From the IMG/VR virus record IMGVR_UViG_3300035156_000177, positions 1 to 60,852 of that record: a stretch of DNA of 60,852 nucleotides, one strand, 5' to 3'. Positions 1-60,852 of the stretch are shown in pieces. The notes under the pieces are model-generated. The model had not been told where the DNA came from, searched no databases, and saw nothing but the letters and a program-made list of their open reading frames with translations. Origin of the DNA: a virus (lineage: Duplodnaviria > Caudoviricetes). The position numbers and the translations under genes are program-made. Numbering within the stretch: the stretch's first letter is position 1; the number at the start of each line of letters is the position of its first letter.

Positions 1-156
1 ACCGAGCCCGCCGCGTTCGAGGTCGCCGCCGGCGAATGGCGGAGCACCGCCGTTCATCAGCCCGTCGGCAAGTACAGCGTCACATCGAAGCCGGTCAAGC
101 CCCGCACGATCAGCAACGGCAAAACCATCACGGGGGTCCCGAAGCACTGGAAGGCG

Positions 157-414
157 ATGAGCAAAGCGCAGCAGCGCGGCCCCGTGTGCTCGAAGCTGGA
201 CGCCGTCGAAGAGGAGTGGCTCGGTGTCTGGGTCCGCTTCGGTGACGACAACATCGGCCAGGTCTGGTCGATCGCCTACTGGGGCAAGTACAACCGCCAG
301 GTCGCCGTCGCCGTCACCTCGCACTACTCCGGCGCCCCGAATTGGCTTACCACTGTCGACGTCAAGTCGCTCACTGTGATCGCCCCGCGATACGAGACCC
401 CCGACCTGTTCTGA
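157..414 (+). CDS. hypothetical phage protein
   Basis: ORF with high-GC3 codon usage and RBS-like GAAGG upstream. Confidence 0.6.
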   Translation: MSKAQQRGPVCSKLDAVEEEWLGVWVRFGDDNIGQVWSIAYWGKYNRQVAVAVTSHYSGAPNWLTTVDVKSLTVIAPRYETPDLF

Positions 415-481
415 CCCCGACCTCAGCGCCCGACAGGAGCGGGCGTTGAGCAGGCCAGTCAGCCACCACCGAAGGAGAGAC

Positions 482-607
482 ATGTCCCTATGGCATCGGC
501 TCCGCCGCTACCTGATCGAGTTCTGGCTCGGCCCGCTCCACAACCACGAGCAGGACGAACCCTGCGTCGACTGCTGGCAGCGCGCCGGTCGCTACGACAA
601 GAGTTGA
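482..607 (+). CDS. small hypothetical protein (41 aa, H..H and CxxC)
   Basis: GAAGGAGA RBS then ATG at 482; stop TGA 605-607 lies inside TTGACA. Confidence 0.55.
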   Translation: MSLWHRLRRYLIEFWLGPLHNHEQDEPCVDCWQRAGRYDKS

Positions 608-654
608 CAGACCGCGGCGTGTGCCGTAGTGTTTATCTCACCACCTACCAAGGA
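604..654 (+). promoter_or_regulatory. sigma70-type early promoter plus leader/RBS cassette (copy 1)
   Basis: TTGACA 604-609, 17 bp spacer, TAGTGT 627-632; 622-654 is identical to 5820-5852. Confidence 0.85.
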
Positions 655-663
655 AGGCCAGTC

Positions 664-1548
664 ATGGCAACCAAGACCCGCAAGACCTACACCCCCGCCA
701 GCGCCGACGAGAAGAAGGCGGCCGTCGAGGCAGCGCACGCCAAGATCGCCGAGCAGGTCGCCGCGATCACGACGAGCGAGGACTGGAAGAATTGGCTCCG
801 CCAGGCCGCCCGGTTCCACACCTACTCGTTCGGCAACATGCTGCTGATGACGGCCCAGGCCGGGCAGCGCGGCATGGACGAGATCACCCGGGTCGCCGGG
901 TTCCACGCCTGGAAGGACCTCGGCCGCTCGGTCAAGAAGGGCGAGACCGGTCTGCGCATCCTCCGCCCCATCTCTGTGGTGATCAAGCCGGGGGAGAAGG
1001 GCTACGTCGAGGGCCTTAAGAAGTCCCGCCTCGTCGGCTTCGGTCTGACCTCGGTGTTCGACCTCCAGCAGACCGAGGGCGAGCCGCTCGCCGCCCGGCC
1101 CACGTTCACCTACCCCGAGGGCGAGGTGCCCGAGGGCTTCCTCGACCGGCTGTACGCCCTCGCCGACACCTGGGGCTTCCCGATCCGCACCGGGGTCACC
1201 GCCAACGGCGGCCAGGCCGACGGCCACACCGACCCGGTCCGCAAGGAGATCGTGATGAGCCCCCGGCTTGCCGGGAAGGACGCCCGCTACGCCGGGACCG
1301 CGATCCACGAACTCGCCCACTCTCAGCTGCACATGGAAGAGGGCTACGACTACGCAGAGCACCGTGGCACCGCCGAGACCGAGGCGGAGTCGGTGGCCTT
1401 CGTGGTCGGCGAGTACTTCGGGCTCGACATGGGCACCGAGTCGTTCCACTACGTCGCCGGTTGGGGCAAGGATCCCGCCGTCGTCCTCAAGGCCGGCCAG
1501 CGCATCATGACCACCGCCCGCAAGATCATCGACGCCCTGGAGGGCTGA
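664..1548 (+). CDS. ardC: ArdC-like ssDNA-binding antirestriction protein with zincin-like metallopeptidase domain
   Basis: YSFGN.LL, AGF..WK.LGR.VKKGE.G..I and VFD..QT.G motifs, then HELAH and E.EAESVA; start at ATG 664 after AAGGAAGG. Confidence 0.85.
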   Translation: MATKTRKTYTPASADEKKAAVEAAHAKIAEQVAAITTSEDWKNWLRQAARFHTYSFGNMLLMTAQAGQRGMDEITRVAGFHAWKDLGRSVKKGETGLRILRPISVVIKPGEKGYVEGLKKSRLVGFGLTSVFDLQQTEGEPLAARPTFTYPEGEVPEGFLDRLYALADTWGFPIRTGVTANGGQADGHTDPVRKEIVMSPRLAGKDARYAGTAIHELAHSQLHMEEGYDYAEHRGTAETEAESVAFVVGEYFGLDMGTESFHYVAGWGKDPAVVLKAGQRIMTTARKIIDALEG

Positions 1549-1551
1549 CAC

Positions 1552-1848
1552 ATGGAACACATCATCTACAACATCCTCGTGATCGATGACGGCGAGATTC
1601 AGTTCGACCACGACGCCACGACCGAGGAAGGCCGCGAGGTGGCTCTCAAAGGCTGGGTCGTGCAGCGCTTCACCAAGCGTGCGCGCTCCGACATCAGCGA
1701 CTACAACGACCTCGACGAGTGGCTCGGGGTGTGGGGGTACGACGTCAAGCGCCGTGAGATTCACCAGCAGGTCTACACCCTGGCCGAGATCCGCAACGGC
1801 ACTGGCTTCCCCAGGGGTGCCCGGTTCGTGCAGGTGGCAGCGGAATGA
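1552..1848 (+). CDS. hypothetical protein
   Basis: RBS GGAGG; coupled to the next gene (ATGA). Confidence 0.7.
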   Translation: MEHIIYNILVIDDGEIQFDHDATTEEGREVALKGWVVQRFTKRARSDISDYNDLDEWLGVWGYDVKRREIHQQVYTLAEIRNGTGFPRGARFVQVAAE

Positions 1849-2150
1849 ATGACAACGGATACGCCGCCGCGTGCACCGCAGCGGTCACGCAGCAGGGGCT
1901 CGACCCCGTGATCGAGCGGCTTTACCTGGAGACCATCCACTACGAGGTCGAGCAGACCGGCGGGTTCTGCATGGTCGTGATCGTGCCGACCCCTGACGGG
2001 GTCTACGGCATCACCGCCGACACGCTCGACCCCAAGTACCTGCTCTGCTGGTACGAGAACGACGACTGGCAGGAAGGCCGCGGAGAGGCGGCCTTCTGGG
2101 AAGAGCAGACGCTCGACCAGGTCGTCGAGCACCTTCGGAGCGGGACATGA
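1845..2150 (+). CDS. hypothetical protein
   Basis: ATGA overlaps on both sides. Confidence 0.7.
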   Translation: MNDNGYAAACTAAVTQQGLDPVIERLYLETIHYEVEQTGGFCMVVIVPTPDGVYGITADTLDPKYLLCWYENDDWQEGRGEAAFWEEQTLDQVVEHLRSGT

Positions 2151-2464
2151 GCCTGTTCTGCTGCCCCGTAGGGCACGCCGAGAACGCCCCCGAGACCTGG
2201 GAGGTCCGCAAGGCTTACCCGACCGGCCGGACCTGGGCGCTGGTCGCCCCGGCTGACCGGGCCTACCTCGGCCACTTCCTCGGGACGTTTCCCCGCAAGA
2301 TGGACGCCACCATGGCGCTCACCTGCGAGGACTCGTTCTGGCGCAAGCTGTACCGGGAGGAGGCTGCCTGGTACGCCGGCGAGCCGATCCCCGGTTGGCG
2401 GCCCTACGAGCCCCGCCCCTGCAAGACCCATCCCACCCCACAAGAGGAGAACCACCATGCATGA
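2147..2464 (+). CDS. hypothetical protein
   Basis: ATGA overlap; codon usage. Confidence 0.65.
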   Translation: MSLFCCPVGHAENAPETWEVRKAYPTGRTWALVAPADRAYLGHFLGTFPRKMDATMALTCEDSFWRKLYREEAAWYAGEPIPGWRPYEPRPCKTHPTPQEENHHA

Positions 2465-3152
2465 GAACCTGCTGTTCGCCGCGATCCGCGCCCAGCACTC
2501 CGAGCACCTCGGCGCCTGGCGCCTGGAGAGCAACGGCGCCTACGCCCTGCTGATCGCCGACGTGACCACCATCCGGGTCGAGAGGTTCGCCGGTGGCCAG
2601 AGTAGGACCAAGGTCAAGCTCGGAGAGGTCTGGATCGGGGGAGACGAGCCCGGCGGGATCTCGGGCTACCTGAACATCAACCTCGGCGGGGAGGGCGACG
2701 GCAACCCCTTCGACTCCGTGCCCATCACCCACGCCCACCTCAAGACTCGACGGGGCGAGGAGATCCAGAGCAGCGACCCCGATGCCGTCCGGAGCCCCTC
2801 GTTCCTCGGCGATGACCTGATCAACATGATCGGACGCATGGTCCGAGCGAGCGAGCACAAGATCACCCTGACGCGGTTCCACCTCGGGCTGCACGGTGAC
2901 CAGGACGTCTTCTACTTCACCATCGACGGGCGTGAGGGAGCGTTCCACTACGTCGTCGACGGCGAGGTGTTCGACCACCAGGGCATGCCCACCATTCCCC
3001 GATACGCCGACGGCGAGGACGCCACCAACGACCTCCTCAAGCTGACACGGGAATTCTCGGACGCCTACGATGCCCACTGGGGCACCTGGAACCTCGACAC
3101 CATGGTCGAAAGCGCCGCCGGGAACGTCCTGGCACGCGTCAACAACCACTGA
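2457..3152 (+). CDS. hypothetical protein
   Basis: GAGGAG RBS; 231 aa ORF with coding codon bias. Confidence 0.75.
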   Translation: MHENLLFAAIRAQHSEHLGAWRLESNGAYALLIADVTTIRVERFAGGQSRTKVKLGEVWIGGDEPGGISGYLNINLGGEGDGNPFDSVPITHAHLKTRRGEEIQSSDPDAVRSPSFLGDDLINMIGRMVRASEHKITLTRFHLGLHGDQDVFYFTIDGREGAFHYVVDGEVFDHQGMPTIPRYADGEDATNDLLKLTREFSDAYDAHWGTWNLDTMVESAAGNVLARVNNH

Positions 3153-3194
3153 CCCCCTCCCTCCCCCGCACCATCTACCACCTCGGAGTCACCC

Positions 3195-4460
3195 ATGACC
3201 ACGTTCGACTCGACCGACCTGTTCGCCGGTATCGGCGGCTGGGAGGTTCACGACCCCTACGCCAGCATCTCGATCGAGAAGAACCCGGCCGCCGTGAGCA
3301 CGCTGCGCATGGCGGGCGGCGACGTGATCGAGGGCGATGTCCGCAAGTTCGACCGGAGCAGCATCCCCGTCACCCGACGCCTCAAGGCGTCGCCGCCCTG
3401 CCAGTCCTTCTCCCGGGCTGGCAAGGGTGACGGCCGGTCGGAGTTGGACGAGATCGTCGCGGCCGCGAAAGTGATGGGCCGCTACGGCTCCGGCGAGCAC
3501 TTCAACTTCGGCAACGAGAACACCGACCTGGTCCTCGAGCCGCTCCGCTGGGCGCTCATGGCCCTGGAGAACCGCCGCCCCTACGAGAGCATCACGCTGG
3601 AGCAGGTCCCGGCCGTCCTCCCGGTCTGGGAGGCGTACGCCGAGGTCCTCAGGACGCTCGGCTACAGCGTCGCCACGGGGAACCTGAGGGCCGAGCAGTA
3701 CGGCGTCCCCCAGACCCGCGAGCGGGCCATCCTGATCGCCTCCAGGGTCCGCGCGGCGGCTCTGCCCACGCCGACCCACAGCCAGTTCCACAGCCGCACC
3801 CCGAGCCGTCTCGACGCCGGGGTGGCCAAGTGGGTCAGCATGGCCGAGGCCCTCGGCTGGGGCATGACCGAGCGGCCCTACTTCACCGTGGCGGCCGGGA
3901 CCAAGTCCGGCGGGTCGGACCCCGCCATGGTCGGCGGGTCCGGTGCCCGGGCGTCGCTCAAGAAGGAGCGCGACGAGGGCCGGTGGCTGGTCGGCTTCGG
4001 ACGGAAGTACGACGGCGGCTCGGGCGGCCCGGTGACCATCGGCGGGAAGGAGCTCCGCCGCCGTGACTACCGGTCCAGCGACCAGCCGTCGTTCGTGGTG
4101 ACCGAGAAGGCCCGGTCCTGGGTCCGCCACTACGTGGCGACGGACACCATGCCGGACGGCCGGCCGCGGCTGAACAACCAGTCGGGCACGGACTTCGACC
4201 TGTCCTGGCCGCTCGACCGGCCTTCGGCCGTGATCGCCGGTCGTGACCTGGTCACGATGCCCGGTGCCAACGCGAACCGGTTCAACGGCTCGACCAAGTC
4301 CCGCAACGACGGGATCCGGATCACTCAGCAGGAGGGTCTGCTGCTGCAGTCCTTCCCCGAGAACTACCCGCTGCAGGGAACGCGCACCGAGCAGTTCCAG
4401 CAGGTCGGCAACGCGATCCCTCCGCTGCTCGCCGAGCACATTCGTCGCCAGGTGGCTTGA
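3195..4460 (+). CDS. DNA (cytosine-5) methyltransferase
   Basis: motif I DLFAGIGG, catalytic SPPCQSFS, EQV (ENV-like), YGVPQTRER, LQSFP and QVGNAIPP. Confidence 0.92.
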   Translation: MTTFDSTDLFAGIGGWEVHDPYASISIEKNPAAVSTLRMAGGDVIEGDVRKFDRSSIPVTRRLKASPPCQSFSRAGKGDGRSELDEIVAAAKVMGRYGSGEHFNFGNENTDLVLEPLRWALMALENRRPYESITLEQVPAVLPVWEAYAEVLRTLGYSVATGNLRAEQYGVPQTRERAILIASRVRAAALPTPTHSQFHSRTPSRLDAGVAKWVSMAEALGWGMTERPYFTVAAGTKSGGSDPAMVGGSGARASLKKERDEGRWLVGFGRKYDGGSGGPVTIGGKELRRRDYRSSDQPSFVVTEKARSWVRHYVATDTMPDGRPRLNNQSGTDFDLSWPLDRPSAVIAGRDLVTMPGANANRFNGSTKSRNDGIRITQQEGLLLQSFPENYPLQGTRTEQFQQVGNAIPPLLAEHIRRQVA

Positions 4461-4496
4461 CAGCAGGCTCGGTGGTGCCGTAGTGTTCTCTGTATG
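4457..4496 (+). promoter_or_regulatory. early promoter (copy 2), probably driving a leaderless mRNA
   Basis: TTGACA 4457-4462, 18 bp spacer, TGCCG-TAGTGT with -10 at 4481-4486; ATG follows 7 nt later with no RBS. Confidence 0.75.
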
Positions 4497-4691
4497 GACA
4501 CCGCGTGCGACACCGAGACCTGCTTCACCTGCCAGCAGCCCGCGATCGAGGGGCTCAACACCAAGGGCGAGTGCCTCGCCTGCGAGACCGGCGGCACCCT
4601 CGCCCACAACCTCCGCCTCATGGCGGCCGGTGTCACCCGCGACAAGGCCACCGGCCGTTACGCCTCGGTCAGGAAGGGAACTCCGATGTAG
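4494..4691 (+). CDS. small Cys-rich (Zn-finger-like) protein
   Basis: CFTC...CLAC; leaderless start. Confidence 0.6.
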   Translation: MDTACDTETCFTCQQPAIEGLNTKGECLACETGGTLAHNLRLMAAGVTRDKATGRYASVRKGTPM

Positions 4692-4779
4692 GAACACGCC
4701 GAGCTGGGCCGAAGACCGGGCCCCGCGCTAGACAGGCAGACGGCGAATCTCCACCCCTCCCCTCAGAAAGGCACGGCCA

Positions 4780-5085
4780 ATGACCGTCATCCTCCCCCAG
4801 CAAGTCGCCTTCGCCCTGGCCCGCTCCGCCCGAGCGAAGATCAGCAAGACCTACGCGGGCGAGTACACCGTGACCTACCCGTTGCGGAACAAGATCTCGG
4901 ACAAGCGGGTCATCTACTCGGACCACCGGATCGCCCAGGACTGGCAGGACTTCGTCGTCCGGCGCAAGTCGGCCATGATCACCGATCTGGTCTTCCACGC
5001 CGAGATGACGCTCGGCATCACCATCACCAAGACACCTTTGACCGAGGCGCAGCAGCGCGCGGTCGACTCCCTGAAAGAGTGCTGA
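4780..5085 (+). CDS. hypothetical protein
   Basis: GAAAGG RBS; codon bias. Confidence 0.7.
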   Translation: MTVILPQQVAFALARSARAKISKTYAGEYTVTYPLRNKISDKRVIYSDHRIAQDWQDFVVRRKSAMITDLVFHAEMTLGITITKTPLTEAQQRAVDSLKEC

Positions 5086-5086
5086 C

Positions 5087-5434
5087 ATGCGTGACAACGG
5101 CGCCGCGATCACCGCGGCACGGAAGGCCCAGGCGGCTCGTCTCCGGGCCGCCACGGCGAAGCTCCAGGCCCTGGGCGACCAGGAGAGCCACCAGTACCGG
5201 TACAGCGAGTGCCGCTACTGCACCCGCTACCGCCGCGCCTGCGGCCGGATCCACAGCGAGGCCACCCGGGGCGACTGGGGCCGGGACTGGGCCGGCAACG
5301 AGCCGGCGACCCCGCTATCCGACCTCGAGTCGGCCATGCTGAACCGTCCGCAGTTCGAGCACCTGGCCCGCGAGGGCCAGCGCGCGCAGTTCTTCGGTGA
5401 CGACGGCGACGTCCTGGCCGAGGAGCGGTTCTGA
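5087..5434 (+). CDS. hypothetical protein (CxxC..C..H)
   Basis: ORF in a tightly packed operon. Confidence 0.65.
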   Translation: MRDNGAAITAARKAQAARLRAATAKLQALGDQESHQYRYSECRYCTRYRRACGRIHSEATRGDWGRDWAGNEPATPLSDLESAMLNRPQFEHLAREGQRAQFFGDDGDVLAEERF

Positions 5435-5805
5435 TGACCGAGTTCACGCCAGCCAAGCGCGGAGACCTGATCGCCATCCGGACCGAGCGTCACGACTACG
5501 TCGTCGGGAAAGAGACCGAGATGACCATCACGGTCGAGATCGGCGTGGTCACCTCGGTCACCCGCGACGGCGTCGTCAAGGCCGCCGTGGTGCCCTACGG
5601 GCCCGAGAGCAACGGCCAGGTCGACCTCACCCGGCCCAACCACCGACGCAGCATCAGCATCGTCCCTCAGGACAAGATCGACGTCCGAGACGCGCTCGCC
5701 ACCTACCGCCAGCACACCTGGCCGGGACATCGCAGCACGCAGCCCTACGCCTCCCTCGACGAGGCCCGGGCAGCCCTTCGGCCTCATCTTCGCCAGAGGA
5801 GTTGA
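5434..5805 (+). CDS. hypothetical protein
   Basis: TGATG coupling; RBS GAGGAG. Confidence 0.7.
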   Translation: MTEFTPAKRGDLIAIRTERHDYVVGKETEMTITVEIGVVTSVTRDGVVKAAVVPYGPESNGQVDLTRPNHRRSISIVPQDKIDVRDALATYRQHTWPGHRSTQPYASLDEARAALRPHLRQRS

Positions 5806-5852
5806 CACCGCGCCGCAGTTGCCGTAGTGTTTATCTCACCACCTACCAAGGA
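5802..5852 (+). promoter_or_regulatory. early promoter plus leader/RBS cassette (copy 3)
   Basis: TTGACA 5802-5807, 17 bp spacer, TAGTGT 5825-5830; 33 bp identical to copy 1. Confidence 0.85.
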
Positions 5853-5859
5853 GCACGAC

Positions 5860-6186
5860 ATGACCAAGACCCTCGACCTCCGCCCCGGCGACAAGATCTC
5901 CCACAGCGGCCTCATCCGCACCGTCCGGGGCATCCGCCCCGACACCAGCTGGACGATCGGCTGCCCCGGGAAGCAGGTCTACGAGATCCTCCTCAAGTAC
6001 ATCCCCGGCGGGGTGTGGAGTGCCACGGGCACCGTCGACACCGAGTGGACCCTCGAGGAGGGCGAGGACGGCGACCTGTCCTCGTTCACCACCCGCCCCG
6101 CGCCGGCGAAGGTCCCCGACTACGCCGCGCGCGCCGCCGACGACCAGGCCGAGCGCCACTACGACGCCCGGATCGACGTCTACTGA
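5860..6186 (+). CDS. hypothetical protein
   Basis: AAGGAG RBS, ATG at 5860. Confidence 0.7.
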   Translation: MTKTLDLRPGDKISHSGLIRTVRGIRPDTSWTIGCPGKQVYEILLKYIPGGVWSATGTVDTEWTLEEGEDGDLSSFTTRPAPAKVPDYAARAADDQAERHYDARIDVY

Positions 6187-6202
6187 CCCGGAAGGGGTTC
6201 CC

Positions 6203-6484
6203 ATGCCCGACCCGCCCACCTACGACGGCACCGAGCCCTGGCACGGTGCCGACACCGACATCGGCTACACCAACCACAAGTGCCGGTGCCCCAAGTGCAC
6301 CGACACGCACGCCGCCGCGATCGCCCGGTTCCGCGAGGCCGCCAAGGACAAGCCACTGCCGCCGGGGGTCCACCCCGACAGCCTGACCGCCTACCAGTAC
6401 TACGGGTCCCGGACCCCCGGAGCTCTCCAGTCCAACCGCGATCGGGTCAACCGCCAGCGCGCGGCCCGCAAGGTCAACCGCTAG
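6203..6484 (+). CDS. small putative Zn-binding protein (HG...Y...CRCxxC)
   Basis: GAAGGGG RBS; motif recurrent in actinophage small proteins. Confidence 0.65.
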   Translation: MPDPPTYDGTEPWHGADTDIGYTNHKCRCPKCTDTHAAAIARFREAAKDKPLPPGVHPDSLTAYQYYGSRTPGALQSNRDRVNRQRAARKVNR

Positions 6485-6506
6485 CCATTCCTCCCCAAGG
6501 AGTCAC

Positions 6507-6665
6507 ATGTCAGAGAAGCGTCAGTGGGTCCGCGTCCTGGGTCTGGCCCTGATCGGGATCTCCGCCGGCCTCAGAGCCGTCATGGACGAGCTCGACGGCC
6601 GCCCGATCGTCCTGCAGCAAGCACCCCCGTTTCCGCCGCCCGACCCGGCGCGGCGCAACTACTAG
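6507..6665 (+). CDS. small protein with hydrophobic N-terminus
   Basis: AAGGAG RBS; 52 aa ORF not in the ORF track. Confidence 0.5.
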   Translation: MSEKRQWVRVLGLALIGISAGLRAVMDELDGRPIVLQQAPPFPPPDPARRNY

Positions 6666-6681
6666 CCCTGAGAGGCACCCC

Positions 6682-7263
6682 ATGACCGACCAGCCGCAGT
6701 TCTACCAGCCCATCCCCCAAGGCCCACCGCCCCCGCCACCGCCTCCGCCGCCCCCATCCAGCAAGCCGCCGCGGGACGCGAAGCCGAAGCGGAAGTGGTG
6801 GCCGTTGGCTGCGGCCGGAGCGGCTGGTCTGGTCGTGGGCCTGCTGTTCGGCGGCGAGGAGACCCGGACGGTCACCGTGACCGAACCCGTCCCGACGGTC
6901 ACCGTCGGCACCGCTCAGGCCCCGGCACCGGACACCGAAGAGCCCGCACCCGTCGAGCCGCCGCCCGCTACGGTCGGGCCGAAGAACTTCAAGGTCGGGG
7001 TCAAGATCCTCAAGAAGCAGTGCTTCGGCGAGGCCGGGTGCAACGTCACCTACAAGATCAAGCCGGAGTGGGCCGGGCCGGGGGAGTACCCCGGGGGAGA
7101 CGCCGTGGTGACCTACGAGGTCTCCGGGCTCGAGGACGAGGCGATCAGCACCTTCACCGTCGACGACTCCGGGACCGCGCAGTTCGAAGAGGAGTACGGA
7201 TCGACCACGACGTCGACGGTCAAGCTCAAGGCGAAGGTGACGGAGGTCGAGCACACCCCATGA
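6682..7263 (+). CDS. single-pass membrane protein with poly-Pro N-terminus and probable disulfide-bonded extracellular domain
   Basis: poly-Pro run, KRKWW, hydrophobic helix, CFGEAGC. Confidence 0.75.
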   Translation: MTDQPQFYQPIPQGPPPPPPPPPPPSSKPPRDAKPKRKWWPLAAAGAAGLVVGLLFGGEETRTVTVTEPVPTVTVGTAQAPAPDTEEPAPVEPPPATVGPKNFKVGVKILKKQCFGEAGCNVTYKIKPEWAGPGEYPGGDAVVTYEVSGLEDEAISTFTVDDSGTAQFEEEYGSTTTSTVKLKAKVTEVEHTP

Positions 7264-9014
7264 CCATCACCGCTCGCCTGGCCGGGGACGCCATCGACAT
7301 CGGGGTCGGCACCCTGCCGCTCACCCTGGAGGCCTGCCGGTCGCTCCGCAGCCTCTACGGCGACCAGCTGGTTATCGACCCCGACCTCGGCCGGTGGGCG
7401 CTGGAGGCCCGGAGGAACCCCGTGGCCCGGATCGCCCCGGCGATGGCGGCCGCCATGCGGTCGAGGCCGTTCCAGCTCACCGCGGCCCGGGCCGTCGCCG
7501 CGAAGCGCAACATCGGGATTCTCGACGAGGGCGGGCTCGGCAAGACGGTCGAGGCCCTGGCCGGGCTGATGCTCGCCGACAACTGGGAGGGTCGGCACCT
7601 GGTCATCTGCCCCAAGACCGCCGTGCTGTCCACCTGGGCCGCCGAGATCGAGAAGTGGACGGGCGGGCGCACCTGGGCCGCGGTGGACACCACCAAGAAG
7701 AAGCTCCAGGTGGTCGAGGACTTCCTCGCCGCCGACCGGGGCGCCCGGTTCCTGGTCACCAACCCCGAGAGCCTGCGCACCCGGGTCGAGAAGTTCTGCC
7801 CGAAGTGCGGCCGCTGGGTCAACAAGGCGCCCCAGGTCATCCCGCTCGAGCACGTCGGCCAGAACCACCCCACCCCCTACCGGGTCTACGAGCAGCCCGT
7901 CGCCCCGCTGTTCGGCATCGAGTGGGACAGCGTGATCGCCGACGAGGTCGACCAGTACATGCTCGGGCTCCGCCCCCAGACCGGGATCCGCTCGATGACC
8001 CTGGTCACCGAGGGGCTCATCCGGCTGCAGTCGAAGCAGCGGATCGCCATGACCGGCACCCCGTTCCACGGCAAGGAGCACAACATCTTCGGCATCCTGC
8101 ACTGGCTGGAGCCGAAGGAGCACAAGGCGTTCTGGCAGTTCGTCGAGTTCTTCTTCGAGGTCGAGATCAACCAGTTCGGGGACCGCACCATCGGCCGGGT
8201 CCGCCCCGAGCGCGCGGACCGCTTCGGGGCGCTGCTGGACCGCCACACCATCCGCCGGACCCGGGCCGAGGTCCGCGCCGAGCTCCCCGACAACCTCCAC
8301 CACGTCCACTGGGTCGAGCTGGAGGGCGAGCACCGCAAGCAGTACCAGGCCATGGAGGACGACGGGTTCGTCCGGCTCGGGGCTGACGTCCTCCAGGGCG
8401 CCGGCGTGCTCAGCGAGCTCACCCGGCTCAAGCAGATGGCGTTCGGGTCGTTCGACTACCGGGGCCAGACCCTCACCCCGAAGACGTCGCCCAAGTACGA
8501 CCTGCTGGTCGACATGCTGGCCGAGCGGGGCGTGACCATGAAAGGGCCGACGTTCGGTCACATGAAGTACATCGTGGCGTCGCAGTTCACCGACGTCCTG
8601 TCCTGGCTCGAGGCCAAGCTCAACAGCGGCCGCATCCCCACCCTGCGGATCGACGGATCGGTGACGGGCGCCGCCCGGCGAGCCGCGGTCGACGACTTTT
8701 CGTCCGAGGGCGGCGCTAGGGTGCTGCTGCTGAACACCTACGTCGCCCAGAGCATCACCCTGGACGCGTTCTGCGACGAGATGTTCATTCTCGACGAGAC
8801 GTTCGTCGAGGACGACCAGAACCAGCTGCGGTGGCGCATCGATAACCGGGGCGCTCGGGTGGCGGTGCGGGTGTTCCACTACCTCAGGACCAAGGACACG
8901 ATCGATCAGCGGATCGCCGACGACAACCTTGACCAGGCCGCGATGCAGGACCAGCTCCTCGACGGCCGCCGCGGCATCGAGGTCGCCAAACGCCTACTCG
9001 GAAGGGCAGCATGA
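7260..9014 (+). CDS. SNF2-like (SF2) DNA helicase
   Basis: DEGGLGKT, IADEVD, MTGTP, SQF, IDGS motifs; ATGA-coupled start at 7260. Confidence 0.88.
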   Translation: MTITARLAGDAIDIGVGTLPLTLEACRSLRSLYGDQLVIDPDLGRWALEARRNPVARIAPAMAAAMRSRPFQLTAARAVAAKRNIGILDEGGLGKTVEALAGLMLADNWEGRHLVICPKTAVLSTWAAEIEKWTGGRTWAAVDTTKKKLQVVEDFLAADRGARFLVTNPESLRTRVEKFCPKCGRWVNKAPQVIPLEHVGQNHPTPYRVYEQPVAPLFGIEWDSVIADEVDQYMLGLRPQTGIRSMTLVTEGLIRLQSKQRIAMTGTPFHGKEHNIFGILHWLEPKEHKAFWQFVEFFFEVEINQFGDRTIGRVRPERADRFGALLDRHTIRRTRAEVRAELPDNLHHVHWVELEGEHRKQYQAMEDDGFVRLGADVLQGAGVLSELTRLKQMAFGSFDYRGQTLTPKTSPKYDLLVDMLAERGVTMKGPTFGHMKYIVASQFTDVLSWLEAKLNSGRIPTLRIDGSVTGAARRAAVDDFSSEGGARVLLLNTYVAQSITLDAFCDEMFILDETFVEDDQNQLRWRIDNRGARVAVRVFHYLRTKDTIDQRIADDNLDQAAMQDQLLDGRRGIEVAKRLLGRAA

Positions 9015-9340
9015 CCGTCACACGAGGAACCAGTAACAGCGCCGCCCGAGGCTCCAGCTACGCCCGGGCCGCGCGCCGGCGCTACCTGGTCGAGACCTAC
9101 CGGGCCGATGTCGACGTCTGTGTCAACCATCACGTTTCGACTGCGGTCCACGTCGGCTGCAGCGAGACCGAGCCCGCCTGCCGGTGCTACCGGTGCGGTG
9201 ACCTCCTCACCGTCGACACGGTGAGCGTCGACCGGATCATCCCCGGCTGCCAGGGCGGAACCTACCGCCGCAACAACATCCGACCCGCCTGCCTCCGGTG
9301 CAACTCCGAGACCGGCGGCGCCACGAGGAGCAAGAAGTGA
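9011..9340 (+). CDS. HNH endonuclease
   Basis: CYRCG...VDRIIP...GGTY...NIRPACLRCN. Confidence 0.85.
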   Translation: MTVTRGTSNSAARGSSYARAARRRYLVETYRADVDVCVNHHVSTAVHVGCSETEPACRCYRCGDLLTVDTVSVDRIIPGCQGGTYRRNNIRPACLRCNSETGGATRSKK

Positions 9341-9555
9341 TCCAGTTCGCAGCAGGAGTTCTTGTCGGCGCGGCGGGTGTCGCCCTTGCGCATCTCGGCC
9401 GGTCAAGGTACGTTAGTAAACGTCAGAAGTGGTCAGAGTCCGAGAGGCCGACCCCGGTGCCCGCAAGGTTCCGGGTCGAGACTCAAGGGCAGCCGGCAGG
9501 CCAGGCCACCGTCAGAACAGCGCACATCCGTTCCCTCCCCAGGAAGCAACCATGA
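9337..9555 (+). CDS. small membrane-anchored protein
   Basis: GTGA overlap; N-terminal hydrophobic segment. Confidence 0.5.
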   Translation: MIQFAAGVLVGAAGVALAHLGRSRYVSKRQKWSESERPTPVPARFRVETQGQPAGQATVRTAHIRSLPRKQP

Positions 9556-10004
9556 CCGCTAACTCGTTCATCCCCACCGGTCTCCGCGAGATCGACCAGC
9601 TGCAGGACAGGCTCTCCGCAGACATCCGCAACCTCGGCGAGCGGGTGGCCAGCATCAGCGTCCACGTCGGCCGGGACCTCACCGAGCAGCAGAAGCAGAT
9701 CGACGCCCAGCAGACTCACATCACCGAGATCCGCGAGGCCGTCGACACCGCGCTCGCCCTGCTCTCCGAGCAGATCAAGGCGGCGCTGGCCGAGGCACTG
9801 TCGTCGGACCTGGGCAACCGGATCGCCCGCCTCGAGCAGATCATCGAGCCGCTCCGGATCACCGCCGAGGACGTCGCCAACGGCGTCGAGCTGCGCTACC
9901 GGGGCACCGACGGCCGCTGGATCCCCCTGCAGGCCGCCGACGTCGCCGACTTCGTGATGGCCGGCAAGAAGGTCATCAAACTCGTCCCCCAGGTCGTCCA
10001 GTGA
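9552..10004 (+). CDS. coiled-coil hypothetical protein
   Basis: ATGA overlap; heptad-like pattern. Confidence 0.7.
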   Translation: MTANSFIPTGLREIDQLQDRLSADIRNLGERVASISVHVGRDLTEQQKQIDAQQTHITEIREAVDTALALLSEQIKAALAEALSSDLGNRIARLEQIIEPLRITAEDVANGVELRYRGTDGRWIPLQAADVADFVMAGKKVIKLVPQVVQ

Positions 10005-10303
10005 AGCGCGCGATCGACTACGCCCATCTGGTCGGGAAGTACGTTCGAATGGAGAGGCCGCCTGTCGAGGTCGAATGGCTCGAAGAGAGGTCCAGCCGCG
10101 GCGGTGACGTACCTGCGGACTGGACCGTCGGTGCTGAGGGCACTGTCTCGGCGGTCTGGGACAGCAACACCCGGGTCGGTGGCCCTGCCGTCGAGGTGAT
10201 GATGGACTACGGGATGGGCTTCGCCATTTTCCCCGAGGACCAGGACGATTGGACCTTCCGCATCGCCGACACCCGCGAGACCATGAAGGCGACGGGCCGA
10301 TGA
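10001..10303 (+). CDS. hypothetical protein
   Basis: coupled on both sides. Confidence 0.6.
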   Translation: MKRAIDYAHLVGKYVRMERPPVEVEWLEERSSRGGDVPADWTVGAEGTVSAVWDSNTRVGGPAVEVMMDYGMGFAIFPEDQDDWTFRIADTRETMKATGR

Positions 10304-11652
10304 TCGACAAGACGGGACGCATCCGCCGGGGGCCGGGGGAGCCCGAGTTCTTCATGCTCAAGGACAAGACCATCCCCAACAAGAGCATCCTGAGGGCCGC
10401 CTGGATCAAGCAGAAGACGGGCTACGACGTCGACCCTCGGACGGTCTACCTGACCGAGGCGACCCGCGGGCTCTACTACCGCACCCGGCCCCCGGAGTAC
10501 CGCAAGCTCGACGTCGCCTCCCGTGAGTACCTGATCCCCGAGGTGATGGAGCTCCGGACGTCGGAGCGCAACACGTTCTCCACCTGCCACTACCAGTGGT
10601 GGTGGCGCTACGTCGAGTGGCTCACCCCGCGCCGCCCGGCGACCGCCCTGTGGTTCGGCTCCGCCGTGCACGTCGCCCTCGCCGGGTACTACCTCCAGGG
10701 GCTGCAGCGGGGCGCCCACCCCGCCGAGACCTTCACCAAGGTCCTCGACGGCGACCGGAAGACCTGGAACAACGAGGTCACCGAGGAGGACGAGGCCAAG
10801 TGGGTCGACGCCCGGGCGCTGGGGATCGACATGCTGAACAACTACATCGCCACCTACGGGACCGACCCCCAGTACTACGTCCTGGCCACCGAGCAGACCT
10901 TCGCCCTGCAGTTCAAGCGCAACGGCCGCCCCTACCTGCGCTACCTGCTGACCATCGACGGGCTGATCCGGGACATGGACAACGGCCAGATCCGGATCCT
11001 GGAGCACAAGACGGCCCGGGACTGGGGCATCCTCAAGCGCCTCCGGCTCGACAACCAGGCCGGATCGTACTTCGCCGCGGCCCCGCACGTCATGCCGCTG
11101 CACGACCTGCTCAAGCCCGGCGAGAAGATCTCGGGGATCGACTACAACATCCTCCGCAAGGCGATGAAGGACACCCGCCCCGAGAACGCCGCTGGCGCCA
11201 AGACCAACAAGCCGACCAAGGCCCACTACGTCCAAGCCATCATGACCGCCACCACCGAGGAGCAGTACCCGGCCGGCACGCTGCAGAAGATGAAGCTTGA
11301 GGACCTCGAGGGTGTGGCCCTGTTCCACAACATCACCGTCCTCGGCGACGTCAGCAAGCAGCAGCCCGACAAGTACTTCCACCGCGAGCCGGTGTTCCGC
11401 AGCCCCGAGGAGCAGGAGGGGCAGCTCAAGCGGATCCAGGACGAGGCGAAGTACATGGAGGGGATGCGCTACGGCAACCCCGACTACCCCATCCTCAAGA
11501 CCCCGGGCGACCACTGCGCGTGGTGCCCGTTCAAGGTCATGTGCGAGCTGCACGAGAGCGGCGACGACGACGCCGTCGAGGGCTTCAAGACCGCCATGAT
11601 GACCACCGAGGACCCTTATCTTGCGTATCACTCCCATGGCAAGGTGGCATGA
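10300..11652 (+). CDS. PD-(D/E)xK (RecB/Cas4-like) exonuclease
   Basis: RTSER..F..C, FGSAVH, TIDGL...LEHKT, QAGSY and C-terminal CAWCPF...C. Confidence 0.85.
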   Translation: MIDKTGRIRRGPGEPEFFMLKDKTIPNKSILRAAWIKQKTGYDVDPRTVYLTEATRGLYYRTRPPEYRKLDVASREYLIPEVMELRTSERNTFSTCHYQWWWRYVEWLTPRRPATALWFGSAVHVALAGYYLQGLQRGAHPAETFTKVLDGDRKTWNNEVTEEDEAKWVDARALGIDMLNNYIATYGTDPQYYVLATEQTFALQFKRNGRPYLRYLLTIDGLIRDMDNGQIRILEHKTARDWGILKRLRLDNQAGSYFAAAPHVMPLHDLLKPGEKISGIDYNILRKAMKDTRPENAAGAKTNKPTKAHYVQAIMTATTEEQYPAGTLQKMKLEDLEGVALFHNITVLGDVSKQQPDKYFHREPVFRSPEEQEGQLKRIQDEAKYMEGMRYGNPDYPILKTPGDHCAWCPFKVMCELHESGDDDAVEGFKTAMMTTEDPYLAYHSHGKVA

Positions 11653-11996
11653 TGCCGAAGGGCTACCCGCTGGTCCCACGAGACCCTGCCGCGACCATGC
11701 ATCCATATCGAAATGCTCATCGGCGAGTCAAGAAATCTCGCGGTCGGGCCAGCGAGCTGCTGTGCTGGGGATGCAGGAAGCCCGCTGTCGACTGGTCGCA
11801 CATCCACGGCACCGATCCCCACGACCCCGAGAACTACCAGCCGCTGTGCCGGAAATGCCATTACGACTACGACACCACACCGGAACGCATCGAAGCGATC
11901 CGCGAAGTCGGCAAGAAAAACGCTGGCCGCAAGCGGCCGGACAACATCGAACGCAACCAGCGTCGAGCGAAGATCTACCACGGAAAGGCCGCCTGA
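11649..11996 (+). CDS. HNH-type (homing) endonuclease-like protein
   Basis: H.RV...RG.A...CWGC...DWSH...NYQPLCRKCH; lower GC3 than neighbours. Confidence 0.75.
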   Translation: MMPKGYPLVPRDPAATMHPYRNAHRRVKKSRGRASELLCWGCRKPAVDWSHIHGTDPHDPENYQPLCRKCHYDYDTTPERIEAIREVGKKNAGRKRPDNIERNQRRAKIYHGKAA

Positions 11997-12130
11997 TGGG
12001 GCAGATTGGGACTTTCTCCTACCCCGAAGAGACGGTGTGGGGGTGGATCGCCCGCATGGTCGGGGTGTCGCTGGCCATGGGTCTGATCATCGGGCTCCTG
12101 GCCTGGATCACCGCCGTCATCCTGCTATAA
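11996..12130 (+). CDS. small membrane protein
   Basis: TGATG coupling; single hydrophobic helix. Confidence 0.5.
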   Translation: MGQIGTFSYPEETVWGWIARMVGVSLAMGLIIGLLAWITAVILL

Positions 12131-12184
12131 CTGTCGGACCTCCCCGCAAGACTGAACGTTCCACCTACCCCAGAGAGGCCAGAG

Positions 12185-12964
12185 ATGCCTGTTCCCGAGA
12201 TCCACGACCTGAGGATGCCGAAGCGGCTCCGCATGATGGTCGCCGCGCACAGCGGCTTCGGCAAGACCGTGTTCTGCGGCACCGCCCCCAACGCCCTGTT
12301 CCTCACCACCGACCCCGAGGGGACCGCCTCGGCGGCCGCGTTCGGGTCGACGGCGAGGGAGATGGAGATCCACAACCAGGACGAGCTCAACGACGCCTAC
12401 GTCTACCTCGAGCAGGGCGGCATCGCCGAGCTCGGCCTGGACTTCGTCATCGTCGACAACCTCACCGAGGTCCAGGCGATGTTCATGGGCGCCGCCATGG
12501 AGGCCGCGGTGCGCCAGGGTGAGAAGAAGGGCTCCCCGCGCAACCCCTTCGTCCCCGACAAGTACGAGTACCAGGTCGAGCAGAACGCCACCGTCGACTT
12601 CGTCAAGCGGATGAACAGCCTGCCGGTGCACGTCATCTTCACCGCCCACCTCAAGGGCATGGAGGACGGCGACGCCAACGAGTTCTTCTCGGTGGCCATC
12701 CGCGGCAAGCAGGGCGAGATCGCCCAGCAGTGCCTCGGCTACATGAACGTCATCGGCATGGGCGCCGTGGTCGACACCCCCAAGGGTGCGGCCCGGCGGA
12801 TGTACTTCGACCACGTCGGCAAGTACCGGGGCAAGGACCGCTTCGTCAAGCTGGGCCGGGCCAAGGACAACCTGACCGTCCCCGACATGATGTCCCTGCT
12901 CTGGCCCAACGGGGCGACCCCGGCCAAGGCCGGCCCCAAGCGGATCGTCCGCAAAGCCTCCTGA
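12185..12964 (+). CDS. AAA/RecA-like (Sak4-like) ATPase, putative recombinase
   Basis: Walker A HSGFGKT, Walker B VIVDNLTE, IFTAH, KDR; lies between exonuclease and SSB-like gene. Confidence 0.8.
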   Translation: MPVPEIHDLRMPKRLRMMVAAHSGFGKTVFCGTAPNALFLTTDPEGTASAAAFGSTAREMEIHNQDELNDAYVYLEQGGIAELGLDFVIVDNLTEVQAMFMGAAMEAAVRQGEKKGSPRNPFVPDKYEYQVEQNATVDFVKRMNSLPVHVIFTAHLKGMEDGDANEFFSVAIRGKQGEIAQQCLGYMNVIGMGAVVDTPKGAARRMYFDHVGKYRGKDRFVKLGRAKDNLTVPDMMSLLWPNGATPAKAGPKRIVRKAS

Positions 12965-13031
12965 GTCAACGAGGGGCGCGGCTCGGACAACGCGCACCCA
13001 ACCAACCGGGCACCCAACCCAGAGGAGCAAC

Positions 13032-13961
13032 ATGCCCAAGATCACCCGCAAGACATCCGGCGCTCGCAAGATCGGCGTCTACGCCGGCGACCCGCCGACC
13101 CCCGGCGTCTACCACGGCGTCATCACGTCGGTGTCTTTCATCACCTACGACAGCGGCACCCAGGCCATCAACGTCGGGGTCAAGCTCGAGGCGCCGGACC
13201 CCGACAGCCCGAAGGCCCAGTACGACGGCTACCCGTCCTGGACCAAGCTGTTCCTTGGCGACGAGGACTTCAAGGTCGAGCGCGAGAACGCCTTCTACCG
13301 GGCGGTGGCCGGCAAGGAGGACGTCGACATCATCGTCGGCGAGACCAACGACAAGGGGGCGGCCCAGATCGAGAAGATCGGCAACAAGAAGCCGGTGGGC
13401 ACCCCGGTGCTCGTCGACCTGATCCTCGGCAACGAGTACCAGGGAGAACGCCGAATCGAGGGCCGGGCGGTCTACCCGGTCACCGAGCGCAAAGCCGCCC
13501 CGGCAGCGCCCAAGGGTGACGGCCTGGCCGAGGACGACCTGATCGCCGGTCAGATCTCCGACACCGCGGCCGCCGAGTTCAGCGGGGCAGCAGCGGCTGA
13601 TGAGCCGGAGGTCGACGACAAGGTCGAGGTGCAGGCGGAGGCCCCGGCCAAGGACGACGACCTCGACCATCACGCGATGTCGGCGCCCGCGCTGCGCAAG
13701 TACGCGGCCAGCAAGGGGATCGAGGTCAAGGGCAAGGTCAAGGCCGACCTGCTCGCCGCGCTGGACGCCCTGCAGGGCGGCGGGGAAGCGGTGGGGGAGC
13801 CCCGGACCGCTGAGGACCTGGAGAAGATGACGGTCGACGAGATCAAGGCCTGGGCCAAGCCCCAGACTGAGAACCCCGAGGACCTTGACGACTACGAGGA
13901 CGACGACAAGGACGGGCTGATCGAGATGCTCGTCGAGCTGGAGTTCGTTACCGCCTTCTGA
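13032..13961 (+). CDS. putative ssDNA-binding protein with acidic C-terminal small helical domains
   Basis: P.PGVY N-terminal pattern; acidic linker; LRKYA...GI.....KADLL.AL repeats; synteny. Confidence 0.6.
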   Translation: MPKITRKTSGARKIGVYAGDPPTPGVYHGVITSVSFITYDSGTQAINVGVKLEAPDPDSPKAQYDGYPSWTKLFLGDEDFKVERENAFYRAVAGKEDVDIIVGETNDKGAAQIEKIGNKKPVGTPVLVDLILGNEYQGERRIEGRAVYPVTERKAAPAAPKGDGLAEDDLIAGQISDTAAAEFSGAAAADEPEVDDKVEVQAEAPAKDDDLDHHAMSAPALRKYAASKGIEVKGKVKADLLAALDALQGGGEAVGEPRTAEDLEKMTVDEIKAWAKPQTENPEDLDDYEDDDKDGLIEMLVELEFVTAF

Positions 13962-13967
13962 GACCGG

Positions 13968-14004
13968 GACCGCCGTCGATTTCCCCACTTCCCCGGCGGC
14001 GGTC
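13968..14004 (+). terminator. stem-loop after the SSB-like gene (terminator or processing site)
   Basis: GACCGCCGTCG pairs with CGGCGGCGGTC (11 bp, one G-U). Confidence 0.5.
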
Positions 14005-14008
14005 TCTA

Positions 14009-14085
14009 GGGCCGGGTGGACGCACCCACATGGATAAAGGGCGCCGAAGGCGCACCGAGGAGGTTCGAGCCCTCCAGGCCCACGC
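14009..14085 (+). ncRNA. tRNA-like structured RNA candidate without a canonical anticodon arm
   Basis: GGGCC/GGCCC closing stem, D-loop-like ATGGATAAA, GCGCC-GAA-GGCGC hairpin, perfect T-arm GGAGG-TTCGAGC-CCTCC. Confidence 0.55.
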
Positions 14086-14113
14086 ATGTACCCACCCACC
14101 CCAGGAAGAGACC

Positions 14114-14293
14114 ATGCCCCCACCGAAGAGATACGGATACGCTGAGGCCGCGACCTACCTCGGCATCAGCGAGCGCACCCTGCGCCGGATCAAGAACGCC
14201 GGCGGCGGCATCCGCTACTACAAGGTCGGGCGCCGGATCGAGTTCACCCAGGCCCAGCTCGACGAGTGGCTCAAAAACCAGGAGAACGCATGA
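14114..14293 (+). CDS. excisionase-family HTH DNA-binding protein
   Basis: EAATYLGIS.RTLRR...IRYYKVGRRI.F....LDEWL. Confidence 0.85.
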   Translation: MPPPKRYGYAEAATYLGISERTLRRIKNAGGGIRYYKVGRRIEFTQAQLDEWLKNQENA

Positions 14294-15081
14294 TCGCCCT
14301 AGTCCTCGGCGGCGACGTCGCCGCCATGGTCGCCACCTACGCCATCACCATCAGCGACCACAACGGGGGGTGTCGGGCGATCGTCCCGTCATTCGACGGG
14401 ACCGTGTCCCTGATGTGCCCGGTCACCAACGACCTCGTCCCCGCCGGCATCCCCGCCCTGGGCAAGGCCGCTGAGCCCCGCAAGGTCTACCTGCAGCCGT
14501 CCGGCCAGGCCGAGGACTGGGCCGACAAGGTGGGCCGCCCCGACCGGATCGCCGAGCACTTCCCCCACAACGGGGCCACCGAGTTCTTCGCCCATCTGTC
14601 GCGGGACCTGTTCAACAGCCTGGCCCCCGGATTCGCCTCGTTCATCGGGCCTTGGCAGATGGACAGGCAGGCGCTCGGCGACATCGTCAACGCCATGCAC
14701 CCCGACGTCATCATCAACACCCTCCCCCGGCAGCTGCTGTGCGAAAAGCCCGACGACCACGGCTTCCCCCGTCAGCAGGTGTGGGTGTCGCATCTGGTCG
14801 GTCCCCAGATCACCGACAACCAGGTCCTGGTCAACGCCGAGGACGCACCGGCCTGGTACACCGCGTCGAAGTTCGACGGGCACCTGGTCACCAAGTGGCT
14901 CGGCCAGAAGCCACCGTTCAACTCCATCCAGGAGGACAGCGTTCCGATCTCGACCAACTGCGACTGTGCCCCGTTCGGGATGGTCCACGTCGGCGCCGAG
15001 GCCCGCTGCAACCCCGTCCTCACCCTGGCCGACGTCTACTCCGACACCGTCGGCGCCGTAATGGCCGGGGCGAGCGTCTGA
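14290..15081 (+). CDS. putative oxidoreductase-fold protein (degenerate Rossmann motif)
   Basis: N-terminal ALVLGG..AAM; IINTLP; resemblance only. Confidence 0.45.
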   Translation: MIALVLGGDVAAMVATYAITISDHNGGCRAIVPSFDGTVSLMCPVTNDLVPAGIPALGKAAEPRKVYLQPSGQAEDWADKVGRPDRIAEHFPHNGATEFFAHLSRDLFNSLAPGFASFIGPWQMDRQALGDIVNAMHPDVIINTLPRQLLCEKPDDHGFPRQQVWVSHLVGPQITDNQVLVNAEDAPAWYTASKFDGHLVTKWLGQKPPFNSIQEDSVPISTNCDCAPFGMVHVGAEARCNPVLTLADVYSDTVGAVMAGASV

Positions 15082-15290
15082 TGCAGATCATCGGCACGGT
15101 TCCGATTGAGAACACCCACGACAGCGAACGAAACCGCTCGATCGCCTGCGCGGAGGAGACAATCCGCATCGTCGGCGACCTGATCGACACCCCGGGCTGG
15201 CAGGATGCCGGGCTGACGATCGCCGGGACCATCCGCCGGGTCGGGGACCGCTTCGAGATCGAGTTCGCCTCGAAGGTCGGTCTGCCATGA
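15081..15290 (+). CDS. hypothetical protein
   Basis: TGATG and ATGA coupling. Confidence 0.55.
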   Translation: MQIIGTVPIENTHDSERNRSIACAEETIRIVGDLIDTPGWQDAGLTIAGTIRRVGDRFEIEFASKVGLP

Positions 15291-15589
15291 CCATCCGCGA
15301 CGTCACCCTGCACTTCGACGACGCCGGCGTGATCGAGCCGTTCGGGGTCGAGGTGATCCAAGCGGCCTGCGACAACTTCGAGACCCTCTTCAACATGGGC
15401 CTGATCCAGTTCTCCCTCGACCAGAACGTCGACCACGATGACCTCTTCGGCGACGAGCGCGTGGTCAAACGGATAGTGGTCCGCGACGTCTGGACCGTCG
15501 ACGCGCGGCCCCGCAGCCCCAACGAGAACGGGCCCCAGGTCGCCATCTGCCCCGACGGGATGGAGCCCATCATCATCCCGCAGCGCTAG
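15287..15589 (+). CDS. hypothetical protein
   Basis: ATGA coupling; codon bias. Confidence 0.65.
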   Translation: MTIRDVTLHFDDAGVIEPFGVEVIQAACDNFETLFNMGLIQFSLDQNVDHDDLFGDERVVKRIVVRDVWTVDARPRSPNENGPQVAICPDGMEPIIIPQR

Positions 15590-15620
15590 AGTCCCTCCAT
15601 CTACCGAAGGGTCCCTCCCC

Positions 15621-18600
15621 ATGGACATGAAGTTCGTCAGCCTCCACAACCACACGACCCTCTCCTACGGGGACGGGTTCGGCCTGCCCGCCGCGCACGC
15701 CGCCCGGGTCGCCGACCTCGGGATGACCGCCTGGGCCACCACCGAGCACGGCAACATGACCTCGGTGGTCAAGGCCGCCCAGGCGTCAGCCGGGTTGGGG
15801 CTCAAGTACATCCCCGGCCTCGAGGCCTACACCGGCCCGGCGAACATGAAGGAGATCAAGTTCCAGCGGAAGTGGCACCAGACCATGCTGGCCAGCACCC
15901 AGGTCGGCTACCAGAACCTGATGCAGCTGGTCGGGCGGTCCTGGTCGGAGGAGGGCTTCTACCGCTGGCCCACGGTCACGACCCCGATGCTGCGCGACCA
16001 CCACGAGGGGCTCATCGTCACCTCGGGCTGCGCTGACTCCCTGCTCGCCTGCCAGCTGCTCGGAGGGAAGGGCCTCAAGCCCGACATCGCGGCCGCCGAG
16101 CGGACGCTCAAGGGGTTCCTGCGGCTGTTCGGGGACCGCTACTACCTGGAGACCCAGCGGTTCCCCCAGCTGGACCGCACGCACGCGATCAACGCCCAGT
16201 ACGAGGAGTGGTCCCGCCGGTTCAAGGTGCCCCTGGTGGCCACTGCCGACGTCCACTACCCGATGCCCGAGGACAACGCGATGCAGCGGATCCTGCACGC
16301 CGCGAGCCGCAACACGGGCACGGTGGAGGCGGCCGACGCGTCGTGGGAGTACAACATCCTGCTGACCTACCCCCAGTCCGACTTCGAGGTCTACGAGCAC
16401 CTGATGGGCACCGGGCTGTCCCGGTCGGCCACCGAGCAGGCGATCGCCTCCACCGGGGAGATCGCCGACCGCTGCAACGTGGTGCTGCCGGTCATGGACC
16501 GCCTGGTCTACCCGTTCGCCGAGGACGGTGCGTCCTCGGAGCTCGAGCTGCTCAAGCGGTGGCTCAACGAGGGCCTCAAGCACCGCCAGATCCCCCGCTC
16601 CCGGCTCACCGAGGTCCGCCGGCGGGTGATGTGGGAGGTCGAGCAGATCGAGGCCAAGGGCTTCGTGTCGTACTTCCTGATGATCGCCGACATCGTCCGC
16701 TGGGCCAAGGACCGCGGGATCGCCGTCGGGCCCGGCCGCGGGTCCGGTGCCGCGTCCATGGTGCTGTACCTGCTGCGCGTGTCCGAGGTCAACAGCATGG
16801 ACTTCCCCCTGATGCTGTTCGAGCGGTTCATCGCCCCCGACCGCGACGACCTGCCCGACGTCGACATCGACTTCGAGGTCGAGCGCCGCGACGAGGTGCG
16901 CCAGTACGCGATCAGCAAGTACGGCGAGGAGATGGTCGGAAACGTCGGCACCCTGACCTACTACCGCGGCAAGAACGCCGTGGCCGACGTCGCTCGGGTC
17001 TACGAGGTGCCGTTCACCATCGCCCAGCAGGTCAAGGACATGATCGTCGACAGCGACGACGGCGACCAGGTGGCCAAGACCCGCGAGCTGTTCCCCACGG
17101 TGGAGGCCATCTTCAAGCGCTACCCCGACCTCGCCCACGCCGAGCGGCTGGAGGGCCAGATCAAGGGCTTCGGGGTGCACGCCGCCGGGCTGGTGATCGG
17201 GTCCAAGCCGCTGAGCAACTACACGACCACCTACGAGAAGCACAACGTCGGCAAGAGCAAGAAGACGGTGCAGGTGCTGAGCGTCGACAAGTACGACGCC
17301 GAGCCGCTGGGTCTGCTCAAGCTGGACGCGCTGGGGCTCAAGACCATGAGCATCATCTCGACCGCCGCGCAGATGGTCGGGCTGACCATGGAGGAGGTCT
17401 ACCGGCTACCGCTGAACGACCCGGCGGTCCTGCAGGGGTTCCGCGACGGCCACGTCGGCGGCGTATTCCAGTTCGAGGGGGCCACCACACGCGACATCTG
17501 CGTCGAGGTCGCACCACGTCTGTTCATGGATCTCGCCCACGTTACTTCCCTGAGTCGCCCGGGCCCGCTCCACGGCGGCAGCACGGCGGACTTCATCCGG
17601 AGCCGCAACGGTGAGAGCGTCCGCGATCGCTACCCGGAGGTGGTCGAGAGCGTACTTGAGGCGACGGAGGGGGAGGTCGTCTATCAGGAGCAGGTCATCA
17701 TGCTCGCCAAGGCCGTAGGCCAGTTCGACGCGGAATCGGCCTCCAAGATCCGGGCCATCATCAGCAAGAAGAAGGGTCAGGCTGCCTTCGCACAGTTCTA
17801 CGACCAGTTCGTTGACGGTGCGGCACAGCAGGGGGTCGGAGCAGAGGTGGCCGCTGCCATCTGGAAGAAGATGGTCACCTCGGGTGCCTACTCGTTCAAC
17901 GCTGCTCACGCGGTCTCCTACTCGGTGCTGTCGGTGTGGTGCATGTGGTTCCGGGTGCATCACCCGCTGGCCTACTTCTACGCCCGGCTGATGGCCAATG
18001 TCGACGCCGCGAAGGACGCCAAGACCAAGATCCACCCCACGGAGACGATCTTGAAGGACATGGCGGCCTCGACCGACATCAAGGTACTCCCGCTGGACCC
18101 CGAGCGCTCTCAGACGGACTGGACGGTCGAGGACGGCGCGCTGCGCCCCGGCTTCCGCCAGGTCCCCGGTGTCGGTGTCACCCAGGGCGACAACATCGTC
18201 AAGTGGCGGGCCGAGCACGGGGCTCCGGACTGGGTGCAGACCCTGATCGAGGAGACCATGCCCGAGGGTGTCACCGCGGCTCCGCTGGAGAGCCCGTGGC
18301 AGCGGCTGCTGGCCGTCAGCATGGTCGGGCAGGGGACGGTCGACAAGCTGAGGGCGTTTGCCGAGCACCCCGATCCGTTCGGGGTCGGCAAGATCGGGCG
18401 CAACGTCAAGTCGATCGTCGACTGGATCCCGACGTCGGGGGAGGACTGCCCGACCCCGGACAAGCTCTCCTCAGACATCCCCTACTCGGCCGGCCGCTGG
18501 GACGGGGTGCTGCTCGGGGTGGTCCAGGAGATCCAGTTCCGCGACTTGTTCGAGTCGCACAAGAACCGCACCGGCGAGGACCTGGACCCGGCCAAGGTGT

Positions 18601-18824
18601 CCGACCCGCACCTGAGGAAGTCGGCGACGATCTACCTCGAGGACACTCGGGGCCGGTTCAAGGTGAACGTGGGCCGCAAGACGTTTCCCCGCTACCGTGA
18701 GGACCTGCAGCGGATCAGGGTCCAGCACGACTACCTGCTCGTGCAGGTCGGGAAGTCGACCAACTTCCCCGGCAAGACCCTGTTCGCCAACAACCTCTGG
18801 CCGATCACGCCGGACGAGGACTGA
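15621..18824 (+). CDS. dnaE: DNA polymerase III alpha subunit (DnaE-like)
   Basis: PHP motifs LHNHT..S..DG, TEHG, DVHY; GPGRGS; PDVDIDF; GVHAAG; KLDALGL; YSFN.AH. Confidence 0.96.
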   Translation: MDMKFVSLHNHTTLSYGDGFGLPAAHAARVADLGMTAWATTEHGNMTSVVKAAQASAGLGLKYIPGLEAYTGPANMKEIKFQRKWHQTMLASTQVGYQNLMQLVGRSWSEEGFYRWPTVTTPMLRDHHEGLIVTSGCADSLLACQLLGGKGLKPDIAAAERTLKGFLRLFGDRYYLETQRFPQLDRTHAINAQYEEWSRRFKVPLVATADVHYPMPEDNAMQRILHAASRNTGTVEAADASWEYNILLTYPQSDFEVYEHLMGTGLSRSATEQAIASTGEIADRCNVVLPVMDRLVYPFAEDGASSELELLKRWLNEGLKHRQIPRSRLTEVRRRVMWEVEQIEAKGFVSYFLMIADIVRWAKDRGIAVGPGRGSGAASMVLYLLRVSEVNSMDFPLMLFERFIAPDRDDLPDVDIDFEVERRDEVRQYAISKYGEEMVGNVGTLTYYRGKNAVADVARVYEVPFTIAQQVKDMIVDSDDGDQVAKTRELFPTVEAIFKRYPDLAHAERLEGQIKGFGVHAAGLVIGSKPLSNYTTTYEKHNVGKSKKTVQVLSVDKYDAEPLGLLKLDALGLKTMSIISTAAQMVGLTMEEVYRLPLNDPAVLQGFRDGHVGGVFQFEGATTRDICVEVAPRLFMDLAHVTSLSRPGPLHGGSTADFIRSRNGESVRDRYPEVVESVLEATEGEVVYQEQVIMLAKAVGQFDAESASKIRAIISKKKGQAAFAQFYDQFVDGAAQQGVGAEVAAAIWKKMVTSGAYSFNAAHAVSYSVLSVWCMWFRVHHPLAYFYARLMANVDAAKDAKTKIHPTETILKDMAASTDIKVLPLDPERSQTDWTVEDGALRPGFRQVPGVGVTQGDNIVKWRAEHGAPDWVQTLIEETMPEGVTAAPLESPWQRLLAVSMVGQGTVDKLRAFAEHPDPFGVGKIGRNVKSIVDWIPTSGEDCPTPDKLSSDIPYSAGRWDGVLLGVVQEIQFRDLFESHKNRTGEDLDPAKVSDPHLRKSATIYLEDTRGRFKVNVGRKTFPRYREDLQRIRVQHDYLLVQVGKSTNFPGKTLFANNLWPITPDED

Positions 18825-18826
18825 CA

Positions 18827-19090
18827 ATGAAGATCAAGACGAAAGAGGACTGGGCTCGGTTCGTGGCCCAGAAGCACCCCGACCGGGTCGTCGAGACCCT
18901 GTGGACCCTGCAGGGGCTGTTGCTGGGGGACGAGCAGAACCTGCACGGCGAATTCGGCAGCAGCTACGACATCGACGACTTCGACATCGACGAGGAGCTG
19001 GCCAAGGACGTCGATGAATCGGTGGCCAGCATCAAGAAGATGCTGGTCGATCATCACGCCTACCTGGCACAACTAGAGAAAGAGGACTGA
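18827..19090 (+). CDS. acidic hypothetical protein
   Basis: GAGGA RBS; ORF. Confidence 0.65.
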   Translation: MKIKTKEDWARFVAQKHPDRVVETLWTLQGLLLGDEQNLHGEFGSSYDIDDFDIDEELAKDVDESVASIKKMLVDHHAYLAQLEKED

Positions 19091-19091
19091 G

Positions 19092-19232
19092 ATGGCATTG
19101 CATGCGATCATGGCCGAGGACTGCCCCTACAAGGACGACCTGGCCAACCACCCCGGTGAGGAGTGGGTCGACTGGAAGAACAACGCCAAAGGCCGTCACT
19201 TCCACCTCGAGGACGACGAGGCCGGCGCGTGA
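19092..19232 (+). CDS. small hypothetical protein
   Basis: GAGGA RBS; 46 aa; GTGA overlap with the next ORF. Confidence 0.45.
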   Translation: MALHAIMAEDCPYKDDLANHPGEEWVDWKNNAKGRHFHLEDDEAGA

Positions 19233-19393
19233 GGTCGGCGTCGCACTGGGCCGAGGACAAGAAGGAGGGCATGACCCTCGAGGAGCTCGCCGCGTTCGTC
19301 CAGGACTGCCTCCGGATCGACATCGACCCCAGGACCCGCATCAAGGCCCAGATCGGGTTCGGCAGCCAGCTGCAGAGAGTGGAGACCAAATGA
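19229..19393 (+). CDS. small hypothetical protein
   Basis: coupled ORF; GMTLEELAAFV. Confidence 0.5.
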   Translation: MRSASHWAEDKKEGMTLEELAAFVQDCLRIDIDPRTRIKAQIGFGSQLQRVETK

Positions 19394-19686
19394 TCGACCG
19401 CCAGACGCTGATCACAGAGGCTCTCGATCGCTTGGACTGGCAGGGTGAGGGGACCGACTTGGACAAGGTCGAGCGCATTGTCGACGAGGTGCTGATCCCC
19501 GAGCTGGCCAAGCATGAGGACCAGAACCTGCAGCTGCGGATCGCCGCGGCGGTGGACGCGTGTGGGCAGTCCTACCAGGCCGCCATCAAGCGTCAGCGGG
19601 ACAGCATCACCCGCCTCCTTGAGGAACGCAAGGCGCTCAAAAACCAGATCGACACGCTGGAAGACCAGGTGCGCGCCGCTCGTTGA
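19390..19686 (+). CDS. coiled-coil hypothetical protein
   Basis: GGAG RBS; ATGA overlap. Confidence 0.65.
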   Translation: MIDRQTLITEALDRLDWQGEGTDLDKVERIVDEVLIPELAKHEDQNLQLRIAAAVDACGQSYQAAIKRQRDSITRLLEERKALKNQIDTLEDQVRAAR

Positions 19687-19711
19687 CAGATAGTGGTTCA
19701 CCTGTAAGAAT
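19683..19711 (+). promoter_or_regulatory. putative sigma70 promoter
   Basis: TTGACA 19683-19688 followed 16-17 bp later by TAAGAAT in an AT-rich patch. Confidence 0.55.
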
Positions 19712-19726
19712 CGTTAACGGTAGATG

Positions 19727-19800
19727 GGACCAGGGGCCCCCATCCTGATGCAGGCCGCGGAACCGAGCCGCACGCCTATCAGGGTGGGGGCCTCATGGCC
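19727..19800 (+). ncRNA. long hairpin RNA or structured leader candidate
   Basis: 17 bp stem (19733-19749 with 19778-19794, two G-U pairs) plus two internal 4 bp helices. Confidence 0.5.
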
Positions 19801-19835
19801 TCTCGGACTCTCCCCAACAGAACGGACCCCTCCCC

Positions 19836-20528
19836 ATGGGCACCAACAGCGCACCCTTCCAGGCGTTCCTCATCGCCTCCCAGACCGCCCGGAGCATCGC
19901 TCCCGGGCTCGTCCGCTGGACGGCATGGATGGACCCCGGCGTCCACACCGGCTTCGCCATGGTCACCTACGCCCGCTCGCCCGCTTCCGAGGCGCTCTTC
20001 GACGACGGCATGAAGAGGGTCGGGATCTGTGGCTGGCACGGCGTCCCCGGCGTGGTCAAGCGACCCGACGGCGAGGGCCTCTTCGACGTCTGCAGCGCCG
20101 CGATCCTCTCCATCCACACCGAGCTGCTCACCGACCACGAGCCTCAGCAGGTCCGCACCGCCATCGCGCGCGTGCGCCAGCTGGGCGCGGTGTTCACCGG
20201 CTCGTCGATGTGGAACCTGCCCCTCGGAGCGGCCGATGAGTACACCCTCGACCCGCACCTCGGCGCGGCCGGCGTCGGGGCTGAGACCTTCATCAACCTG
20301 AGACCTGAGCGATCGGCCGAGTACCTGAGTCCCGTGCGGATAAGGTCGATGTTCCAGTACGCGCTGGAGGACGAGTTCGGGATCGAGATGGCGGGCCAGA
20401 TGCCCGGTGATGCCAAGAACACCTTCACCGACATCCGCACGAAGAAGCTGGGGCTCTACATCCCCGGTCCGGACCACGTCCGCGACGCCCTGGCCCACGC
20501 CCTCCTCGCTATCCGGAAGCACGGCTGA
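19836..20528 (+). CDS. RuvC-like Holliday junction resolvase
   Basis: MDPG..TGFA; E.F; Q.P..AK; DH.RDA..H. Confidence 0.7.
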   Translation: MGTNSAPFQAFLIASQTARSIAPGLVRWTAWMDPGVHTGFAMVTYARSPASEALFDDGMKRVGICGWHGVPGVVKRPDGEGLFDVCSAAILSIHTELLTDHEPQQVRTAIARVRQLGAVFTGSSMWNLPLGAADEYTLDPHLGAAGVGAETFINLRPERSAEYLSPVRIRSMFQYALEDEFGIEMAGQMPGDAKNTFTDIRTKKLGLYIPGPDHVRDALAHALLAIRKHG

Positions 20529-20529
20529 C

Positions 20530-20856
20530 ATGACTGTTTACGTCGACGACATGCGCATGCAGGCCCAGGTGGGCCGCCTGAACGCCCGATGGTCCCACCT
20601 GATGGCCGACACCCGCGAAGAGCTGGTCGAGTTCGGCAAGAGGATCGGGATGCAGGAGCGCTGGCTCCAGGACAAGCGGTCAGGGGTCCACTTCGACGTC
20701 ACCGATCCCAAGCGCACCAGGGCCATCATGCTCGGCGCGGTGCCGATCGAGTGCTCGAGCCCTGAGTGGCGCCGCGTGGTCCAGCTGGCCCGTCAGCAGC
20801 ACCTCACCGACTCACACCGCAAGTGCCTGCCAGGGTGCAAAGGGGTCCGGTCGTGA
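20530..20856 (+). CDS. DUF4031-family protein
   Basis: VYVDD...WSHL.ADT.EEL..F...IG....W.Q.....HFDV...KR..AI..GA. Confidence 0.85.
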   Translation: MTVYVDDMRMQAQVGRLNARWSHLMADTREELVEFGKRIGMQERWLQDKRSGVHFDVTDPKRTRAIMLGAVPIECSSPEWRRVVQLARQQHLTDSHRKCLPGCKGVRS

Positions 20857-23324
20857 TCACCCCAGAGCACGAGCGTCTGCTGTCAGAGCGGCACGCCATC
20901 ACCCCACAGGTCGCCGAGGACTTCGGGATCTACTCCGTGACCACCGTCGACCAGCTGCCCACAGAGTTCGCCTGGGTGGGCGAGGAGGGGCTGCCAGGCC
21001 TCGTCTTCCCCTGGGTGTCCACCTCGGGCGACAAGGTGCCCCAGTACCGCCCCGACACCCCCATCGAGGTCGAGGACGAGGACCGCCCCCGCAAGTACCT
21101 CTGGCCCAAGGGCTCCGGCTCGGTGATCGGGGTGGTCCGGGAGGACGACAGCGACCTGGCGATCATCGTGGAAGGCACCAAGCAGGCCATCGTCTGCGCC
21201 GCCTACACCGAGGTGGGGTCGGTCTACGCCGTCGCCGGGTGCCGCAACTGGTCCGAGGACGGGGTGCCCAACGCCGACCTGTCGGTGGTCGAGGACAAGC
21301 GCGTCCTGGTCATGTTCGACGGCGACGTCCGGACCAACCTCGACGTGTGGACCGCCGCCAACCGGCTCAAAGAGGCCCTCATCCCCGAGGGCGCCACCTC
21401 GGTCGAGTTCGTCAACGTCCCCGCCGCCGGGACCGCAGCCCTCGACGACGTCCTCGCGCGCCGGCCCGAGGACAAGCGCTCCCCCTACGTCACCCGCCTC
21501 CTCAAGACCGGCAAGGCGAACCTCGGCGCCGCCCCCAAGGCCAAGCCCCGGCGCCGCAAGACCGACGCCGACGGCCGCCCCGTGGTCACCGTCAACGGGG
21601 ACCGCTACACCGCCATCGAGACCCTCACGGCGGCCCTGGTGAACCGCTACGACGCCGACGTGCTGTTCAACTTCGGCGGGCTGATCGCCCAGCGCCAGGG
21701 GGCGGCGATGGCCCCGGTCACCCACGGCATGTTCCCCCGCCTGGTCCACACCGCGGCGATGTGCATGGCCCTGAACGCCAAGGGCGAGGTCGTGGCCTCA
21801 GAGCCCTCCCAGCAGGTGATGAGCGCCTGCCTGCACAGTGCTGAGTTCTTCTCCCCGCTGGAGAAGATCGCCCAGGCCCCGTTCGTCCGTGAGGACGGCA
21901 CCATCTGCCAGACGTCGGGCTACGACGCCCAGTCCGAGACCTACGTGGTCCTCACCCCCGAGCTCGAGCGGATCGACGTGCCCGAGTTTCCCACCGCAGT
22001 CCAGCGAGAAAGAGCACTCGCCGACCTGCATCACTGGCTGATCGACTTCCTGGCCATCATGCCCACCGACGCCGACAAGGCCAACGCCCTCGGCCTGGTC
22101 CTCACCCCGTTCGTCCGGGGCCTGTGCGGCACGGTGCCGCTGGCCGTGGTCAACGGGCTGCAGATGGGGGTGGGCAAGAACATGTTCGCCGACATCCTCT
22201 CCCTGCTGGTCACCGGCGAGCGCGCGGCCGCCCTGCCCTGGTCGAAGGAGGACGAGGAGAACCGCAAGGTGATCACCGCGGCCTTCCGGTCCGGGGCCAA
22301 GCTGTTCGTGTTCGACGAGGCCCACAAGATCGAGGGGATCTCACTCAGTCGGGCCCTGACCGGGGACACCTACACCGACCGGATCCTGGGCTCGTCGACC
22401 AACGTCGAGCTGCCCAACAACGTGACCTGGGTGGCCCTGGGGAACAACGTCACGGTCAACGGGGACACCTCCCGCCGGTACTACACCATCCGCCTCGAGC
22501 CCCAGACGCCCAACCCCCAGGACCGCTCGGCCGACGCCTTCACCCACGCCGACGTCCGGCAGTACACCCTGGACAACCGGGTGGCGCTGCTGGAGGCCCT
22601 GCTGACCCTGGTGCGGGCCTGGTTCGTCGCCGGGCAGCCCCAGAGCGCCGCGGGGCGCCGGTTCGGGTCGTTCGAGTCCTGGGGTGGGATGGTCGGCGGG
22701 ATCCTCCAGGTGGCCGGCGTCGAGGGCTTCCTGGGCAACCTGGTCGAGACCCGTTCGGAGTCCGACTACGAGCGCACCTACTGGCTCGACCACTACCGCT
22801 GGCTCACCCGGAAGTTCGGGGTGGGCACCAGTTTCACGGTCGGTTCAGTCGTAAGAAAGCTCCTGGAGGACGGTCCGGGGACTGCTGAGTGTCCTCCGGG
22901 GCTCGAAGATCCGGAGGCCAAGGGGTACAACCGGCGGCTCGGACAGGCCTACCGGCACCAGAAAAACAAGGTTTTAGACGATCTGCAGCTGATCCAGAGT
23001 CGTCGGTCGGACCACCACGGGAACTCGTGGACGGTCGTGGTTCGTGATCGGAGCCTCCAAAACCCGGCCAAAGAGCCCGAAAAAACCTTAAAACTGGGTG
23101 ATAGGGGTATTAGGGGTGTTAGATCTAACGTAGATTCTAAATGTGCGAGGCTTCGCACGAATGAACCTAGTGAACCGATACCTGTAGAGACCGATACGCG
23201 TTTATTGGCCGAGAGGACGAAACCTAACACCCAACATCACCCCTATCACCCCGACGGCCTCTCGGAGGTCCTGGAGGGGCTGAACGGCCGTGAGGGTAGT
23301 CGAGCAAGGTTCAGAAGGGTATGA
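20853..23324 (+). CDS. DNA primase (TOPRIM-like)/helicase fusion
   Basis: Q.RPD.P...KY, IVEGTKQA, FDGD; C-terminal P-loop GLQMGVGKN, VFDE, RILG.S, GNN. Confidence 0.85.
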   Translation: MITPEHERLLSERHAITPQVAEDFGIYSVTTVDQLPTEFAWVGEEGLPGLVFPWVSTSGDKVPQYRPDTPIEVEDEDRPRKYLWPKGSGSVIGVVREDDSDLAIIVEGTKQAIVCAAYTEVGSVYAVAGCRNWSEDGVPNADLSVVEDKRVLVMFDGDVRTNLDVWTAANRLKEALIPEGATSVEFVNVPAAGTAALDDVLARRPEDKRSPYVTRLLKTGKANLGAAPKAKPRRRKTDADGRPVVTVNGDRYTAIETLTAALVNRYDADVLFNFGGLIAQRQGAAMAPVTHGMFPRLVHTAAMCMALNAKGEVVASEPSQQVMSACLHSAEFFSPLEKIAQAPFVREDGTICQTSGYDAQSETYVVLTPELERIDVPEFPTAVQRERALADLHHWLIDFLAIMPTDADKANALGLVLTPFVRGLCGTVPLAVVNGLQMGVGKNMFADILSLLVTGERAAALPWSKEDEENRKVITAAFRSGAKLFVFDEAHKIEGISLSRALTGDTYTDRILGSSTNVELPNNVTWVALGNNVTVNGDTSRRYYTIRLEPQTPNPQDRSADAFTHADVRQYTLDNRVALLEALLTLVRAWFVAGQPQSAAGRRFGSFESWGGMVGGILQVAGVEGFLGNLVETRSESDYERTYWLDHYRWLTRKFGVGTSFTVGSVVRKLLEDGPGTAECPPGLEDPEAKGYNRRLGQAYRHQKNKVLDDLQLIQSRRSDHHGNSWTVVVRDRSLQNPAKEPEKTLKLGDRGIRGVRSNVDSKCARLRTNEPSEPIPVETDTRLLAERTKPNTQHHPYHPDGLSEVLEGLNGREGSRARFRRV
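23096..23252. repeat. iteron-like inverted-repeat element (copy A), putative replication origin
   Basis: GGGTGATAG-GGGTATTAG-GGGTGTTAG facing inverted copies; AT-rich core; inside the primase-helicase 3' end. Confidence 0.75.
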
Positions 23325-23641
23325 TGGTTCACATGACACAGCTCAAGCCGCTGGAGCCGGTGCGGTACTACCTGCCGGTCGACGACGCCACGGTGCTCAA
23401 GGTCCTCAACGGGCTGCCCTCGGGGGTCTACGCCTCCAAGGCCCTGCACGAGCGCTACGTCGCCCTCGCCCCACCCAGCGAGGTCGCGGGGATGCAGCCG
23501 GCATCGGTCCAGAAGTTCGGTGCCCGGCTCCGTGAGCTGGGGTTCAAGCCGGTGCACAAGCACGGTGTCCGGTCCTGGGTGATCAACAACCGCCAGACGC
23601 TGCGCCTGGTGGCCGAGCTCGCAGAGGGGTACCAGCGATGA
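23321..23641 (+). CDS. hypothetical protein (possible winged helix)
   Basis: ATGA overlap; LHERY...KFG..LRELGF pattern. Confidence 0.65.
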   Translation: MMVHMTQLKPLEPVRYYLPVDDATVLKVLNGLPSGVYASKALHERYVALAPPSEVAGMQPASVQKFGARLRELGFKPVHKHGVRSWVINNRQTLRLVAELAEGYQR

Positions 23642-23834
23642 GGGAGAACAACCGCAAAACTTCAAGTTCGGTTGAGGTTTCGTTTGACGAGCATGTCCGG
23701 ACATTGCCGGTGGCTTGTCCCTGGCTCCCCTACGAGCGGACCTGGGGCATCAGGCGCTACCTCGAGCAGGCCCTGACCCCGCCCCGCCGTTCCCAGCGCC
23801 ACCCCGAGCACCTCCACCTGAACTTCCCCGTCTG

Positions 23835-24317
23835 ATGGCCGAGATCACTCGCGATCTCGTGACGACACTGGTCGCATGCGAGCGAGCTCAGCTCGAACCC
23901 GACCAGTGGATCATTGGTCTGGCCCAGTCCTGGCTGGAGCGTGACCAGGCCGCACGGGACGCCGAAGCCAAACTGGCGGCGGTGGCCAAGTTCGCCCAGG
24001 ACTGCCACACAGAGGTCGAGCGTCGGCAGGCGATGAAGATGCACGGCCCGCACCTCGACGCGGCACAGGTAGCCCAACGGCTCGACGACCTGGTGGGTGG
24101 CGACCAGGAACAGCCGAAGCCCGAACCCGTGTGCGACAAGTGCCACAAGGGGATGACCTACCGGCTGGAAGACGGACGGGAGTCGTGCTGGTGCGGTGCC
24201 CTCAAGGAGCCGAAGCCGGTCGACGCCATCGTGGGCGCCCCTGCAGCGGCTGCGGTCGAGGACGTGACCCCGCCGTGGCACGGGCCCCACCACGCCGAGC
24301 TCGGGGGTGTGAAGTGA
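23835..24317 (+). CDS. hypothetical protein with Zn-ribbon-like motif
   Basis: CDKC...CWCG. Confidence 0.6.
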   Translation: MAEITRDLVTTLVACERAQLEPDQWIIGLAQSWLERDQAARDAEAKLAAVAKFAQDCHTEVERRQAMKMHGPHLDAAQVAQRLDDLVGGDQEQPKPEPVCDKCHKGMTYRLEDGRESCWCGALKEPKPVDAIVGAPAAAAVEDVTPPWHGPHHAELGGVK

Positions 24318-24538
24318 GCTGGTGGCGCTGGAGGCGCTCAGAGCCCCGCAGACGCTCCTGGGAGGATTGGCCCGCCCCGGGCTCCGCAGACGCTCCTGGC
24401 CCCGCCAGGGCCCCGGGATCTGACCCTGTAGCCGAAGGGGTGGACCCCGGGATGACCGTCGTGTCGCCCCAGGGGATCCGGCTCGTCAAGCAGCCCGACG
24501 GGTCTTTCACCAACGCCGACCCCATCAACCTGCCCTGA
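24314..24538 (+). CDS. small hypothetical protein
   Basis: GTGA overlap; ends before the hairpin. Confidence 0.4.
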   Translation: MSWWRWRRSEPRRRSWEDWPAPGSADAPGPARAPGSDPVAEGVDPGMTVVSPQGIRLVKQPDGSFTNADPINLP

Positions 24539-24550
24539 TGGAGACCTGCA

Positions 24551-24587
24551 GAAGGGGCCGGTCGTGATGACCGGCCCCTTCGCTTTC
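24551..24587. terminator. hairpin between convergent genes
   Basis: GAAGGGGCCGGTC-GTGAT-GACCGGCCCCTTC perfect 13 bp stem. Confidence 0.8.
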
Positions 24588-24599
24588 AAGCGGCGAGGA

Positions 24600-24983
24600 C
24601 TACCAGCCGCCGGCGCCCCGATGGTTCAGGTACACCGACGTGGCGATCGCGGTGGGTGTCCGCCAGCAGCGGGTGCTGTCGGAGTACCGGATGATGTACC
24701 ACGGGGACGCCGACCCCGACGTGCGGGCGACGATGAGGATCGACCCCACCGACCCCACCCCGTGAGCCAGCTCGCCGACGTCGACGAAGTCCCGGGTGCC
24801 GGTGCAGTTGTTGGAGTGGTAGGCGTACAGCGCGGTGTTCGACCGGCTGGAGTTCCCCAGGACGGTCACCGCCTGAGGTGTGGCCGGTGCCGGCTCGGGT
24901 GCGGCCGCCTCCGCTGTGGACGCCAGTGCCCCGGACAGGGCCAAGCCTGCGGTGACGATCGCTGCGGCCTTGAGTGTGTTCAT
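24600..24983 (-). CDS. secreted protein (signal peptide, two Cys)
   Basis: GAGGAG RBS; MNTLKAAAIVTAGLALSGALASTAEA-A; Pro/Ala linker. Confidence 0.75.
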   Translation of the reverse strand: MNTLKAAAIVTAGLALSGALASTAEAAAPEPAPATPQAVTVLGNSSRSNTALYAYHSNNCTGTRDFVDVGELAHGVGSVGSILIVARTSGSASPWYIIRYSDSTRCWRTPTAIATSVYLNHRGAGGW

Positions 24984-25075
24984 GCTGCTCCTCGATCTCG
25001 TCCCCCGAGATCGGAACATCCGATGCGCCCACTGTGTCCGGCACGAGGGTCATCTCACCCGGTAACGTGGGATCC

Positions 25076-25345
25076 ATGGCCTACGACCCGCTCAACTCCG
25101 CGAAGAACCGTGACCCCAGTGAGTTCGGCGGGTCCGCGGGCCACCCCCAGCCGCTGGCCATGGGCCACGTCGAGCTCACCCCGCAGGAGAAGCGGATGAT
25201 CGTCCAGCGCGAGACCATCGCCTCGGCCGGCGTCATGGAGGACCTCGACCCCACCGACGAGCACTACGCCGCGGTGATCGACCTCGCCGAGAAGCGGCGC
25301 GACATCTACCGCTCCGGCCACTCCCTGGGGGATGCACTGTCATGA
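25076..25345 (+). CDS. hypothetical protein (probably leaderless)
   Basis: -10-like TAACGT 7 nt before ATG. Confidence 0.6.
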   Translation: MAYDPLNSAKNRDPSEFGGSAGHPQPLAMGHVELTPQEKRMIVQRETIASAGVMEDLDPTDEHYAAVIDLAEKRRDIYRSGHSLGDALS

Positions 25346-25551
25346 GGTTCTGGACCATCGTCACTTCGGGCTACCCGATCTCTGAGATCTCGAATCGTCT
25401 GCAGGAATGGGCGTGGCGCGAGGCCGCGCATCGGCTTCCTCGACGTTTGGCGTACTGGTCGTTCATTGACAGTGGGATTCGCGCTCTGGGCCCGAACGAC
25501 GTGGTCCCTGAGGCCCGCTACATGGACTTGCTGGAGAGGCTGGAGAAGTGA
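25342..25551 (+). CDS. hypothetical protein
   Basis: ATGA and GTGA coupling. Confidence 0.6.
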   Translation: MRFWTIVTSGYPISEISNRLQEWAWREAAHRLPRRLAYWSFIDSGIRALGPNDVVPEARYMDLLERLEK

Positions 25552-26081
25552 GGCTCGTGGAGCCCACGCCGTACATGCTCGACCAGGCCGCGGCGCACTT
25601 CCTCGAGCAGGTCGAGCTCACCGAGTCGGGGCTGCTGCCCGCCGGCGAGTCCGAGATTCAGCACACCTACCGCGGCGAGGAGGGGTGCGGGGTGTTCTTC
25701 TACCCCGACCGCAAGTTCGCCACCGGCACCAGGGAGCAGGCCTGTGTCGCCCAGTTCATCCCCATCGTCAACCGCTCCACCCACCCTGCCGACTCGTTCG
25801 AGTTCGACTACGAGGCCATGGAGCGCGCGATCCGCTGGGAGTACACCGGCGCCCCGTCGGGGTTCGTCCAGGTCGTGCACTCCCACCTCGACGACTCCGC
25901 TCCCAGCCCCGAGGACTTTGCCATGGTCGACGCCCTGGCGGACGGCATGGACAGCCACCCCATCTGGCACCCCACCGAGGCGCACAAGCTCTTCTGCATC
26001 CCGTCAAAGCGCTGGATCGACTTCTCCTCCACCGTGGCCGAGGACACGTTCTCCGCCTCCACCAACCAGGGCCGCCTGTGA
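25548..26081 (+). CDS. JAB/MPN+ (JAMM) metalloprotease
   Basis: EEGCG...N...F...VVHSH.....PSPED matches E-x-HSH-x7-S-x2-D. Confidence 0.8.
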   Translation: MRLVEPTPYMLDQAAAHFLEQVELTESGLLPAGESEIQHTYRGEEGCGVFFYPDRKFATGTREQACVAQFIPIVNRSTHPADSFEFDYEAMERAIRWEYTGAPSGFVQVVHSHLDDSAPSPEDFAMVDALADGMDSHPIWHPTEAHKLFCIPSKRWIDFSSTVAEDTFSASTNQGRL

Positions 26082-26236
26082 AGCGCAAGGCCGACAAGGA
26101 CCTCGAGGTCGCGCGCCTCAAGGCGGTCCTCGCCGAGGGACTGGACGCGCACGACCTGCAGCTGTGGAAGAAGGGCAGCATCCAGACCGGCGCGAAGAAG
26201 GTCCACCGCATCCTCGCCGCGCGGGGTCTGCTGTGA
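26078..26236 (+). CDS. small hypothetical protein
   Basis: GTGA overlaps on both sides. Confidence 0.5.
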   Translation: MKRKADKDLEVARLKAVLAEGLDAHDLQLWKKGSIQTGAKKVHRILAARGLL

Positions 26237-26658
26237 CGACGCTGCAGCACATCCGCAAGGTGATCACCCTGCTCCCGGTGCGGGTCGTCGACGGCGACTC
26301 GTGGTGGTGCTACGTCGACCAGGACTTCCGCGAGATCGGCTACCACGAGTTCCGCCTGGACGGCTGGGACACCCCGGAGAAACAGGGCCCGCTGGTCACC
26401 CCGTTCGAGCGGGAGAAGGCGCGCCAGGCCACCGAGGACGTGCGCGAGTGGTGGGCCTACGCCATCGACCACGACCTGACCGTCTACGTCAAGACCAAGC
26501 CCGACCCCGAGAAGTACGGGCGCTGGCTCGCCGGCCTGTGGGCCGAGGACGAGCACGAGGTCGAGACACACCTGGGCCCGCACCTGTTCACCCTCGGTCT
26601 CGCCGTCCCCTCCAGGGGCACCGCGGGCAACCGCTGGCGGGACACCTACCGTGGCTGA
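26233..26658 (+). CDS. thermonuclease (SNase-like) family nuclease
   Basis: RVVDGDS, RLDGWDTPE, EKYGRWLA. Confidence 0.85.
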   Translation: MTTLQHIRKVITLLPVRVVDGDSWWCYVDQDFREIGYHEFRLDGWDTPEKQGPLVTPFEREKARQATEDVREWWAYAIDHDLTVYVKTKPDPEKYGRWLAGLWAEDEHEVETHLGPHLFTLGLAVPSRGTAGNRWRDTYRG

Positions 26659-26914
26659 CAACGACGAGCTCCGCGCGGCTATCGAGAAGGCGTGCCAGGG
26701 CGAGGCGCTGACCAAGAGTGACGAGATCATTAAAGACCTGCTGCTGCTCGAGTTTGTGGTGGTGGCCTGCCGCAAGGGCTTCGACGACGAAGGCAAGGAG
26801 ATCACCCAGATCGTCCTGATCCCTGACGGTGGAGCCGACCACCAGATCGCCGGCCTGCTGCGCAACGCAACGTTGCGCATGGATCTCGAAATGATGGATG
26901 TCTACGGTGAGTAA
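26651..26914 (+). CDS. hypothetical protein
   Basis: overlapping ORF in operon. Confidence 0.6.
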   Translation: MADNDELRAAIEKACQGEALTKSDEIIKDLLLLEFVVVACRKGFDDEGKEITQIVLIPDGGADHQIAGLLRNATLRMDLEMMDVYGE

Positions 26915-27065
26915 CGTCCACGTCGAGCCGATCAACGACCTGATCGAGCACCAGGACGAGGACTGCCCGTGCGGTCCCGAGACAGAGCCCGTGCCGCGCG
27001 AAGACGGTAGCATCGGCTGGCTGATCATTCACCACTCCCTCGACGGCAGAGAGCTCAACGAATGA
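26907..27065 (+). CDS. small His/Cys metal-binding protein
   Basis: HV.P.NDLIEH...CPCGP...W...HHSLDGRE, a pattern familiar from actinophages. Confidence 0.65.
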   Translation: MSNVHVEPINDLIEHQDEDCPCGPETEPVPREDGSIGWLIIHHSLDGRELNE

Positions 27066-27622
27066 CCGCGGTGGCACCGGAGGGGCGCCAGCAGTGGGGC
27101 GGCAAGAAGCGGGTGCGCAAGAAGCGGGCCAAGGTTCCCGAGCGCTACCAGCAGCTGATCGACGGGGTGATCACCGTCGACGACCTGGACGACGACGAGA
27201 TCGCGCGCGGCCAGCTGCGCAACCGCAACGGCGGGTTCTCCTCGCCGCCGCAGGCGATCCCCTGGGTGATGCACGACGCGCTGAGGGCCAGCATGGAGCG
27301 CCGGATCCAGCGCCAGCTGATGAGCAAGATGACCGAGGTCACCGACGCCCTGATCAAGATCGCCACCAACGACTACGGCAGCGCTGAGGCCCGGGTGAAG
27401 GCCATGGCGCTGATCTTCGACCGGGCTCTGGGCAAGGTCCCGGAGAAGTCGGAGAGCAAGGTCACGATCACGGCGAAGTGGGAGGACGCGGCCGCCGGCG
27501 GCCGGTTGTTCATCGACCTCGACGAGCCCGAGGGCGACGTCGTCGACGCCGAGGTGGTGCAGACCCCGGAGATCGAGGCGAAGAACACAGGAACTCGGCA
27601 GCGCTCGGGCATCGTGCTCTGA
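27062..27622 (+). CDS. probable terminase small subunit
   Basis: DDLDDDEIARGQLRN.NG.F...P and L..IA.....R.KA..I.DR..GK.PE resemble actinophage TerS. Confidence 0.55.
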   Translation: MTAVAPEGRQQWGGKKRVRKKRAKVPERYQQLIDGVITVDDLDDDEIARGQLRNRNGGFSSPPQAIPWVMHDALRASMERRIQRQLMSKMTEVTDALIKIATNDYGSAEARVKAMALIFDRALGKVPEKSESKVTITAKWEDAAAGGRLFIDLDEPEGDVVDAEVVQTPEIEAKNTGTRQRSGIVL

Positions 27623-27668
27623 TAACCTGGACGTCGACTCTCTGGGGAGGGATGTCGCCCGAAAGATC

Positions 27669-27711
27669 AAACCCGCTTGCTGGCCCCCAACCGACGGCAG
27701 GCGGGTTTTTT
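27669..27711 (+). terminator. intrinsic terminator
   Basis: AAACCCGCTTGCTG pairs with CGGCAGGCGGGTTT, followed by a T-run. Confidence 0.8.
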
Positions 27712-27735
27712 CTTGCCCGGACACGGTGTCGGGCT

Positions 27736-27772
27736 GTAGCGCACTAGTGCTGTCCAGTGCTACGGTGAGGGC
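27736..27772 (+). promoter_or_regulatory. leaderless promoter with candidate operator
   Basis: TGC-TACGGT ends 6 nt before ATG 27773; GTAGCGCACTA and palindrome GCACTAGTGC upstream. Confidence 0.5.
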
Positions 27773-28027
27773 ATGTCATCCTACCTATCAGAAGCTGACC
27801 GCCGCATCCTCGAGAAGGACCTTCCCGAGACCAAGCCCAAGGACCCCGAGCCCCCGGAGGACCACGACGACGACGACGAAGACGGTGGAGGCGGTGGTGG
27901 ACTGCACTTCCACCTCGACGGGCTCTTCGCCGCGATCGCCGTGATCGCGTCGGTCTACATGATCACCCGGGCCCTGGTCCTGATCTTCGCCCCGGAGGCG
28001 GCGTGGGCCCTGCTGAGCCACCCGTGA
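27773..28027 (+). CDS. membrane protein with acidic N-terminus
   Basis: acidic/Gly tract then C-terminal hydrophobic helix. Confidence 0.65.
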   Translation: MSSYLSEADRRILEKDLPETKPKDPEPPEDHDDDDEDGGGGGGLHFHLDGLFAAIAVIASVYMITRALVLIFAPEAAWALLSHP

Positions 28028-28356
28028 TCACGGGCTACAACCTCAGCAGGATCGCCTTCGGCGCCGACCCCAGCCCGGTCGAGCCGTTCGCTGAGCGCAC
28101 GCCCGGCCAGCTCTGGCACCACCTGCTGACCCTCGACCCCAACGAGCGCCTCGAGGTCCTGGCCAACCTGCAGGAGTCGGCGCGCCTGGGCTACGAGAGC
28201 GTCGTCCAGGACCTCCGGGGCAAGGCCGACTACCTGGCGCGCATCGAGGCCGCGCGGTCGAAGGTGGCGTGGTCACCGCCGGCCGAGGAGGACTGCATGT
28301 GCCGGGGTGCGTTCCACTACCCCAACTGCCCGCACGGCCCGAAGGACGGGGAGTGA
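28024..28356 (+). CDS. hypothetical protein
   Basis: GTGA overlap; C-terminal CxC..H...C.H. Confidence 0.6.
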   Translation: MITGYNLSRIAFGADPSPVEPFAERTPGQLWHHLLTLDPNERLEVLANLQESARLGYESVVQDLRGKADYLARIEAARSKVAWSPPAEEDCMCRGAFHYPNCPHGPKDGE

Positions 28357-28463
28357 GCACCGCGGCGGGGGTCATCGCCCTGATCCTGATCCCCATCGTG
28401 ATCATCAAAGAGATCCGAGATGCTGTGAGGAGGCACCGTGACAACCGCGGTCGAAAGGGCTAG
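28353..28463 (+). CDS. tiny membrane peptide
   Basis: GTGA overlap; one hydrophobic helix and basic tail. Confidence 0.4.
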   Translation: MSTAAGVIALILIPIVIIKEIRDAVRRHRDNRGRKG

Positions 28464-28644
28464 GGCTGACGTCGAGGCCCAGCGCGATCGGCTTGAGGCG
28501 TTCGAGCTGCACCTGCAGACCGTGACCCTGGAGGCGCTCCAGCTGGGTGTGTCGATCACCGAGGCTGCCCGGCAGGCCGGGGTCAACCGGTCGACGATCT
28601 ACCGCTGGCAGGGCGTCAGCGACCACGAGAGGACCCCCGCATGA
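28438..28644 (+). CDS. HTH DNA-binding protein
   Basis: GAGGAGG RBS; GVSITEAARQAGVNRSTIYRW. Confidence 0.85.
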   Translation: MTTAVERARADVEAQRDRLEAFELHLQTVTLEALQLGVSITEAARQAGVNRSTIYRWQGVSDHERTPA

Positions 28645-28922
28645 TGAGCAACGAGCCCGTCGCCGATTCCGCCCAGCCCACGATCATCAACGCCTTGGAG
28701 AGGCAGGAGAAGGCGCTCGCACAACTGCTCGAGGCGACCAACCACCTCGAGTCGAAACTGGGCCACATTCTCTTGCCTGAACAAGAGAGCGAGTCCAAGC
28801 AGGTCGTCACCCCCGTTGACGATTCGAACACGTCCTTGGTGCGCTCCCGGGTGGAGGTAGCCACGTATCGCATCGGAAGCCTGGCTCGATGCTTGCGTGA
28901 TCTGGTCGATCGCATCGAGTAG
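28641..28922 (+). CDS. coiled-coil hypothetical protein
   Basis: ATGA overlap; ends at the terminator. Confidence 0.6.
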   Translation: MMSNEPVADSAQPTIINALERQEKALAQLLEATNHLESKLGHILLPEQESESKQVVTPVDDSNTSLVRSRVEVATYRIGSLARCLRDLVDRIE

Positions 28923-28933
28923 TCCTGACAACG

Positions 28934-28972
28934 ACAAAGCCCCCGTCCCTGTGAGGAGGACGGGGGCTTTGT
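28934..28972. terminator. bidirectional terminator between convergent operons
   Basis: ACAAAGCCCCCGTCC pairs perfectly with GGACGGGGGCTTTGT (15 bp). Confidence 0.85.
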
Positions 28973-28977
28973 GCTGT

Positions 28978-29232
28978 CTACGACCGGGCGATCAGCTGTT
29001 TGATCCTCTCACGGGACGCGCCGGCCTTCTTGACCCGGTCCTCGCCCCAGCCCTTGGCCAGCAGCCCGTCGCGGACCATCTGCTCGATCTCGGCGTAGGT
29101 GAGGTTGGCGTCGCGGTGCAGGCACGCCATCGACGCGGCGCTGGACCGCATCCGCTTGGCCACCTCGTCCTCGGCGCGGAGCTTGACGTGGAAGTCCTGG
29201 ACCACCGAGGCGACCAGGTCCGCCACGATCAC
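28978..29232 (-). CDS. small protein, possible HTH-like regulator
   Basis: GTGA-coupled; LTYAEI...GASRERIKQLI resembles a split HTH. Confidence 0.6.
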   Translation of the reverse strand: MIVADLVASVVQDFHVKLRAEDEVAKRMRSSAASMACLHRDANLTYAEIEQMVRDGLLAKGWGEDRVKKAGASRERIKQLIARS

Positions 29233-29492
29233 CCGGCGTCCTGACCGGGCAGGCCGGCGATCAGCAGCAGCACGACGATCAGCGGCAGCTCGACGGCGAA
29301 CCAGGTCTGCAGGTAGACCATCGCGGGCACGGTCTGCTTGCGGGTGATGGTCTGCAGCACCCCGCCCTCCCCCCACGACTGCTGGTGTTGGTCACCGTCG
29401 GGCTTCCAGGACGAGACCACGGTCACCAGCCCCGCGATCACTGTGGCGAGGACCGTGGCTACGATCAGCCCCGCCTTGACTCCGATGTTCAT
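29229..29492 (-). CDS. two-TM small membrane protein
   Basis: ATGA-coupled; two hydrophobic helices. Confidence 0.7.
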   Translation of the reverse strand: MNIGVKAGLIVATVLATVIAGLVTVVSSWKPDGDQHQQSWGEGGVLQTITRKQTVPAMVYLQTWFAVELPLIVVLLLIAGLPGQDAG

Positions 29493-31516
29493 GCTTGTGT
29501 CCCCTTGTCCCTGTTGAATGAGAGGTGGACGTGCCCCTCGTGGTTGGACGCCCCCGAGTAGGGCCGCCATCCGTCTCCTGACCTATCCAAGGTCCAGATC
29601 TGGTTGTTGTGGATCACCTGCTCGACCCCCAGCTGCCGGGCGTTCGCTCGGGCCCAGCGCGAGATGTCGAACCCGAGCTGCTTCCTCGACCCGGTCATGA
29701 TGTCGCAGGCGTGGCCGGTGTAGTGGAACGAGTTGGCTACGTGCCCCGACTTCTGGATCGCGCAGTCGGCGACCCTGACCTTGATCGGGAAGTGCTTCAT
29801 GACCAGCTCGCGGCCGCGCGCGGTGTTCGGGGCCATGTTGTCGGAGCGGATCGGCCAGCCCGCGGGAGGCCCGCCCTTGAGGGTGGCCTTGGCCAGGCTC
29901 GGCGTGCCCTTGGATCCGATCTCGAAGACCCTCAGGCGGCGCTTGTCGCCGGTGAAGACCTTGACCCCGATCATGTTCCCGAAGACACCCTCGGGCTCCC
30001 GGTTGCCCTTCTTCTCGCCCTTGCGGAACCCGACGTCGGTGACGTCGCGGATCCCGATGCGCTTGCCGGTGGTGAACGACCAGGTCTCCATCGAAGCCGG
30101 GCCGTTGGTCTTGCCGGACAGGATGGTCAGGATCTTCCCGCTCACCCCGAACCCCTGCCGCATCCCCGGGGCGGTCTTGATCTGGACCCCGATCTCCTTC
30201 TTGGTGGCCATGTCGTAGAGCCGGTACTTGTTGCCGCGGCGGATGACCGCCCGGTCGGCGTGGGGGTCGATGCTGATCTCGCCGTGCCAGCCGGTCTTGC
30301 TCTGGCTGCCGCCGTCGATCGTCGTCCCGCCCCGGTAGGGGAACGAGACCACGGTGTCGGAGACGTCGGCGTAGACGATGCCCTTGCGGACCCCGATCCC
30401 GGTGGGGTGCATCTCGCCTCGGACACGCATCTCCGAGACCTGCTGGCCGGCGCCGTTGAGCTGGTGGACCACCGCGGCGTTGTTGCCGGTGGTGGCCTTG
30501 GCGACGTACCAGTACGGGCCGTCCTTGGCCATGGTCTGGAAGTTCCCGGCGCCCGAGGGGTTGAGGCTGATGACCTCGCGGACCGTGCCGTTGATGTCGC
30601 CGGTGGCGGTGCCCAGACCGGGGTCGCCGGTCGGCGGCTGGGCGCAGTCGGTGGGGTTGGGCACCGGGTCGTTGGGGTCGGCCTGCATGGCGTTGGGCAG
30701 TTGCTCGACACGGACCCCGGGCTGGTTGGGGACGAGGTTCTCGTACTGCGGCGCGTCGCTCTGGGCGGAGTGCCGGGTCGACCAGGGGTAGTACGGGCTG
30801 CGGCCGTTGGCGACGCTGTCACGCGCCACCTCGAGGGCCTTGCGTGCGTTGGCGTACGGGTCCTGCCAGTTCGGGATCTTCCAGTACTGGTCGTTCAGCT
30901 GCCACATCCCCCGCATGGTCCCGGCTCCCACCGTGGGGCCGACGGCCTTGGGGTTGAACGAGGACTCGTGCTTGGCGATGGCGATGAACATGGCGATCCA
31001 CTTCTTGGGGAACCCCGCCCGGGAGAGGGCGTCGGCGGCCAGCTCGGCGCCGGAGAGCTCCTTGGTGGTCGACAGGCTCGCGGGCTGTACGGTCCCTCCC
31101 CCGCTCTGTGGGGGCGTGCCGGGCTGTTCGACGGGCACGGTGGCCAGGGTGGGGCAGCACGACGCCAGGGCGGCCTCGTAGGACGCCTGGCCGGTGCTCT
31201 GCCAGGCGGCCGACAGCGGCGTCTCGGGGGCGTTGGCGCCGTACTTGACGTGGGCGACGAAGTCCTGGCGCCACATGTCGATGATCCCGATCCCGCCCAT
31301 CACGGTCTTGTGGATCTGGGCGTACGAGGGCTGCTTGCCGGTCTGGCTGATGTCGTGCAGGAACGTCCCGGCGATGCCGGTGTACTCGAGCCCGCGGACG
31401 GCGGGGATGGTGGTGACCTGGGGGCCGCAGTTGACCTTGACCTCGGTCTGGTTGACCGCCACGGCGCCGGCGATGAGGACGGTCGACACGATGATCGGGG
31501 TCCAGTGGACAGACAT
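29489..31516 (-). CDS. exported multidomain peptidoglycan hydrolase: SLT/lysozyme-like + beta-propeller + M15-like peptidase
   Basis: N-terminal signal/anchor; AIAKHESSFNP.A...GMWQLN...DP..NA...PWST; SFH..G.ACD...NHEGHVHLSF; TGATG-coupled start at 31516. Confidence 0.8.
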   Translation of the reverse strand: MSVHWTPIIVSTVLIAGAVAVNQTEVKVNCGPQVTTIPAVRGLEYTGIAGTFLHDISQTGKQPSYAQIHKTVMGGIGIIDMWRQDFVAHVKYGANAPETPLSAAWQSTGQASYEAALASCCPTLATVPVEQPGTPPQSGGGTVQPASLSTTKELSGAELAADALSRAGFPKKWIAMFIAIAKHESSFNPKAVGPTVGAGTMRGMWQLNDQYWKIPNWQDPYANARKALEVARDSVANGRSPYYPWSTRHSAQSDAPQYENLVPNQPGVRVEQLPNAMQADPNDPVPNPTDCAQPPTGDPGLGTATGDINGTVREVISLNPSGAGNFQTMAKDGPYWYVAKATTGNNAAVVHQLNGAGQQVSEMRVRGEMHPTGIGVRKGIVYADVSDTVVSFPYRGGTTIDGGSQSKTGWHGEISIDPHADRAVIRRGNKYRLYDMATKKEIGVQIKTAPGMRQGFGVSGKILTILSGKTNGPASMETWSFTTGKRIGIRDVTDVGFRKGEKKGNREPEGVFGNMIGVKVFTGDKRRLRVFEIGSKGTPSLAKATLKGGPPAGWPIRSDNMAPNTARGRELVMKHFPIKVRVADCAIQKSGHVANSFHYTGHACDIMTGSRKQLGFDISRWARANARQLGVEQVIHNNQIWTLDRSGDGWRPYSGASNHEGHVHLSFNRDKGTQA

Positions 31517-31791
31517 CACTTCCCCTTCGAGCGCAGGACGAAGCTGAGCAGAATCGAGACGATGCCGACCGCGCAGCACACCAGCTGGACGCTGTTGGGG
31601 AGCGAGGACATCATGGTCCCGCCCAGCGAGCACCCCGTCCCGATGATGCCGAGGTTGGTGCCCAGCGACGCCTTCTTCTGGGGCTGGGGCTGGACGCCCT
31701 TGCTGTCGGCGCGCTCGTAGGTGGTGGCGCGGACGTGGACGGTCTTGCCGTTGCGCGTGTAGCTGTAGGGCTTGCGGTGCACCGTGGTCAT
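31516..31791 (-). CDS. small two-TM membrane protein with basic N-terminus
   Basis: coupled on both sides; YTRNGKTVHVR then two hydrophobic segments. Confidence 0.7.
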   Translation of the reverse strand: MTTVHRKPYSYTRNGKTVHVRATTYERADSKGVQPQPQKKASLGTNLGIIGTGCSLGGTMMSSLPNSVQLVCCAVGIVSILLSFVLRSKGK

Positions 31792-33974
31792 TCCGAGAAC
31801 CCCCAGCCCTGGACGGGGCCGCCGGGCCGGGAGGCGCCGACGAGGTGGGTCAGGTGGAAGTTGTCGTCGGTGCCGGTGGGCGCCAGGTCGTAGCCATCGG
31901 GCTCAGGCACAACATCGTTGCTCGGCGTGGGCTCTTCTTTGCGTATCGGTGTCACAGACGCAACTTCCTTGTCTACTGGCGCAACTTTCTTGCGTACGAT
32001 CCGGCGCTTCCGCTTCGCCTCGGTGGCTGCGGCCTGCTCCTCGGTGGGGGTGGTGAGCACGTACGGCTCGCGCTCGACCAGGGACGCCTTGAAGTGCCGC
32101 TTCTTGGTCTCGACCGGCTTCTCGTCGTCGATCACCTTGCCGTCGATCGTCATGGACGGGCCGCGGTAGGTGAGCCGGGTCAGGTGGACCTTGCGGTTGT
32201 TCCCGGCCCCGGCGATGTTGAACATCGGCTGCAGCGCGTGGATCTCGGCCTTCTCCATGGCGACTGCCAGGTCGTGCCCGGCGACGACGCAGGACATGGT
32301 GAAGAGTGCGTGCTTCTCCCACCACCGGCAGTCCTGAACGGTGCAGATCGGGCACTCGCCCTTCCACACATCGTCCCTGCGGTGCTCTTTGTAGCGGCGC
32401 TCCCGGTTGTTCGTCTCGCCGGTGTAGATATGACCGATCTTCCTGTTCTTGAGATATCCGAACGTCCGGTACAGGTAATGCGGCCTCTGCCCGTTCCGCA
32501 ATTCGCGGGCCAGGTCCCGGGTCATCATTCCCTCGGGTAAAGTCCCGGTGGTCATGACGTGGCGGATATGGACCTTGGTGACATTAGCGGTTCTGAACTT
32601 AGCTTTCTGACCGCTTTCGGTGACATAGAAACCCACACCCGGCATATCGAACGGAATGGAGGTGCAGGGAACCCCATCGCTTTCACTGATACCGAGGGCC
32701 GCCTTTGTCGCCTCGGCGGTCATCTGACGAAGGCTGACTTTCATCTGGAATGCCTTGCCGATCCCGCCGATCTCGGCCACGGTGGCGGCCTGGACGCCCA
32801 TCCAGACGAAGTCCTTGGTGCGCCGACCCTGGGACATGTAGACGCCCATGTTGGTGTTCGCCATCCCCTTCTGGAACAGCGGAGCGACGTCCAGGCCCTC
32901 GTCGATGATTGTCCACTGGGCCCGGAACTCATCGGTCGGGTGCTCGAGCTCCTCGCCCGGTCCGAACATCCGGTCGGCCCTGGCCTGGCGCCGGTGCAGC
33001 TCGTGGCGCATCTTGAGGAAGTGCGCCTCGGCCTCCTCGAGCACTCGGTTGTGCACCTCGTCGTCCTCGACGTCCTCGTCCTCTTCGGGCCCGATGTAGG
33101 TGACGATGCGGATGCGGCCGTTGGCGAAGGACTTGCCTTCCCACTGCTTGAACCAGGCGAACTCGCTCTTGGGGTCGATCAGGGTCATGTCGGTCGGGGT
33201 GCCCGGGAGCGAGGGGTCGAGGTTGTCGCGCAGCAGGTCGAAGAACGCGTTCCAGATGAACTTCGACTTGCCGGCGTTGGAGGTCGCCGAGATCTGGAGG
33301 TTGTAGCCGAACGGGACGGTGGCCGCGTTGCCGTCGTTGAGCCACCCGAAGGTCAGCGACCTCGCACCGGACGGGGGTAGGTCCAGCACGGTCCGGGGCG
33401 CCTCGAGGGGGCTCTTCTTGTAGAAGGTCAGCCATGCCGAGCCGGTGGTGACGGGGCTGACCGAGACTTCCTGGCAGTCCATGATGCCGGGGAGGATGGT
33501 GACGGCGTCGGCCGCGATCCGGGCCAGGTCGCCGCCGACCTTGCCGGGGTTGACCATGGCCTTGATCTCCCCGGTGGAGGTCATCTTCTTGGCGTAGAGC
33601 TTGGGCTCGACGTTGGTGAACGGGCGCTTCGGCCCGGTGACGTAGATCTCCCAGCGGGCGTCGGTGTCGCCGAACTTGTTGGTCGAGGAGAACACGTTCT
33701 TGAGCAGCTGCAGGAACCCGCCCTCGACGCCCTCATCGCGGAGGTCGGTGAACCGGTCGTACACCTTGAGGAAGCCGACCCACAGCCCGAGGCCGGCGAG
33801 GACGCCGAGCACCATGCCGCCGCCTTTGAAGATGTCCCCGGTCCACCCCCAGAACTTCCACCAGGCCAGCAGGACCAGGAAGGCGAAGATGCGGGGCGGG
33901 AAGTCCAGGACGGCGCGGTTGGGGTTGCGGACCCAGCGGTAGAGGGCGGGGACCTCGAGGAGGAACTTCTTCAC
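31788..33974 (-). CDS. membrane-anchored FtsK/SpoIIIE (TraB/TcpA-like) ATPase with C-terminal GIY-YIG-like domain
   Basis: two N-terminal TMs; ISATSNAGKS, LIDPK, EL.RRQ, IIDEG, QGR...Q, PGVGF; then YLYR...IYTGETNN..RR.KEH...A...EK.EI....P.FN. Confidence 0.8.
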   Translation of the reverse strand: MKKFLLEVPALYRWVRNPNRAVLDFPPRIFAFLVLLAWWKFWGWTGDIFKGGGMVLGVLAGLGLWVGFLKVYDRFTDLRDEGVEGGFLQLLKNVFSSTNKFGDTDARWEIYVTGPKRPFTNVEPKLYAKKMTSTGEIKAMVNPGKVGGDLARIAADAVTILPGIMDCQEVSVSPVTTGSAWLTFYKKSPLEAPRTVLDLPPSGARSLTFGWLNDGNAATVPFGYNLQISATSNAGKSKFIWNAFFDLLRDNLDPSLPGTPTDMTLIDPKSEFAWFKQWEGKSFANGRIRIVTYIGPEEDEDVEDDEVHNRVLEEAEAHFLKMRHELHRRQARADRMFGPGEELEHPTDEFRAQWTIIDEGLDVAPLFQKGMANTNMGVYMSQGRRTKDFVWMGVQAATVAEIGGIGKAFQMKVSLRQMTAEATKAALGISESDGVPCTSIPFDMPGVGFYVTESGQKAKFRTANVTKVHIRHVMTTGTLPEGMMTRDLARELRNGQRPHYLYRTFGYLKNRKIGHIYTGETNNRERRYKEHRRDDVWKGECPICTVQDCRWWEKHALFTMSCVVAGHDLAVAMEKAEIHALQPMFNIAGAGNNRKVHLTRLTYRGPSMTIDGKVIDDEKPVETKKRHFKASLVEREPYVLTTPTEEQAAATEAKRKRRIVRKKVAPVDKEVASVTPIRKEEPTPSNDVVPEPDGYDLAPTGTDDNFHLTHLVGASRPGGPVQGWGFSE

Positions 33975-34006
33975 GGGAGGCCTTTGGTCTGGGAGGGGGA
34001 GGTAGG

Positions 34007-34037
34007 GGCGCCCCGCACGGGTGAGGTGCGGGGCGCC
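34007..34037 (-). terminator. internal hairpin (attenuator or stabiliser) after the first gene of the minus operon
   Basis: GGCGCCCCGCAC pairs perfectly with GTGCGGGGCGCC (12 bp). Confidence 0.7.
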
Positions 34038-34043
34038 GGGTGG

Positions 34044-34283
34044 TCAGGGCGCGATGCCCTTGGTGGGCTTGCTCGCTGCGTTCTTGGCCGCGGCGAACTT
34101 GTCGCCTCCGCCGGACAGCGAGCCGACCAGGATTCCGCTGCCGACCTCGCCGGTGTCGCGGACGTAGTTGACGCCGGTTGCGGCGGAGTTGATCCCGTCG
34201 ATCCGGGCCCAGCATCCGATCGCCAGTGCGGCGATGACGAATGCGCCGGCGAGCCACCGGCTGAGCGTTCCTTTCTTGAACAC
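34044..34283 (-). CDS. small membrane or secreted protein (79 aa)
   Basis: GAGAGG RBS, GTG start; basic N-terminus, hydrophobic helix, Gly-rich tail. Confidence 0.7.
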   Translation of the reverse strand: MFKKGTLSRWLAGAFVIAALAIGCWARIDGINSAATGVNYVRDTGEVGSGILVGSLSGGGDKFAAAKNAASKPTKGIAP

Positions 34284-34352
34284 GATGGTTCCTCTCGGTT
34301 GTGAGCCCTGGGGCTCCGGTGGGGGAGACGCCCTCGCCTTCGGTTCTCGGCT

Positions 34353-34427
34353 GAGTAGACAGAGAGCCGGTCCCCGACAGAGCTGCTCCCCCATGGGGCT
34401 CTGCCGCGGACCGGCCTCGGCGTACTC
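34353..34427 (-). other. long interrupted hairpin in the 5' leader of the minus operon
   Basis: nested pairings GAGTA/TACTC, GCCGGTCC/GGACCGGC, CAGAG/CTCTG, CCCC/GGGG. Confidence 0.6.
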
Positions 34428-34904
34428 GCCTCCTCCCGGCCTCGATGTCGTCGGGTAACACGCTACCGGTAGTGCGCTACCAAAGCGAGCAAACATGTGC
34501 CGTTTTCCGTGCGAATGTTGAACTTTGTTGCGTGCGGGGTTAGGCTCGGCGCGCATCCACTCGCTTCGCTCGCTGCGCGCGCCGGACCGGCTCCTCCCTC
34601 GACGAGTCCCGATCCGCTAGAGTTGGGCCCACGTCTTCCGCTCCGGTGCTGGCACACCGTCCGCAGGTTCCACCACAACCTCGATGCGGTCGACGTCAGA
34701 CTTCCGAAGCCACCTCGTCGAGTCCCCGATGTCACCGCTCGATCAGGTTCTGGCCACCTGTTGACACATCCGTCGCCCGTATGCTGTGCGTATGCCACCT
34801 GCTCTCGTGCTCTCCCGGATGCACCAGGTTCCGAGGACGCTCTCCAGCGTCTCGGGCTTGTTCGTGCCTTCTGGCTCTGCCCTTCTCCAGGGGGGTGTGG
34901 GGGG

Positions 34905-36617
34905 ATGGCGGTGAAGATCTTCAAGCTGGCCCGGTGGACGGGGCCTTGGGGTGTGGACCTGATCCAGGGGGTCAAGTACATCCGGATGAGGAGCGGCAAG
35001 ATCCGCTACGTGATCGCCCAGGCGGAGAAGGTCCGGGGTCAGGACGAGGAGGACACGGTTTTCCGGGAGACCGACGGCGACGGGAACTTCGTGGCCACCT
35101 GGGTCCAGAAGCGCGGCGGTCACGGGTCGAGTTTCGGGTTGGACGAGATCGACGGGGACCTGTGCGTGTGGCAGGGGCATCTGGTGAAGGGCGTCGGCTG
35201 GTGGCCGCTGGGCCGGCCCGGTGAGTTCCATCCCGTCAAAGGTGTTCCGAACGGCGACGTTTCTGTTGATCCGAAGGACGATTTGCTGTCGGTGCGTCGC
35301 GGTAACCGCCATATTGTCTACGCGCTGTCATCTGTGAAGGACGGCGCACCGATTGTGTTGGCCGATACGACGGTTCCGTCGTGGGGGAAGCGGTTTCAGG
35401 GTTCGATGGTCACACAGCTCGCCGACGGCCGGATCGCGCAGCTGGTGCACCGTGATGTCGAGTCGAACGGGGCGTCGCGGGCGCACCGGTTCGTGATCGA
35501 GAAGGGCGAGCTCGTCGAGGACGGGTGGGTGGACACCGCACCGTTGCCGGGCAAGACGTCGAGGGAGGCCGAGGGGTTCCTCGAGGAGGAGGGCGTGATC
35601 AGTGCGACCTTCCGGATCGGCGGGAACAACTCGTCGAGGACAGTGATGGCGGTCCCGCTGCAGTGGCAGGGCCTTGTCGAGGTGGGCTGCGACAGCCCGC
35701 CCCCAGAGATTCAGGAGCTCGAGATGGCCAAGGACTACACGACCGGATATGGGTGGACCGCGTCGCCGGACCCCGACACGTGGGGCGGCAACGCGACGAT
35801 CGACTGCTACGGGACCAAGTTCCGGGTGCGCCGGGACCTGGTGATCGGGAGCAAGGACGGCATCCTCGCCGACGCCTTCCGCTACCTGATCTTCTCGTTC
35901 AACCGGCGGGTGGAGCGGATCTCGGAGTACGCGAAGGGCGACGACTGGTCGTTCTACTTCAAGGCCAACGCCAACAACCCGAACAAGATCTCCGAGCACG
36001 GCGGCGGGGTGGCGATCGACATCAACGCGACCCAGCACCCCAACGGCGCAAGCAGCAAGTACGTGGGGTTTACCAAGGCCCAGGTCGCCGAGATCGACCA
36101 GATCCTCGATGAGATGGAGGGGATCATGGAGTGGGGCGGCAACTGGCGTTCCACGATCGACGGGATGCACTTCAACATGGCGCCGGGGACGAACAGCACG
36201 GCGGGCAAGAAGGAGGTGGCCCGGGTGGTGGGTGAGCTGCGGAAGCGGATGAAGGCGGACCCGACCAACTTCGGTCTGCCGGGGATGCCGCCGGCCAAGC
36301 CGTTGATCTCGCTGCGGGCGGTCCAGAAGGCGATTGAGGGCCGGGAGCGGCTCGACCTGGGGGAGGACGGGAAGCAGTACCAGACCATGCTCAACCGGTT
36401 CCACGACTATGTCCTCGAGGTCGACGGAATTCTCGGGAAGGACACGCGCCGGTCGACGTCTTTGGCCCAGCTGAAAGTCGCCCAGGGAAATGGCAACACG
36501 ACGTTGGACAAGGACGACTGCTGGCAGGACGGTAAAACCGACTTCCATCCTGACCTGGACGGTATTCCCGGTAAAGAGCTGTTCGCCGCTCTCGGCATTG
36601 ATAACAGTGACTCATGA
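34905..36617 (+). CDS. endolysin: N-terminal beta-propeller fused to M15 (L-Ala-D-Glu-type) peptidase and PG-binding-like C-terminus
   Basis: SEHGGGVAIDIN...WGGNW...DGMHF; VDGILG..T and LDGIPG; adjacent to holin; internal AGGAG plus ATG at 35724. Confidence 0.85.
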   Translation: MAVKIFKLARWTGPWGVDLIQGVKYIRMRSGKIRYVIAQAEKVRGQDEEDTVFRETDGDGNFVATWVQKRGGHGSSFGLDEIDGDLCVWQGHLVKGVGWWPLGRPGEFHPVKGVPNGDVSVDPKDDLLSVRRGNRHIVYALSSVKDGAPIVLADTTVPSWGKRFQGSMVTQLADGRIAQLVHRDVESNGASRAHRFVIEKGELVEDGWVDTAPLPGKTSREAEGFLEEEGVISATFRIGGNNSSRTVMAVPLQWQGLVEVGCDSPPPEIQELEMAKDYTTGYGWTASPDPDTWGGNATIDCYGTKFRVRRDLVIGSKDGILADAFRYLIFSFNRRVERISEYAKGDDWSFYFKANANNPNKISEHGGGVAIDINATQHPNGASSKYVGFTKAQVAEIDQILDEMEGIMEWGGNWRSTIDGMHFNMAPGTNSTAGKKEVARVVGELRKRMKADPTNFGLPGMPPAKPLISLRAVQKAIEGRERLDLGEDGKQYQTMLNRFHDYVLEVDGILGKDTRRSTSLAQLKVAQGNGNTTLDKDDCWQDGKTDFHPDLDGIPGKELFAALGIDNSDS

Positions 36618-36895
36618 GTATCTGGCAGAAGGATTTCTGGAAGGCTGCGGTCGAGCGCATGGTTCGGGGTGCGGCTATCGGGGCAGGGACAATTGTCGGC
36701 GGTGACGTGTTCAATGCCTTCGAGGCTGACTGGGAGCGGATTGGCGGGGCCGCTGCGGGCGGGGCGTTCCTGTCGTTGCTGTTCTCGCTGATCGGTAACG
36801 CCGCCTCGGGGAACGGTCCGTCGTTCACCAGCACCGAGCAGGTCGCCACCGGCTACGGCACGTCGCTTGCGGAGCGGGAAGCGGGCGAGAAGTAG
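36614..36895 (+). CDS. holin (r1t-like)
   Basis: FWKAAVER.VR.AA, two TMs, LSLL.S....GPS; ATGA-coupled to the lysin. Confidence 0.85.
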   Translation: MSIWQKDFWKAAVERMVRGAAIGAGTIVGGDVFNAFEADWERIGGAAAGGAFLSLLFSLIGNAASGNGPSFTSTEQVATGYGTSLAEREAGEK

Positions 36896-37920
36896 TGCCG
36901 ACGCCGGAGGAGGTCCAGGCTGTCGTTGACGAGGCGGTTGCCGGCCTGGGCGCGCGGATCCACGCCATGTTCGGCACGACCCCACCCCCGCCGGACCCGT
37001 TGGCGGAGAATCTGGGCCTGATGATCTTCGTCAAGGAGGAGACCTTCGACCGGGACCTGGCCGAGCTGGTCGCCACGGGCGCGACCTGGGGCCGGTTCGA
37101 CATCCCGATCGGTGCGTACGGGTCGATCAGCAACGGGGTGTTCACTCGAAACGCAGCCAAGGCCATCTTCTACAAGCAGGCCATGGCCCAGGTCCGCGCG
37201 GCCGGCATCAAGGTCGTCCTGGTGATGGCGTCGCTCTACGTCAACAACACCTGGTCCGAGGCCCAGTTCAACGACTACAACGGCCAGTACGTCAAGGCGG
37301 TCGCCGAGGACATCGGGGAGTTCGTCGACCTGTGGCAGATCTACAACGAGCACGACGGGCGGGACTACCGCAACCATGCGTCGCTCAACAACGTGCTGTC
37401 GCCGACTTACCTGCAGCGCATGAACACGTCTCTGACCGTCATGCGCGACCGGATCCGCTCGGTGGCCGGGCTCGAGGCGGCGAAGATCACCACGACCCCG
37501 TTCGGCTACCCCGTCAACGATGCGAGAGTGGCGAAGTGGAAGGCGTTCTTCGACGGGCTGCCCGTGCTGGACGTCATCTGCGTGCACGCCTACCCGGAGA
37601 AGTCGGCGACCGCGATGTCGATCATGACGGTTGCGATGCGTGAGCTTCGAGCCCGCTACGGCAAGCCGGTTGGGATCCTGGAGTTCGGGCTGCCGTCGGT
37701 GACGTCGTACGGGACCTTCGATGTGGTCGGGGATGCGGTCGTGGCCCAGATCCACGCGGTGATGCTGGCCGACCCGTTCGTCGCCACCCTCTACCAGCTG
37801 CGAGACCGCGGGGTGTCGTCCACCAACGGTGAGCTCGCGTTCGGGATCCTGACCAACGGGTTCTCACCGAAGGCCGGGATCTACGACAAGGTGGTCGCCA
37901 AGATCAAGACTTACCGCTGA
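36895..37920 (+). CDS. glycoside hydrolase, clan GH-A TIM barrel
   Basis: W.RFD, WQIYNE (acid/base), HAYP, ILEFG (nucleophile), YQLRD, E..FGIL. Confidence 0.8.
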   Translation: MPTPEEVQAVVDEAVAGLGARIHAMFGTTPPPPDPLAENLGLMIFVKEETFDRDLAELVATGATWGRFDIPIGAYGSISNGVFTRNAAKAIFYKQAMAQVRAAGIKVVLVMASLYVNNTWSEAQFNDYNGQYVKAVAEDIGEFVDLWQIYNEHDGRDYRNHASLNNVLSPTYLQRMNTSLTVMRDRIRSVAGLEAAKITTTPFGYPVNDARVAKWKAFFDGLPVLDVICVHAYPEKSATAMSIMTVAMRELRARYGKPVGILEFGLPSVTSYGTFDVVGDAVVAQIHAVMLADPFVATLYQLRDRGVSSTNGELAFGILTNGFSPKAGIYDKVVAKIKTYR

Positions 37921-38086
37921 CCGGGCGTGTCCCGAGCTGCAGCGTCGGGTCTGTGGCACCCTGAGGCGTAGCCCCTCGACCGGGCATCGCCGGAACCCCC
38001 TCTCCTCCAGCCTGGGAGAGGGTGTTCTGCGTTTGGGGGCTGCTACGGTTGACCCCGTCGAGGCCAACGATTCCGAAGGGCTCGAC

Positions 38087-38437
38087 ATGCCTCTCTCCGT
38101 TGCTGCGAAGAACACGATGCTCACCGCTCTGGCCGGTGTCTCGGGCTTCGCCTCCCTCCACACGGCCGACCCGGGCACCACGGGCGCCAGCGAGGCCACG
38201 GGTGGCGCCCCGGCCTACGCTCGCAAGGCGATCACCTGGAACGCCGCGGCCGCGGGTTCGCTGGACAACAACGCCAACCCCGTCTTCGACGTCCCGGCCG
38301 GCACCTACACCCACTTCGGCCTGTGGTCGGCGGTGACCGGCGGCACCTTCCAGGGCGGCGGCACGCTGTCGGCGTCGGAGACCTTCGCCGCCCAGGGCCA
38401 GTACACCCTGAGCGACTGCGACATCAACCTGCCCTGA
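38087..38437 (+). CDS. virion structural protein (fibre or decoration-like)
   Basis: LHTADPG..GA.E..GG..YAR..ITW, HFGLW.A..GG.F. Confidence 0.75.
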   Translation: MPLSVAAKNTMLTALAGVSGFASLHTADPGTTGASEATGGAPAYARKAITWNAAAAGSLDNNANPVFDVPAGTYTHFGLWSAVTGGTFQGGGTLSASETFAAQGQYTLSDCDINLP

Positions 38438-38482
38438 TGGTCGTAGGGGAGAACAGCGCCCCGGAGTCCGAGAGCGGTTGAC

Positions 38483-40399
38483 ATGGTGGTGCTCGACGAG
38501 ACCTTGGCCGCGTACGAGGCGGACCACCGGCTCCACCACCAGGTCCTGCGCGACGCGTTTCTGATGCGCAACCCTGCGGCGCAGCTGCCGGTGTTCGTGA
38601 ACTACGGGGTGGTCCACGACGAGATCCATGCGACCCTGCACGACGAGCACAACGACCTGGGGCTGACCCCGACGCTCCCGACGGCCATTGGCGGATCTGA
38701 GCACGTCGAGCACCACGAGATCCTGGCAGCCGCCCACAACGTGCGGGAGGTTACCCCGGACATTCCCCAGACGGCGCTGCGCGGGTGGTGGAAGGCCGAC
38801 GCGATCACCGGGGTGGCGTCGGGGGCGGCGCTGACGTCGTGGCCGAGCTCGGTCGACGGCGGGGTTCCGTTGACGGCGACTACGGGCCCGTTGTACGTGT
38901 CGGAGGGGGCGGTACTGTCCAACACCCGCCCTGCGGTGCAGTTCACCGGCGCGGTCAACATGGTCTCGACCACCGATAACAACACCGCCTCCACCAAGTT
39001 CATCGTGCTCCGCCCTGGGTCGTTCGGTGGTGGGTCTTCGTTCTACGCCGGGTCCGGTGGCAACGGCTACGAGCTGGGCCTGGGCCCCGGTGGGAAGTTC
39101 GACGTGTTCGTGGGAAACACCATCGTGGCTCGCACGGGGACCGCTGAGGGGACCCCGATCCCGATCAACACCTGGCACGTCCTGGCGGTGCGGGGCAACG
39201 GGTCCAACTCGACGACCACCTACATCGACGGGGTGCAGGACGGGCCGACGTCGACCGCCGGCCACAGTCCGGCCTCCACCGGGACCATCGTGGGGTCGTC
39301 GAACGGGGGCGGGTACTTCAACGGCTGGATCTCGGAGGTCATCGACTACAGCGTCGCGCTGAGCGACCTCGAGATGGGCGAGGTGACCGACTACCTGCTG
39401 ACCAAGTACGCGATCGGCGAGGTGGGTGCGCCGGACCTGACAGGGGTGTTCCGCAACTTTGACTGGGACACCTCGGAGAACCAGGCGTTCACGCACTCGG
39501 CGTCGGACTACCAGGTCGGCGCCGCTCACCAGCACGCGTGGCTGACCACCCCCACCCGATTGGGCACCGGCCACTCGGAGCGCTTCGAGTGCCACGGTCA
39601 GGCCACCGACATCGCCGGTGGGAACTCGTACCGGGCGATGATGGACGTCGTCGACACCAACGAGGGCGGCGACACGGTGGGAGCGGTGATCGGCTATCCC
39701 GAGGTCTACTATGCCCTGTCGACGTTCTGGCCGACGGTGGCCGGGACCCCGTCGCAGGCGACGATCACCCCGGGCTACTCCCAGGTCGGGATCCCGTTCG
39801 AGTCCATCATGGAGATCCACGAGCGGGGGAACGTCAACGGTGGCACGGTCGGGATCAACAACCTCAACCAGGTGACCAACCACCACATCGGGCTCCGCAA
39901 CGGCCAGTTGCAGTACCGCGGCTGCAACGGGACCTGGACGTGGAACGGGAGCGGTTGGACGCAGCCGGCGTGGAACACGGGCACCCCGGGGACGACGGGG
40001 AAGAACGACCAGATCCCGGTGCCGATCGTGAAGCCGGGTGTGACGGACGCGGCGATGCCGTCGGACACCTGGGTCGACATCATCATCCACATCCTCTTCC
40101 GCAAGGACTCGACGGGGCTGGTCGAGGTGTGGGCCCGGCAGGCGGGGCAGGAGTTCACCACCCTGCCGGGGGTCACGATCAACGGCCCGACACACAAGGT
40201 CGCGGTCGGCTCCGACGGAGTCACCCGCTCGTCGGCCGACTACGAGGCGGCGAACCTGGTCACCGGGTGCTACTTCCACTGCGGTCTCTACCCGGCCGGG
40301 ACGGTCTGGGCCGACGGGACCAACGGGGCGCATGTGCAGATCATCGACGAGCTGCGGCGTTACGGAACGCTGGCCGAAGCCAAAGCCAACTGGGAGTAG
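38483..40399 (+). CDS. LamG/concanavalin-like domain plus polysaccharide-lyase-like domain protein
   Basis: WWKAD..G...L.SW, WHVL, YIDG, FNG.ISEV..Y..ALS; C-terminal EIH...W.DII.HI.F....G.VEVW...YF..GLY. Confidence 0.6.
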   Translation: MVVLDETLAAYEADHRLHHQVLRDAFLMRNPAAQLPVFVNYGVVHDEIHATLHDEHNDLGLTPTLPTAIGGSEHVEHHEILAAAHNVREVTPDIPQTALRGWWKADAITGVASGAALTSWPSSVDGGVPLTATTGPLYVSEGAVLSNTRPAVQFTGAVNMVSTTDNNTASTKFIVLRPGSFGGGSSFYAGSGGNGYELGLGPGGKFDVFVGNTIVARTGTAEGTPIPINTWHVLAVRGNGSNSTTTYIDGVQDGPTSTAGHSPASTGTIVGSSNGGGYFNGWISEVIDYSVALSDLEMGEVTDYLLTKYAIGEVGAPDLTGVFRNFDWDTSENQAFTHSASDYQVGAAHQHAWLTTPTRLGTGHSERFECHGQATDIAGGNSYRAMMDVVDTNEGGDTVGAVIGYPEVYYALSTFWPTVAGTPSQATITPGYSQVGIPFESIMEIHERGNVNGGTVGINNLNQVTNHHIGLRNGQLQYRGCNGTWTWNGSGWTQPAWNTGTPGTTGKNDQIPVPIVKPGVTDAAMPSDTWVDIIIHILFRKDSTGLVEVWARQAGQEFTTLPGVTINGPTHKVAVGSDGVTRSSADYEAANLVTGCYFHCGLYPAGTVWADGTNGAHVQIIDELRRYGTLAEAKANWE

Positions 40400-40456
40400 A
40401 CAATGAAGTCTTTGAGGCACGTCGGCCTTTCGACCGTGACGTCGATCGGCTGATCC

Positions 40457-43400
40457 ATGGCTGACCCCACGACAGTCGCAGGGCTACGAGGGCGGTGGCG
40501 CGCGTCGACCATCGACTCGCCCCCGGTTGACGGGGGTGCCCTGCAGACCTGGACCGACACCTCGGCCTCCGGTGCGCACGCGGTCCAGGCCACGGTCGGT
40601 TTCCGTCCGGTCTACCGGACCTCGGGCGCCGCCCTGCCCAACGGCAAGCCGATCGTGGAGTTCACCTCGGCCAGCTCGCAGCGGGTGGTGGCCACGCTGC
40701 CCCAGAACACGGCGGTCACCCGGTTCCTGGTGATCCGGCTCAAGACGCTGTCGGCCAACCAGTCGGTGACCTCGTCGCCGCTGCAGCAGATCGTCACCAC
40801 CGCAGGTAAGTACTCCACCGGTGTGCAGAACGTGGCGTTCCTGGTCAACGCCACCGGTGCCGCGGTGCTGGCCGTCGACACCTGGTACATCCTCACCGTC
40901 ACCGACAACGGGTCGAACTCCGACACCACGTTCGTCAACGGGGCCCAGGACGGCACGTCGGCGACCGCTCACACGAACACCGGGACCGCGCTCACTATCG
41001 GAGCGAAGACCGACGGCGGCGAGTCACTCAACGGCTACGTCGCGGAGGTCCTGGACTACAGCTCGGTCCTCTCGGCCGCTGACCGGGCCACGGTCCACAC
41101 GTACCTGTCCGACGAGTACGGCATAGCGGTCGCGGACTATGTCGACCCCGCTGCGATCAGCCTGCGCGCGGTCGGTGCTCACACGGCGGCCGCAGCCGCG
41201 GTTAGCCCGCTGGTCCCGACGACGCCAGCGGGGCTGACTGCGGACGACATCTCGATCCTCACCGTGCAGGGCAAGCGTTCGGTGGCGGCCACCGCCCCGA
41301 CGGTCAGCACCCCGGTCGGGTGGACCCTGCTCGACATCACCCACGCTCCAGGGGTGGTGGCCGGGGTGGACACGGGGTCGAACACGGTGGCCACGTTCTA
41401 CCGGGTCGGGACCTACACCGACCCGTCGATCACGACGACCGGGTTCAACTCGGTGGGCGCGGTGATCGTGGCCTACACCCCGGGCACCGGCAAGACCTGG
41501 GTCAACCCCGTATCGACTTCGGGGTCGGACACCACATCGGGTGCGAACGGGGCGATCACGGCGGACGCGGGGCTCGACGTCCAGCCCTACGACCTGGTGC
41601 TCGTGGCGGCCGGCCTGTCCGGTGATGCGGGCACGGTGACCGCGCCGACCATCGGCGGGATGACCGGGGCGACCACCCTCCCGACCGTGACCCAGGTCAA
41701 CTTCGCGGTCACCACTGGCAACGATGTCCGCACCCTGATCGCTGACGAGAAGGTCAGCGCGGGCACCTCCAGTGTCGCGCCGACGTTCGCTTACACCAAC
41801 GCCTCGTCGCTCACGTCGCACGCCCAGTTCGTCCGGCTCCGCGCGGTCGCACAGTCGACCAGCGCATCAGGCACCGGAGAGATCAGTCAGACCTCAGCGC
41901 TCACCTCGACCGGCGAGAAGGGTGCGCAGGCGACGGGAGAGATCAGCCAGTCCTCGACCGTCGAATCGAATGGCACCAAGGCCGCGATCGCCACCGGGAC
42001 GATCAGCCAGAGTTCGACGGTCACCTCGACGGGCGCGAAGTCGACCACGGGTACGGGTGCGATCAGCCAGACGTCGGCGGTCGTCTCGACGGGTCTCAAG
42101 GGGGCCTCGGGCACCGGGTCGGTCTCCCAGACAGACGATTTGACGTCGGTCGGCCTCAAAGGTGGCCTGGGGACCACGACGGTCAGCCAGACGCACAACC
42201 TCACGTCGACCGGCTACCAGATCCGGTCCGGCACTGGGACGCTGTCCCAGACGCACGCCACGTCGTCGGAGGGCACCAAGACGGGCGCCGGGACCACGAC
42301 CCTCGCCCAGACGTCTACCGTCGCTTCGGCGGGGGCCAAGGGCTCTTCCGGGTCCGGCTCGGTGTCGCAGTCTTCGGCGCTGACGTCGACCGGGTTCGGG
42401 ACCGACATCGGCGACATCTTCCTCCCCGAGTACGACCAGACCGAAGAGGTCGGCGGGTCTGGCCTGATCACCCAGACGCACGCCATGACCAGCACCGGGT
42501 CCAAGGCGGGGCAGGGCACCGGCTCGATCGACCAGGCGCACGCCCTGGTCGTCACCTCGGGGAAGGTCTCCTCCGGGACCGCGCAGGTCGCCCAGAGCAG
42601 CGACCTCGCCTCGAGTGGCGCCAAGTTCGGGTCGGGCTCGGGGCAGGTGTCGCAGAGCAACGACGTGTCGTCGACCGGGGCCAAGACTGGCATCGGCACC
42701 TCGGTCCTGTCCCAAACCAACGACCTGACCTCGACGGGTAGCAAGGCGGCTGCTGCGACCGGGTCCGTCGACCAGGCCTCGACGGCCACTTCGACCGGGG
42801 CCAAGACCGGGCTCGGGTCGGGGTCAATCAGCCAGACCAGCACGCTGACGGCGACCTCGGGCAAGGTGGTCACCGGAACGGCGACCCTCAGCCAGGTCTC
42901 CGACGTCACCTCGTCGGGCTCGAAGAGCACGACCGGGACCGGCTCGGTCAGCTCGATGTCCGACCTGACCGGTACCGGTGGCAAGCAGGCATCGGGCAGT
43001 GGCTCGATCACCCAGACGCACACTCTGACGTCGTCGGGGCAGCGGGTGCTGGCCAACCAGGGGTTCGGCTCGATCGACCAGACCCACGCCCTGACCTCGA
43101 GCGGCGCGAAGACCGCAGCGTCGGGGACGGGGCAGATCAGCCAGAGCCACACCCTGGCCGCGGTGTCCGGGAAGGTGTCAGCGGGCACCGCTACCCTTTC
43201 CCAGGCCTCGACCCTGATCACGACCGGCAGCAAGACCGCCGAGGGCAGCGCCACCATCGTCCAGGTGTCGGACCTGACGTCGGCGGGCAGCAAGGTCCAA
43301 GCCAACGCTGGCGCGGTGTCTATTGATCAGCCGAGCGATCTGACCGGCTCGGGGTCGAAGAGCGCTGCAGGTCAAGCCGAGTTGGATGTGCCGAGCAACA

Positions 43401-43960
43401 TCCAAGTTTCCGGGCAGAAACTTGGGTTTGGGCTGGGGGCTGTCGAGCAGACCAGCACCTATACCGGTTCGGGTGCTAAGACCGGTGTCGGGTCCGGGAC
43501 GATCAGTCAGGGGTCGTCGGTCACCGGTGGCGGCGAGACCATCATCGACGCCCGGTCCGGGTCTGGCACCCTCAGCCAGGCGAGCACCCTGTCGGCAGCT
43601 GGCGGCAAGACCATCACCGGCTCGGGCAGCATGACAACCTCGGCCGCTACGACCAGCTCGGTCGGGCTCAAGATGGCGGCCGGGGCCGGGTCGGTCGACC
43701 AGTCGGTGGCCATCACTGTCGAAGACTTCCGGTCTGGTTTCGGGATCGGCCACATCGACCAGGGTTCGGCGCTGCAGGCGGCGGGCAGTAAGCAGGCGGG
43801 CGGGCTCGGGACGGTCGCTCAGACCTCGACACTCTCCAGCTCGGGCGGCAAACTGGTCATCCAGTCGCGCGACATCGACTGCACTTTCACCCTGCTCGGA
43901 TCGCGCTACACCTTCGACGTGGTGCCGAGCCGTTATCTGTTCGAGATGGAGCCACGATGA
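40457..43960 (+). CDS. large virion fibre-like protein: LamG domain, beta-sandwich, long Ser/Thr/Gly 20-aa repeat
   Basis: LamG-like motifs shared with the upstream gene; about 30 repeats of G.G.I.Q...LTS.G.K. Confidence 0.75.
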   Translation: MADPTTVAGLRGRWRASTIDSPPVDGGALQTWTDTSASGAHAVQATVGFRPVYRTSGAALPNGKPIVEFTSASSQRVVATLPQNTAVTRFLVIRLKTLSANQSVTSSPLQQIVTTAGKYSTGVQNVAFLVNATGAAVLAVDTWYILTVTDNGSNSDTTFVNGAQDGTSATAHTNTGTALTIGAKTDGGESLNGYVAEVLDYSSVLSAADRATVHTYLSDEYGIAVADYVDPAAISLRAVGAHTAAAAAVSPLVPTTPAGLTADDISILTVQGKRSVAATAPTVSTPVGWTLLDITHAPGVVAGVDTGSNTVATFYRVGTYTDPSITTTGFNSVGAVIVAYTPGTGKTWVNPVSTSGSDTTSGANGAITADAGLDVQPYDLVLVAAGLSGDAGTVTAPTIGGMTGATTLPTVTQVNFAVTTGNDVRTLIADEKVSAGTSSVAPTFAYTNASSLTSHAQFVRLRAVAQSTSASGTGEISQTSALTSTGEKGAQATGEISQSSTVESNGTKAAIATGTISQSSTVTSTGAKSTTGTGAISQTSAVVSTGLKGASGTGSVSQTDDLTSVGLKGGLGTTTVSQTHNLTSTGYQIRSGTGTLSQTHATSSEGTKTGAGTTTLAQTSTVASAGAKGSSGSGSVSQSSALTSTGFGTDIGDIFLPEYDQTEEVGGSGLITQTHAMTSTGSKAGQGTGSIDQAHALVVTSGKVSSGTAQVAQSSDLASSGAKFGSGSGQVSQSNDVSSTGAKTGIGTSVLSQTNDLTSTGSKAAAATGSVDQASTATSTGAKTGLGSGSISQTSTLTATSGKVVTGTATLSQVSDVTSSGSKSTTGTGSVSSMSDLTGTGGKQASGSGSITQTHTLTSSGQRVLANQGFGSIDQTHALTSSGAKTAASGTGQISQSHTLAAVSGKVSAGTATLSQASTLITTGSKTAEGSATIVQVSDLTSAGSKVQANAGAVSIDQPSDLTGSGSKSAAGQAELDVPSNIQVSGQKLGFGLGAVEQTSTYTGSGAKTGVGSGTISQGSSVTGGGETIIDARSGSGTLSQASTLSAAGGKTITGSGSMTTSAATTSSVGLKMAAGAGSVDQSVAITVEDFRSGFGIGHIDQGSALQAAGSKQAGGLGTVAQTSTLSSSGGKLVIQSRDIDCTFTLLGSRYTFDVVPSRYLFEMEPR

Positions 43961-44271
43961 GAACGATCCGAGTCAGCCAGGGTTTCACCGACTTCGCCGA
44001 GGGGATCCTCACCGAGGTCGACAGTAAGGACCTGACGTTGACTGACAAGCGGATCGCCTTGGTGGCTGCGGGATCTCTCCCGCCGGCGCCGGGAACGGAC
44101 GGCTGGAAGACACCAGACCGGCTGGAGCGGCTAGCCGACCACCGGTGGAGGCTGAGCCTGTTCGTTGACAGCTCGTACGCGCTGGGTCAGTACTACCTAT
44201 GGGCGTTGCCGGTTGACAACCCGACGGAGACCCCTGTCCAGGCCAGCAACCACATGATCGTGCTGATCTAA
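43957..44271 (+). CDS. hypothetical virion-associated protein
   Basis: ATGA-coupled; G.Y.LW...DNP.E.PV. Confidence 0.6.
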   Translation: MRTIRVSQGFTDFAEGILTEVDSKDLTLTDKRIALVAAGSLPPAPGTDGWKTPDRLERLADHRWRLSLFVDSSYALGQYYLWALPVDNPTETPVQASNHMIVLI

Positions 44272-44308
44272 GATCGGCACCGTGAGCAACTACTAAGGAA
44301 GAGGGATC

Positions 44309-44521
44309 ATGGCCGTTTCACGCAAGCGGGTCGGAATCGTCAAGAATGACGGGTCCGGTTTCAAGCACAGCGACTTCTCGGTCGCGGCGCTCAACGAGTT
44401 ACGGGCTGGCCAGGTCCCGGAAGACTTCGGTGGCGACACCCACCACAACCTCCCCGAGTACCTCGGTGAGGGCCAGGCCGCCCAGCACGCCGCGACCCCG
44501 TACGACGACGGCGGGTACTGA
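44309..44521 (+). CDS. hypothetical protein
   Basis: AAGGAAGAGGG RBS. Confidence 0.6.
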   Translation: MAVSRKRVGIVKNDGSGFKHSDFSVAALNELRAGQVPEDFGGDTHHNLPEYLGEGQAAQHAATPYDDGGY

Positions 44522-44826
44522 TGGCCGGACGTGTCCTCAGGGACAGCAAGGGACGCTACGCCGGGTCGACGCGCGGCTGGGGCAGGGGGGTGAGCCGCGG
44601 CGGCAAGGGCGGTGCGTCCGGTGGCGGGCGGATCAAGAAGAAGGGGTCGGGGGTGATCTACTCCCGGCCCGCTGCGGTGGGGATGGCGATCAAGCGGGGC
44701 GTGTCGGTGGGCGGTCCGATCGCCGCGCTGAACCGTCGCAGCCCGTCGGCTCTGGCGACCGCGGCGGCCGTGGCGTCGGTGACCGGTGCGCAGACGTACC
44801 GCAAGGCGCGTACCGGGCGGCTGTGA
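44521..44826 (+). CDS. small basic Gly/Arg-rich protein
   Basis: TGATG coupling; RDSKGRYA motif. Confidence 0.6.
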   Translation: MAGRVLRDSKGRYAGSTRGWGRGVSRGGKGGASGGGRIKKKGSGVIYSRPAAVGMAIKRGVSVGGPIAALNRRSPSALATAAAVASVTGAQTYRKARTGRL

Positions 44827-44830
44827 GCTG

Positions 44831-46216
44831 ATGCCCAAGAAGGCCCTGAGCCTGTCCGGGGTCTTCGCTGAGATCGGTTACCGACCCCACGCGGTGCAGA
44901 AGCGGATCCATGGCCAGATGGAGCGGTCGCGGTTCCGGGTGGTGTGCGCCGGCCGCCGGACCGGCAAGTCGACCCTCGGTGGGCACGAGCTCGTCCCTCG
45001 TGCCCTGGAGGCGTACCTCAACCGTGCGCAGCTGGAGCCGCACGGCAAGCGCGACGAGTTCTGGATCGTCGGGCCGGAGTACTCCGATGCGGAGAAGGAG
45101 TTCCGCGTGCTGTGGAACGACCTGGAGAAGCTCGAGGTGCCGCTCGACCGGCCGGGCTCGTACAACGACCCGATCTCGGGCAACATGCACATCAGCCTCT
45201 GGGGCGGCCGGTTCCTGGTGCACGCCAAGTCGGCGAAGTACCCGCAGACCCTGGTCGGTGAGGCGCTCAAGGGTGTGATCCTGGCGGAGGCGGCGAAGCT
45301 CAAGCCGTCGGTATGGACCAAGTACATCCGCCCGACGCTGGCCGACTACCGGGGGTCGGCGCTGTTCTCCAGCACGCCGGAGGGCAAAAACTGGTTCTAC
45401 GAGCTGTGGCAGCGGGGCCAGCAGGGCCAGGACGGGTGGTGGTCGATCCGGATGCCCAGCTGGACCAACGACATCCTGTTCCCGGCGGGCCGGTTCGACC
45501 CGGAGATCCGGGCCATGGAGTCGGAGATGACCCGCGAGAAGTTCATGCAGGAGATCGGCGCGGACTTCACCGAGAACGTGGGGGCGGTGTTCAAGGACTT
45601 CGACGAGGAGATCCACGTCACCCACCTGTTCTACGACCCCAAGCTGCCGCTCTACCTGGCTACCGACTACGGCTTCACCAACCCCAACGTCGTGCTGTTC
45701 ATCCAGCTGGACATGTGGGACAACGTCTACGTGATCGGGGAGTACTACCAGCGCCGGCGCACGACCCCGGAGATGATCGCCGACATCGACGCCGACCCCC
45801 GGCTGGGCCCGCTCACCCGGGTCGCCCTGGCGCTCTACCCGGACCCGGAGGCGCCGGGGGATGCGAACCAGCAGTCGAGCGCCTGGAACGTGCCACTGCG
45901 GGGCGGGACGGGCGGTCTGATCCTGGACCGGGTCGACATGATCCGGCGGTGGCTCAAGATCGGGCCGGACTACCTCGAGGAGGGCCACCCGGACCGGGCG
46001 CCGCGGCTCTACTTCGACCACAGCTGCACCAACGCGATCCGTGAGATGCAGGACTATCGATACCCTGAGACGAAGTCCGAGCAGAACGACACCGAGAACC
46101 CCCTCAAGAAGGACGACCACGTCCCGGAGGCGCTCGGTCGGTTCATGGCCGGGCACTACTCCCAGTCGGTCACCAAGCCAGGCACGGCCACCGTGCGCAA
46201 ATCCAGGTCCGCTTAG
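44831..46216 (+). CDS. terminase large subunit
   Basis: PH..Q, CAGRRTGKS, ILAEAA, STPEG.NWFY, QEIGA.F, DYGF.NP, DDH..EAL. Confidence 0.93.
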   Translation: MPKKALSLSGVFAEIGYRPHAVQKRIHGQMERSRFRVVCAGRRTGKSTLGGHELVPRALEAYLNRAQLEPHGKRDEFWIVGPEYSDAEKEFRVLWNDLEKLEVPLDRPGSYNDPISGNMHISLWGGRFLVHAKSAKYPQTLVGEALKGVILAEAAKLKPSVWTKYIRPTLADYRGSALFSSTPEGKNWFYELWQRGQQGQDGWWSIRMPSWTNDILFPAGRFDPEIRAMESEMTREKFMQEIGADFTENVGAVFKDFDEEIHVTHLFYDPKLPLYLATDYGFTNPNVVLFIQLDMWDNVYVIGEYYQRRRTTPEMIADIDADPRLGPLTRVALALYPDPEAPGDANQQSSAWNVPLRGGTGGLILDRVDMIRRWLKIGPDYLEEGHPDRAPRLYFDHSCTNAIREMQDYRYPETKSEQNDTENPLKKDDHVPEALGRFMAGHYSQSVTKPGTATVRKSRSA

Positions 46217-46224
46217 GAGCGCCC

Positions 46225-47799
46225 ATGGTCCTCTACAACACCGCCGCCCCCTTCTTCGGCGCGCCTCCGGACTGGCTCAACGCGACCGACGCGCGGCGGC
46301 TGGCGGCGTATGAGTTCTACAAGGCGCTCTACAAGAACGACAACACGACCTACAAGGTCGACCTGCGCGGCGACGAGGAGAACCCGCTCTACGTCCCGGC
46401 GGCCAAGCGCATCGTCAAGACCATGGCCCGCTACGTGTGCAAGGGGCTCGGCTTCACTCCGGTGATCGACCCGCTGTTCACGGTGGCCGACGACCAGCAG
46501 GCGGCGATGATCACCGCCTACGGCAACCTGTTCAAGCGGGAGGAGTTCTTCGCCAACTTCCGTGACGCGCTGGAGATGGGGATCGCCCAGGGCGACTTCT
46601 GCCTGTACGTGTCCGGGGACGTGGCCAAGCCGGAGGGGTCGAGGATCACCCTGCGGTTCATCGACCCGGGCACCTACTTCCCGATGACGGACCCGATGGA
46701 CGCGCAGCGGGTGGTCGGGCAGCAGATGGTCGAGCGGGTGTTCCTCAACGCGTCGCTGCAGGCCAGGATGCCGGACTCGACGACGGAGTACCTGCGTCGG
46801 CAACGGTGGCTCAAGGTCACCTCGCCGTTGCACCCGGGATACGTCGAGCCTCCGGGGGTGCCGAACTACGAGACGCCGATCCAGTACGAGTCGGTGATCA
46901 TGAACACCCGGGACTGGGAGGATCCGGCCAAGGCCGAGATCGTCCGGGTCGACTTCCCGCTGGCCGAGCTGCCCGGCATCACCCAGCTGCCGATCTACCA
47001 CTTCGTCAACAAGGGCGAGACCGGTGAGCTGATGGGTGTGAGTGAGCTGGAGGGCTTCGAGCGTCTGGTGATGGGCGTCAACCAGGCGATCACCGACGAG
47101 GACGTCGCGCTGGCCATGCAGGGGCTCGGGATGTACGTCACCGACCAGGTCCCGGTGAACGCCGACGGGGAGCGCACGGACTGGGTTCTGGGGCCGCGCC
47201 GGGTGGTGGAGGTGTCGGCGAACGGCACGTTCACCCGGGTCGGCGGGGTCGAGAAGATCACGGCCTACCAGGACCACATCGGCTACCTGCAGGACCAGGC
47301 CGAGAGCACGGCGGGGATCTCCGATGTGGCGCTGGGCCAGGTCGACACCTCGGTCGCCGACTCCGGGATCGCGCTGGCGCTGCGGTTCGGCCCGCTGCTC
47401 GACGAGGCCGAGCGGAAGGACGACCGGGTGATCCCCAAGCTCAACCAGTTCTCCTACGACCTGCGGCAGTGGTTCGCGGTCTACGAGGGAACGCAGTTCC
47501 CCGACGGGCTGACCATCGAGTTCGAGGCCGGCGACAAGCTGCCCCAGGACCGTGACAAGTTGCTGGCCACCTACCAGGACCTGTTCGTCAACGGGGTCCT
47601 GACGATGCGGCTCTACATCGAGAAGCTCAACGAGCTCGGCTTCAACCTGGGCGACCCGGCCAAGCTGATCGCCGAGCAGGAGGCGGATGCGCAGAAGTCG
47701 CTGGAGCGTCAGCAGGCGATGATGGCCGCCGACCCGACCGCGGAGGACGGCAACCGGCTGGACGCCGAGGCGGAGGCACCTGACGACGCGGAGGTCTGA
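46225..47799 (+). CDS. portal protein
   Basis: follows terminase; GVSEL, SG.AL.L.F.PL; size. Confidence 0.9.
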   Translation: MVLYNTAAPFFGAPPDWLNATDARRLAAYEFYKALYKNDNTTYKVDLRGDEENPLYVPAAKRIVKTMARYVCKGLGFTPVIDPLFTVADDQQAAMITAYGNLFKREEFFANFRDALEMGIAQGDFCLYVSGDVAKPEGSRITLRFIDPGTYFPMTDPMDAQRVVGQQMVERVFLNASLQARMPDSTTEYLRRQRWLKVTSPLHPGYVEPPGVPNYETPIQYESVIMNTRDWEDPAKAEIVRVDFPLAELPGITQLPIYHFVNKGETGELMGVSELEGFERLVMGVNQAITDEDVALAMQGLGMYVTDQVPVNADGERTDWVLGPRRVVEVSANGTFTRVGGVEKITAYQDHIGYLQDQAESTAGISDVALGQVDTSVADSGIALALRFGPLLDEAERKDDRVIPKLNQFSYDLRQWFAVYEGTQFPDGLTIEFEAGDKLPQDRDKLLATYQDLFVNGVLTMRLYIEKLNELGFNLGDPAKLIAEQEADAQKSLERQQAMMAADPTAEDGNRLDAEAEAPDDAEV

Positions 47800-47801
47800 C
47801 C

Positions 47802-49742
47802 GTGGACTGGAACCGCTACATCGTCAACAAGCTCTTCATCGCCATCCCCGAGCTCGGCACCAACCAGCCGTTCCTCAAGCGGCTCGTCTCGGAGGGGATC
47901 ATCCCGGAGGGGATGGTCGACTTCTACCGGGCAGTCGCCGCGCTGCACCCGGGGGTCAAGGCGCCGAAGGGTCAGCCGCTGCTGCGGCGGATCCTGATGA
48001 TCGCCCCCGAGCTGCTGAGTGTGCGGCTGATGGAGGCGCTCAAGGCGATGCGGCTGGTGTCGACCAAGGACGCCCACATCCTGACGGTGCTGCTCAAGTC
48101 GTCGTCGCGGCTGGTGCCGGGCACGTTGTCGAACGAGACCATCTGGTCGCGGATGGCCATGGTCTTCGACGACGTGTTCTCCCCGGAGATGGTGTCCTAC
48201 ATCCGGGCGCTCGACAACGAGGAGATCGCTGCGCTGCGGCAGTTCCTGCTGGCGGGCAGGACCCGGTTGGGGTCGGGGGAGGCGGAGGTGATCCGGACCC
48301 TGCTGGCGCAGTCGGTGGCCCGGGCCCAGATCCTGAGGTCGATCATCTCGACCGGCCGGGGGATCCGGGCGAGCCTGGCGCAGTCGCGCGAGCTCGACGA
48401 CGTGTGGGACGTGATGACGCTGGCGTTCGACAACCTGTTCTCGGAGAAGCTGCTGCGCAACCTGGTGCGGGCGGGGGTGATCTCCCCGGAGCGCTACGCC
48501 CTGGCCCGGTCGCTGCAGGAGTTGGGGGCGGGAGTGTGGCGCAAGGCGAACCTGGCGCACACCTACCCGGGCTGGGCGGCCCGGTCGCTACTGCTGTCCG
48601 AGGGCATCCTGTCCCCGGAGACGATCAAGGTGCTGCAGGCCCTCAACCTGATCACCCCGGCCCACGCCCGGCTGCTCTACCCGGTGGCGCAGCTGGTCCG
48701 CGGGGTGACCCGGACCGCCGGCGCCCAGTGGCGGAAGTCGCAGCGCTACCGGATCGTCCCCGGTGAGAAGCCGATCAAGACGTTCGCCCGGATGACGCAG
48801 CAGACCGACAAGGCGATCCTCAAGCTGCTGGCCGACGCCGCGCGTGACGCGTCCAGGGAGGCGGAGCGGCTGGCGTCGGCCAAGGGCTTCGCTAAGCTCA
48901 CCCGGTCGGCTCAGCAGCGCACGGTGGCGCGCGCGGTGCACACCTCGATGCGGGACATGTTCGAGCACGTGGGCTCGATGATCATCTTCGGGGAGAAGCA
49001 GGCGGCGCAGGCGGCGCTCGAGGCGTTCACCTTCCTCAACCAGCCCTACGGGGCGAGCGGGCGCGACCTGCAGCGGATGCTGCGCTACACCGCCCAGTCG
49101 GGCATCGACTCCTACATCAGCCGGGAGGAGAACCTGGTGCCGCTGGCGCGCCGGGTCTACCGCAACCAGGCGGTGCTGCGGGGGCAGGTGGACCGGGAGA
49201 TCGCCAAGGGGCTGATCCGGGGGCTGACGTCGCAGGAGCTGGCGCAGAGCGTGCTGAGGTTCATCGACCCGGGCACGCCGGGCGGGGCGTCGTATGCGGC
49301 GATGCGGCTGGCCCGGACCGAGATCAACAACGCGTTCCATTTCACCCAGATCCGCTACACCCGGGAGATGCCGTGGGTGGAGGGGTACAAGTGGAACCTG
49401 TCCGGGTCGCACGGCCGGCCCGACGTCTGCAACCAGATGGCCGAGCACTCCGAGGGGCTCGGGCGAGGGGTCTACGGGAAGGGCGGGGTGCCGGGGAAGC
49501 CGCACCCGATGTGTCTGTGCTTCATCACCACCGAGACCGTCGACAACGCCACGTTCTACAAGCGCTACCGGTCCGGGGCCTACGACCGCTACACCGACTC
49601 GGTCCAGAAGGGCGGGATCTTCGAGGAGGACACCTACACCTCGACCCGCAACGCCGACGTCGCCCGGTCGGCGGCTAAGAGCGTTCTGCTCAACCTGCTG
49701 GTCGAGGTCTCACGCATCGCCGGGTCTCAACTCTTACGTTAG
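47802..49742 (+). CDS. MuF-like head morphogenesis protein with long N-terminal extension
   Basis: RLARTEINNA, KW.LS..H...D.C, G.GVY, PHP.C.C. Confidence 0.8.
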   Translation: MDWNRYIVNKLFIAIPELGTNQPFLKRLVSEGIIPEGMVDFYRAVAALHPGVKAPKGQPLLRRILMIAPELLSVRLMEALKAMRLVSTKDAHILTVLLKSSSRLVPGTLSNETIWSRMAMVFDDVFSPEMVSYIRALDNEEIAALRQFLLAGRTRLGSGEAEVIRTLLAQSVARAQILRSIISTGRGIRASLAQSRELDDVWDVMTLAFDNLFSEKLLRNLVRAGVISPERYALARSLQELGAGVWRKANLAHTYPGWAARSLLLSEGILSPETIKVLQALNLITPAHARLLYPVAQLVRGVTRTAGAQWRKSQRYRIVPGEKPIKTFARMTQQTDKAILKLLADAARDASREAERLASAKGFAKLTRSAQQRTVARAVHTSMRDMFEHVGSMIIFGEKQAAQAALEAFTFLNQPYGASGRDLQRMLRYTAQSGIDSYISREENLVPLARRVYRNQAVLRGQVDREIAKGLIRGLTSQELAQSVLRFIDPGTPGGASYAAMRLARTEINNAFHFTQIRYTREMPWVEGYKWNLSGSHGRPDVCNQMAEHSEGLGRGVYGKGGVPGKPHPMCLCFITTETVDNATFYKRYRSGAYDRYTDSVQKGGIFEEDTYTSTRNADVARSAAKSVLLNLLVEVSRIAGSQLLR

Positions 49743-49776
49743 GGTTCAGGTACTATTTCCGTGCCAGGAGGTTTTT

Positions 49777-50460
49777 GTGCAGAGCACCCCGAGGTTGCGC
49801 CTCGAACTCCCGACCTGGAGGAACTTCACCGTCTGCGGCGCCAGCGCCGGGGCACCGGAGACTCCGCCAGCCGGACAAGAAAGCGGTAGTGCCGCAGCAG
49901 GAAGCGGAACCGGTAGCGCCGGGGCCGATGAGGAGATCAAGGATCCGAAGGCAAAGATCCTGTCTCTGACAGAGGAGAAGGACCGTCACTGGGCTCGCGC
50001 GCAGGAGGCGGAGAGGAAGCTGAATGAACGGCTTGCGGCCGACGCTGAGGCAGAACGGAAGGCTCTGAGTGAGGCCGAGAGGACCAAAAAGGACCTCGAG
50101 ACAGCACAAGGTCAATCCGCGAAGCTGATCGAGACCAATCGCCGGCTTTCTCTCCACAACGCTTTCCTGCTCGAGAACGACGTCATGTGGCACAACCCAG
50201 CGCACGCTCTCTCGCTGGCTGATCTCTCCGCTGTTGAGACCGAGGACGACGGGACCATCAAAAACCCCGACGCCCTCAAGTCGGCGATCAAGGACCTGGC
50301 CAAGCACAACGCTTACCTGGTCAAGACCGCCGATGCCCCGCCTGCGGGCAAGGCTCCGCCGCCCTCGTCCGGCAGCGCCCCTCAGGGGACGCCACCGCCG
50401 ACGAACGGTCTGGACGCCGAAACCCTCAAGCGGAAGTTTCCGGCACTGCGCGCGCACTAG
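49777..50460 (+). CDS. capsid scaffolding protein
   Basis: AGGAGG RBS plus GTG; coiled coil LSEAER; YLVK; C-terminal KFPAL. Confidence 0.85.
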   Translation: MQSTPRLRLELPTWRNFTVCGASAGAPETPPAGQESGSAAAGSGTGSAGADEEIKDPKAKILSLTEEKDRHWARAQEAERKLNERLAADAEAERKALSEAERTKKDLETAQGQSAKLIETNRRLSLHNAFLLENDVMWHNPAHALSLADLSAVETEDDGTIKNPDALKSAIKDLAKHNAYLVKTADAPPAGKAPPPSSGSAPQGTPPPTNGLDAETLKRKFPALRAH

Positions 50461-50490
50461 CGCGACAGAGACAACTAGGGAGTTCCGAGC

Positions 50491-50850
50491 ATGGCTCGAG
50501 TGGACAAGACTGAGTCCGCCATCGGTGTCACTCGCGGAACCCTGCTGGCAGATATCGCCCAGGCCGACTGGGGCAAGATCATCGGCGTGGGCATCAACGC
50601 GGCAGGGCTCACCGTGAGGGGCGCCGGGCAGACCGGCATCGTCGGAGTGTGCATCTTCGACAAGACCAACTACAAGGCGGGCACCCGCTGCGACATCTTC
50701 GGGAACGGCTCCGAGATCGTCGAGGCCGCGGGCCTGGCCCCCGGCACCGTTTACTACGCCGCCGCAGCTGACGGCGTCATCTCCACGACCAACACCGGCG
50801 TCCGCGTCGGCTGGACCGTCGAGGCCGACCGACTGGTGGTGACCCTGTGA
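50491..50850 (+). CDS. head decoration or cementing protein
   Basis: between scaffold and MCP; G..YY....G.I......VG..VE..RLVV. Confidence 0.7.
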   Translation: MARVDKTESAIGVTRGTLLADIAQADWGKIIGVGINAAGLTVRGAGQTGIVGVCIFDKTNYKAGTRCDIFGNGSEIVEAAGLAPGTVYYAAAADGVISTTNTGVRVGWTVEADRLVVTL

Positions 50851-51992
50851 GGACCATGGCCTCCGACCTGATCGGTCGCAACTTCACCATCCGAGGCAAC
50901 GCGCCGTCCGGCTACAACGCCGCAGCCGACCTCATCACCCAGACGGTCGACGGGTTCGACCTCAACACCATCTGGAACGAGTTCTCAGCGTCGGTGGCGC
51001 TGCAGAATGCGCAGCGCTCGGCGATCGTCGACCTGCTGACCTTCCCCGTCACCGACCTGATCGAGCGCGTGGCGCAGATCTCGTCCGGTGCCTTCGAGGA
51101 GGCCAGCGAGTACGGCGAGCCCCGTGGTCTGCGGCCCACCGGTTCGTACTTCAACCTGGGCTACGACTTCAAGTGGTACGACCTGGCGGCCCGCTTCACC
51201 TGGAAGTTCCTGGCCGACGCGCCGGTCTCCCAGGTCGAGGCGATCAACCAGATGGCGCTCGAGGCTGACAACCAGCTGGTGTTCTCGAAGGTCATGAACG
51301 CGATCTTCGACAACCGCAACCGCGAGGCCAACATCAACGACCAGCTCGTGCCGGTCTACCCGCTCTACAACGGCGACGGCACGGTACCGCCGAAGTACAA
51401 GAGCAACACGTTCACCGGCTCCGAGACCCACTACCTCGTCAGCGGGGCGGCCACGGTCGACGGTGGGGACCTGGACCAGATGTACGAGAAGATGCGGTCC
51501 AAGGGCTACTCGATGGAGAACGGGGTCCGGCACATCCTGCTGGTCAACCACCGCGAGGGCATGACGATCCGGGGCTTCCGGGTGGCGACGGGGTCGACGT
51601 ATGACTTCATCCCTGCCGCGGGCACGCCGGCGCAGTACATGCCGATCGACGTCACCCTGTTCGGTGGCGCGCAGCCCGCGGGCACCTACCAGGGGCTCAC
51701 CGCGATCGGGTCCTACGGCCCGTTCCTGGTGGTCGAGGACGACCTGTTCCCGCCGACCTACATGGTCGCCGTGGGCACGGGCGGCCGGGCCAACCTGAAC
51801 AACCCGGTCGGCATCCGCGAGCACTCCAACCCCCAGCTGCGCGGCCTGCGGCTGGTCAAGGGTGCGACCCCGGACTACCCGCTGATCGACTCGTTCTACC
51901 AGCGCGCGTTCGGCACCGGCATCCGGCAGCGCGGCGGTGCTGTGGTGATGCAGGTCAAGGCGTCCGGGACTTACGACATCCCGGTCATCTGA
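50847..51992 (+). CDS. major capsid protein (start 50847 or ATG 50856)
   Basis: size and synteny; T.DG.DLN.IW.EF, FEEASEYG.P, YPLIDSFY.R.FG.G.R.RG. Confidence 0.88.
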   Translation: MRTMASDLIGRNFTIRGNAPSGYNAAADLITQTVDGFDLNTIWNEFSASVALQNAQRSAIVDLLTFPVTDLIERVAQISSGAFEEASEYGEPRGLRPTGSYFNLGYDFKWYDLAARFTWKFLADAPVSQVEAINQMALEADNQLVFSKVMNAIFDNRNREANINDQLVPVYPLYNGDGTVPPKYKSNTFTGSETHYLVSGAATVDGGDLDQMYEKMRSKGYSMENGVRHILLVNHREGMTIRGFRVATGSTYDFIPAAGTPAQYMPIDVTLFGGAQPAGTYQGLTAIGSYGPFLVVEDDLFPPTYMVAVGTGGRANLNNPVGIREHSNPQLRGLRLVKGATPDYPLIDSFYQRAFGTGIRQRGGAVVMQVKASGTYDIPVI

Positions 51993-52002
51993 CCCTCTGA
52001 TC

Positions 52003-52062
52003 CTGTGGCAGGGGTCGCGTATTCGTCGACTGGCCTCGACCTGGGAACGGCCCCTGTCACAG
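52003..52062 (+). terminator. stem-loop after the MCP gene
   Basis: CTGTGGCAGGGGTCG pairs with CGGCCCCTGTCACAG (15 bp, two G-U). Confidence 0.6.
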
Positions 52063-52083
52063 CCCCACCCCGAAAGGAACCGC

Positions 52084-52509
52084 ATGTCCCGCAAGATTGA
52101 TCTGGACAGTGACCTGTCCGCCGACGACGCGCTCTACCTGCAAGACCGGCCCGACCTCATCAACGAGGCGAAGCTGCAGGGTGCGTCCGACATCGAGGAG
52201 CGCATCGCCTCCGCCCTGGAACCTGACCCTGTACCTGAGGTTCAGACTTCGGACGACGACGTCGCCACCTTCACCAACTACGAGGGCCTCGGACTGGCCG
52301 ACCTGCGCAAGCTGGCCGCCTCCCGCGGACTCTCCGACTCCGGAGCCAAGAAGGTCATCACCGACCGACTCCGGGCGGCCGACGTCTCCACCGGCGTCAC
52401 CGCGACCGTCTCCCGCGAGGCTGAGGGCGCCGTGGGCGCCACGGCACCGCCCGAGGCACCTGAGGACTCGGCGGGCACCACGCCCGTTGATCAGGACGGC
52501 AGCGCCTAG
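52084..52509 (+). CDS. SAP-like domain protein
   Basis: ADLRKLA..RGLS.SG.K...I.DRL..AD. Confidence 0.7.
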   Translation: MSRKIDLDSDLSADDALYLQDRPDLINEAKLQGASDIEERIASALEPDPVPEVQTSDDDVATFTNYEGLGLADLRKLAASRGLSDSGAKKVITDRLRAADVSTGVTATVSREAEGAVGATAPPEAPEDSAGTTPVDQDGSA

Positions 52510-52511
52510 TC

Positions 52512-52817
52512 ATGGCGAACGTCGACGAGTTGCAAGAGCTGCGTGAGCTGGGCCCGGATGCGAGCCTGGACGACGCAACTCTCAGCGCGCTCGTCGACCA
52601 GCTGGGTGTCTCCGGTGCTCTGGCCCATCTGTGGGCGCGCAGGGCATCGGAGACGGCCAGCCTCGTCGACGTCACCGAGTCGGGGTCCTCCCGCAAGCTG
52701 TCGGGAATCCACAGCCAGGCCCTCGGTCTGGCCGCACGGTACAAGGCGCTGGCCGACGAGGAGGCCGCGGTGTCCACCCCGACCAACATCGCCCGGACGG
52801 GACTGATCACCCGATGA
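52512..52817 (+). CDS. head-tail adaptor
   Basis: LVDVTESGSSRKLS; synteny. Confidence 0.75.
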   Translation: MANVDELQELRELGPDASLDDATLSALVDQLGVSGALAHLWARRASETASLVDVTESGSSRKLSGIHSQALGLAARYKALADEEAAVSTPTNIARTGLITR

Positions 52818-53206
52818 TCAGCACGGCCGAGCGCGCGGTCCAGGAGCAGGCCACCCGGGACTTCATCGCGGCCGACCCCGAACAACTGGAGATCTGGCGG
52901 ACCAGCCCGACCGTGTCCGACGGGGCCGGCGGCAAGGTGGAGGGCACCGCGTTCGTGGTCGCCCCCGACCAGGTGTGCCGTCTGCTCCCCCAGTCCCGCA
53001 ACAGCACCCAGGTCACCAGTCAGACGGCCGCCGGCAATCTGGACAGCCCCCGGTTCGTGGTGATGACCACTAGCGAGTTCGCGTTCGAGCACGGCGACTT
53101 CTTCATCTGGAAGGGCTTCGAGTGGCTGGTCGACTCCGTGCACGAGGTCCCCGAGTACGAGTCGAAGGCCGACGTCCACCGCGGCAGGAAGGTGACCGAT
53201 GGCTAA
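52814..53206 (+). CDS. head-tail stopper
   Basis: FI.ADP, DG.GG, GD.F.W.G..W.V; synteny. Confidence 0.7.
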   Translation: MISTAERAVQEQATRDFIAADPEQLEIWRTSPTVSDGAGGKVEGTAFVVAPDQVCRLLPQSRNSTQVTSQTAAGNLDSPRFVVMTTSEFAFEHGDFFIWKGFEWLVDSVHEVPEYESKADVHRGRKVTDG

Positions 53207-53594
53207 GGGCGACTTCGCGCTCAGCGTCGGTGGCGAGTTCTGCAAGATCGTCTGGAACTCCGAGGCCCGCAACCTGGGCCGCAAGCTGGCGAACGGGCCC
53301 AAGATGGTCCACGACGCTTCGGTCCTGATCGCCCACCGGATGGCGCCCCAGGTGGCGAATCACATGAAGACGAACGCGCCCTGGACCGACCGGACCGGCA
53401 ACGCCCGCAACGGGCTCGCCGCGCAGCCCTACGACGAGGGCGACGCCGTCGGCATCGTGCTCTACCACCAGGTGTCCTACGGGATCTGGCTCGAGGTGCG
53501 CTGGGGTGGGCGGTACGCCATCATCAACCCCACGATCGACGTGATGGGGCCGCGGGTGATGAGCCAGTACAACAACCTCCTGGCGCGACTGTGA
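53199..53594 (+). CDS. HK97 gp10-like neck protein
   Basis: NAPWTDRTGNARNGL, H.V.YGIWLE, GRYAII.PT. Confidence 0.85.
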   Translation: MAKGDFALSVGGEFCKIVWNSEARNLGRKLANGPKMVHDASVLIAHRMAPQVANHMKTNAPWTDRTGNARNGLAAQPYDEGDAVGIVLYHQVSYGIWLEVRWGGRYAIINPTIDVMGPRVMSQYNNLLARL

Positions 53595-53980
53595 GGCGCC
53601 TCGTGCAGCAGCTGCTGGAGTCGGCGTCGCCCGACCTGGTGCCCCCTGACCGGATCCTGCAGGGGTCCTCGGTCGAGGAGGCCCCGCCCGACTTCCCGTT
53701 CATCATCCACAAGTACTCGATCGGCAACCGGTCGGTGTCCGGCCGGGGGCGTCCGGGGCTCGAGGTGTGGGTCTACGACCGGCCCGGGTCGTACCTGCGG
53801 ATCGACAAGATTCTCCGCGACGTCCGCTACCGGTTCGCGGGCTACCCGTTCACCACTTCGGACGGGGAGGAGCACATCGCGGTGGTTGACTGGACCAACG
53901 ACTCAGCAGACCTCCCCGCCGAAGAGTTCCACGGAATCACGCGCATGAGCGCGTTCAACCTAGTAGGGAGATCAGCATGA
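53591..53980 (+). CDS. tail terminator
   Basis: PFII, VWVYD...SY.RID.IL; synteny. Confidence 0.75.
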   Translation: MRRLVQQLLESASPDLVPPDRILQGSSVEEAPPDFPFIIHKYSIGNRSVSGRGRPGLEVWVYDRPGSYLRIDKILRDVRYRFAGYPFTTSDGEEHIAVVDWTNDSADLPAEEFHGITRMSAFNLVGRSA

Positions 53981-54336
53981 GTCACCAGATCAAGTACCTG
54001 GGCCCGACCCAGCACACCCGCCAGATCAGCAGGGCCGACGCCAAGACCGCCGGCTTCGTGCTGGCCGAGGACCTGGAGTGGAGCCTGGCCAACCGGCACA
54101 GCCTGATCCTGGACGACCTCGACGAGACCGCGCTGGAGTACTTCGCCGGCGACCCCGACTTTCGGGTCAAGGAGGTCGCCAGCGAGGACGAGGCCGAGGT
54201 GAGGCTGACTAAGAAGGAGGCGGCTGACGCCGAGGTCGCAGCGTCCAGCGCCGGGGGTGCGTCCGGGGGCGGCGCGGCTGCCGGGACCACCCGGGGCGGC
54301 CGTACGACCACCTCGACCACCACGGCGACCACGTAA
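53977..54336 (+). CDS. hypothetical tail-region protein
   Basis: ATGA-coupled; Y.G...R.I...D. Confidence 0.65.
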   Translation: MSHQIKYLGPTQHTRQISRADAKTAGFVLAEDLEWSLANRHSLILDDLDETALEYFAGDPDFRVKEVASEDEAEVRLTKKEAADAEVAASSAGGASGGGAAAGTTRGGRTTTSTTTATT

Positions 54337-54344
54337 CATCAGCC

Positions 54345-54542
54345 GTGGCAGTAGAACTCCGATGCGACAGCTCGATCCTGTTCGGCATCCTCGACGACTG
54401 CGTCCTCGAGGTGAAGTGCAGGTCGGACCGTTGCGCGGACCGCGTACGAGGAGTGGTAGTCATTCACCGCTTCGACATGCGCAGTGGGGACCTCTTGGCA
54501 ACGAGCAAGTTCAGAGACCCCGCTATCAGGAAAGGTAGGTAG
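54345..54542 (+). CDS. small Zn-finger-like protein
   Basis: ELRC...EVKC.S..C...VVIHRFD. Confidence 0.65.
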   Translation: MAVELRCDSSILFGILDDCVLEVKCRSDRCADRVRGVVVIHRFDMRSGDLLATSKFRDPAIRKGR

Positions 54543-54545
54543 GAG

Positions 54546-55088
54546 ATGCCTCTCTCCGAGTCACTCCCCTACGGCATCCGAGACATCAAGCTCACGCCGG
54601 TCACCGCGGCCGGCGTCCTCGGAACGTCCGTAGACCTCCCCAACGCTCGCACGCTCTCCTTCGAGGAGGGCGAGGAGTTCGAGGAGCTCCGCGGTGACGA
54701 CAAGGTAGTCGCCACCCGTGGATCAGGCCCAGCTGTGTCCTGGGAGCTGGAGTCTGGGGGCATCAGCCTCGAGGCTCTGGTCGTGCTCAACGGCGGGACG
54801 TGCACCGTGTCCGGTGTGACGCCGTCGCAGAAGAAGGTCTACAAGAAGTTGGCGTCTGACGCTCGACCGGAGTTCAAGGTCGAGGGCCAGGCGATGAGCG
54901 AGTCGGGTGGAGACTTCCACACGATTCTCTGGCGTTGCAAGTCGACCGAGGAGATCTCGGGCGAGTTCAGCGACGGCGGCTTCTTCCTGACCGCGGCGTC
55001 CGGGTCGGCCCTGCCGTCCAAGACGACCGGCAGCATCGACGAGCTCTACCAGTTCGTCCACAACGAGACAGCAGCTGCGATCGTCTGA
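54546..55088 (+). CDS. major tail protein
   Basis: LPYG.RD.K..P, ELRGDD, GGISLEA; synteny. Confidence 0.85.
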   Translation: MPLSESLPYGIRDIKLTPVTAAGVLGTSVDLPNARTLSFEEGEEFEELRGDDKVVATRGSGPAVSWELESGGISLEALVVLNGGTCTVSGVTPSQKKVYKKLASDARPEFKVEGQAMSESGGDFHTILWRCKSTEEISGEFSDGGFFLTAASGSALPSKTTGSIDELYQFVHNETAAAIV

Positions 55089-55118
55089 TCAGCTGCCCAA
55101 CCAGATCGGAGCACACGG

Positions 55119-55718
55119 ATGCCAACATCTGCAGCGCGGAGCGGAAACCCCGCGAAGAGGGCCGCGGCGAAGCCAGTCAGCGTTTCCTCGGCGTCGTCGT
55201 TCAAGAAGAAGCTGGTGGCCCAACCGGTCACCCTGCCCTCCGGTGAGGTCGCCCGGATCCGGCGCATCGAACTCACCACCCTGCTGGCCGAGGGGCTACT
55301 CGGCGACGAGATCTCCGTGATCGCCCAGAAGGCCATCGACAGCGGCAAGGGCGTCAGCCCGGCCCAGCAGAAGGAGATGACCGAGGACCCGTCCAAGGTC
55401 GGCGCCATGCTCGACGCCTTCGACCGGATCGTCTGCCGGACCTGGGTCGAGCCGACGGTGATCTACTACCGCGCGGTTTGGAACGAGGACGCCGGGACCT
55501 GGGTCATGCCGGACCCCAATACCCAGACCCCGGTCGTGCCCGAGACCGAGCGCGACGAGGAGCAGCTGTTCTCCGACGAGTTGAGCATGGACGACAAGAT
55601 CTTCACGTTCAACTACATCTCAGGGGGTAGCCCTGACCTGGCTGAGTTTCGCAAGCAATTCGGCGAATCTCTGGCGCACCTATCAGATGGCCAAGGAGTG
55701 GTCATGCCGGCCGAGTGA
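55119..55718 (+). CDS. tail assembly chaperone (G-like)
   Basis: V.LPSG; between MTP and tape measure; ends L.EFR. Confidence 0.8.
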   Translation: MPTSAARSGNPAKRAAAKPVSVSSASSFKKKLVAQPVTLPSGEVARIRRIELTTLLAEGLLGDEISVIAQKAIDSGKGVSPAQQKEMTEDPSKVGAMLDAFDRIVCRTWVEPTVIYYRAVWNEDAGTWVMPDPNTQTPVVPETERDEEQLFSDELSMDDKIFTFNYISGGSPDLAEFRKQFGESLAHLSDGQGVVMPAE

Positions 55719-55932
55719 GATCCTCGCCGTCGCCGACCCGGTGACCGCGTTCTGCTTCGACCGGGCGGTCTACCTCTTCGGCACCGCACTCTCGAGCGAG
55801 TTGGAGAACGTGAAGGCGAAGACCGACAAGGAGCGCAAGAACAAGCAGGACCGCATTCTCAGCAAGTGGATCCCAGAAGCCAAGGCCAGGCAGAAGAGCA
55901 AGTTCAAGGACCCGGCCAGCAGACAGGGATAG
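55648..55932 (+). CDS. tail assembly chaperone extension (GT-like), reached by probable +1 frameshift
   Basis: +1 frame open through GAG TTT CGC (55644-55652) and reads FASNSANLWRTYQMAKEWSCRPSE. Confidence 0.65.
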   Translation, partial: FASNSANLWRTYQMAKEWSCRPSEILAVADPVTAFCFDRAVYLFGTALSSELENVKAKTDKERKNKQDRILSKWIPEAKARQKSKFKDPASRQG

Positions 55933-55935
55933 ACC

Positions 55936-58900
55936 ATGGCAGCGAACCTCGGCACCGCGTCGGGCCGCATCGAGATCGACGGCTCGGGCGCGCAGCAGGG
56001 GTTCGCCACCGCCCAGGCCGCTGCTGACGCGTTCTTCTCGGCGATCTCCAACAAAATCTCCGACGTCGAGTCCATCGGTCACAAGCTGCAGGCCGTCGGC
56101 GCTGTGGCGGCCACCGGGTTCGGGCTGGCCGTCAACAGCGCTGCGTCCTTCGAGCAGGCCCTGGACGGCATCCAGGCCGTCTCAGGGGCCACCGAGGAGC
56201 AGATGTCGGCCGTGTCGGCGGCGGCCCTGCGGATCGGCAAGGACACCCAGTACAGCGCCACAGAGGCCGCTGCAGCGATCGAGGAGATCATCAAGGCGGG
56301 CGTCTCCGTAGAGGACGCCCTGAACGGGGCTGCAGACGCCACCGTGGCCCTGGCAGCGGCTGGCGGGATCTCACTGCCCGAGGCCGCCTCGATCGCCTCC
56401 AACGCCCTCAACGTGTTCAACCTCAAGGGTCAGGACATGGCGCACGTCGCCGACCTGATCGCCGGGGCCGCGAACGCCAGCGCCATCGACGTGTCCCAAT
56501 TCGGCATGTCGCTGTCCCAGGCCGGGGCCGTGGCCAACCTGACCGGGATGTCCTTCGACGACCTGTCGGTGGCGATCGCCGAAATGGGCCAGGCGGGTAT
56601 CAAGGGGTCCGATGCGGGCACCTCCATCAAGACCTTCCTGACCAACCTGATCCCGACCACGAACGCCCAGACGGCAGAGTTCAAGCGGCTCGGCCTGGTG
56701 TCGGTGGACACGACCGCCGACATGCAGAAGCTCGCCAAGATGGGCATCAAGCCGACCTCGATGGCCTACGACGACGTGTCGAAGGCCCTGGGCAAGTACG
56801 TCGAGGCCAGCGGTGGCGGAGCCGTGGGGACGGCCAAGAACGCGAAGGCCTCGGCCAAGCTCGGCCAGGAGCTCGGCATCCTCAAGAACAACTTCTTCGA
56901 CGCCGAGGGCAACCTCAAGTCCTTCGCCGACGTGCAGGGCGAGCTCCAGCGGGCCACGGCCGGGATGACCAAGGAGCAGAAGCTCCAGTCGCTCGAGCTG
57001 CTGTTCGGGTCCGACGCGATCCGGGCGGCCGCGGTGTTCGCCGACCAGGGGGCGGCCGGCTTCGACAAGATGGCGGCCAGCATGTCCAAGGTGACGGCCG
57101 CCCAGGTGGCCGCGACCCGGATGGGCAACCTCCGAGGGGCCATCGAGGAGCTCAAGGGCTCGCTTGAGACCGCGGCCATCATCATCGGCAACGTCTTCCT
57201 GCCCGTGGTGACCAAGATCGTCCAGGCCGTGACGGCTGTGGTCAACGTCTTCAACAACATGCCTGCCGGAATGCAGCGGGCCATCGCGGTGATCCTCGGG
57301 GTCGGGGCGGCCCTGGCAGCCCTGGTGGGGACCCTGCTGACCCTGATCGTCCCGATAACGCTGCTGATCGCCAAATTCGCCGGGTTCGCGGTCCTCAAGA
57401 GCATCTTCTCGATCTTCACAACAGGGTTTGCCGCGCTCAGGAGCGGCGCTGGCGTCATGGCAGCCGTTGCGGCGACCGCGGCTAGGGCTGGGGTGGTGTT
57501 CGGCCGTCTGGCGGGCTTCGGGCGGCTCCTGTTCGCCGCTGTCTCCCGGATCCCGGCGGCCTTCCTGCTGCTCCGGGGCATCGGGGGCATCGTGTTCGGG
57601 CCGATCGGTCTGGCCATCGGGCTGGCGATCACCGCCCTGCAGCTGCTCTACAGGCACTTCGCCCCTTTCCGGAACATGGTCAACCAGGCTGCCTCGGCCG
57701 TCCAGGGCGGGTTTCTGGCGGCGCTGCGGGGCATCGGGGTCGCGGCCGGGATCGTGGCCGACGGGTTCCGTAACGGGGTCACCGGCGGGTCGGCGTTCGC
57801 CACCTTCCTGCAGACCGTCGGCGCCGGCGCGCGGATCCTGTGGAACGCCCTCCAGCAGCTCGCCGCGGCTTTCACGGGCCAGCTGCTCCCGGCCCTGCGG
57901 GCGGCGGGGGCGGCCCTGGGAGGGGCCTTCATGTCGGCCTGGACGTCGATCTCGGCGGCGGTGACCGGCACCCTCCTTCCGGCTTTCCGCCAGCTCGGCG
58001 CGGCCCTGGCACCCCTGATGCCCTACCTCGTCCAGTTCGGGGCGATGCTGCTCAAGATCGTCGGGGCCATCCTGCTGGCTGCGGCGGCCGTGGTCGGCGG
58101 GCTGCTGCTCGGGCTGATCAAGCTGGCCACCCTGATCGTCGGCACCGTGCTCCCGGCCATCATTCAGTTCGGCGCCTTCATCCTGTCGGCGATCGTCCCG
58201 GCGATCGCGGCCGTGGTGGGGTGGATCGTCCAGTTCGTCGCCGCCTTGGTCGGCTTCGTGACCGGCTTCGTGACCATGTGGCAGACGGCGGCCGCGGCGA
58301 CGTCGACCGGTGTGTCGGCCATCACCGGATTCCTGGTCGGCATCGCGGCCTTCTTCGCCTCGGTGTTCACCGCGATCCGCACCGTAGTGGTCACCGTGAT
58401 GACGGCCATCATGACCACGATCCTCACCATCACCGCCTCCATCAAGGCCGCCTGGTTCGCCTTCTGGAACTCGAGCTTCGGGCAGCTGGTGCTGCAGGCC
58501 CTGGGGCTGGTCCGCGACATCGTGGTCCTGGTGATGAACGTGATCCGGCTGGCGATCATCGTGGCCCTGCAGGGGATCCGGGCCGTCTGGACGGCGACCT
58601 GGAACACCGTGCGGGCCGTGGTGCTGGCGGTGTGGGCCGGGATCCGGGCCCAGGTGTCCGCGGCCGCCTCGGCGGTGGCGTCGGTGGTGACGTCGGCGTT
58701 CAACCGGGTCAGGTCCGTCGTGGTGTCGGTCTCGGGAGCGGTCCGGTCGGCGGTGTCCTCGGCCTGGAGCGCGGTGCGGTCGGTGACGACCTCGGCCTAC
58801 AACGCGGTCGCCAACGCCGTCCGGTCGGCCATGACCAGGGTCCTGTCGGTGGTCCGCACCCAGACGGCCGGGGTCCGCGCGGCCATCTCGTCGGCCTGGA

Positions 58901-59466
58901 ACGCGGCGAAGACCCTCACGGCGTCCATCTGGGCCGGGCTGCTGGCGGCGGTGACGTCGAAGATCCAGGCGATCATGGCCAAGGTCCGCTCGATCAAGGG
59001 TCAGGTGATCGGGGCGTTCGCCGGCGCCGGGTCCTGGCTGGCAGGGGCGGGGCGCGCGATCGTGCAGGGGCTGATCGGCGGGATCTCGAGCAGACTGGGG
59101 GCGGCCAGGGCCAAGGTCCGCGAACTCACCTCGATCGTCAAGAAGGCTGCTGCGGCCGCCCTCAAGATCGGGTCCCCGTCGAAGGTGTTCGCCCAGTACG
59201 GCTCGTGGACGGTGGAAGGCTTCGAGCAGGGCGTCGACTCCCGGCTGATCAACCTCAGGCGAACGATGGCCAGCATGGGGGATGTGGTGGTCGACAGTCC
59301 CCGGGTGGCCGGTCAGCAGGAGGCGCCGGTCAGGGGTCGGACGCAGGAGGCTCCGACGGCGACGGGGCCGGCGGTGCACCAGGAGATCACCATCAACAAC
59401 CCCGAGCGGGTGCGGGACAGCAAGGATCTGGACCGTTCGCTGCAGTTGGCCGGAGCGTTCCTGTGA
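55936..59466 (+). CDS. tape measure protein (TP901-like)
   Basis: AASFEQ, GIKGSDAGTS.K, LFGSDAIRAA, W-spaced amphipathic repeats, LKIGSPSKVF. Confidence 0.95.
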   Translation: MAANLGTASGRIEIDGSGAQQGFATAQAAADAFFSAISNKISDVESIGHKLQAVGAVAATGFGLAVNSAASFEQALDGIQAVSGATEEQMSAVSAAALRIGKDTQYSATEAAAAIEEIIKAGVSVEDALNGAADATVALAAAGGISLPEAASIASNALNVFNLKGQDMAHVADLIAGAANASAIDVSQFGMSLSQAGAVANLTGMSFDDLSVAIAEMGQAGIKGSDAGTSIKTFLTNLIPTTNAQTAEFKRLGLVSVDTTADMQKLAKMGIKPTSMAYDDVSKALGKYVEASGGGAVGTAKNAKASAKLGQELGILKNNFFDAEGNLKSFADVQGELQRATAGMTKEQKLQSLELLFGSDAIRAAAVFADQGAAGFDKMAASMSKVTAAQVAATRMGNLRGAIEELKGSLETAAIIIGNVFLPVVTKIVQAVTAVVNVFNNMPAGMQRAIAVILGVGAALAALVGTLLTLIVPITLLIAKFAGFAVLKSIFSIFTTGFAALRSGAGVMAAVAATAARAGVVFGRLAGFGRLLFAAVSRIPAAFLLLRGIGGIVFGPIGLAIGLAITALQLLYRHFAPFRNMVNQAASAVQGGFLAALRGIGVAAGIVADGFRNGVTGGSAFATFLQTVGAGARILWNALQQLAAAFTGQLLPALRAAGAALGGAFMSAWTSISAAVTGTLLPAFRQLGAALAPLMPYLVQFGAMLLKIVGAILLAAAAVVGGLLLGLIKLATLIVGTVLPAIIQFGAFILSAIVPAIAAVVGWIVQFVAALVGFVTGFVTMWQTAAAATSTGVSAITGFLVGIAAFFASVFTAIRTVVVTVMTAIMTTILTITASIKAAWFAFWNSSFGQLVLQALGLVRDIVVLVMNVIRLAIIVALQGIRAVWTATWNTVRAVVLAVWAGIRAQVSAAASAVASVVTSAFNRVRSVVVSVSGAVRSAVSSAWSAVRSVTTSAYNAVANAVRSAMTRVLSVVRTQTAGVRAAISSAWNAAKTLTASIWAGLLAAVTSKIQAIMAKVRSIKGQVIGAFAGAGSWLAGAGRAIVQGLIGGISSRLGAARAKVRELTSIVKKAAAAALKIGSPSKVFAQYGSWTVEGFEQGVDSRLINLRRTMASMGDVVVDSPRVAGQQEAPVRGRTQEAPTATGPAVHQEITINNPERVRDSKDLDRSLQLAGAFL

Positions 59467-59467
59467 T

Positions 59468-59638
59468 GGGGGTTAGGGGTGATGTTGGGTGTTACGTTTC
59501 GCTCCCTCGACCAATAAACGCGTATGTGCGTAAGTTACCCGTCAGTAGGTTACTGGCCAGTAACTTAAAACATGCGATTTTCACACGCGTACGCCGCAAC
59601 CTAACACCCCTAATACTCCTAACACCCCGTATCACCCC
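59468..59638. repeat. iteron-like inverted-repeat element (copy B, inverted relative to copy A)
   Basis: 59468-59525 is close to the reverse complement of 23194-23251; right arm CTAACACCCCTAATAC matches; core palindrome GTTACTGGCCAGTAAC. Confidence 0.8.
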
Positions 59639-59671
59639 TATTTTCTACTGTTTAGCGCACTTGGAGGACCG

Positions 59672-60607
59672 ATGAGGGACCTGATCGTCGACGGAGTGCC
59701 GCTGCGCGACCCTCTCGGGGAGTGGTTCATCGACTACACGCGGTCGCGGATGCTCCCCGAGATCCAGCGCGAGTACGACTCCGACCCCGCCTACGGCGTG
59801 CACGGCTCCCCCGCCCTCCCCGCTGGTTCAGAGGCCTACTTCACCACCGGCAAGGAGTCCTGGGTCCTCAACATCACCGGCACCGACGCAGGAGACTTCG
59901 CCCAGAACTTCGGCGGGCTGGAGGGGCACCTGTCCCGGCCCGAGCTCACCGTCCTCGGCGCACCCCAACGCTCGCCGCTCGTGTCGTCAACCGCCCGGGT
60001 CTCGGCCGCCTTCAACGTGTCCGCCGACCTGGTCCAGTACGCCCGGTTCCGCAAGCTCGGCTCGACGGCGGTCGAGCGCATCGGCGAGACCGCCGCCCGG
60101 TGCACCTACACCATGGAGAACCTCACCCCGTTCTGGATGAGCAACCCCTACTACACCTCCGGCTCCCAGGCCCTGGCCAGCGCCACCCAGACCGTCACCC
60201 TGGACGGCACCGCGGCGGGGTCGACCGCCCTGATCACCGACGGCCTCGTCCGGATCAAAGGACCGCTCACCGTCGGCGGCTCGGTGACCGTCCGGGACCG
60301 GGGCGACACCTTCCGCGCCGTCCGCTACACCGCCACCACCGCGCTCGGCGCCGGCGAGTACGTCGTCATCGACATGGCCACCCTCCGGGCCCGGCTGCAC
60401 GCTACGGCGATCTGGGACCTCACCGGGGGCACCGACGTCGCCTCGCGGGTCACCACGTCCGGGGACGGGGCCTTCTACCTGTCCGGCTCCCCCGGTGCGT
60501 CCTGGCCCGGCGGCAACCAGAGCTACTACGCCGTCGCCTTCGGTGTCGGGCACACGAACGGCAGCACCGCCGTCGACTTTCGGATCCGGAGGTCCTACGC
60601 CGCATGA
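59672..60607 (+). CDS. minor tail (distal tail-like) protein
   Basis: GGAGG RBS; follows tape measure; VDGV.L, PFW, I.GP. Confidence 0.8.
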   Translation: MRDLIVDGVPLRDPLGEWFIDYTRSRMLPEIQREYDSDPAYGVHGSPALPAGSEAYFTTGKESWVLNITGTDAGDFAQNFGGLEGHLSRPELTVLGAPQRSPLVSSTARVSAAFNVSADLVQYARFRKLGSTAVERIGETAARCTYTMENLTPFWMSNPYYTSGSQALASATQTVTLDGTAAGSTALITDGLVRIKGPLTVGGSVTVRDRGDTFRAVRYTATTALGAGEYVVIDMATLRARLHATAIWDLTGGTDVASRVTTSGDGAFYLSGSPGASWPGGNQSYYAVAFGVGHTNGSTAVDFRIRRSYAA

Positions 60608-60852
60608 TCAGCAAGTACCGGTTCATCGCCTACACCCCGTTCGGCGCCGCCCTCGGCCAGCTCACCCACCCCTCCAGCTGGAAGTTCGGGCCCACCTACA
60701 ACGAGGTGCCCGGCATGACCATGAACTACCGGGACGACGCGGCCAACGCCGACCGGCTGTTCTCGGTGTGCGAGGTGGCCGCGGAGTACTCCGTCGACGG
60801 CACGACCTGGGTGGAGCCGCCCAACGCCCGCTTCCTGCGGCTCGGCCGCGGC
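60604..60852 (+). CDS. minor tail protein (partial, runs off the window)
   Basis: ATGA-coupled; W.EPPNARF. Confidence 0.7.
   Translation, partial: MISKYRFIAYTPFGAALGQLTHPSSWKFGPTYNEVPGMTMNYRDDAANADRLFSVCEVAAEYSVDGTTWVEPPNARFLRLGRG

Follow-up and report, generated by a model that had tools for sequence, protein, structure and literature searches.

The window, that is, the whole 60,852-nucleotide stretch of DNA that we analyzed, is the siphovirus record IMGVR_UViG_3300035156_000177, from an uncultured soil phage with high-GC bacteria as hosts. Between positions 34283 and 28978 it carries six minus-strand genes (hereafter the cassette), the last five of which are translationally coupled: gene 2 overlaps gene 3 by ATGA (31791–31788), gene 3 overlaps gene 4 by TGATG (31518–31514), gene 4 overlaps gene 5 by ATGA (29492–29489), and gene 5 overlaps gene 6 by GTGA (29232–29229). 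A Shine-Dalgarno-like sequence lies upstream of all six starts. Gene 1 is separate from gene 2, with a 12-bp GC hairpin between them (–28.7 kcal/mol, z –4.47) that is possibly an attenuator or an mRNA stabilizer. The cassette leader contains a strong hairpin (34355–34425, –47.4 kcal/mol, z –5.1) and a palindrome (34454–34481), recorded as inverted repeats I3 and I12; within the divergent intergenic region, we found neither a sigma-70 consensus promoter nor an Rfam family near threshold. At the downstream end, an intrinsic terminator (–41 and –37 kcal/mol on the two strands, z –8.9 and –6.5) is common to the cassette and the convergent plus-strand genes. The cassette therefore looks much as an earlier sequence-only reading had described it, as six minus-strand genes, five of them coupled, ending in a bidirectional terminator.

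Table 1. Features of the cassette and its flanks in window coordinates.
Feature	Position	Strand	Basis or description
Divergent intergenic region, ~620 bp, cassette vs endolysin	34284..34904	-	sequence reading
Gene 1, 79 aa, GTG start	34044..34283	-	one N-terminal TM helix, Gly-rich extracytoplasmic tail
Intra-operon GC-rich hairpin I23, gene 1/gene 2 gap	34007..34037	-	12-nt perfect arms
Gene 2, ATPase-nuclease, 728 aa, 2 TM	31788..33974	-	profiles, AlphaFold model, alignment
Gene 3, 91 aa	31516..31791	-	basic N-terminal 42 aa, Gly-rich hydrophobic stretch, C-terminal TM
Gene 4, cell-wall hydrolase, 675 aa	29489..31516	-	N-terminal TM anchor; domain matches
Gene 5, 87 aa	29229..29492	-	2 TM helices
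Gene 6, 84 aa	28978..29232	-	soluble, probably helical
Bidirectional intrinsic terminator I5	28934..28972	.	perfect 15-nt arms; detected on both strands

The rest of the window supplies the ordinary equipment of a tailed phage: a lysin (M15_4), an r1t-type holin, terS, terL, portal, capsid and tape measure. The canonical lysin and holin lie at 34905–36895, apart from the cassette, which occupies the other strand and has a leader and a terminator of its own; the separate lysin-holin pair and terminase noted in the first reading are thus present. The cassette adjoins lysis genes both in the window and in a related contig, L006. GC3 of the six genes (0.88–0.98) matches the rest of the genome. The cassette is not an assembly chimera: contigs from other runs bridge both of its junctions, and its synteny recurs in independent contigs, in which the genes are not decayed. 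Neither the window nor two related, nearly complete genomes yielded an integrase or ParA. PF00589, PF00239 and PF13614 had no match in G000, G001 (complete, with terminal repeats) or G002, and among these three ParB_N was matched in G002 only, below the cut-off. Judged by gene content, the phages that carry this cassette look non-integrating and without partition genes, which leaves the phage-plasmid proposed at the outset unsupported.

A motor-nuclease fusion and its wall-cutting partner

Gene 2 is predicted to begin with two transmembrane (TM) helices, at about residues 27–45 and 53–71 (TM counts of cassette proteins are from a Kyte-Doolittle scan), followed by a Tra/FtsK-type P-loop motor at about 120–470 with Walker A at G235-K236-S237 and Walker B at D358-E359. 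A GIY-YIG domain follows at about 498–590 (Y502, Y517, G519, R527, H531, E574, N586), and the tail is disordered with a conserved motif, HLTH..G..SE, at its end. In the 82-member family to which the protein belongs, Walker residues G235, K236, D358 and E359 are invariant (82/82). The GIY-YIG domain is found in 80 members, its catalytic residues near-invariant (Y502 in 79, Y517 in 76, G519 and R527 in 80 each, E574 in 77 and N586 in 76). Pfam GIY-YIG scores the window protein at 0.0016, below the cut-off, and 40 of the 82 relatives at 0.001 or better (best 8.5e-9); the family profile matches the UvrC N-terminal domain at 2.3e-4. Alignment and profiles thereby identify a motor joined to a GIY-YIG nuclease domain, with the catalytic residues conserved throughout the family. 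The FtsK-like motor of the sequence-only reading stood, but this C-terminal nuclease had been overlooked.

The motor itself is very divergent. Pfam PF01580 (FtsK_SpoIIIE) did not match the window protein at E 0.01, nor at E 10 in a six-frame search, and we assign gene 2 to the FtsK superfamily through its family profile; PF01580 does match 55 of the 82 members. Against the PDB, the profile of all 82 members finds FtsK at 2.5e-24, EssC/EccC at 2.8e-24 and TcpA at 3.7e-16. An AlphaFold model of gene 2 (pLDDT 83.9) has the FtsK motor (5.3e-13) and TcpA (1.3e-12) as its best fold matches, with SIR2-HerA, HerA-NurA, DndH, TdpAB and EccC/EssC chains among the others. Profile and model agree in identifying gene 2 as an FtsK-superfamily P-loop motor anchored in the membrane, as had been read from the sequence.

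The relatives that score highest are transfer proteins. [quoted passage not shown] A narrower profile built from eight phage-lineage proteins gives 62–86 bits for four AICE-type Tra proteins and 19–37 for FtsK, and does not detect pCQ4 TraB. In trees, the gene 2 family is monophyletic (SH-aLRT 99 and 98) and sits beside AICE Tra and TraB with support of 86–91, TcpA falling outside the Tra clade; on motor-only columns the family stays on the same side of the branch as AICE Tra, with support of only 48. EccC was compared by profile and left out of the trees. The closest detectable relatives of gene 2, by sequence, are therefore the Tra double-stranded DNA translocases of actinomycete integrative and conjugative elements, not FtsK or TcpA.

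Gene 4, downstream of the motor and coupled into the same operon, encodes a hydrolase. Behind its N-terminal anchor lies an SLT/lysozyme-like domain (about 157–250; Pfam SLT 2.3e-5, over the cut-off, and SLT_3 1e-5; PDB lysozyme 3cb7, 2.2e-6), then a beta-rich middle part and, at the C-terminus, a zinc-peptidase-like domain of the LAS type (M15/Hedgehog-like; about 590–670). The latter matches Pfam HH_signal at 0.0017, below the cut-off, and shows the motifs H-x-x-G-x-A-x-D and H-x-H; gene 4 also matches PHROG 32486 (3.1e-6). These domain matches identify a membrane-anchored enzyme with two outward-facing wall-cutting modules, in keeping with the exported hydrolase first proposed. Hydrolases occupy the orthologous position in L002, L003, L006, L016 and L019, and across contigs they combine SLT with a variable M15-like, M23 or EEP domain.

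The four remaining proteins are small. Gene 1 matches no Pfam, PHROG, NCBIfam or PADLOC family; in L002, L003 and L006, a homologue of it (41–55% identity) lies upstream of the ATPase gene, and L016 and L019 have a 1-TM protein at its position. Gene 3, likewise without a match in those four databases, has a weak homologue in L003 (32% identity). It had been called a 2-TM protein; its C-terminal TM is strong, but the glycine-rich stretch is weak, leaving the second TM uncertain. Gene 5, whose two TMs agree with the first reading, has homologues in L002 and L006 (38–39% identity) and 2-TM counterparts in L003, L016 and L019; no holin or other family was matched in Pfam or PHROG. Soluble proteins of like size stand at the gene 6 position in L003 and L019, and the helix-turn-helix character suggested for gene 6 is unsupported, its best Pfam matches being at E 0.086 and 0.14.

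The core of SLT hydrolase and ATPase is found in six of the eight viral contigs that carry the gene 2 family. It is kept at ATPase identities down to 37% to the window protein (L006) and recurs in a separate clade of the family (L016, L019), and in L017 and L018 the ATPase is found without the hydrolase. We did not find the module in isolate phages, plasmids or bacterial genomes. A scan of species-representative bacterial genomes with two pattern sets, which has limited sensitivity, did not find the gene 2 family, placing it on viral contigs only. The fusion of Tra motor and GIY-YIG domain, together with the coupled hydrolase, forms a coherent family, known so far only from metagenomes, and we found no description of it in the literature.

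What the cassette may do

We hypothesize that the operon encodes an envelope-spanning machine that handles double-stranded DNA, with conjugation-like export and spread of the phage independent of the virion, a reading to which we give somewhat less than even weight. The motor would assemble as a membrane hexamer whose motor and nuclease domains face the cytoplasm, the gene 4 hydrolase would open peptidoglycan locally, and the small membrane proteins would build or gate a conduit. TraB and SpoIIIE carry a DNA-recognition domain at the position occupied here by the nuclease. Lying on the DNA-entry side of an exporter, the nuclease could make a free DNA end for threading, and replicated phage DNA would be pumped into the adjoining cell or hyphal compartment. 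Outward pumping is suggested only by the homologues. Such spread would pay in filamentous or tightly aggregated hosts, filamentous growth being an assumption here. Since integrase and partition genes are lacking, transferred DNA would just start a new lytic cycle, which would be unprecedented.

Several features count against export: the window protein by itself does not match Pfam FtsK_SpoIIIE, the motor-only join with AICE Tra is poorly supported, L017 and L018 have the ATPase but no hydrolase, Tra and TraB proteins have no nuclease, and the sequences reveal no Spd-like partner in the cassette. Specifically, no SpdB2/DUF2637 match was found by Pfam among the small proteins, and blastp of the accessory proteins against the neighbors of six plasmid or AICE Tra genes gave no match below E 0.09; the likeness to Spd proteins suggested by the first reading is not supported. 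No winged-helix clt reader or helix-turn-helix family was found in the gene 2 C-terminus, where the GIY-YIG domain and disordered tail lie. The search for a clt-like array of short direct repeats covered 27600–35000 and found none; it would not reveal a repeat-free site or one farther off in the genome. We regard an export function as plausible but tentative.

The main rival is superinfection exclusion or anti-phage defense, in which the motor-nuclease catches and cuts the DNA of a second phage or plasmid as it enters at the membrane. Self would be told from non-self by location, as in SNIPE, with the small membrane proteins sensing or marking the entry site. SNIPE sits in the membrane and uses a GIY-YIG nuclease to cut phage DNA while it is being injected (PMC13190303), and in the gene 2 family the GIY-YIG catalytic residues are kept in 75–80 of 82 members. 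The fold matches, too, include ATPases of the FtsK/HerA type that have a nuclease or another effector as partner (SIR2-HerA, HerA-NurA, DndH, TdpAB), and the opposite-strand placement with its own leader and terminator would suit such a system. However, no PADLOC model matches any of the six proteins, DUF4041 was not found in them, and the outward-facing hydrolase coupled to the motor in six of eight contigs has no obvious role in exclusion. The module also holds its position over the deep divergence described above, unlike fast-swapping defense genes, the family is confined to viral contigs as far as the bacterial scan could detect, and the nearest homologues of the motor are exporters. On this evidence we consider exclusion unlikely, though a serious competitor.

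An accessory lysis or host-takeover module is less probable again. Here the hydrolase would serve as an additional, signal-anchored lysin, with the 2-TM protein as its holin-like partner, and host DNA would be broken down at the membrane by the motor-nuclease. The hydrolase has the kinds of domain seen in endolysins from this group of phages (the window lysin has M15; EEP-like motifs, read by eye, occur in putative lysins of L002 and L006, and the cassette hydrolases of L002, L003 and L019 match Pfam EEP), and the cassette adjoins lysis genes in two contigs. Yet the 2-TM protein matches no holin family, the phage already has a canonical lysin-holin pair, breaking down host DNA calls for no membrane anchor and no conjugation-type pump, and the coupled translation of pump and hydrolase suggests that they belong to a single complex. 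A plain holin-endolysin cassette was also rejected, as genes 1, 3 and 5 match no recognized holin family in Pfam or PHROG.

We consider very improbable an EccC/EssC-type ATPase exporting the hydrolase or other phage proteins: Thermomonospora curvata EccC equals FtsK in score with the family profile, the fold matches include EccC/EssC chains and NCBIfam EccCa gives a trace match (E 0.092), but AICE-type Tra score two to three times FtsK while the EccC chain scores no higher than FtsK, gene 2 has one ATPase domain where EccC carries three, a DNA substrate is implied by the fused nuclease, the hydrolase carries a signal anchor of its own at the N-terminus, and no WXG100-type substrate was detected among the six proteins.

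Returning to conjugation-like export, its fullest form is that virulent-looking soil actinobacterial phages carry a relaxase-free, conjugation-derived exporter with a built-in nuclease and a wall-opening enzyme, and push replicating genomes into neighboring cells or hyphal compartments. We hold this doubtful. If it were true, such phages would have a second, particle-free infection route that escapes receptor-based resistance and extracellular decay. Movement of phage DNA between cells would give phage biology a route of transmission that needs no virion and could explain how phages exploit multicellular actinobacteria, and because the phages look lytic rather than like plasmid-prophages, the boundary between conjugation and infection would blur in a new way. 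To our knowledge, how double-stranded DNA is prepared for threading through the ring is an open question in TraB-type conjugation, to which a nuclease-fused motor would be a natural answer. Were the cassette an exclusion system instead, SNIPE and similar membrane nuclease defenses would gain a new relative, one driven by ATP. Overall, the original observation is confirmed and its interpretation partly supported: the six-gene operon may, from its sequence, move phage DNA across the cell wall in a conjugation-like manner.

Comparison with known systems

The E. coli defense protein SNIPE shares with gene 2 an N-terminal membrane anchor and a cytoplasmic GIY-YIG domain; its middle domain is DUF4041 and not an ATPase motor, and it is a single bacterial gene with no hydrolase partner (PMC13190303). 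We rejected an identification with SNIPE, as TM and GIY-YIG are present in the cassette but DUF4041 and a PADLOC match are not.

The TcpA/TcpG-type locus of pCW3 likewise has a membrane-anchored FtsK-like ATPase in a locus with a peptidoglycan hydrolase, in its case a glucosaminidase-domain protein. It adds a relaxase (TcpM), a large 'ATP-binding protein', which we take to be the VirB4-like TcpF, and more channel proteins, none of which is in the cassette. Gram-positive type IV secretion was rejected on similar grounds, there being one ATPase only and no relaxase or VirB4 match among the six proteins.

Phage genomes with conjugation-type genes do have precedents, so 'undescribed system' was an overstatement. 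The plasmid-phage pZL12 is cited as requiring a tra gene for conjugal transfer (PMC3583192), its relative pSLE1 has ParA/ParB (PMC4487206), the traA-traB genes of pCQ4 lie about 3 kb from its terminase gene, and phiC31 and VWB carry SpdB2 homologues. These phages are temperate or plasmid-borne, with classical TraB or SpdB2. The present phages lack integrase and ParA, and their motor belongs to a different clade and comes with a nuclease fusion and a hydrolase.

Streptomyces TraB (the pSVH1, pSG5 and pIJ101 system) is a single FtsK-like pump for double-stranded DNA that works with no relaxase and no type IV secretion system, and the products of the translationally coupled spd operons form a membrane complex with TraB and contact peptidoglycan (PMC4447253). 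The cassette resembles it in having a single membrane FtsK-like pump with small, translationally coupled membrane proteins. However, the TraB C-terminus reads 8-bp clt repeats where the cassette motor has its nuclease, the SpdB2/DUF2637 of the TraB system has no homologue here, and the cassette encodes a true hydrolase whereas the pSVH1 proteins only bind peptidoglycan.

Nearest of all are the Tra proteins of AICEs and small plasmids, the top-scoring known relatives of gene 2, for instance those of Micromonospora rosaria pMR2 (an FtsK/SpoIIIE-domain protein), Gordonia pGRS1 and M. avium pS2b. The transfer proteins of AICEs and of Streptomyces plasmids have an FtsK-SpoIIIE domain and move double-stranded DNA (PMC2440964); the table of that review enters conjugation by pMR2 as not determined. 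The Tra genes stand beside Rep, Int and Xis genes (replication-initiator genes for pGRS1 and pS2b) rather than in a phage, and these neighbors are unlike the accessory genes of the cassette. The AICE and plasmid Tra proteins share with gene 2 the N-terminal TM region and the single FtsK-type motor, but they stop at the motor end (464–553 aa), whereas gene 2 continues into the GIY-YIG domain.

Layout of the cassette and the surrounding genome

The cassette is a block of six minus-strand genes flanked by terS and the lysis genes, and each of its junctions could be read directly in the sequence. As the sequence-only reading had described, genes 2–6 are coupled through ATGA, TGATG, ATGA and GTGA overlaps and the block ends in a bidirectional terminator, which has a perfect 15 bp stem. 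Gene 1 (34283–34044) is uncoupled from the rest and is directly followed by a GC hairpin. GC3 is 0.88–0.98 across the six genes, all of which have a Shine-Dalgarno-like sequence. We found no sigma-70 consensus promoter for the cassette, no Rfam match for the cassette region and no clt-like repeats around it. A 10-mer, TAGTGCGCTA, or its complement, is present at 34470–34479, upstream of the cassette, and at 27737–27746, just 3' of terS, and both copies face the same way with respect to the genes that follow them. It could serve both sites as a promoter or operator element, though it is not statistically significant: a count of 3 was reached in 5 of 100 shuffles, and we rejected it as a significant motif.

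Coordinates of features in the window and in related viral contigs
Feature	Contig	Position	Remark
terS	window	27062–27622	
Divergent intergenic region	window	34284–34904	620 bp, if endolysin begins at ATG 34905
Hairpin in cassette leader	window	34355–34425	-47.4 kcal/mol, very stable
Palindrome in cassette leader region	window	34454–34481	
Endolysin, M15_4	window	from 34497 (listed ORF)	ATG 34905 probable true start
Holin, r1t-type	window	36611–36895	
terL	window	44783–46216	
EEP or EEP-like span	L002	8082–9392	
EEP or EEP-like span	L006	7152–9020	
EEP or EEP-like span	L003	12339–14576	
EEP or EEP-like span	L019	11560–13461	

The cassette is not the product of a chimeric assembly, since contigs of other sequencing runs bridge both of its junctions and its gene order is repeated in independent contigs. 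Run X2, possibly the source sample, covers 27000–29362 (record 1) and 34039–34604 (record 7), run X3 covers 34106–34542 (record 13), and one contig of run X5 covers 28976. Five joints were not accepted as a cassette-less variant; each came from one contig, four had sides of 20–21 letters, and the fifth skipped 79 bases. At position 33953 the window has C and contigs of four sequencing runs have A, which changes ATPase residue 8 from V to F. The database copy of the ATPase (P0001) that we used for alignments and fold has F at this residue, unlike the window translation.

PHROG and Pfam scans identified the window, a complete IMG/VR virus entry of 60,852 bp with a GC content of 67%, as a siphovirus. 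Its structural genes include those for the tape measure, the portal and the major capsid and tail proteins, and it also has a DnaE-like polymerase, primase-polymerase, helicase, exonuclease and Sak4 for replication. Nearly all genes lie on the plus strand. The distance from terS to terL is 17 kb, and the cassette and lysis genes sit between them. Also in this interval are a 650-aa Laminin_G_3/polysaccharide-lyase-like protein (38447–40399) and a second minus-strand block (~40612–43818) with zero family matches. The left end (415–4460) carries an anti-restriction-like protein (phrog_7245) and a DNA methyltransferase, which suggests counter-defence functions. The tape measure is the second-last gene of the record, and neither distal tail genes nor genes for receptor binding could be recognised at 59564–60852 or 1–414. 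CheckV gave a completeness of 100% and terminal repeats are absent; despite this estimate the genome may be incomplete and lack some tail genes, its relatives being 68.6 and 76.2 kb.

The window capsid is at most 62% identical to capsids of Arthrobacter, Microbacterium, Gordonia and Mycobacterium phages, and the M15 domain of its lysin is ~28% identical to lysin A of Mycobacterium and Gordonia phages. The window has zero tRNA genes, which gave no host clue, and tblastn of the gene at 36799–37920 found no phage match.

A predicted motor-nuclease and its nearest relatives

Searched alone, the window ATPase gave nothing against Pfam FtsK_SpoIIIE even at E 10, a sub-threshold Pfam match to GIY-YIG (0.0016), and nothing useful in PHROGs, NCBIfam, PADLOC or PDB; tblastn returned zero matches in 50,697 phage records and 72,556 plasmids. 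In an exhaustive phmmer search over 1.84 billion representatives, 144 proteins passed E ≤0.001 and 66 of these also passed ≤1e-10. We aligned 82 mostly full-length family members, and the resulting profile (A2) was the only query to give informative matches, with PDB hits to FtsK (2.5e-24), EccC (2.8e-24), TcpA (3.7e-16) and the GIY-YIG domain of UvrC (2.3e-4). Among the members themselves, Pfam matched PF01580 in 55/82 and PF01541 (GIY-YIG) in 40/82. AlphaFold reached a pLDDT of 83.9 with the A2 input, compared with an unusable 38 from four sequences. By Foldseek the best matches of the model were the FtsK motor, at 5.3e-13, and TcpA, at 1.3e-12, with EccC/EssC and HerA complexes next; BFVD fold matches were mostly unnamed.

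From its N-terminus the protein has two transmembrane (TM) helices, then the motor, which is cytoplasmic, and a GIY-YIG domain; the tail is disordered and ends in a conserved motif. The sequence-only reading had overlooked the nuclease domain. Because the Walker residues are invariant (82/82) and the GIY-YIG domain is kept in 80/82 members, these ATPases form a family of their own, in which a motor of Tra/FtsK type is fused to a predicted nuclease. The catalytic residues of the domain are retained in 75–80 of the 82. We rejected a recent homing-endonuclease insertion as its origin, as those 80 members carry it in the same place across deep divergence.

All 10 members checked by cluster look-up were metagenome singletons, eight of them unnamed. 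A word-based search seeded with the family alignment yielded true FtsK proteins for the most part, and pattern scans with three single distant members found nothing in viral contigs. Two pattern scans of bacterial genome contigs detected no relative, each with one or two short peptide patterns, so that bacterial absence is not established.

To place the motor among known proteins, we ran tblastn with a consensus-like member (P0031), which matched the motor domains of proteins encoded on actinomycete plasmids. Their sources are Micromonospora pMR2, Nonomuraea, Streptosporangium, Gordonia, M. avium and Streptomyces (with the annotation 'plasmid transfer protein TraB'), and a query cover of at least 80% was reached in none of the 43 matching records. 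We then scored a local set of six plasmid-type genes, TcpA and TcpB of pCW3, and six FtsK-like proteins taken from the word-based search. With the A2 profile, four Tra proteins of AICEs or small plasmids scored 188–253 bits, aligned across the TM region and motor, against 71–90 for the FtsK set, 77 for pZL1 Tra, 68 for pCQ4 TraB and 61 for TcpA. A profile of eight phage-lineage proteins gave the same four Tra proteins 62–86 bits and FtsK 19–37, and left TraB, pZL1 Tra and TcpA undetected.

In a 44-row IQ-TREE phylogeny, the check that had been proposed for the ATPase, the GIY-YIG family formed one clade (SH-aLRT 99) that joined AICE Tra and pCQ4 TraB (86) and then pZL1 Tra (91), with FtsK and Tcp proteins outside; this was a quick run that retained the GIY-YIG columns and had long TraB branches. 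When the tree was restricted to the motor (327 columns, 43 rows, TcpB omitted), the GIY-YIG family (98) and AICE Tra (95) were kept and fell together to one side of a branch, whose support was only 48. EccC was in neither tree. The profile scores strongly, and the trees moderately, thus place the motor within the conjugative Tra group of actinomycetes, as a derived member.

The wall hydrolase and conservation of the cassette in other phages

Gene 4 encodes an N-terminal signal anchor, an SLT/lysozyme-like domain (Pfam SLT 2.3e-5, above cut-off; PDB lysozyme 2.2e-6) and a C-terminal domain with LAS-type motifs and weak family support (HH_signal 0.0017, PHROG 32486 3.1e-6); tblastn of this hydrolase found no phage match. 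Gene 1 has one TM helix, gene 5 has two, gene 3 combines a basic N-terminus with one strong TM helix, and gene 6 is soluble. None of these four small proteins had a match in family searches. The earlier label of 'HTH-like' for gene 6 is unsupported, and an ESM Atlas search with the 2-TM protein was uninformative.

We compared eight viral contigs carrying the ATPase family: the window, L002 (68.6 kb, with terminal repeats), L003 (76.2 kb), L006, and L016–L019, which were retrieved via a separate clade of the family. The L002 and L003 ATPases are 56–57% identical to that of the window, and the L006 ATPase 37%. The same neighbourhood does recur in other phages: six of the eight contigs (window, L002, L003, L006, L016 and L019) have an ordered core in which a small protein with one TM helix is followed by the ATPase, the hydrolase with its TM anchor, and a small protein with two TM helices. 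The SLT module of the hydrolase is usually constant and its second module swaps across phages: the window has an M15-like one, L006 and L016 have M23, and L003 and L019 have EEP. By Pfam the L002 hydrolase has EEP alone, and its N-terminal region is similar by tblastn. Besides the EEP domains that Pfam finds in cassette hydrolases, EEP-like motifs are visible by eye in putative endolysins of related phages; these occurrences suggest an envelope phosphodiester target in the host.

The two lower-GC contigs, L017 and L018, have the ATPase without the hydrolase. At 8369–14129 of L018 a 513-aa family ATPase is followed directly, on the same strand, by genes for an HTH_23 protein, a terminase-like protein and a portal of SPP1 type; this contig also carries a serine recombinase. 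The cassette adjoins terS in the window, L002 and L006. With its core kept across divergent contigs, the cassette is not a decayed remnant; judged by this comparison it is a long-lived phage module, and we also reject a recent insert.

Among viral genome records examined for lifestyle genes, tyrosine integrase was found in 0/7 and serine recombinase in one of the seven (G005, 37% complete and without the hydrolase); neither integrase nor serine recombinase occurred in the five records at least 90% complete. ParA was found in 0/3, and ParB_N gave a below-cut-off match in one of the three. One record, G001, is complete, unlike the window with its possible gap. In gene content, nothing favours a temperate or phage-plasmid lifestyle.

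Possible roles and comparison with known systems

The cassette encodes a membrane-anchored Tra-type motor with an intact nuclease domain, small membrane proteins and a bifunctional, outward-facing hydrolase, under tight translational coupling. We infer that the motor-nuclease, hydrolase and small proteins would act as one envelope-spanning complex handling dsDNA. Tentatively, we favour export of phage DNA into a neighbouring cell or compartment, because the nearest homologues are exporters, a conduit would suit a dedicated wall-opening enzyme, and the nuclease occupies what we take to be the site of the TraB/SpoIIIE DNA-recognition domain, on the DNA-entry side. There it could create an end for threading.

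The main rival, which we regard as possible though rather unlikely, is a membrane nuclease for superinfection exclusion. This would account well for the nuclease, and SNIPE (PMC13190303) provides a precedent, but it leaves unexplained the hydrolase, the deep conservation and why the family appears confined to viral contigs. It is improbable that the cassette is a second module for lysis or host takeover, and an EccC-like secretion ATPase would be very surprising.

Among the papers that literature searches listed, none described an FtsK/Tra-GIY-YIG fusion, going by their titles and abstracts. Thermobifida phage P1312, which has an FtsK-like ORF63 (PMC4569894), was absent from the results of both tblastn searches of the phage collection. 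PaV-LD (NC_016564.1), a cyanophage of a filamentous host, encodes a protein of 475 aa at 655–2082 on the minus strand, which starts with hydrophobic segments and carries a Walker A motif of FtsK type; this membrane P-loop ORF matches PF01580 at only E 0.0066, the family profile finds nothing in PaV-LD, and GIY-YIG motifs are not visible by eye in the ORF. The Streptomyces plasmid pCQ4 (NC_019307.1, 4685–12846), apparently a phage-plasmid similar to pZL12, has traA-traB ~3 kb upstream of a 'terminase family protein'. SpdB2 homologues of phiC31 and VWB were suggested to aid the spread of phage DNA (PMC4447253). Four things are new here: a cassette in which neither Spd homologues nor clt-like repeats were found, a whole family of motor-nuclease fusions, the pairing of this fusion, obligatory by its looks, with small membrane proteins and an SLT hydrolase that has a TM anchor, and its home in apparently virulent phages.

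Follow-up and report, generated by a model that had tools for sequence, protein, structure and literature searches.

A membrane-anchored Tra/FtsK-type translocase with a C-terminal GIY-YIG nuclease domain, predicted in a phage of soil actinobacteria

Introduction

Conjugation of the TraB type relies on one FtsK-like pump for the transfer of double-stranded DNA. In an excerpt of PMC5365140, the C-terminal helix-turn-helix of TraB is described as reading clt repeats, and an excerpt of PMC4447253 describes a multiprotein TraB-Spd complex that binds peptidoglycan. Thermus transjugation, also treated in the excerpt of PMC5365140, depends on a membrane-associated pump, TdtA, which requires two further products of its operon, a NurA-like nuclease and a restriction enzyme. 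FtsK-like genes have been noted in many actinophages, without an assigned role.

In the large terminases of tailed phages, a DNA-pumping ATPase and a nuclease share one polypeptide, and concatemers are cut before and after translocation. The wall hydrolases of Gram-positive conjugation (CwlT/TcpG type) are membrane-anchored, pair a lysozyme/SLT domain with another hydrolase domain, and are encoded beside the transfer ATPase. Here, we analyze a phage gene that joins a predicted translocase to a GIY-YIG domain. No published description of an FtsK-type and GIY-YIG fusion, or of GIY-YIG combined with SpoIIIE, TraB or HerA, was found in open-access full text; the GIY-YIG mentioned in PMC10853773 concerns, in the excerpt available, Dnd neighbourhoods.

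Results

A predicted translocase-nuclease fusion in a complete phage genome

The window, the whole 60,852-nucleotide stretch of DNA that was analyzed, is an entire virus genome (100% complete by CheckV). It encodes a portal protein, a DnaE-like polymerase, an endolysin and a holin, and the phage's own presumed packaging module adjoins the portal gene. A tyrosine integrase (Phage_integrase) was found in none of five viral records, and the source is a complete, integrase-less phage of soil actinobacteria. A minus-strand ORF at 42214-43305 was considered as an integrase and rejected, as it lies inside a plus-strand gene of 60-nt repeats and matches no family. Rfam and tRNA scans of the whole window returned nothing.

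The fusion gene, which encodes P0001, belongs to the only minus-strand operon of this genome and is laid out as follows.

31788..33974, minus strand: fusion ORF P0001, 728 aa, GTG start; predicted membrane-anchored Tra/FtsK-type translocase with a GIY-YIG nuclease domain
33759..33896, minus strand: N-terminal hydrophobic region, aa ~27-72, with two predicted membrane helices (hydropathy scan)
32547..33689, minus strand: FtsK/SpoIIIE-type ATPase core, aa ~96-476 (family profile and hhalign)
33264-33287, minus strand: Walker A of the ATPase core, aa 230-237
32898-32903, minus strand: Walker B of the ATPase core, D358-E359
32175..32495, minus strand: GIY-YIG domain, aa 494-600, with Y502, Y517, G519, R527, H531, E574 and N586
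32310..32354, minus strand: Cys-rich insertion within the GIY-YIG domain (C541, C544, C549, H555; alignments and regex)
31791..32174, minus strand: C-terminal tail, aa 601-728, basic and proline-rich, with a terminal HLTH...G.SE motif (alignment)

Judged from its sequence, P0001 is a membrane-anchored double-stranded DNA translocase of the Tra/TraB kind within the FtsK/SpoIIIE superfamily, with a C-terminal GIY-YIG domain. The original prediction of an FtsK/TraB-like translocase fused to a GIY-YIG nuclease was borne out by Pfam, by a family profile, by hhalign and by a profile of the C-terminal domain, as described below. The fusion family comprises 144 representatives; 115 sequences were aligned, and the Pfam scan covered 80 of these 115. 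A strongly hydrophobic 19-aa window lies within the first 130 residues in 104 of the 115 aligned relatives. The tail motif is confined to six of the 115 sequences, namely P0001 and five close relatives.

The motor belongs with plasmid Tra proteins and FtsK

Searched alone against Pfam, P0001 gave no FtsK match at E≤1. Among the 80 scanned relatives, 53 matched FtsK_SpoIIIE (PF01580) at E≤1e-3 (best 5.4e-13), and the profile built from these 80 matched the FtsK structure 2iuu (E=4e-24), EccC (E=5.6e-24) and 6o1w, a conjugative "DNA translocase coupling protein" (E=3.8e-16). The closest comparison was with plasmid transfer proteins: over aa ~96-476 of P0001, hhalign indicated homology to the Tra motors of Micromonospora pMR2 (probability 100%, E=1.4e-40) and Gordonia pGRS1 (probability 100%, E=2.2e-43). 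These two Tra proteins stop without a nuclease, whereas P0001 continues into the GIY-YIG domain.

G235, K236, D358 and E359 are invariant in all 115 aligned relatives and S237 is kept in 113, and all five residues are present in P0001. Its Walker A, A230-T-S-N-A-G235-K236-S237, had been called atypical from the outset. It is indeed unusual for the family, which has glycine at position 230 in 102 of 115 sequences and at 233 in 87 of 115 where P0001 has A230 and N233; yet the GKS is retained alongside the universal Walker B DE, and the motif still conforms to the general P-loop pattern [AG]x4GK[ST]. R384 and Q395 are also retained. Of the motor arginines after the sensor Q, one is replaced by G406 (arginine in 111/115) and another by K412 (arginine in 104/115). 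G406, K412, A230 and N233 are present in all covering contigs of four sequencing runs, and these departures could weaken the ATPase of this copy of P0001.

P0001 resembles FtsK and SpoIIIE in its ATPase fold family, Walker A, Walker B, conserved Q and membrane anchor. It differs in having fewer membrane helices and in the family's lack of the gamma (KOPS/SRS-reading) domain: the 80 members together matched 10 Pfam families, and FtsK_gamma was none of these.

A predicted GIY-YIG domain takes the place of the DNA-reading domain

Against Pfam GIY-YIG (PF01541), P0001 alone scored 19.1 bits (E=0.0016), below the cut-off of 22.6, and 40 of the 80 relatives matched at E≤1e-3 (best 8.5e-9). The signature order Tyr, Tyr-x-Gly, Arg, His, Glu, Asn is present in P0001. 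All seven signature residues are nearly invariant in the family, and 101 of the 115 aligned relatives have the complete set. The 80-member profile matched the UvrC GIY-YIG domain at about 1e-3, and in the profile alignment the Tyr-x-Gly, Arg, Glu and Asn positions line up with the matching UvrC residues. When a profile of the C-terminal domain (nine loci) was compared with PDB sequences, all eight matches at E≤1 were GIY-YIG domains, and proteins of the UvrC, I-TevI and UPF0213 types were its only PDB matches. PHROG "endonuclease" families match this part weakly. Because the family profiles match both FtsK and GIY-YIG, the domain assignment exceeds chance despite the weak single-sequence score.

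By sequence, the GIY-YIG domain occupies the place of the DNA-reading helix-turn-helix (winged-helix) domain in FtsK and TraB, as the original prediction held; alongside the missing FtsK_gamma, Pfam found no HTH family at the C-terminus of P0001 or of the 80 relatives. The YLYR...N string on which that prediction was based, placed at about 32210-32480, was located at aa 494-600 (32175-32495) with its residue order present, and the CPIC...C insertion was likewise confirmed in P0001 as C541-x2-C544-x4-C549, followed by WW..H555. A regex found this pattern in 5 of 115 sequences; P0003-P0005 bear a Cx4C variant, and most relatives are without the insertion. The Cys-rich insertion is a possible zinc knuckle and may bind metal. 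In the signature residues and their canonical order, P0001 is thus like UvrC (N-terminal domain), I-TevI and the small UPF0213 proteins; it is unlike them in that the domain is joined to a membrane motor and, in a close subfamily, carries the Cys-rich insertion.

The fusion is a family trait

The original prediction had named a sequencing frameshift as a possible source of the fusion. This was not borne out: over 31500-33654, a 4290-nt contig from a second sample agrees without a single difference or gap, and none of four sequencing runs shows an insertion or deletion inside the fusion ORF. The single-ORF architecture of translocase plus GIY-YIG recurs in nine loci, always with the nuclease in the same C-terminal position. 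As the ORF is intact in the second sample and recurs across loci, the fusion is a family trait. With gap-free contigs from two samples, nine loci and the full GIY-YIG set in 101 of 115 relatives, the chance that an assembly or frameshift artefact joined two genes is negligible. The sole hint in that direction was the weakness of the single-sequence Pfam scores.

We also considered whether a selfish homing endonuclease became joined to the translocase gene, so that the GIY-YIG part would be a module without a role in translocase function. GIY-YIG homing endonucleases are common in phages, in keeping with the weak PHROG matches, and P0179 carries an intein-type LAGLIDADG domain, showing that selfish elements do target the translocase gene. 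However, the relatives that keep the fusion are only about 20-25% identical to P0001, and 101 of the 115 have all catalytic residues; the constant C-terminal position and the translational coupling of the fusion gene to the next gene also speak against an attached module. Free-standing homing enzymes are expected to have long DNA-binding extensions, which the GIY-YIG part of P0001 does not have. We regard this explanation as very improbable.

The family is almost wholly metagenomic. A tblastn search with P0001 against 50,697 phage records gave nothing at E≤1e-5, the same search of 72,556 plasmid records was also empty, and no full-length member was found in either collection. Two scans of a species genome collection, each with one or two short peptide patterns and hence weak evidence of absence from cellular genomes, found no relative. 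One locus, L008, has flanks that look bacterial (a LysR regulator and a gluconolactonase) and may be a prophage.

The fusion gene is linked to a membrane-anchored wall hydrolase

The other features of the minus-strand operon and its borders are listed below.

34044..34283, minus strand: first gene of the operon, for a 79-aa protein with a single membrane helix (hydropathy, locus comparison)
31516..31791, minus strand: 91-aa protein that has a basic motif at the N-terminus and a membrane helix at the C-terminus; the fusion-gene stop overlaps its start
29489..31516, minus strand: wall hydrolase with a membrane anchor, 675 aa if begun at the Met at 31516 (Pfam SLT, phrog_32486, membrane segment)
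29229..29492, minus strand: small protein of 87 aa, counted from an internal Met, that has two hydrophobic segments (homologue in L002)
28978..29230, minus strand: possible sixth small ORF ending the operon, start uncertain (ORF list, translation)
28940..28967, both strands: terminator-like hairpin at the meeting point of the plus-strand genes with the minus-strand operon (consensus scan)
34284..34904, no strand assigned: non-coding region, about 620 bp, that separates the minus-strand operon from the endolysin gene (sequence)

The operon genes have overlapping start and stop codons, and three of the small proteins they encode have membrane segments. The ORF at 28978..29230 matched no family. 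The non-coding region is likely a divergent promoter region; it matched no Rfam family, and a scan of 28.0-35.2 kb gave no consensus promoter of the sigma-70 type.

This set of neighbours recurs in contigs of related phages. In L002, L003 and L009/L010, the 79-aa protein is likewise encoded upstream of the fusion gene, and homologues of the 91-aa protein lie directly downstream of it in L002, L003 and L005; the basic motif of the latter protein is also found at the N-terminus of the L004 hydrolase. The wall hydrolase matched Pfam SLT at 24.3 bits (cut-off 21.3), indicating an SLT/lysozyme-like domain, followed by a propeller-like middle and a C-terminal part matching phrog_32486, with homologues in L002 and L003. 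Among the seven distinct loci with enough downstream sequence (L009/L010 taken as one), six encode, next to the fusion gene or one small gene after it, a large protein that has wall-hydrolase domains and a hydrophobic N-terminus. The hydrolase domains are as follows.

This genome: SLT
L003: SLT and Exo_endo_phos
L004: SLT, M23 and Exo_endo_phos
L008: SLT_3 and NlpC/P60
L009/L010: SLT_3 and M23
L002: Exo_endo_phos, plus homology to the hydrolase of this genome

In L005, no hydrolase adjoins the fusion gene, and a DUF2637 protein is encoded immediately upstream of it. A DUF2637 protein likewise adjoins the tra gene of pMR2, together with small ORFs. The operon hydrolases resemble the CwlT/TcpG type in domain architecture only, with SLT here and two-domain forms in L003, L004, L008 and L010.

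The presence of Exo_endo_phos on the hydrolases of L002, L003 and L004, which by its domain assignment could be an extracellular nuclease, bears on a role in exclusion or conflict between phages. In such a device, the membrane motor would seize incoming phage or plasmid DNA and reel it in for cutting by GIY-YIG, and the hydrolase, in some loci with Exo_endo_phos, would act outside. This explanation accommodates a nuclease joined to a motor at the membrane in one protein, the exported Exo_endo_phos partner in the three loci, and the moron-like setting of the operon, a block with its own orientation among genes that otherwise lie on the plus strand. In their ATPase, P0006 and P0017 also matched the defence proteins SspH and mad8, weakly and in part (E 1.6e-6 to 1.3e-4). 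However, none of five operon proteins (P0001 and four neighbours) matched a PADLOC-DB model at E≤0.01, and the closest annotated relatives are plasmid transfer proteins rather than defence proteins. A dedicated bifunctional wall hydrolase would be unexpected for a nuclease at the cytoplasmic face, and the protection of self DNA is left unexplained. We consider an exclusion device, the alternative named with the original prediction, unlikely, though a serious contender.

Comparison with isolated phages bears on a further explanation, that the motor-nuclease degrades or displaces the host chromosome (for nucleotides or septum clearing), or mimics host FtsK to manipulate division and development. 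Excerpts of 10.1101/2024.02.16.580700, PMC11536984 and PMC10117723 report FtsK-like genes in many actinophages and propose, with no function shown, that they manipulate host development; in addition, this phage brings its own replisome, making host DNA dispensable. The FtsK-like translocases of isolated actinophages, such as the cluster J mycobacteriophages Omega and LittleE, are likewise phage-borne FtsK-type ATPases. However, by tblastn they share about 25% identity over about half of P0017 and have no GIY-YIG part, and none of 238 records in the phage collection covers 80% of this query. The motor of P0001 is closer to plasmid Tra (E 1e-40 to 1e-43) than to these genes, and host take-over would not explain why the gene is linked to those for small membrane proteins and an exported wall hydrolase. 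We consider it improbable.

Discussion

Among described systems, the operon most resembles conjugation of the TraB type. With Tra/TraB proteins such as TraB of Streptomyces pSVH1, P0001 shares an N-terminal membrane anchor and adjoining genes for small membrane proteins, and, as for the TraB-Spd complex described in the excerpt of PMC4447253, its gene is linked to one for a wall-interacting protein. Where TraB has its clt-reading helix-turn-helix, P0001 has GIY-YIG, and neither a clt-like site nor a DNA-recognition domain was identified for it; a 9-mer of the repeats at 23.1 and 59.5 kb showed no overall enrichment (12 matches against 7.4 ± 2.8 expected). Moreover, Tra and TraB ride on plasmids or integrative elements, whereas P0001 is found in tailed-phage genomes without rep or int genes.

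For the pairing of pump and nuclease, the nearest parallel is the TdtA/NurA-like nuclease/Tth111II system of Thermus thermophilus, in which, according to the excerpt of PMC5365140, an FtsK/HerA-superfamily pump and nucleases of the same operon push double-stranded DNA out of the cell. There, as in HerA-NurA pairs, the NurA-type nuclease is a separate protein, whereas in P0001 the GIY-YIG domain is covalently fused. The TdtA system also differs in ATPase branch, in host phylum and in its carrier, an integrative element rather than a phage. The likeness to large terminases is a functional analogy only: the ATPase and nuclease folds are unrelated, and terminases have no membrane anchor.

Our preferred reading, held tentatively and with somewhat less than even confidence, is that the operon is a conjugation-like module for DNA translocation across the envelope that cuts its own substrate. 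The operon proteins would assemble into an envelope-spanning DNA translocation apparatus resembling TraB-Spd. The wall hydrolase would open the cell wall, and a ring of the P0001 ATPase would drive double-stranded DNA across the membrane or the septal wall. Cleavage of the substrate by the GIY-YIG domains would make a DNA end or set one free, in a terminase-like sequence of cut, pump and cut. The most likely cargo would be replicated, concatemeric phage DNA, passed into an adjoining cell or hyphal compartment. As originally proposed, it is plausible that the motor itself cuts the DNA it pumps, which would allow circular or concatemeric molecules to be threaded with no relaxase. This proposal gains indirect support because the operon is conjugation-like, with small membrane proteins and a membrane-anchored hydrolase, and because the TdtA/NurA system, in the excerpt of PMC5365140, offers a precedent.

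Several observations weigh against a translocation module. It is not obvious why a virulent phage would need conjugation, and Exo_endo_phos on the hydrolase in three loci fits DNA destruction better than delivery. The lack of an adjoining hydrolase in L005, the motor-arginine and Walker A departures of P0001, and the missing recognition domain or clt-like site point the same way.

A more specific form of the proposal, which we think rather unlikely, is that virulent actinophages use a conjugation-derived machine to pass replicated DNA to neighbouring cells or hyphal compartments without virions, with the fused GIY-YIG playing the part of a relaxase or terminase. If true, such virion-free DNA transfer would be a new route of spread for bacterial viruses, and a natural answer to how a TraB-type ring handles DNA without a free end.

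The fusion family represents unstudied proteins with a clear biochemical handle. The joining of pump and nuclease suggests how a DNA substrate might gain or lose an end, an idea addressable with one purified protein. The presence of this module in complete, integrase-less phages suggests that some soil actinobacterial phages may use a plasmid-like mechanism to carry DNA across the envelope, or to destroy it.

Domain architecture of the fusion protein

The ORF at 31788-33974 on the minus strand codes for a 728-amino-acid protein, P0001, predicted originally to be an FtsK/TraB-like translocase fused to a GIY-YIG nuclease. Searched alone, P0001 matched only GIY-YIG in Pfam (residues 510-582, E = 0.0016, 19.1 bits, below the 22.6-bit cut-off), with no FtsK match at E ≤ 1. 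PHROGs returned two weak "endonuclease" families (residues 496-593), NCBIfam and a single-sequence PDB search gave no useful match, and language-model features of residues 490-604 pointed to GIY-YIG clusters (score 0.88), which served as a lead only. Taken by itself, the P0001 sequence leaves the FtsK and GIY-YIG claim open; the family settles the predicted architecture.

Using HMMER against 1.84 billion representatives, we identified 144 relatives of P0001 at E ≤ 1e-3, 66 at E ≤ 1e-10 and 9 at E ≤ 1e-30. We aligned 115 of the 144, omitting shorter, fragment-like matches, and scanned 80 of these against Pfam. FtsK_SpoIIIE was found in 53 of the 80 and GIY-YIG in 40, supporting the proposed fusion of translocase and nuclease, and the ten families matched in this set included neither FtsK_gamma nor an HTH family, in agreement with the predicted absence of a winged-helix domain. 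A profile built from the 80 relatives matched the solved structures of FtsK (E = 4e-24), EccC (5.6e-24), the conjugative "DNA translocase coupling protein" 6o1w (3.8e-16) and TrwB (1.5e-3), as well as the GIY-YIG domain of UvrC (9.5e-4). A second profile, built from the C-terminal domains of nine loci, matched eight PDB sequences at E ≤ 1, and all eight were GIY-YIG domains, including UvrC (3.7e-3), BH0048 (0.012) and I-TevI (0.15); the Tyr-x-Gly, Arg, Glu and Asn of the family fell on the matching UvrC residues.

Walker A K236 and Walker B D358-E359 were conserved in all 115 aligned sequences. The GIY-YIG residue order read from P0001 also held across the family, with all seven signature residues (Y502, Y517, G519, R527, H531, E574 and N586) present in 101 of 115; the domain was missing from one sequence and partial or deviant in 13. 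The GIY-YIG domain of P0001 is apparently catalytically complete. The Cys insertion noted earlier lies within the nuclease domain (C541, C544, C549 and H555) and is a trait of the close subfamily of P0001, in which an HLTH...G.SE C-terminal tail is also conserved. Among other relatives, P0179 (989 amino acids) carries a LAGLIDADG_3 (intein-type) domain, and P0181 has T5orf172/MUG113 domains in place of the GIY-YIG Pfam call.

Sequence integrity and peculiarities of this copy

A sequencing frameshift had been named as a possible source of the fusion. A 4290-nt contig from a second sample spans 31500-33654 without a difference or gap, and none of four sequencing runs, the possible source sample among them, showed an insertion or deletion within the ORF. 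The only change common to all four runs was 33953 C>A in codon 8, near the N-terminus. Runs containing this DNA carry biocrust or soil metagenome labels. These gap-free contigs, together with the single-ORF architecture repeated in nine loci, exclude an artefact.

The Walker A motif, A230-T-S-N-A-G-K-S, is indeed atypical for the family, in which G occupies position 230 in 102 of 115 sequences and position 233 in 87 of 115; judged by its residues, the P-loop is intact. Codon 406 (32757-32759) encodes G in P0001 alone and R in 111 of 115 relatives, and codon 412 (32739-32741) encodes K in P0001 and R in 104 of 115. These codons, like those of the Walker A departures, were unchanged across all covering contigs of the four runs. 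G406 and K412 may alter or weaken the ATPase.

Kinship with plasmid Tra proteins

With P0001 itself as the tblastn query, neither 50,697 phage records nor 72,556 plasmid records gave a match. P0017, a relative close to the family consensus, gave only partial matches: in phages, about 25% identity over roughly half its length to a protein annotated "FtsK-like DNA translocase" in cluster-J-type mycobacteriophages, and in plasmids, 26-32% identity to FtsK/SpoIIIE-domain proteins of actinomycete plasmids. Narrow peptide-pattern scans of a species genome collection found no relative. Family members are mostly metagenomic and are named only "hypothetical protein", "predicted GIY-YIG superfamily endonuclease" or "FtsK/SpoIIIE ATPase".

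In profile comparisons, residues ~96-476 were homologous end to end with the Tra proteins of the actinomycete plasmids pMR2 (Micromonospora; E = 1.4e-40) and pGRS1 (Gordonia; E = 2.2e-43). Both Tra proteins end after the motor, whereas P0001 continues into GIY-YIG. Because the homology runs end to end and these Tra proteins lack the nuclease, we consider that the family is a plasmid-type Tra translocase with an acquired GIY-YIG C-terminus and without a gamma or HTH domain. Beside tra, pMR2 has a DUF2637 gene, and it also carries rep, xis and int.

The GIY-YIG part of P0017 separately matched small genes of Streptomyces plasmids that are annotated "GIY-YIG nuclease" or "GntR regulator", with GntR-annotated regions of three records (H45, H46 and H49) at 32-42% identity. 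GntR regulators control tra genes on Streptomyces plasmids; since GntR-annotated genes match the GIY-YIG part, a link between regulator and nuclease may exist there.

Operon and phage genome

The fusion gene lies in a complete virus record (CheckV 100%, 60,852 bp, GC ~67%). Its coding-type genes occupy the plus strand, apart from a single block that runs from ~34283 down to ~28978:

34044-34283, minus strand: 79-amino-acid membrane protein, first in the block
31788-33974, minus strand: fusion gene (P0001), second in the block
31516-31791, minus strand: 91-amino-acid protein, basic at the N-terminus and with a membrane helix at the C-terminus; its start overlaps the stop of the fusion gene
29489-31516, minus strand: 675-amino-acid membrane-anchored protein with an SLT/lysozyme-like domain, following the 91-amino-acid gene
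After the hydrolase gene, minus strand: 87-amino-acid protein with two hydrophobic segments
End of the block, minus strand: perhaps a further small ORF
28940-28967, both strands: terminator-like hairpin beyond the block end

Between the block and the endolysin (Peptidase_M15_4) and r1t-type holin genes, which are transcribed divergently from it, are 620 bp of non-coding DNA. Between the 79-amino-acid gene and the fusion gene lies a perfect 12-bp G+C hairpin (34006-34037, minus strand; -28.7 kcal/mol, z = -4.5, with 0 of 200 shuffles as stable in RNA folding); no T-run follows it, and processing or attenuation could take place there. Residues 411-441 of the hydrolase (30235-30327) and 116-146 of the endolysin (35250-35342) share a 31-residue motif (35% identity, pairwise E = 5e-5), and this may represent a wall-binding repeat present in both.

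Other genes of the phage code for a DnaE-like polymerase, a primase-polymerase, a helicase and a portal; these replication and portal proteins are 37-48% identical to counterparts in Microbacterium, Arthrobacter, Gordonia and Streptomyces phages. No tyrosine integrase was found in this genome or four related viral records (0 of 5), and one of the five gave a weak serine-recombinase match. An inverted pair of AT-richer ~170-bp elements lies 36 kb apart, at 23090-23255, overlapping the 3' end of the predicted primase-polymerase ORF, and at 59465-59645, following a 1176-amino-acid ORF (55936-59466) that is a putative tape-measure gene by size and place. Both elements are flanked by 9-bp iterons (GGGTGTTAG-like) on one side and by a 58-nt arm on the opposite side. 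The arms are 88% complementary to each other, and the elements resemble iteron clusters of the origin or operator type. A 1167-amino-acid plus-strand ORF (40457-43960) consists largely of 60-nt (20-residue) Gly/Ser/Thr-rich repeats; minus-strand ORFs inside it (e.g. 42214-43305) had no family match and are probably not genes.

Recurrence of the module

Close homologues (55-57% identity) occur on two viral contigs, L002 and L003 (68.6 and 76.2 kb), and more distant ones on viral contigs L004 and L005 and metagenome contigs L008-L012. L009 and L010 look like one element and were treated as one distinct locus. The upstream small membrane protein is also present at L002, L003 and L009/L010, and the basic-N-terminus membrane protein at L002, L003 and L005, while in L004 it is fused to the hydrolase. 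A large wall-hydrolase-domain protein whose N-terminus is hydrophobic (a judgement by eye at all loci but the present genome) follows the fusion gene in six of the seven distinct loci with enough downstream sequence; the L011 and L012 contigs are too short downstream to be counted. The exception, L005, has no hydrolase, and a DUF2637 protein lies upstream instead. The domains are as follows:

This genome: SLT
L002 (12294-14363): Exo_endo_phos, with homology to the protein of this genome
L003 (12339-14576): SLT and Exo_endo_phos
L004 (11700-14096): SLT, M23 and Exo_endo_phos
L008: SLT_3 and NlpC/P60
L010: SLT_3 and M23

In place of the Exo_endo_phos (DNase I/phosphatase-type) domain of L002, L003 and L004, the present hydrolase combines a propeller-like region with a C-terminal part of another kind. 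L008 (1-9000) has bacterial-type flanks (a LysR regulator and an SMP-30 gluconolactonase) and a small ORF whose translation, read by eye, resembles an excisionase; the module may therefore also occur in prophages.

Possible function of the module

On sequence grounds, these phage genomes encode a membrane-anchored Tra-type ATPase with a GIY-YIG domain, and the accompanying genes specify small membrane proteins as well as an exported bifunctional wall hydrolase. Together these products would make up a TraB-Spd-like machine that spans the envelope and moves DNA through it. Its nuclease would cut the DNA being handled; the single most likely purpose would be export of DNA into adjoining cells or compartments. 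Phage terminases combine ATPase and nuclease in one chain in a cut-pump-cut cycle, and P0001 would follow the same logic. We propose such a cut-and-pump apparatus, as a whole, only tentatively. Its boldest form, virion-independent spread of phage DNA, is itself unlikely. In pSVH1, TraB and Spd proteins interact mutually, and TraB, SpdB2, Orf108 and TraR bind peptidoglycan (PMC4447253). The Thermus TdtA pump needs a NurA-like nuclease and Tth111II from its own operon to export dsDNA (PMC5365140), a precedent for such a pairing.

The strongest rival, an exclusion or conflict device, is unlikely: the presence of Exo_endo_phos domains in the exported hydrolase of some loci lends it some support, but neither P0001 nor its operon neighbours matched PADLOC. 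Destruction of host DNA or manipulation of development ranks next and seems improbable, and a selfish homing endonuclease highly improbable.

Three reports mention actinophage FtsK-like genes without an assigned function (10.1101/2024.02.16.580700, PMC11536984, PMC10117723), and we found no description of an FtsK/Tra-GIY-YIG fusion in the open-access literature. The Tra/FtsK translocase is of a known kind; what is new is the nuclease fused to it and the carrier in which it is found.
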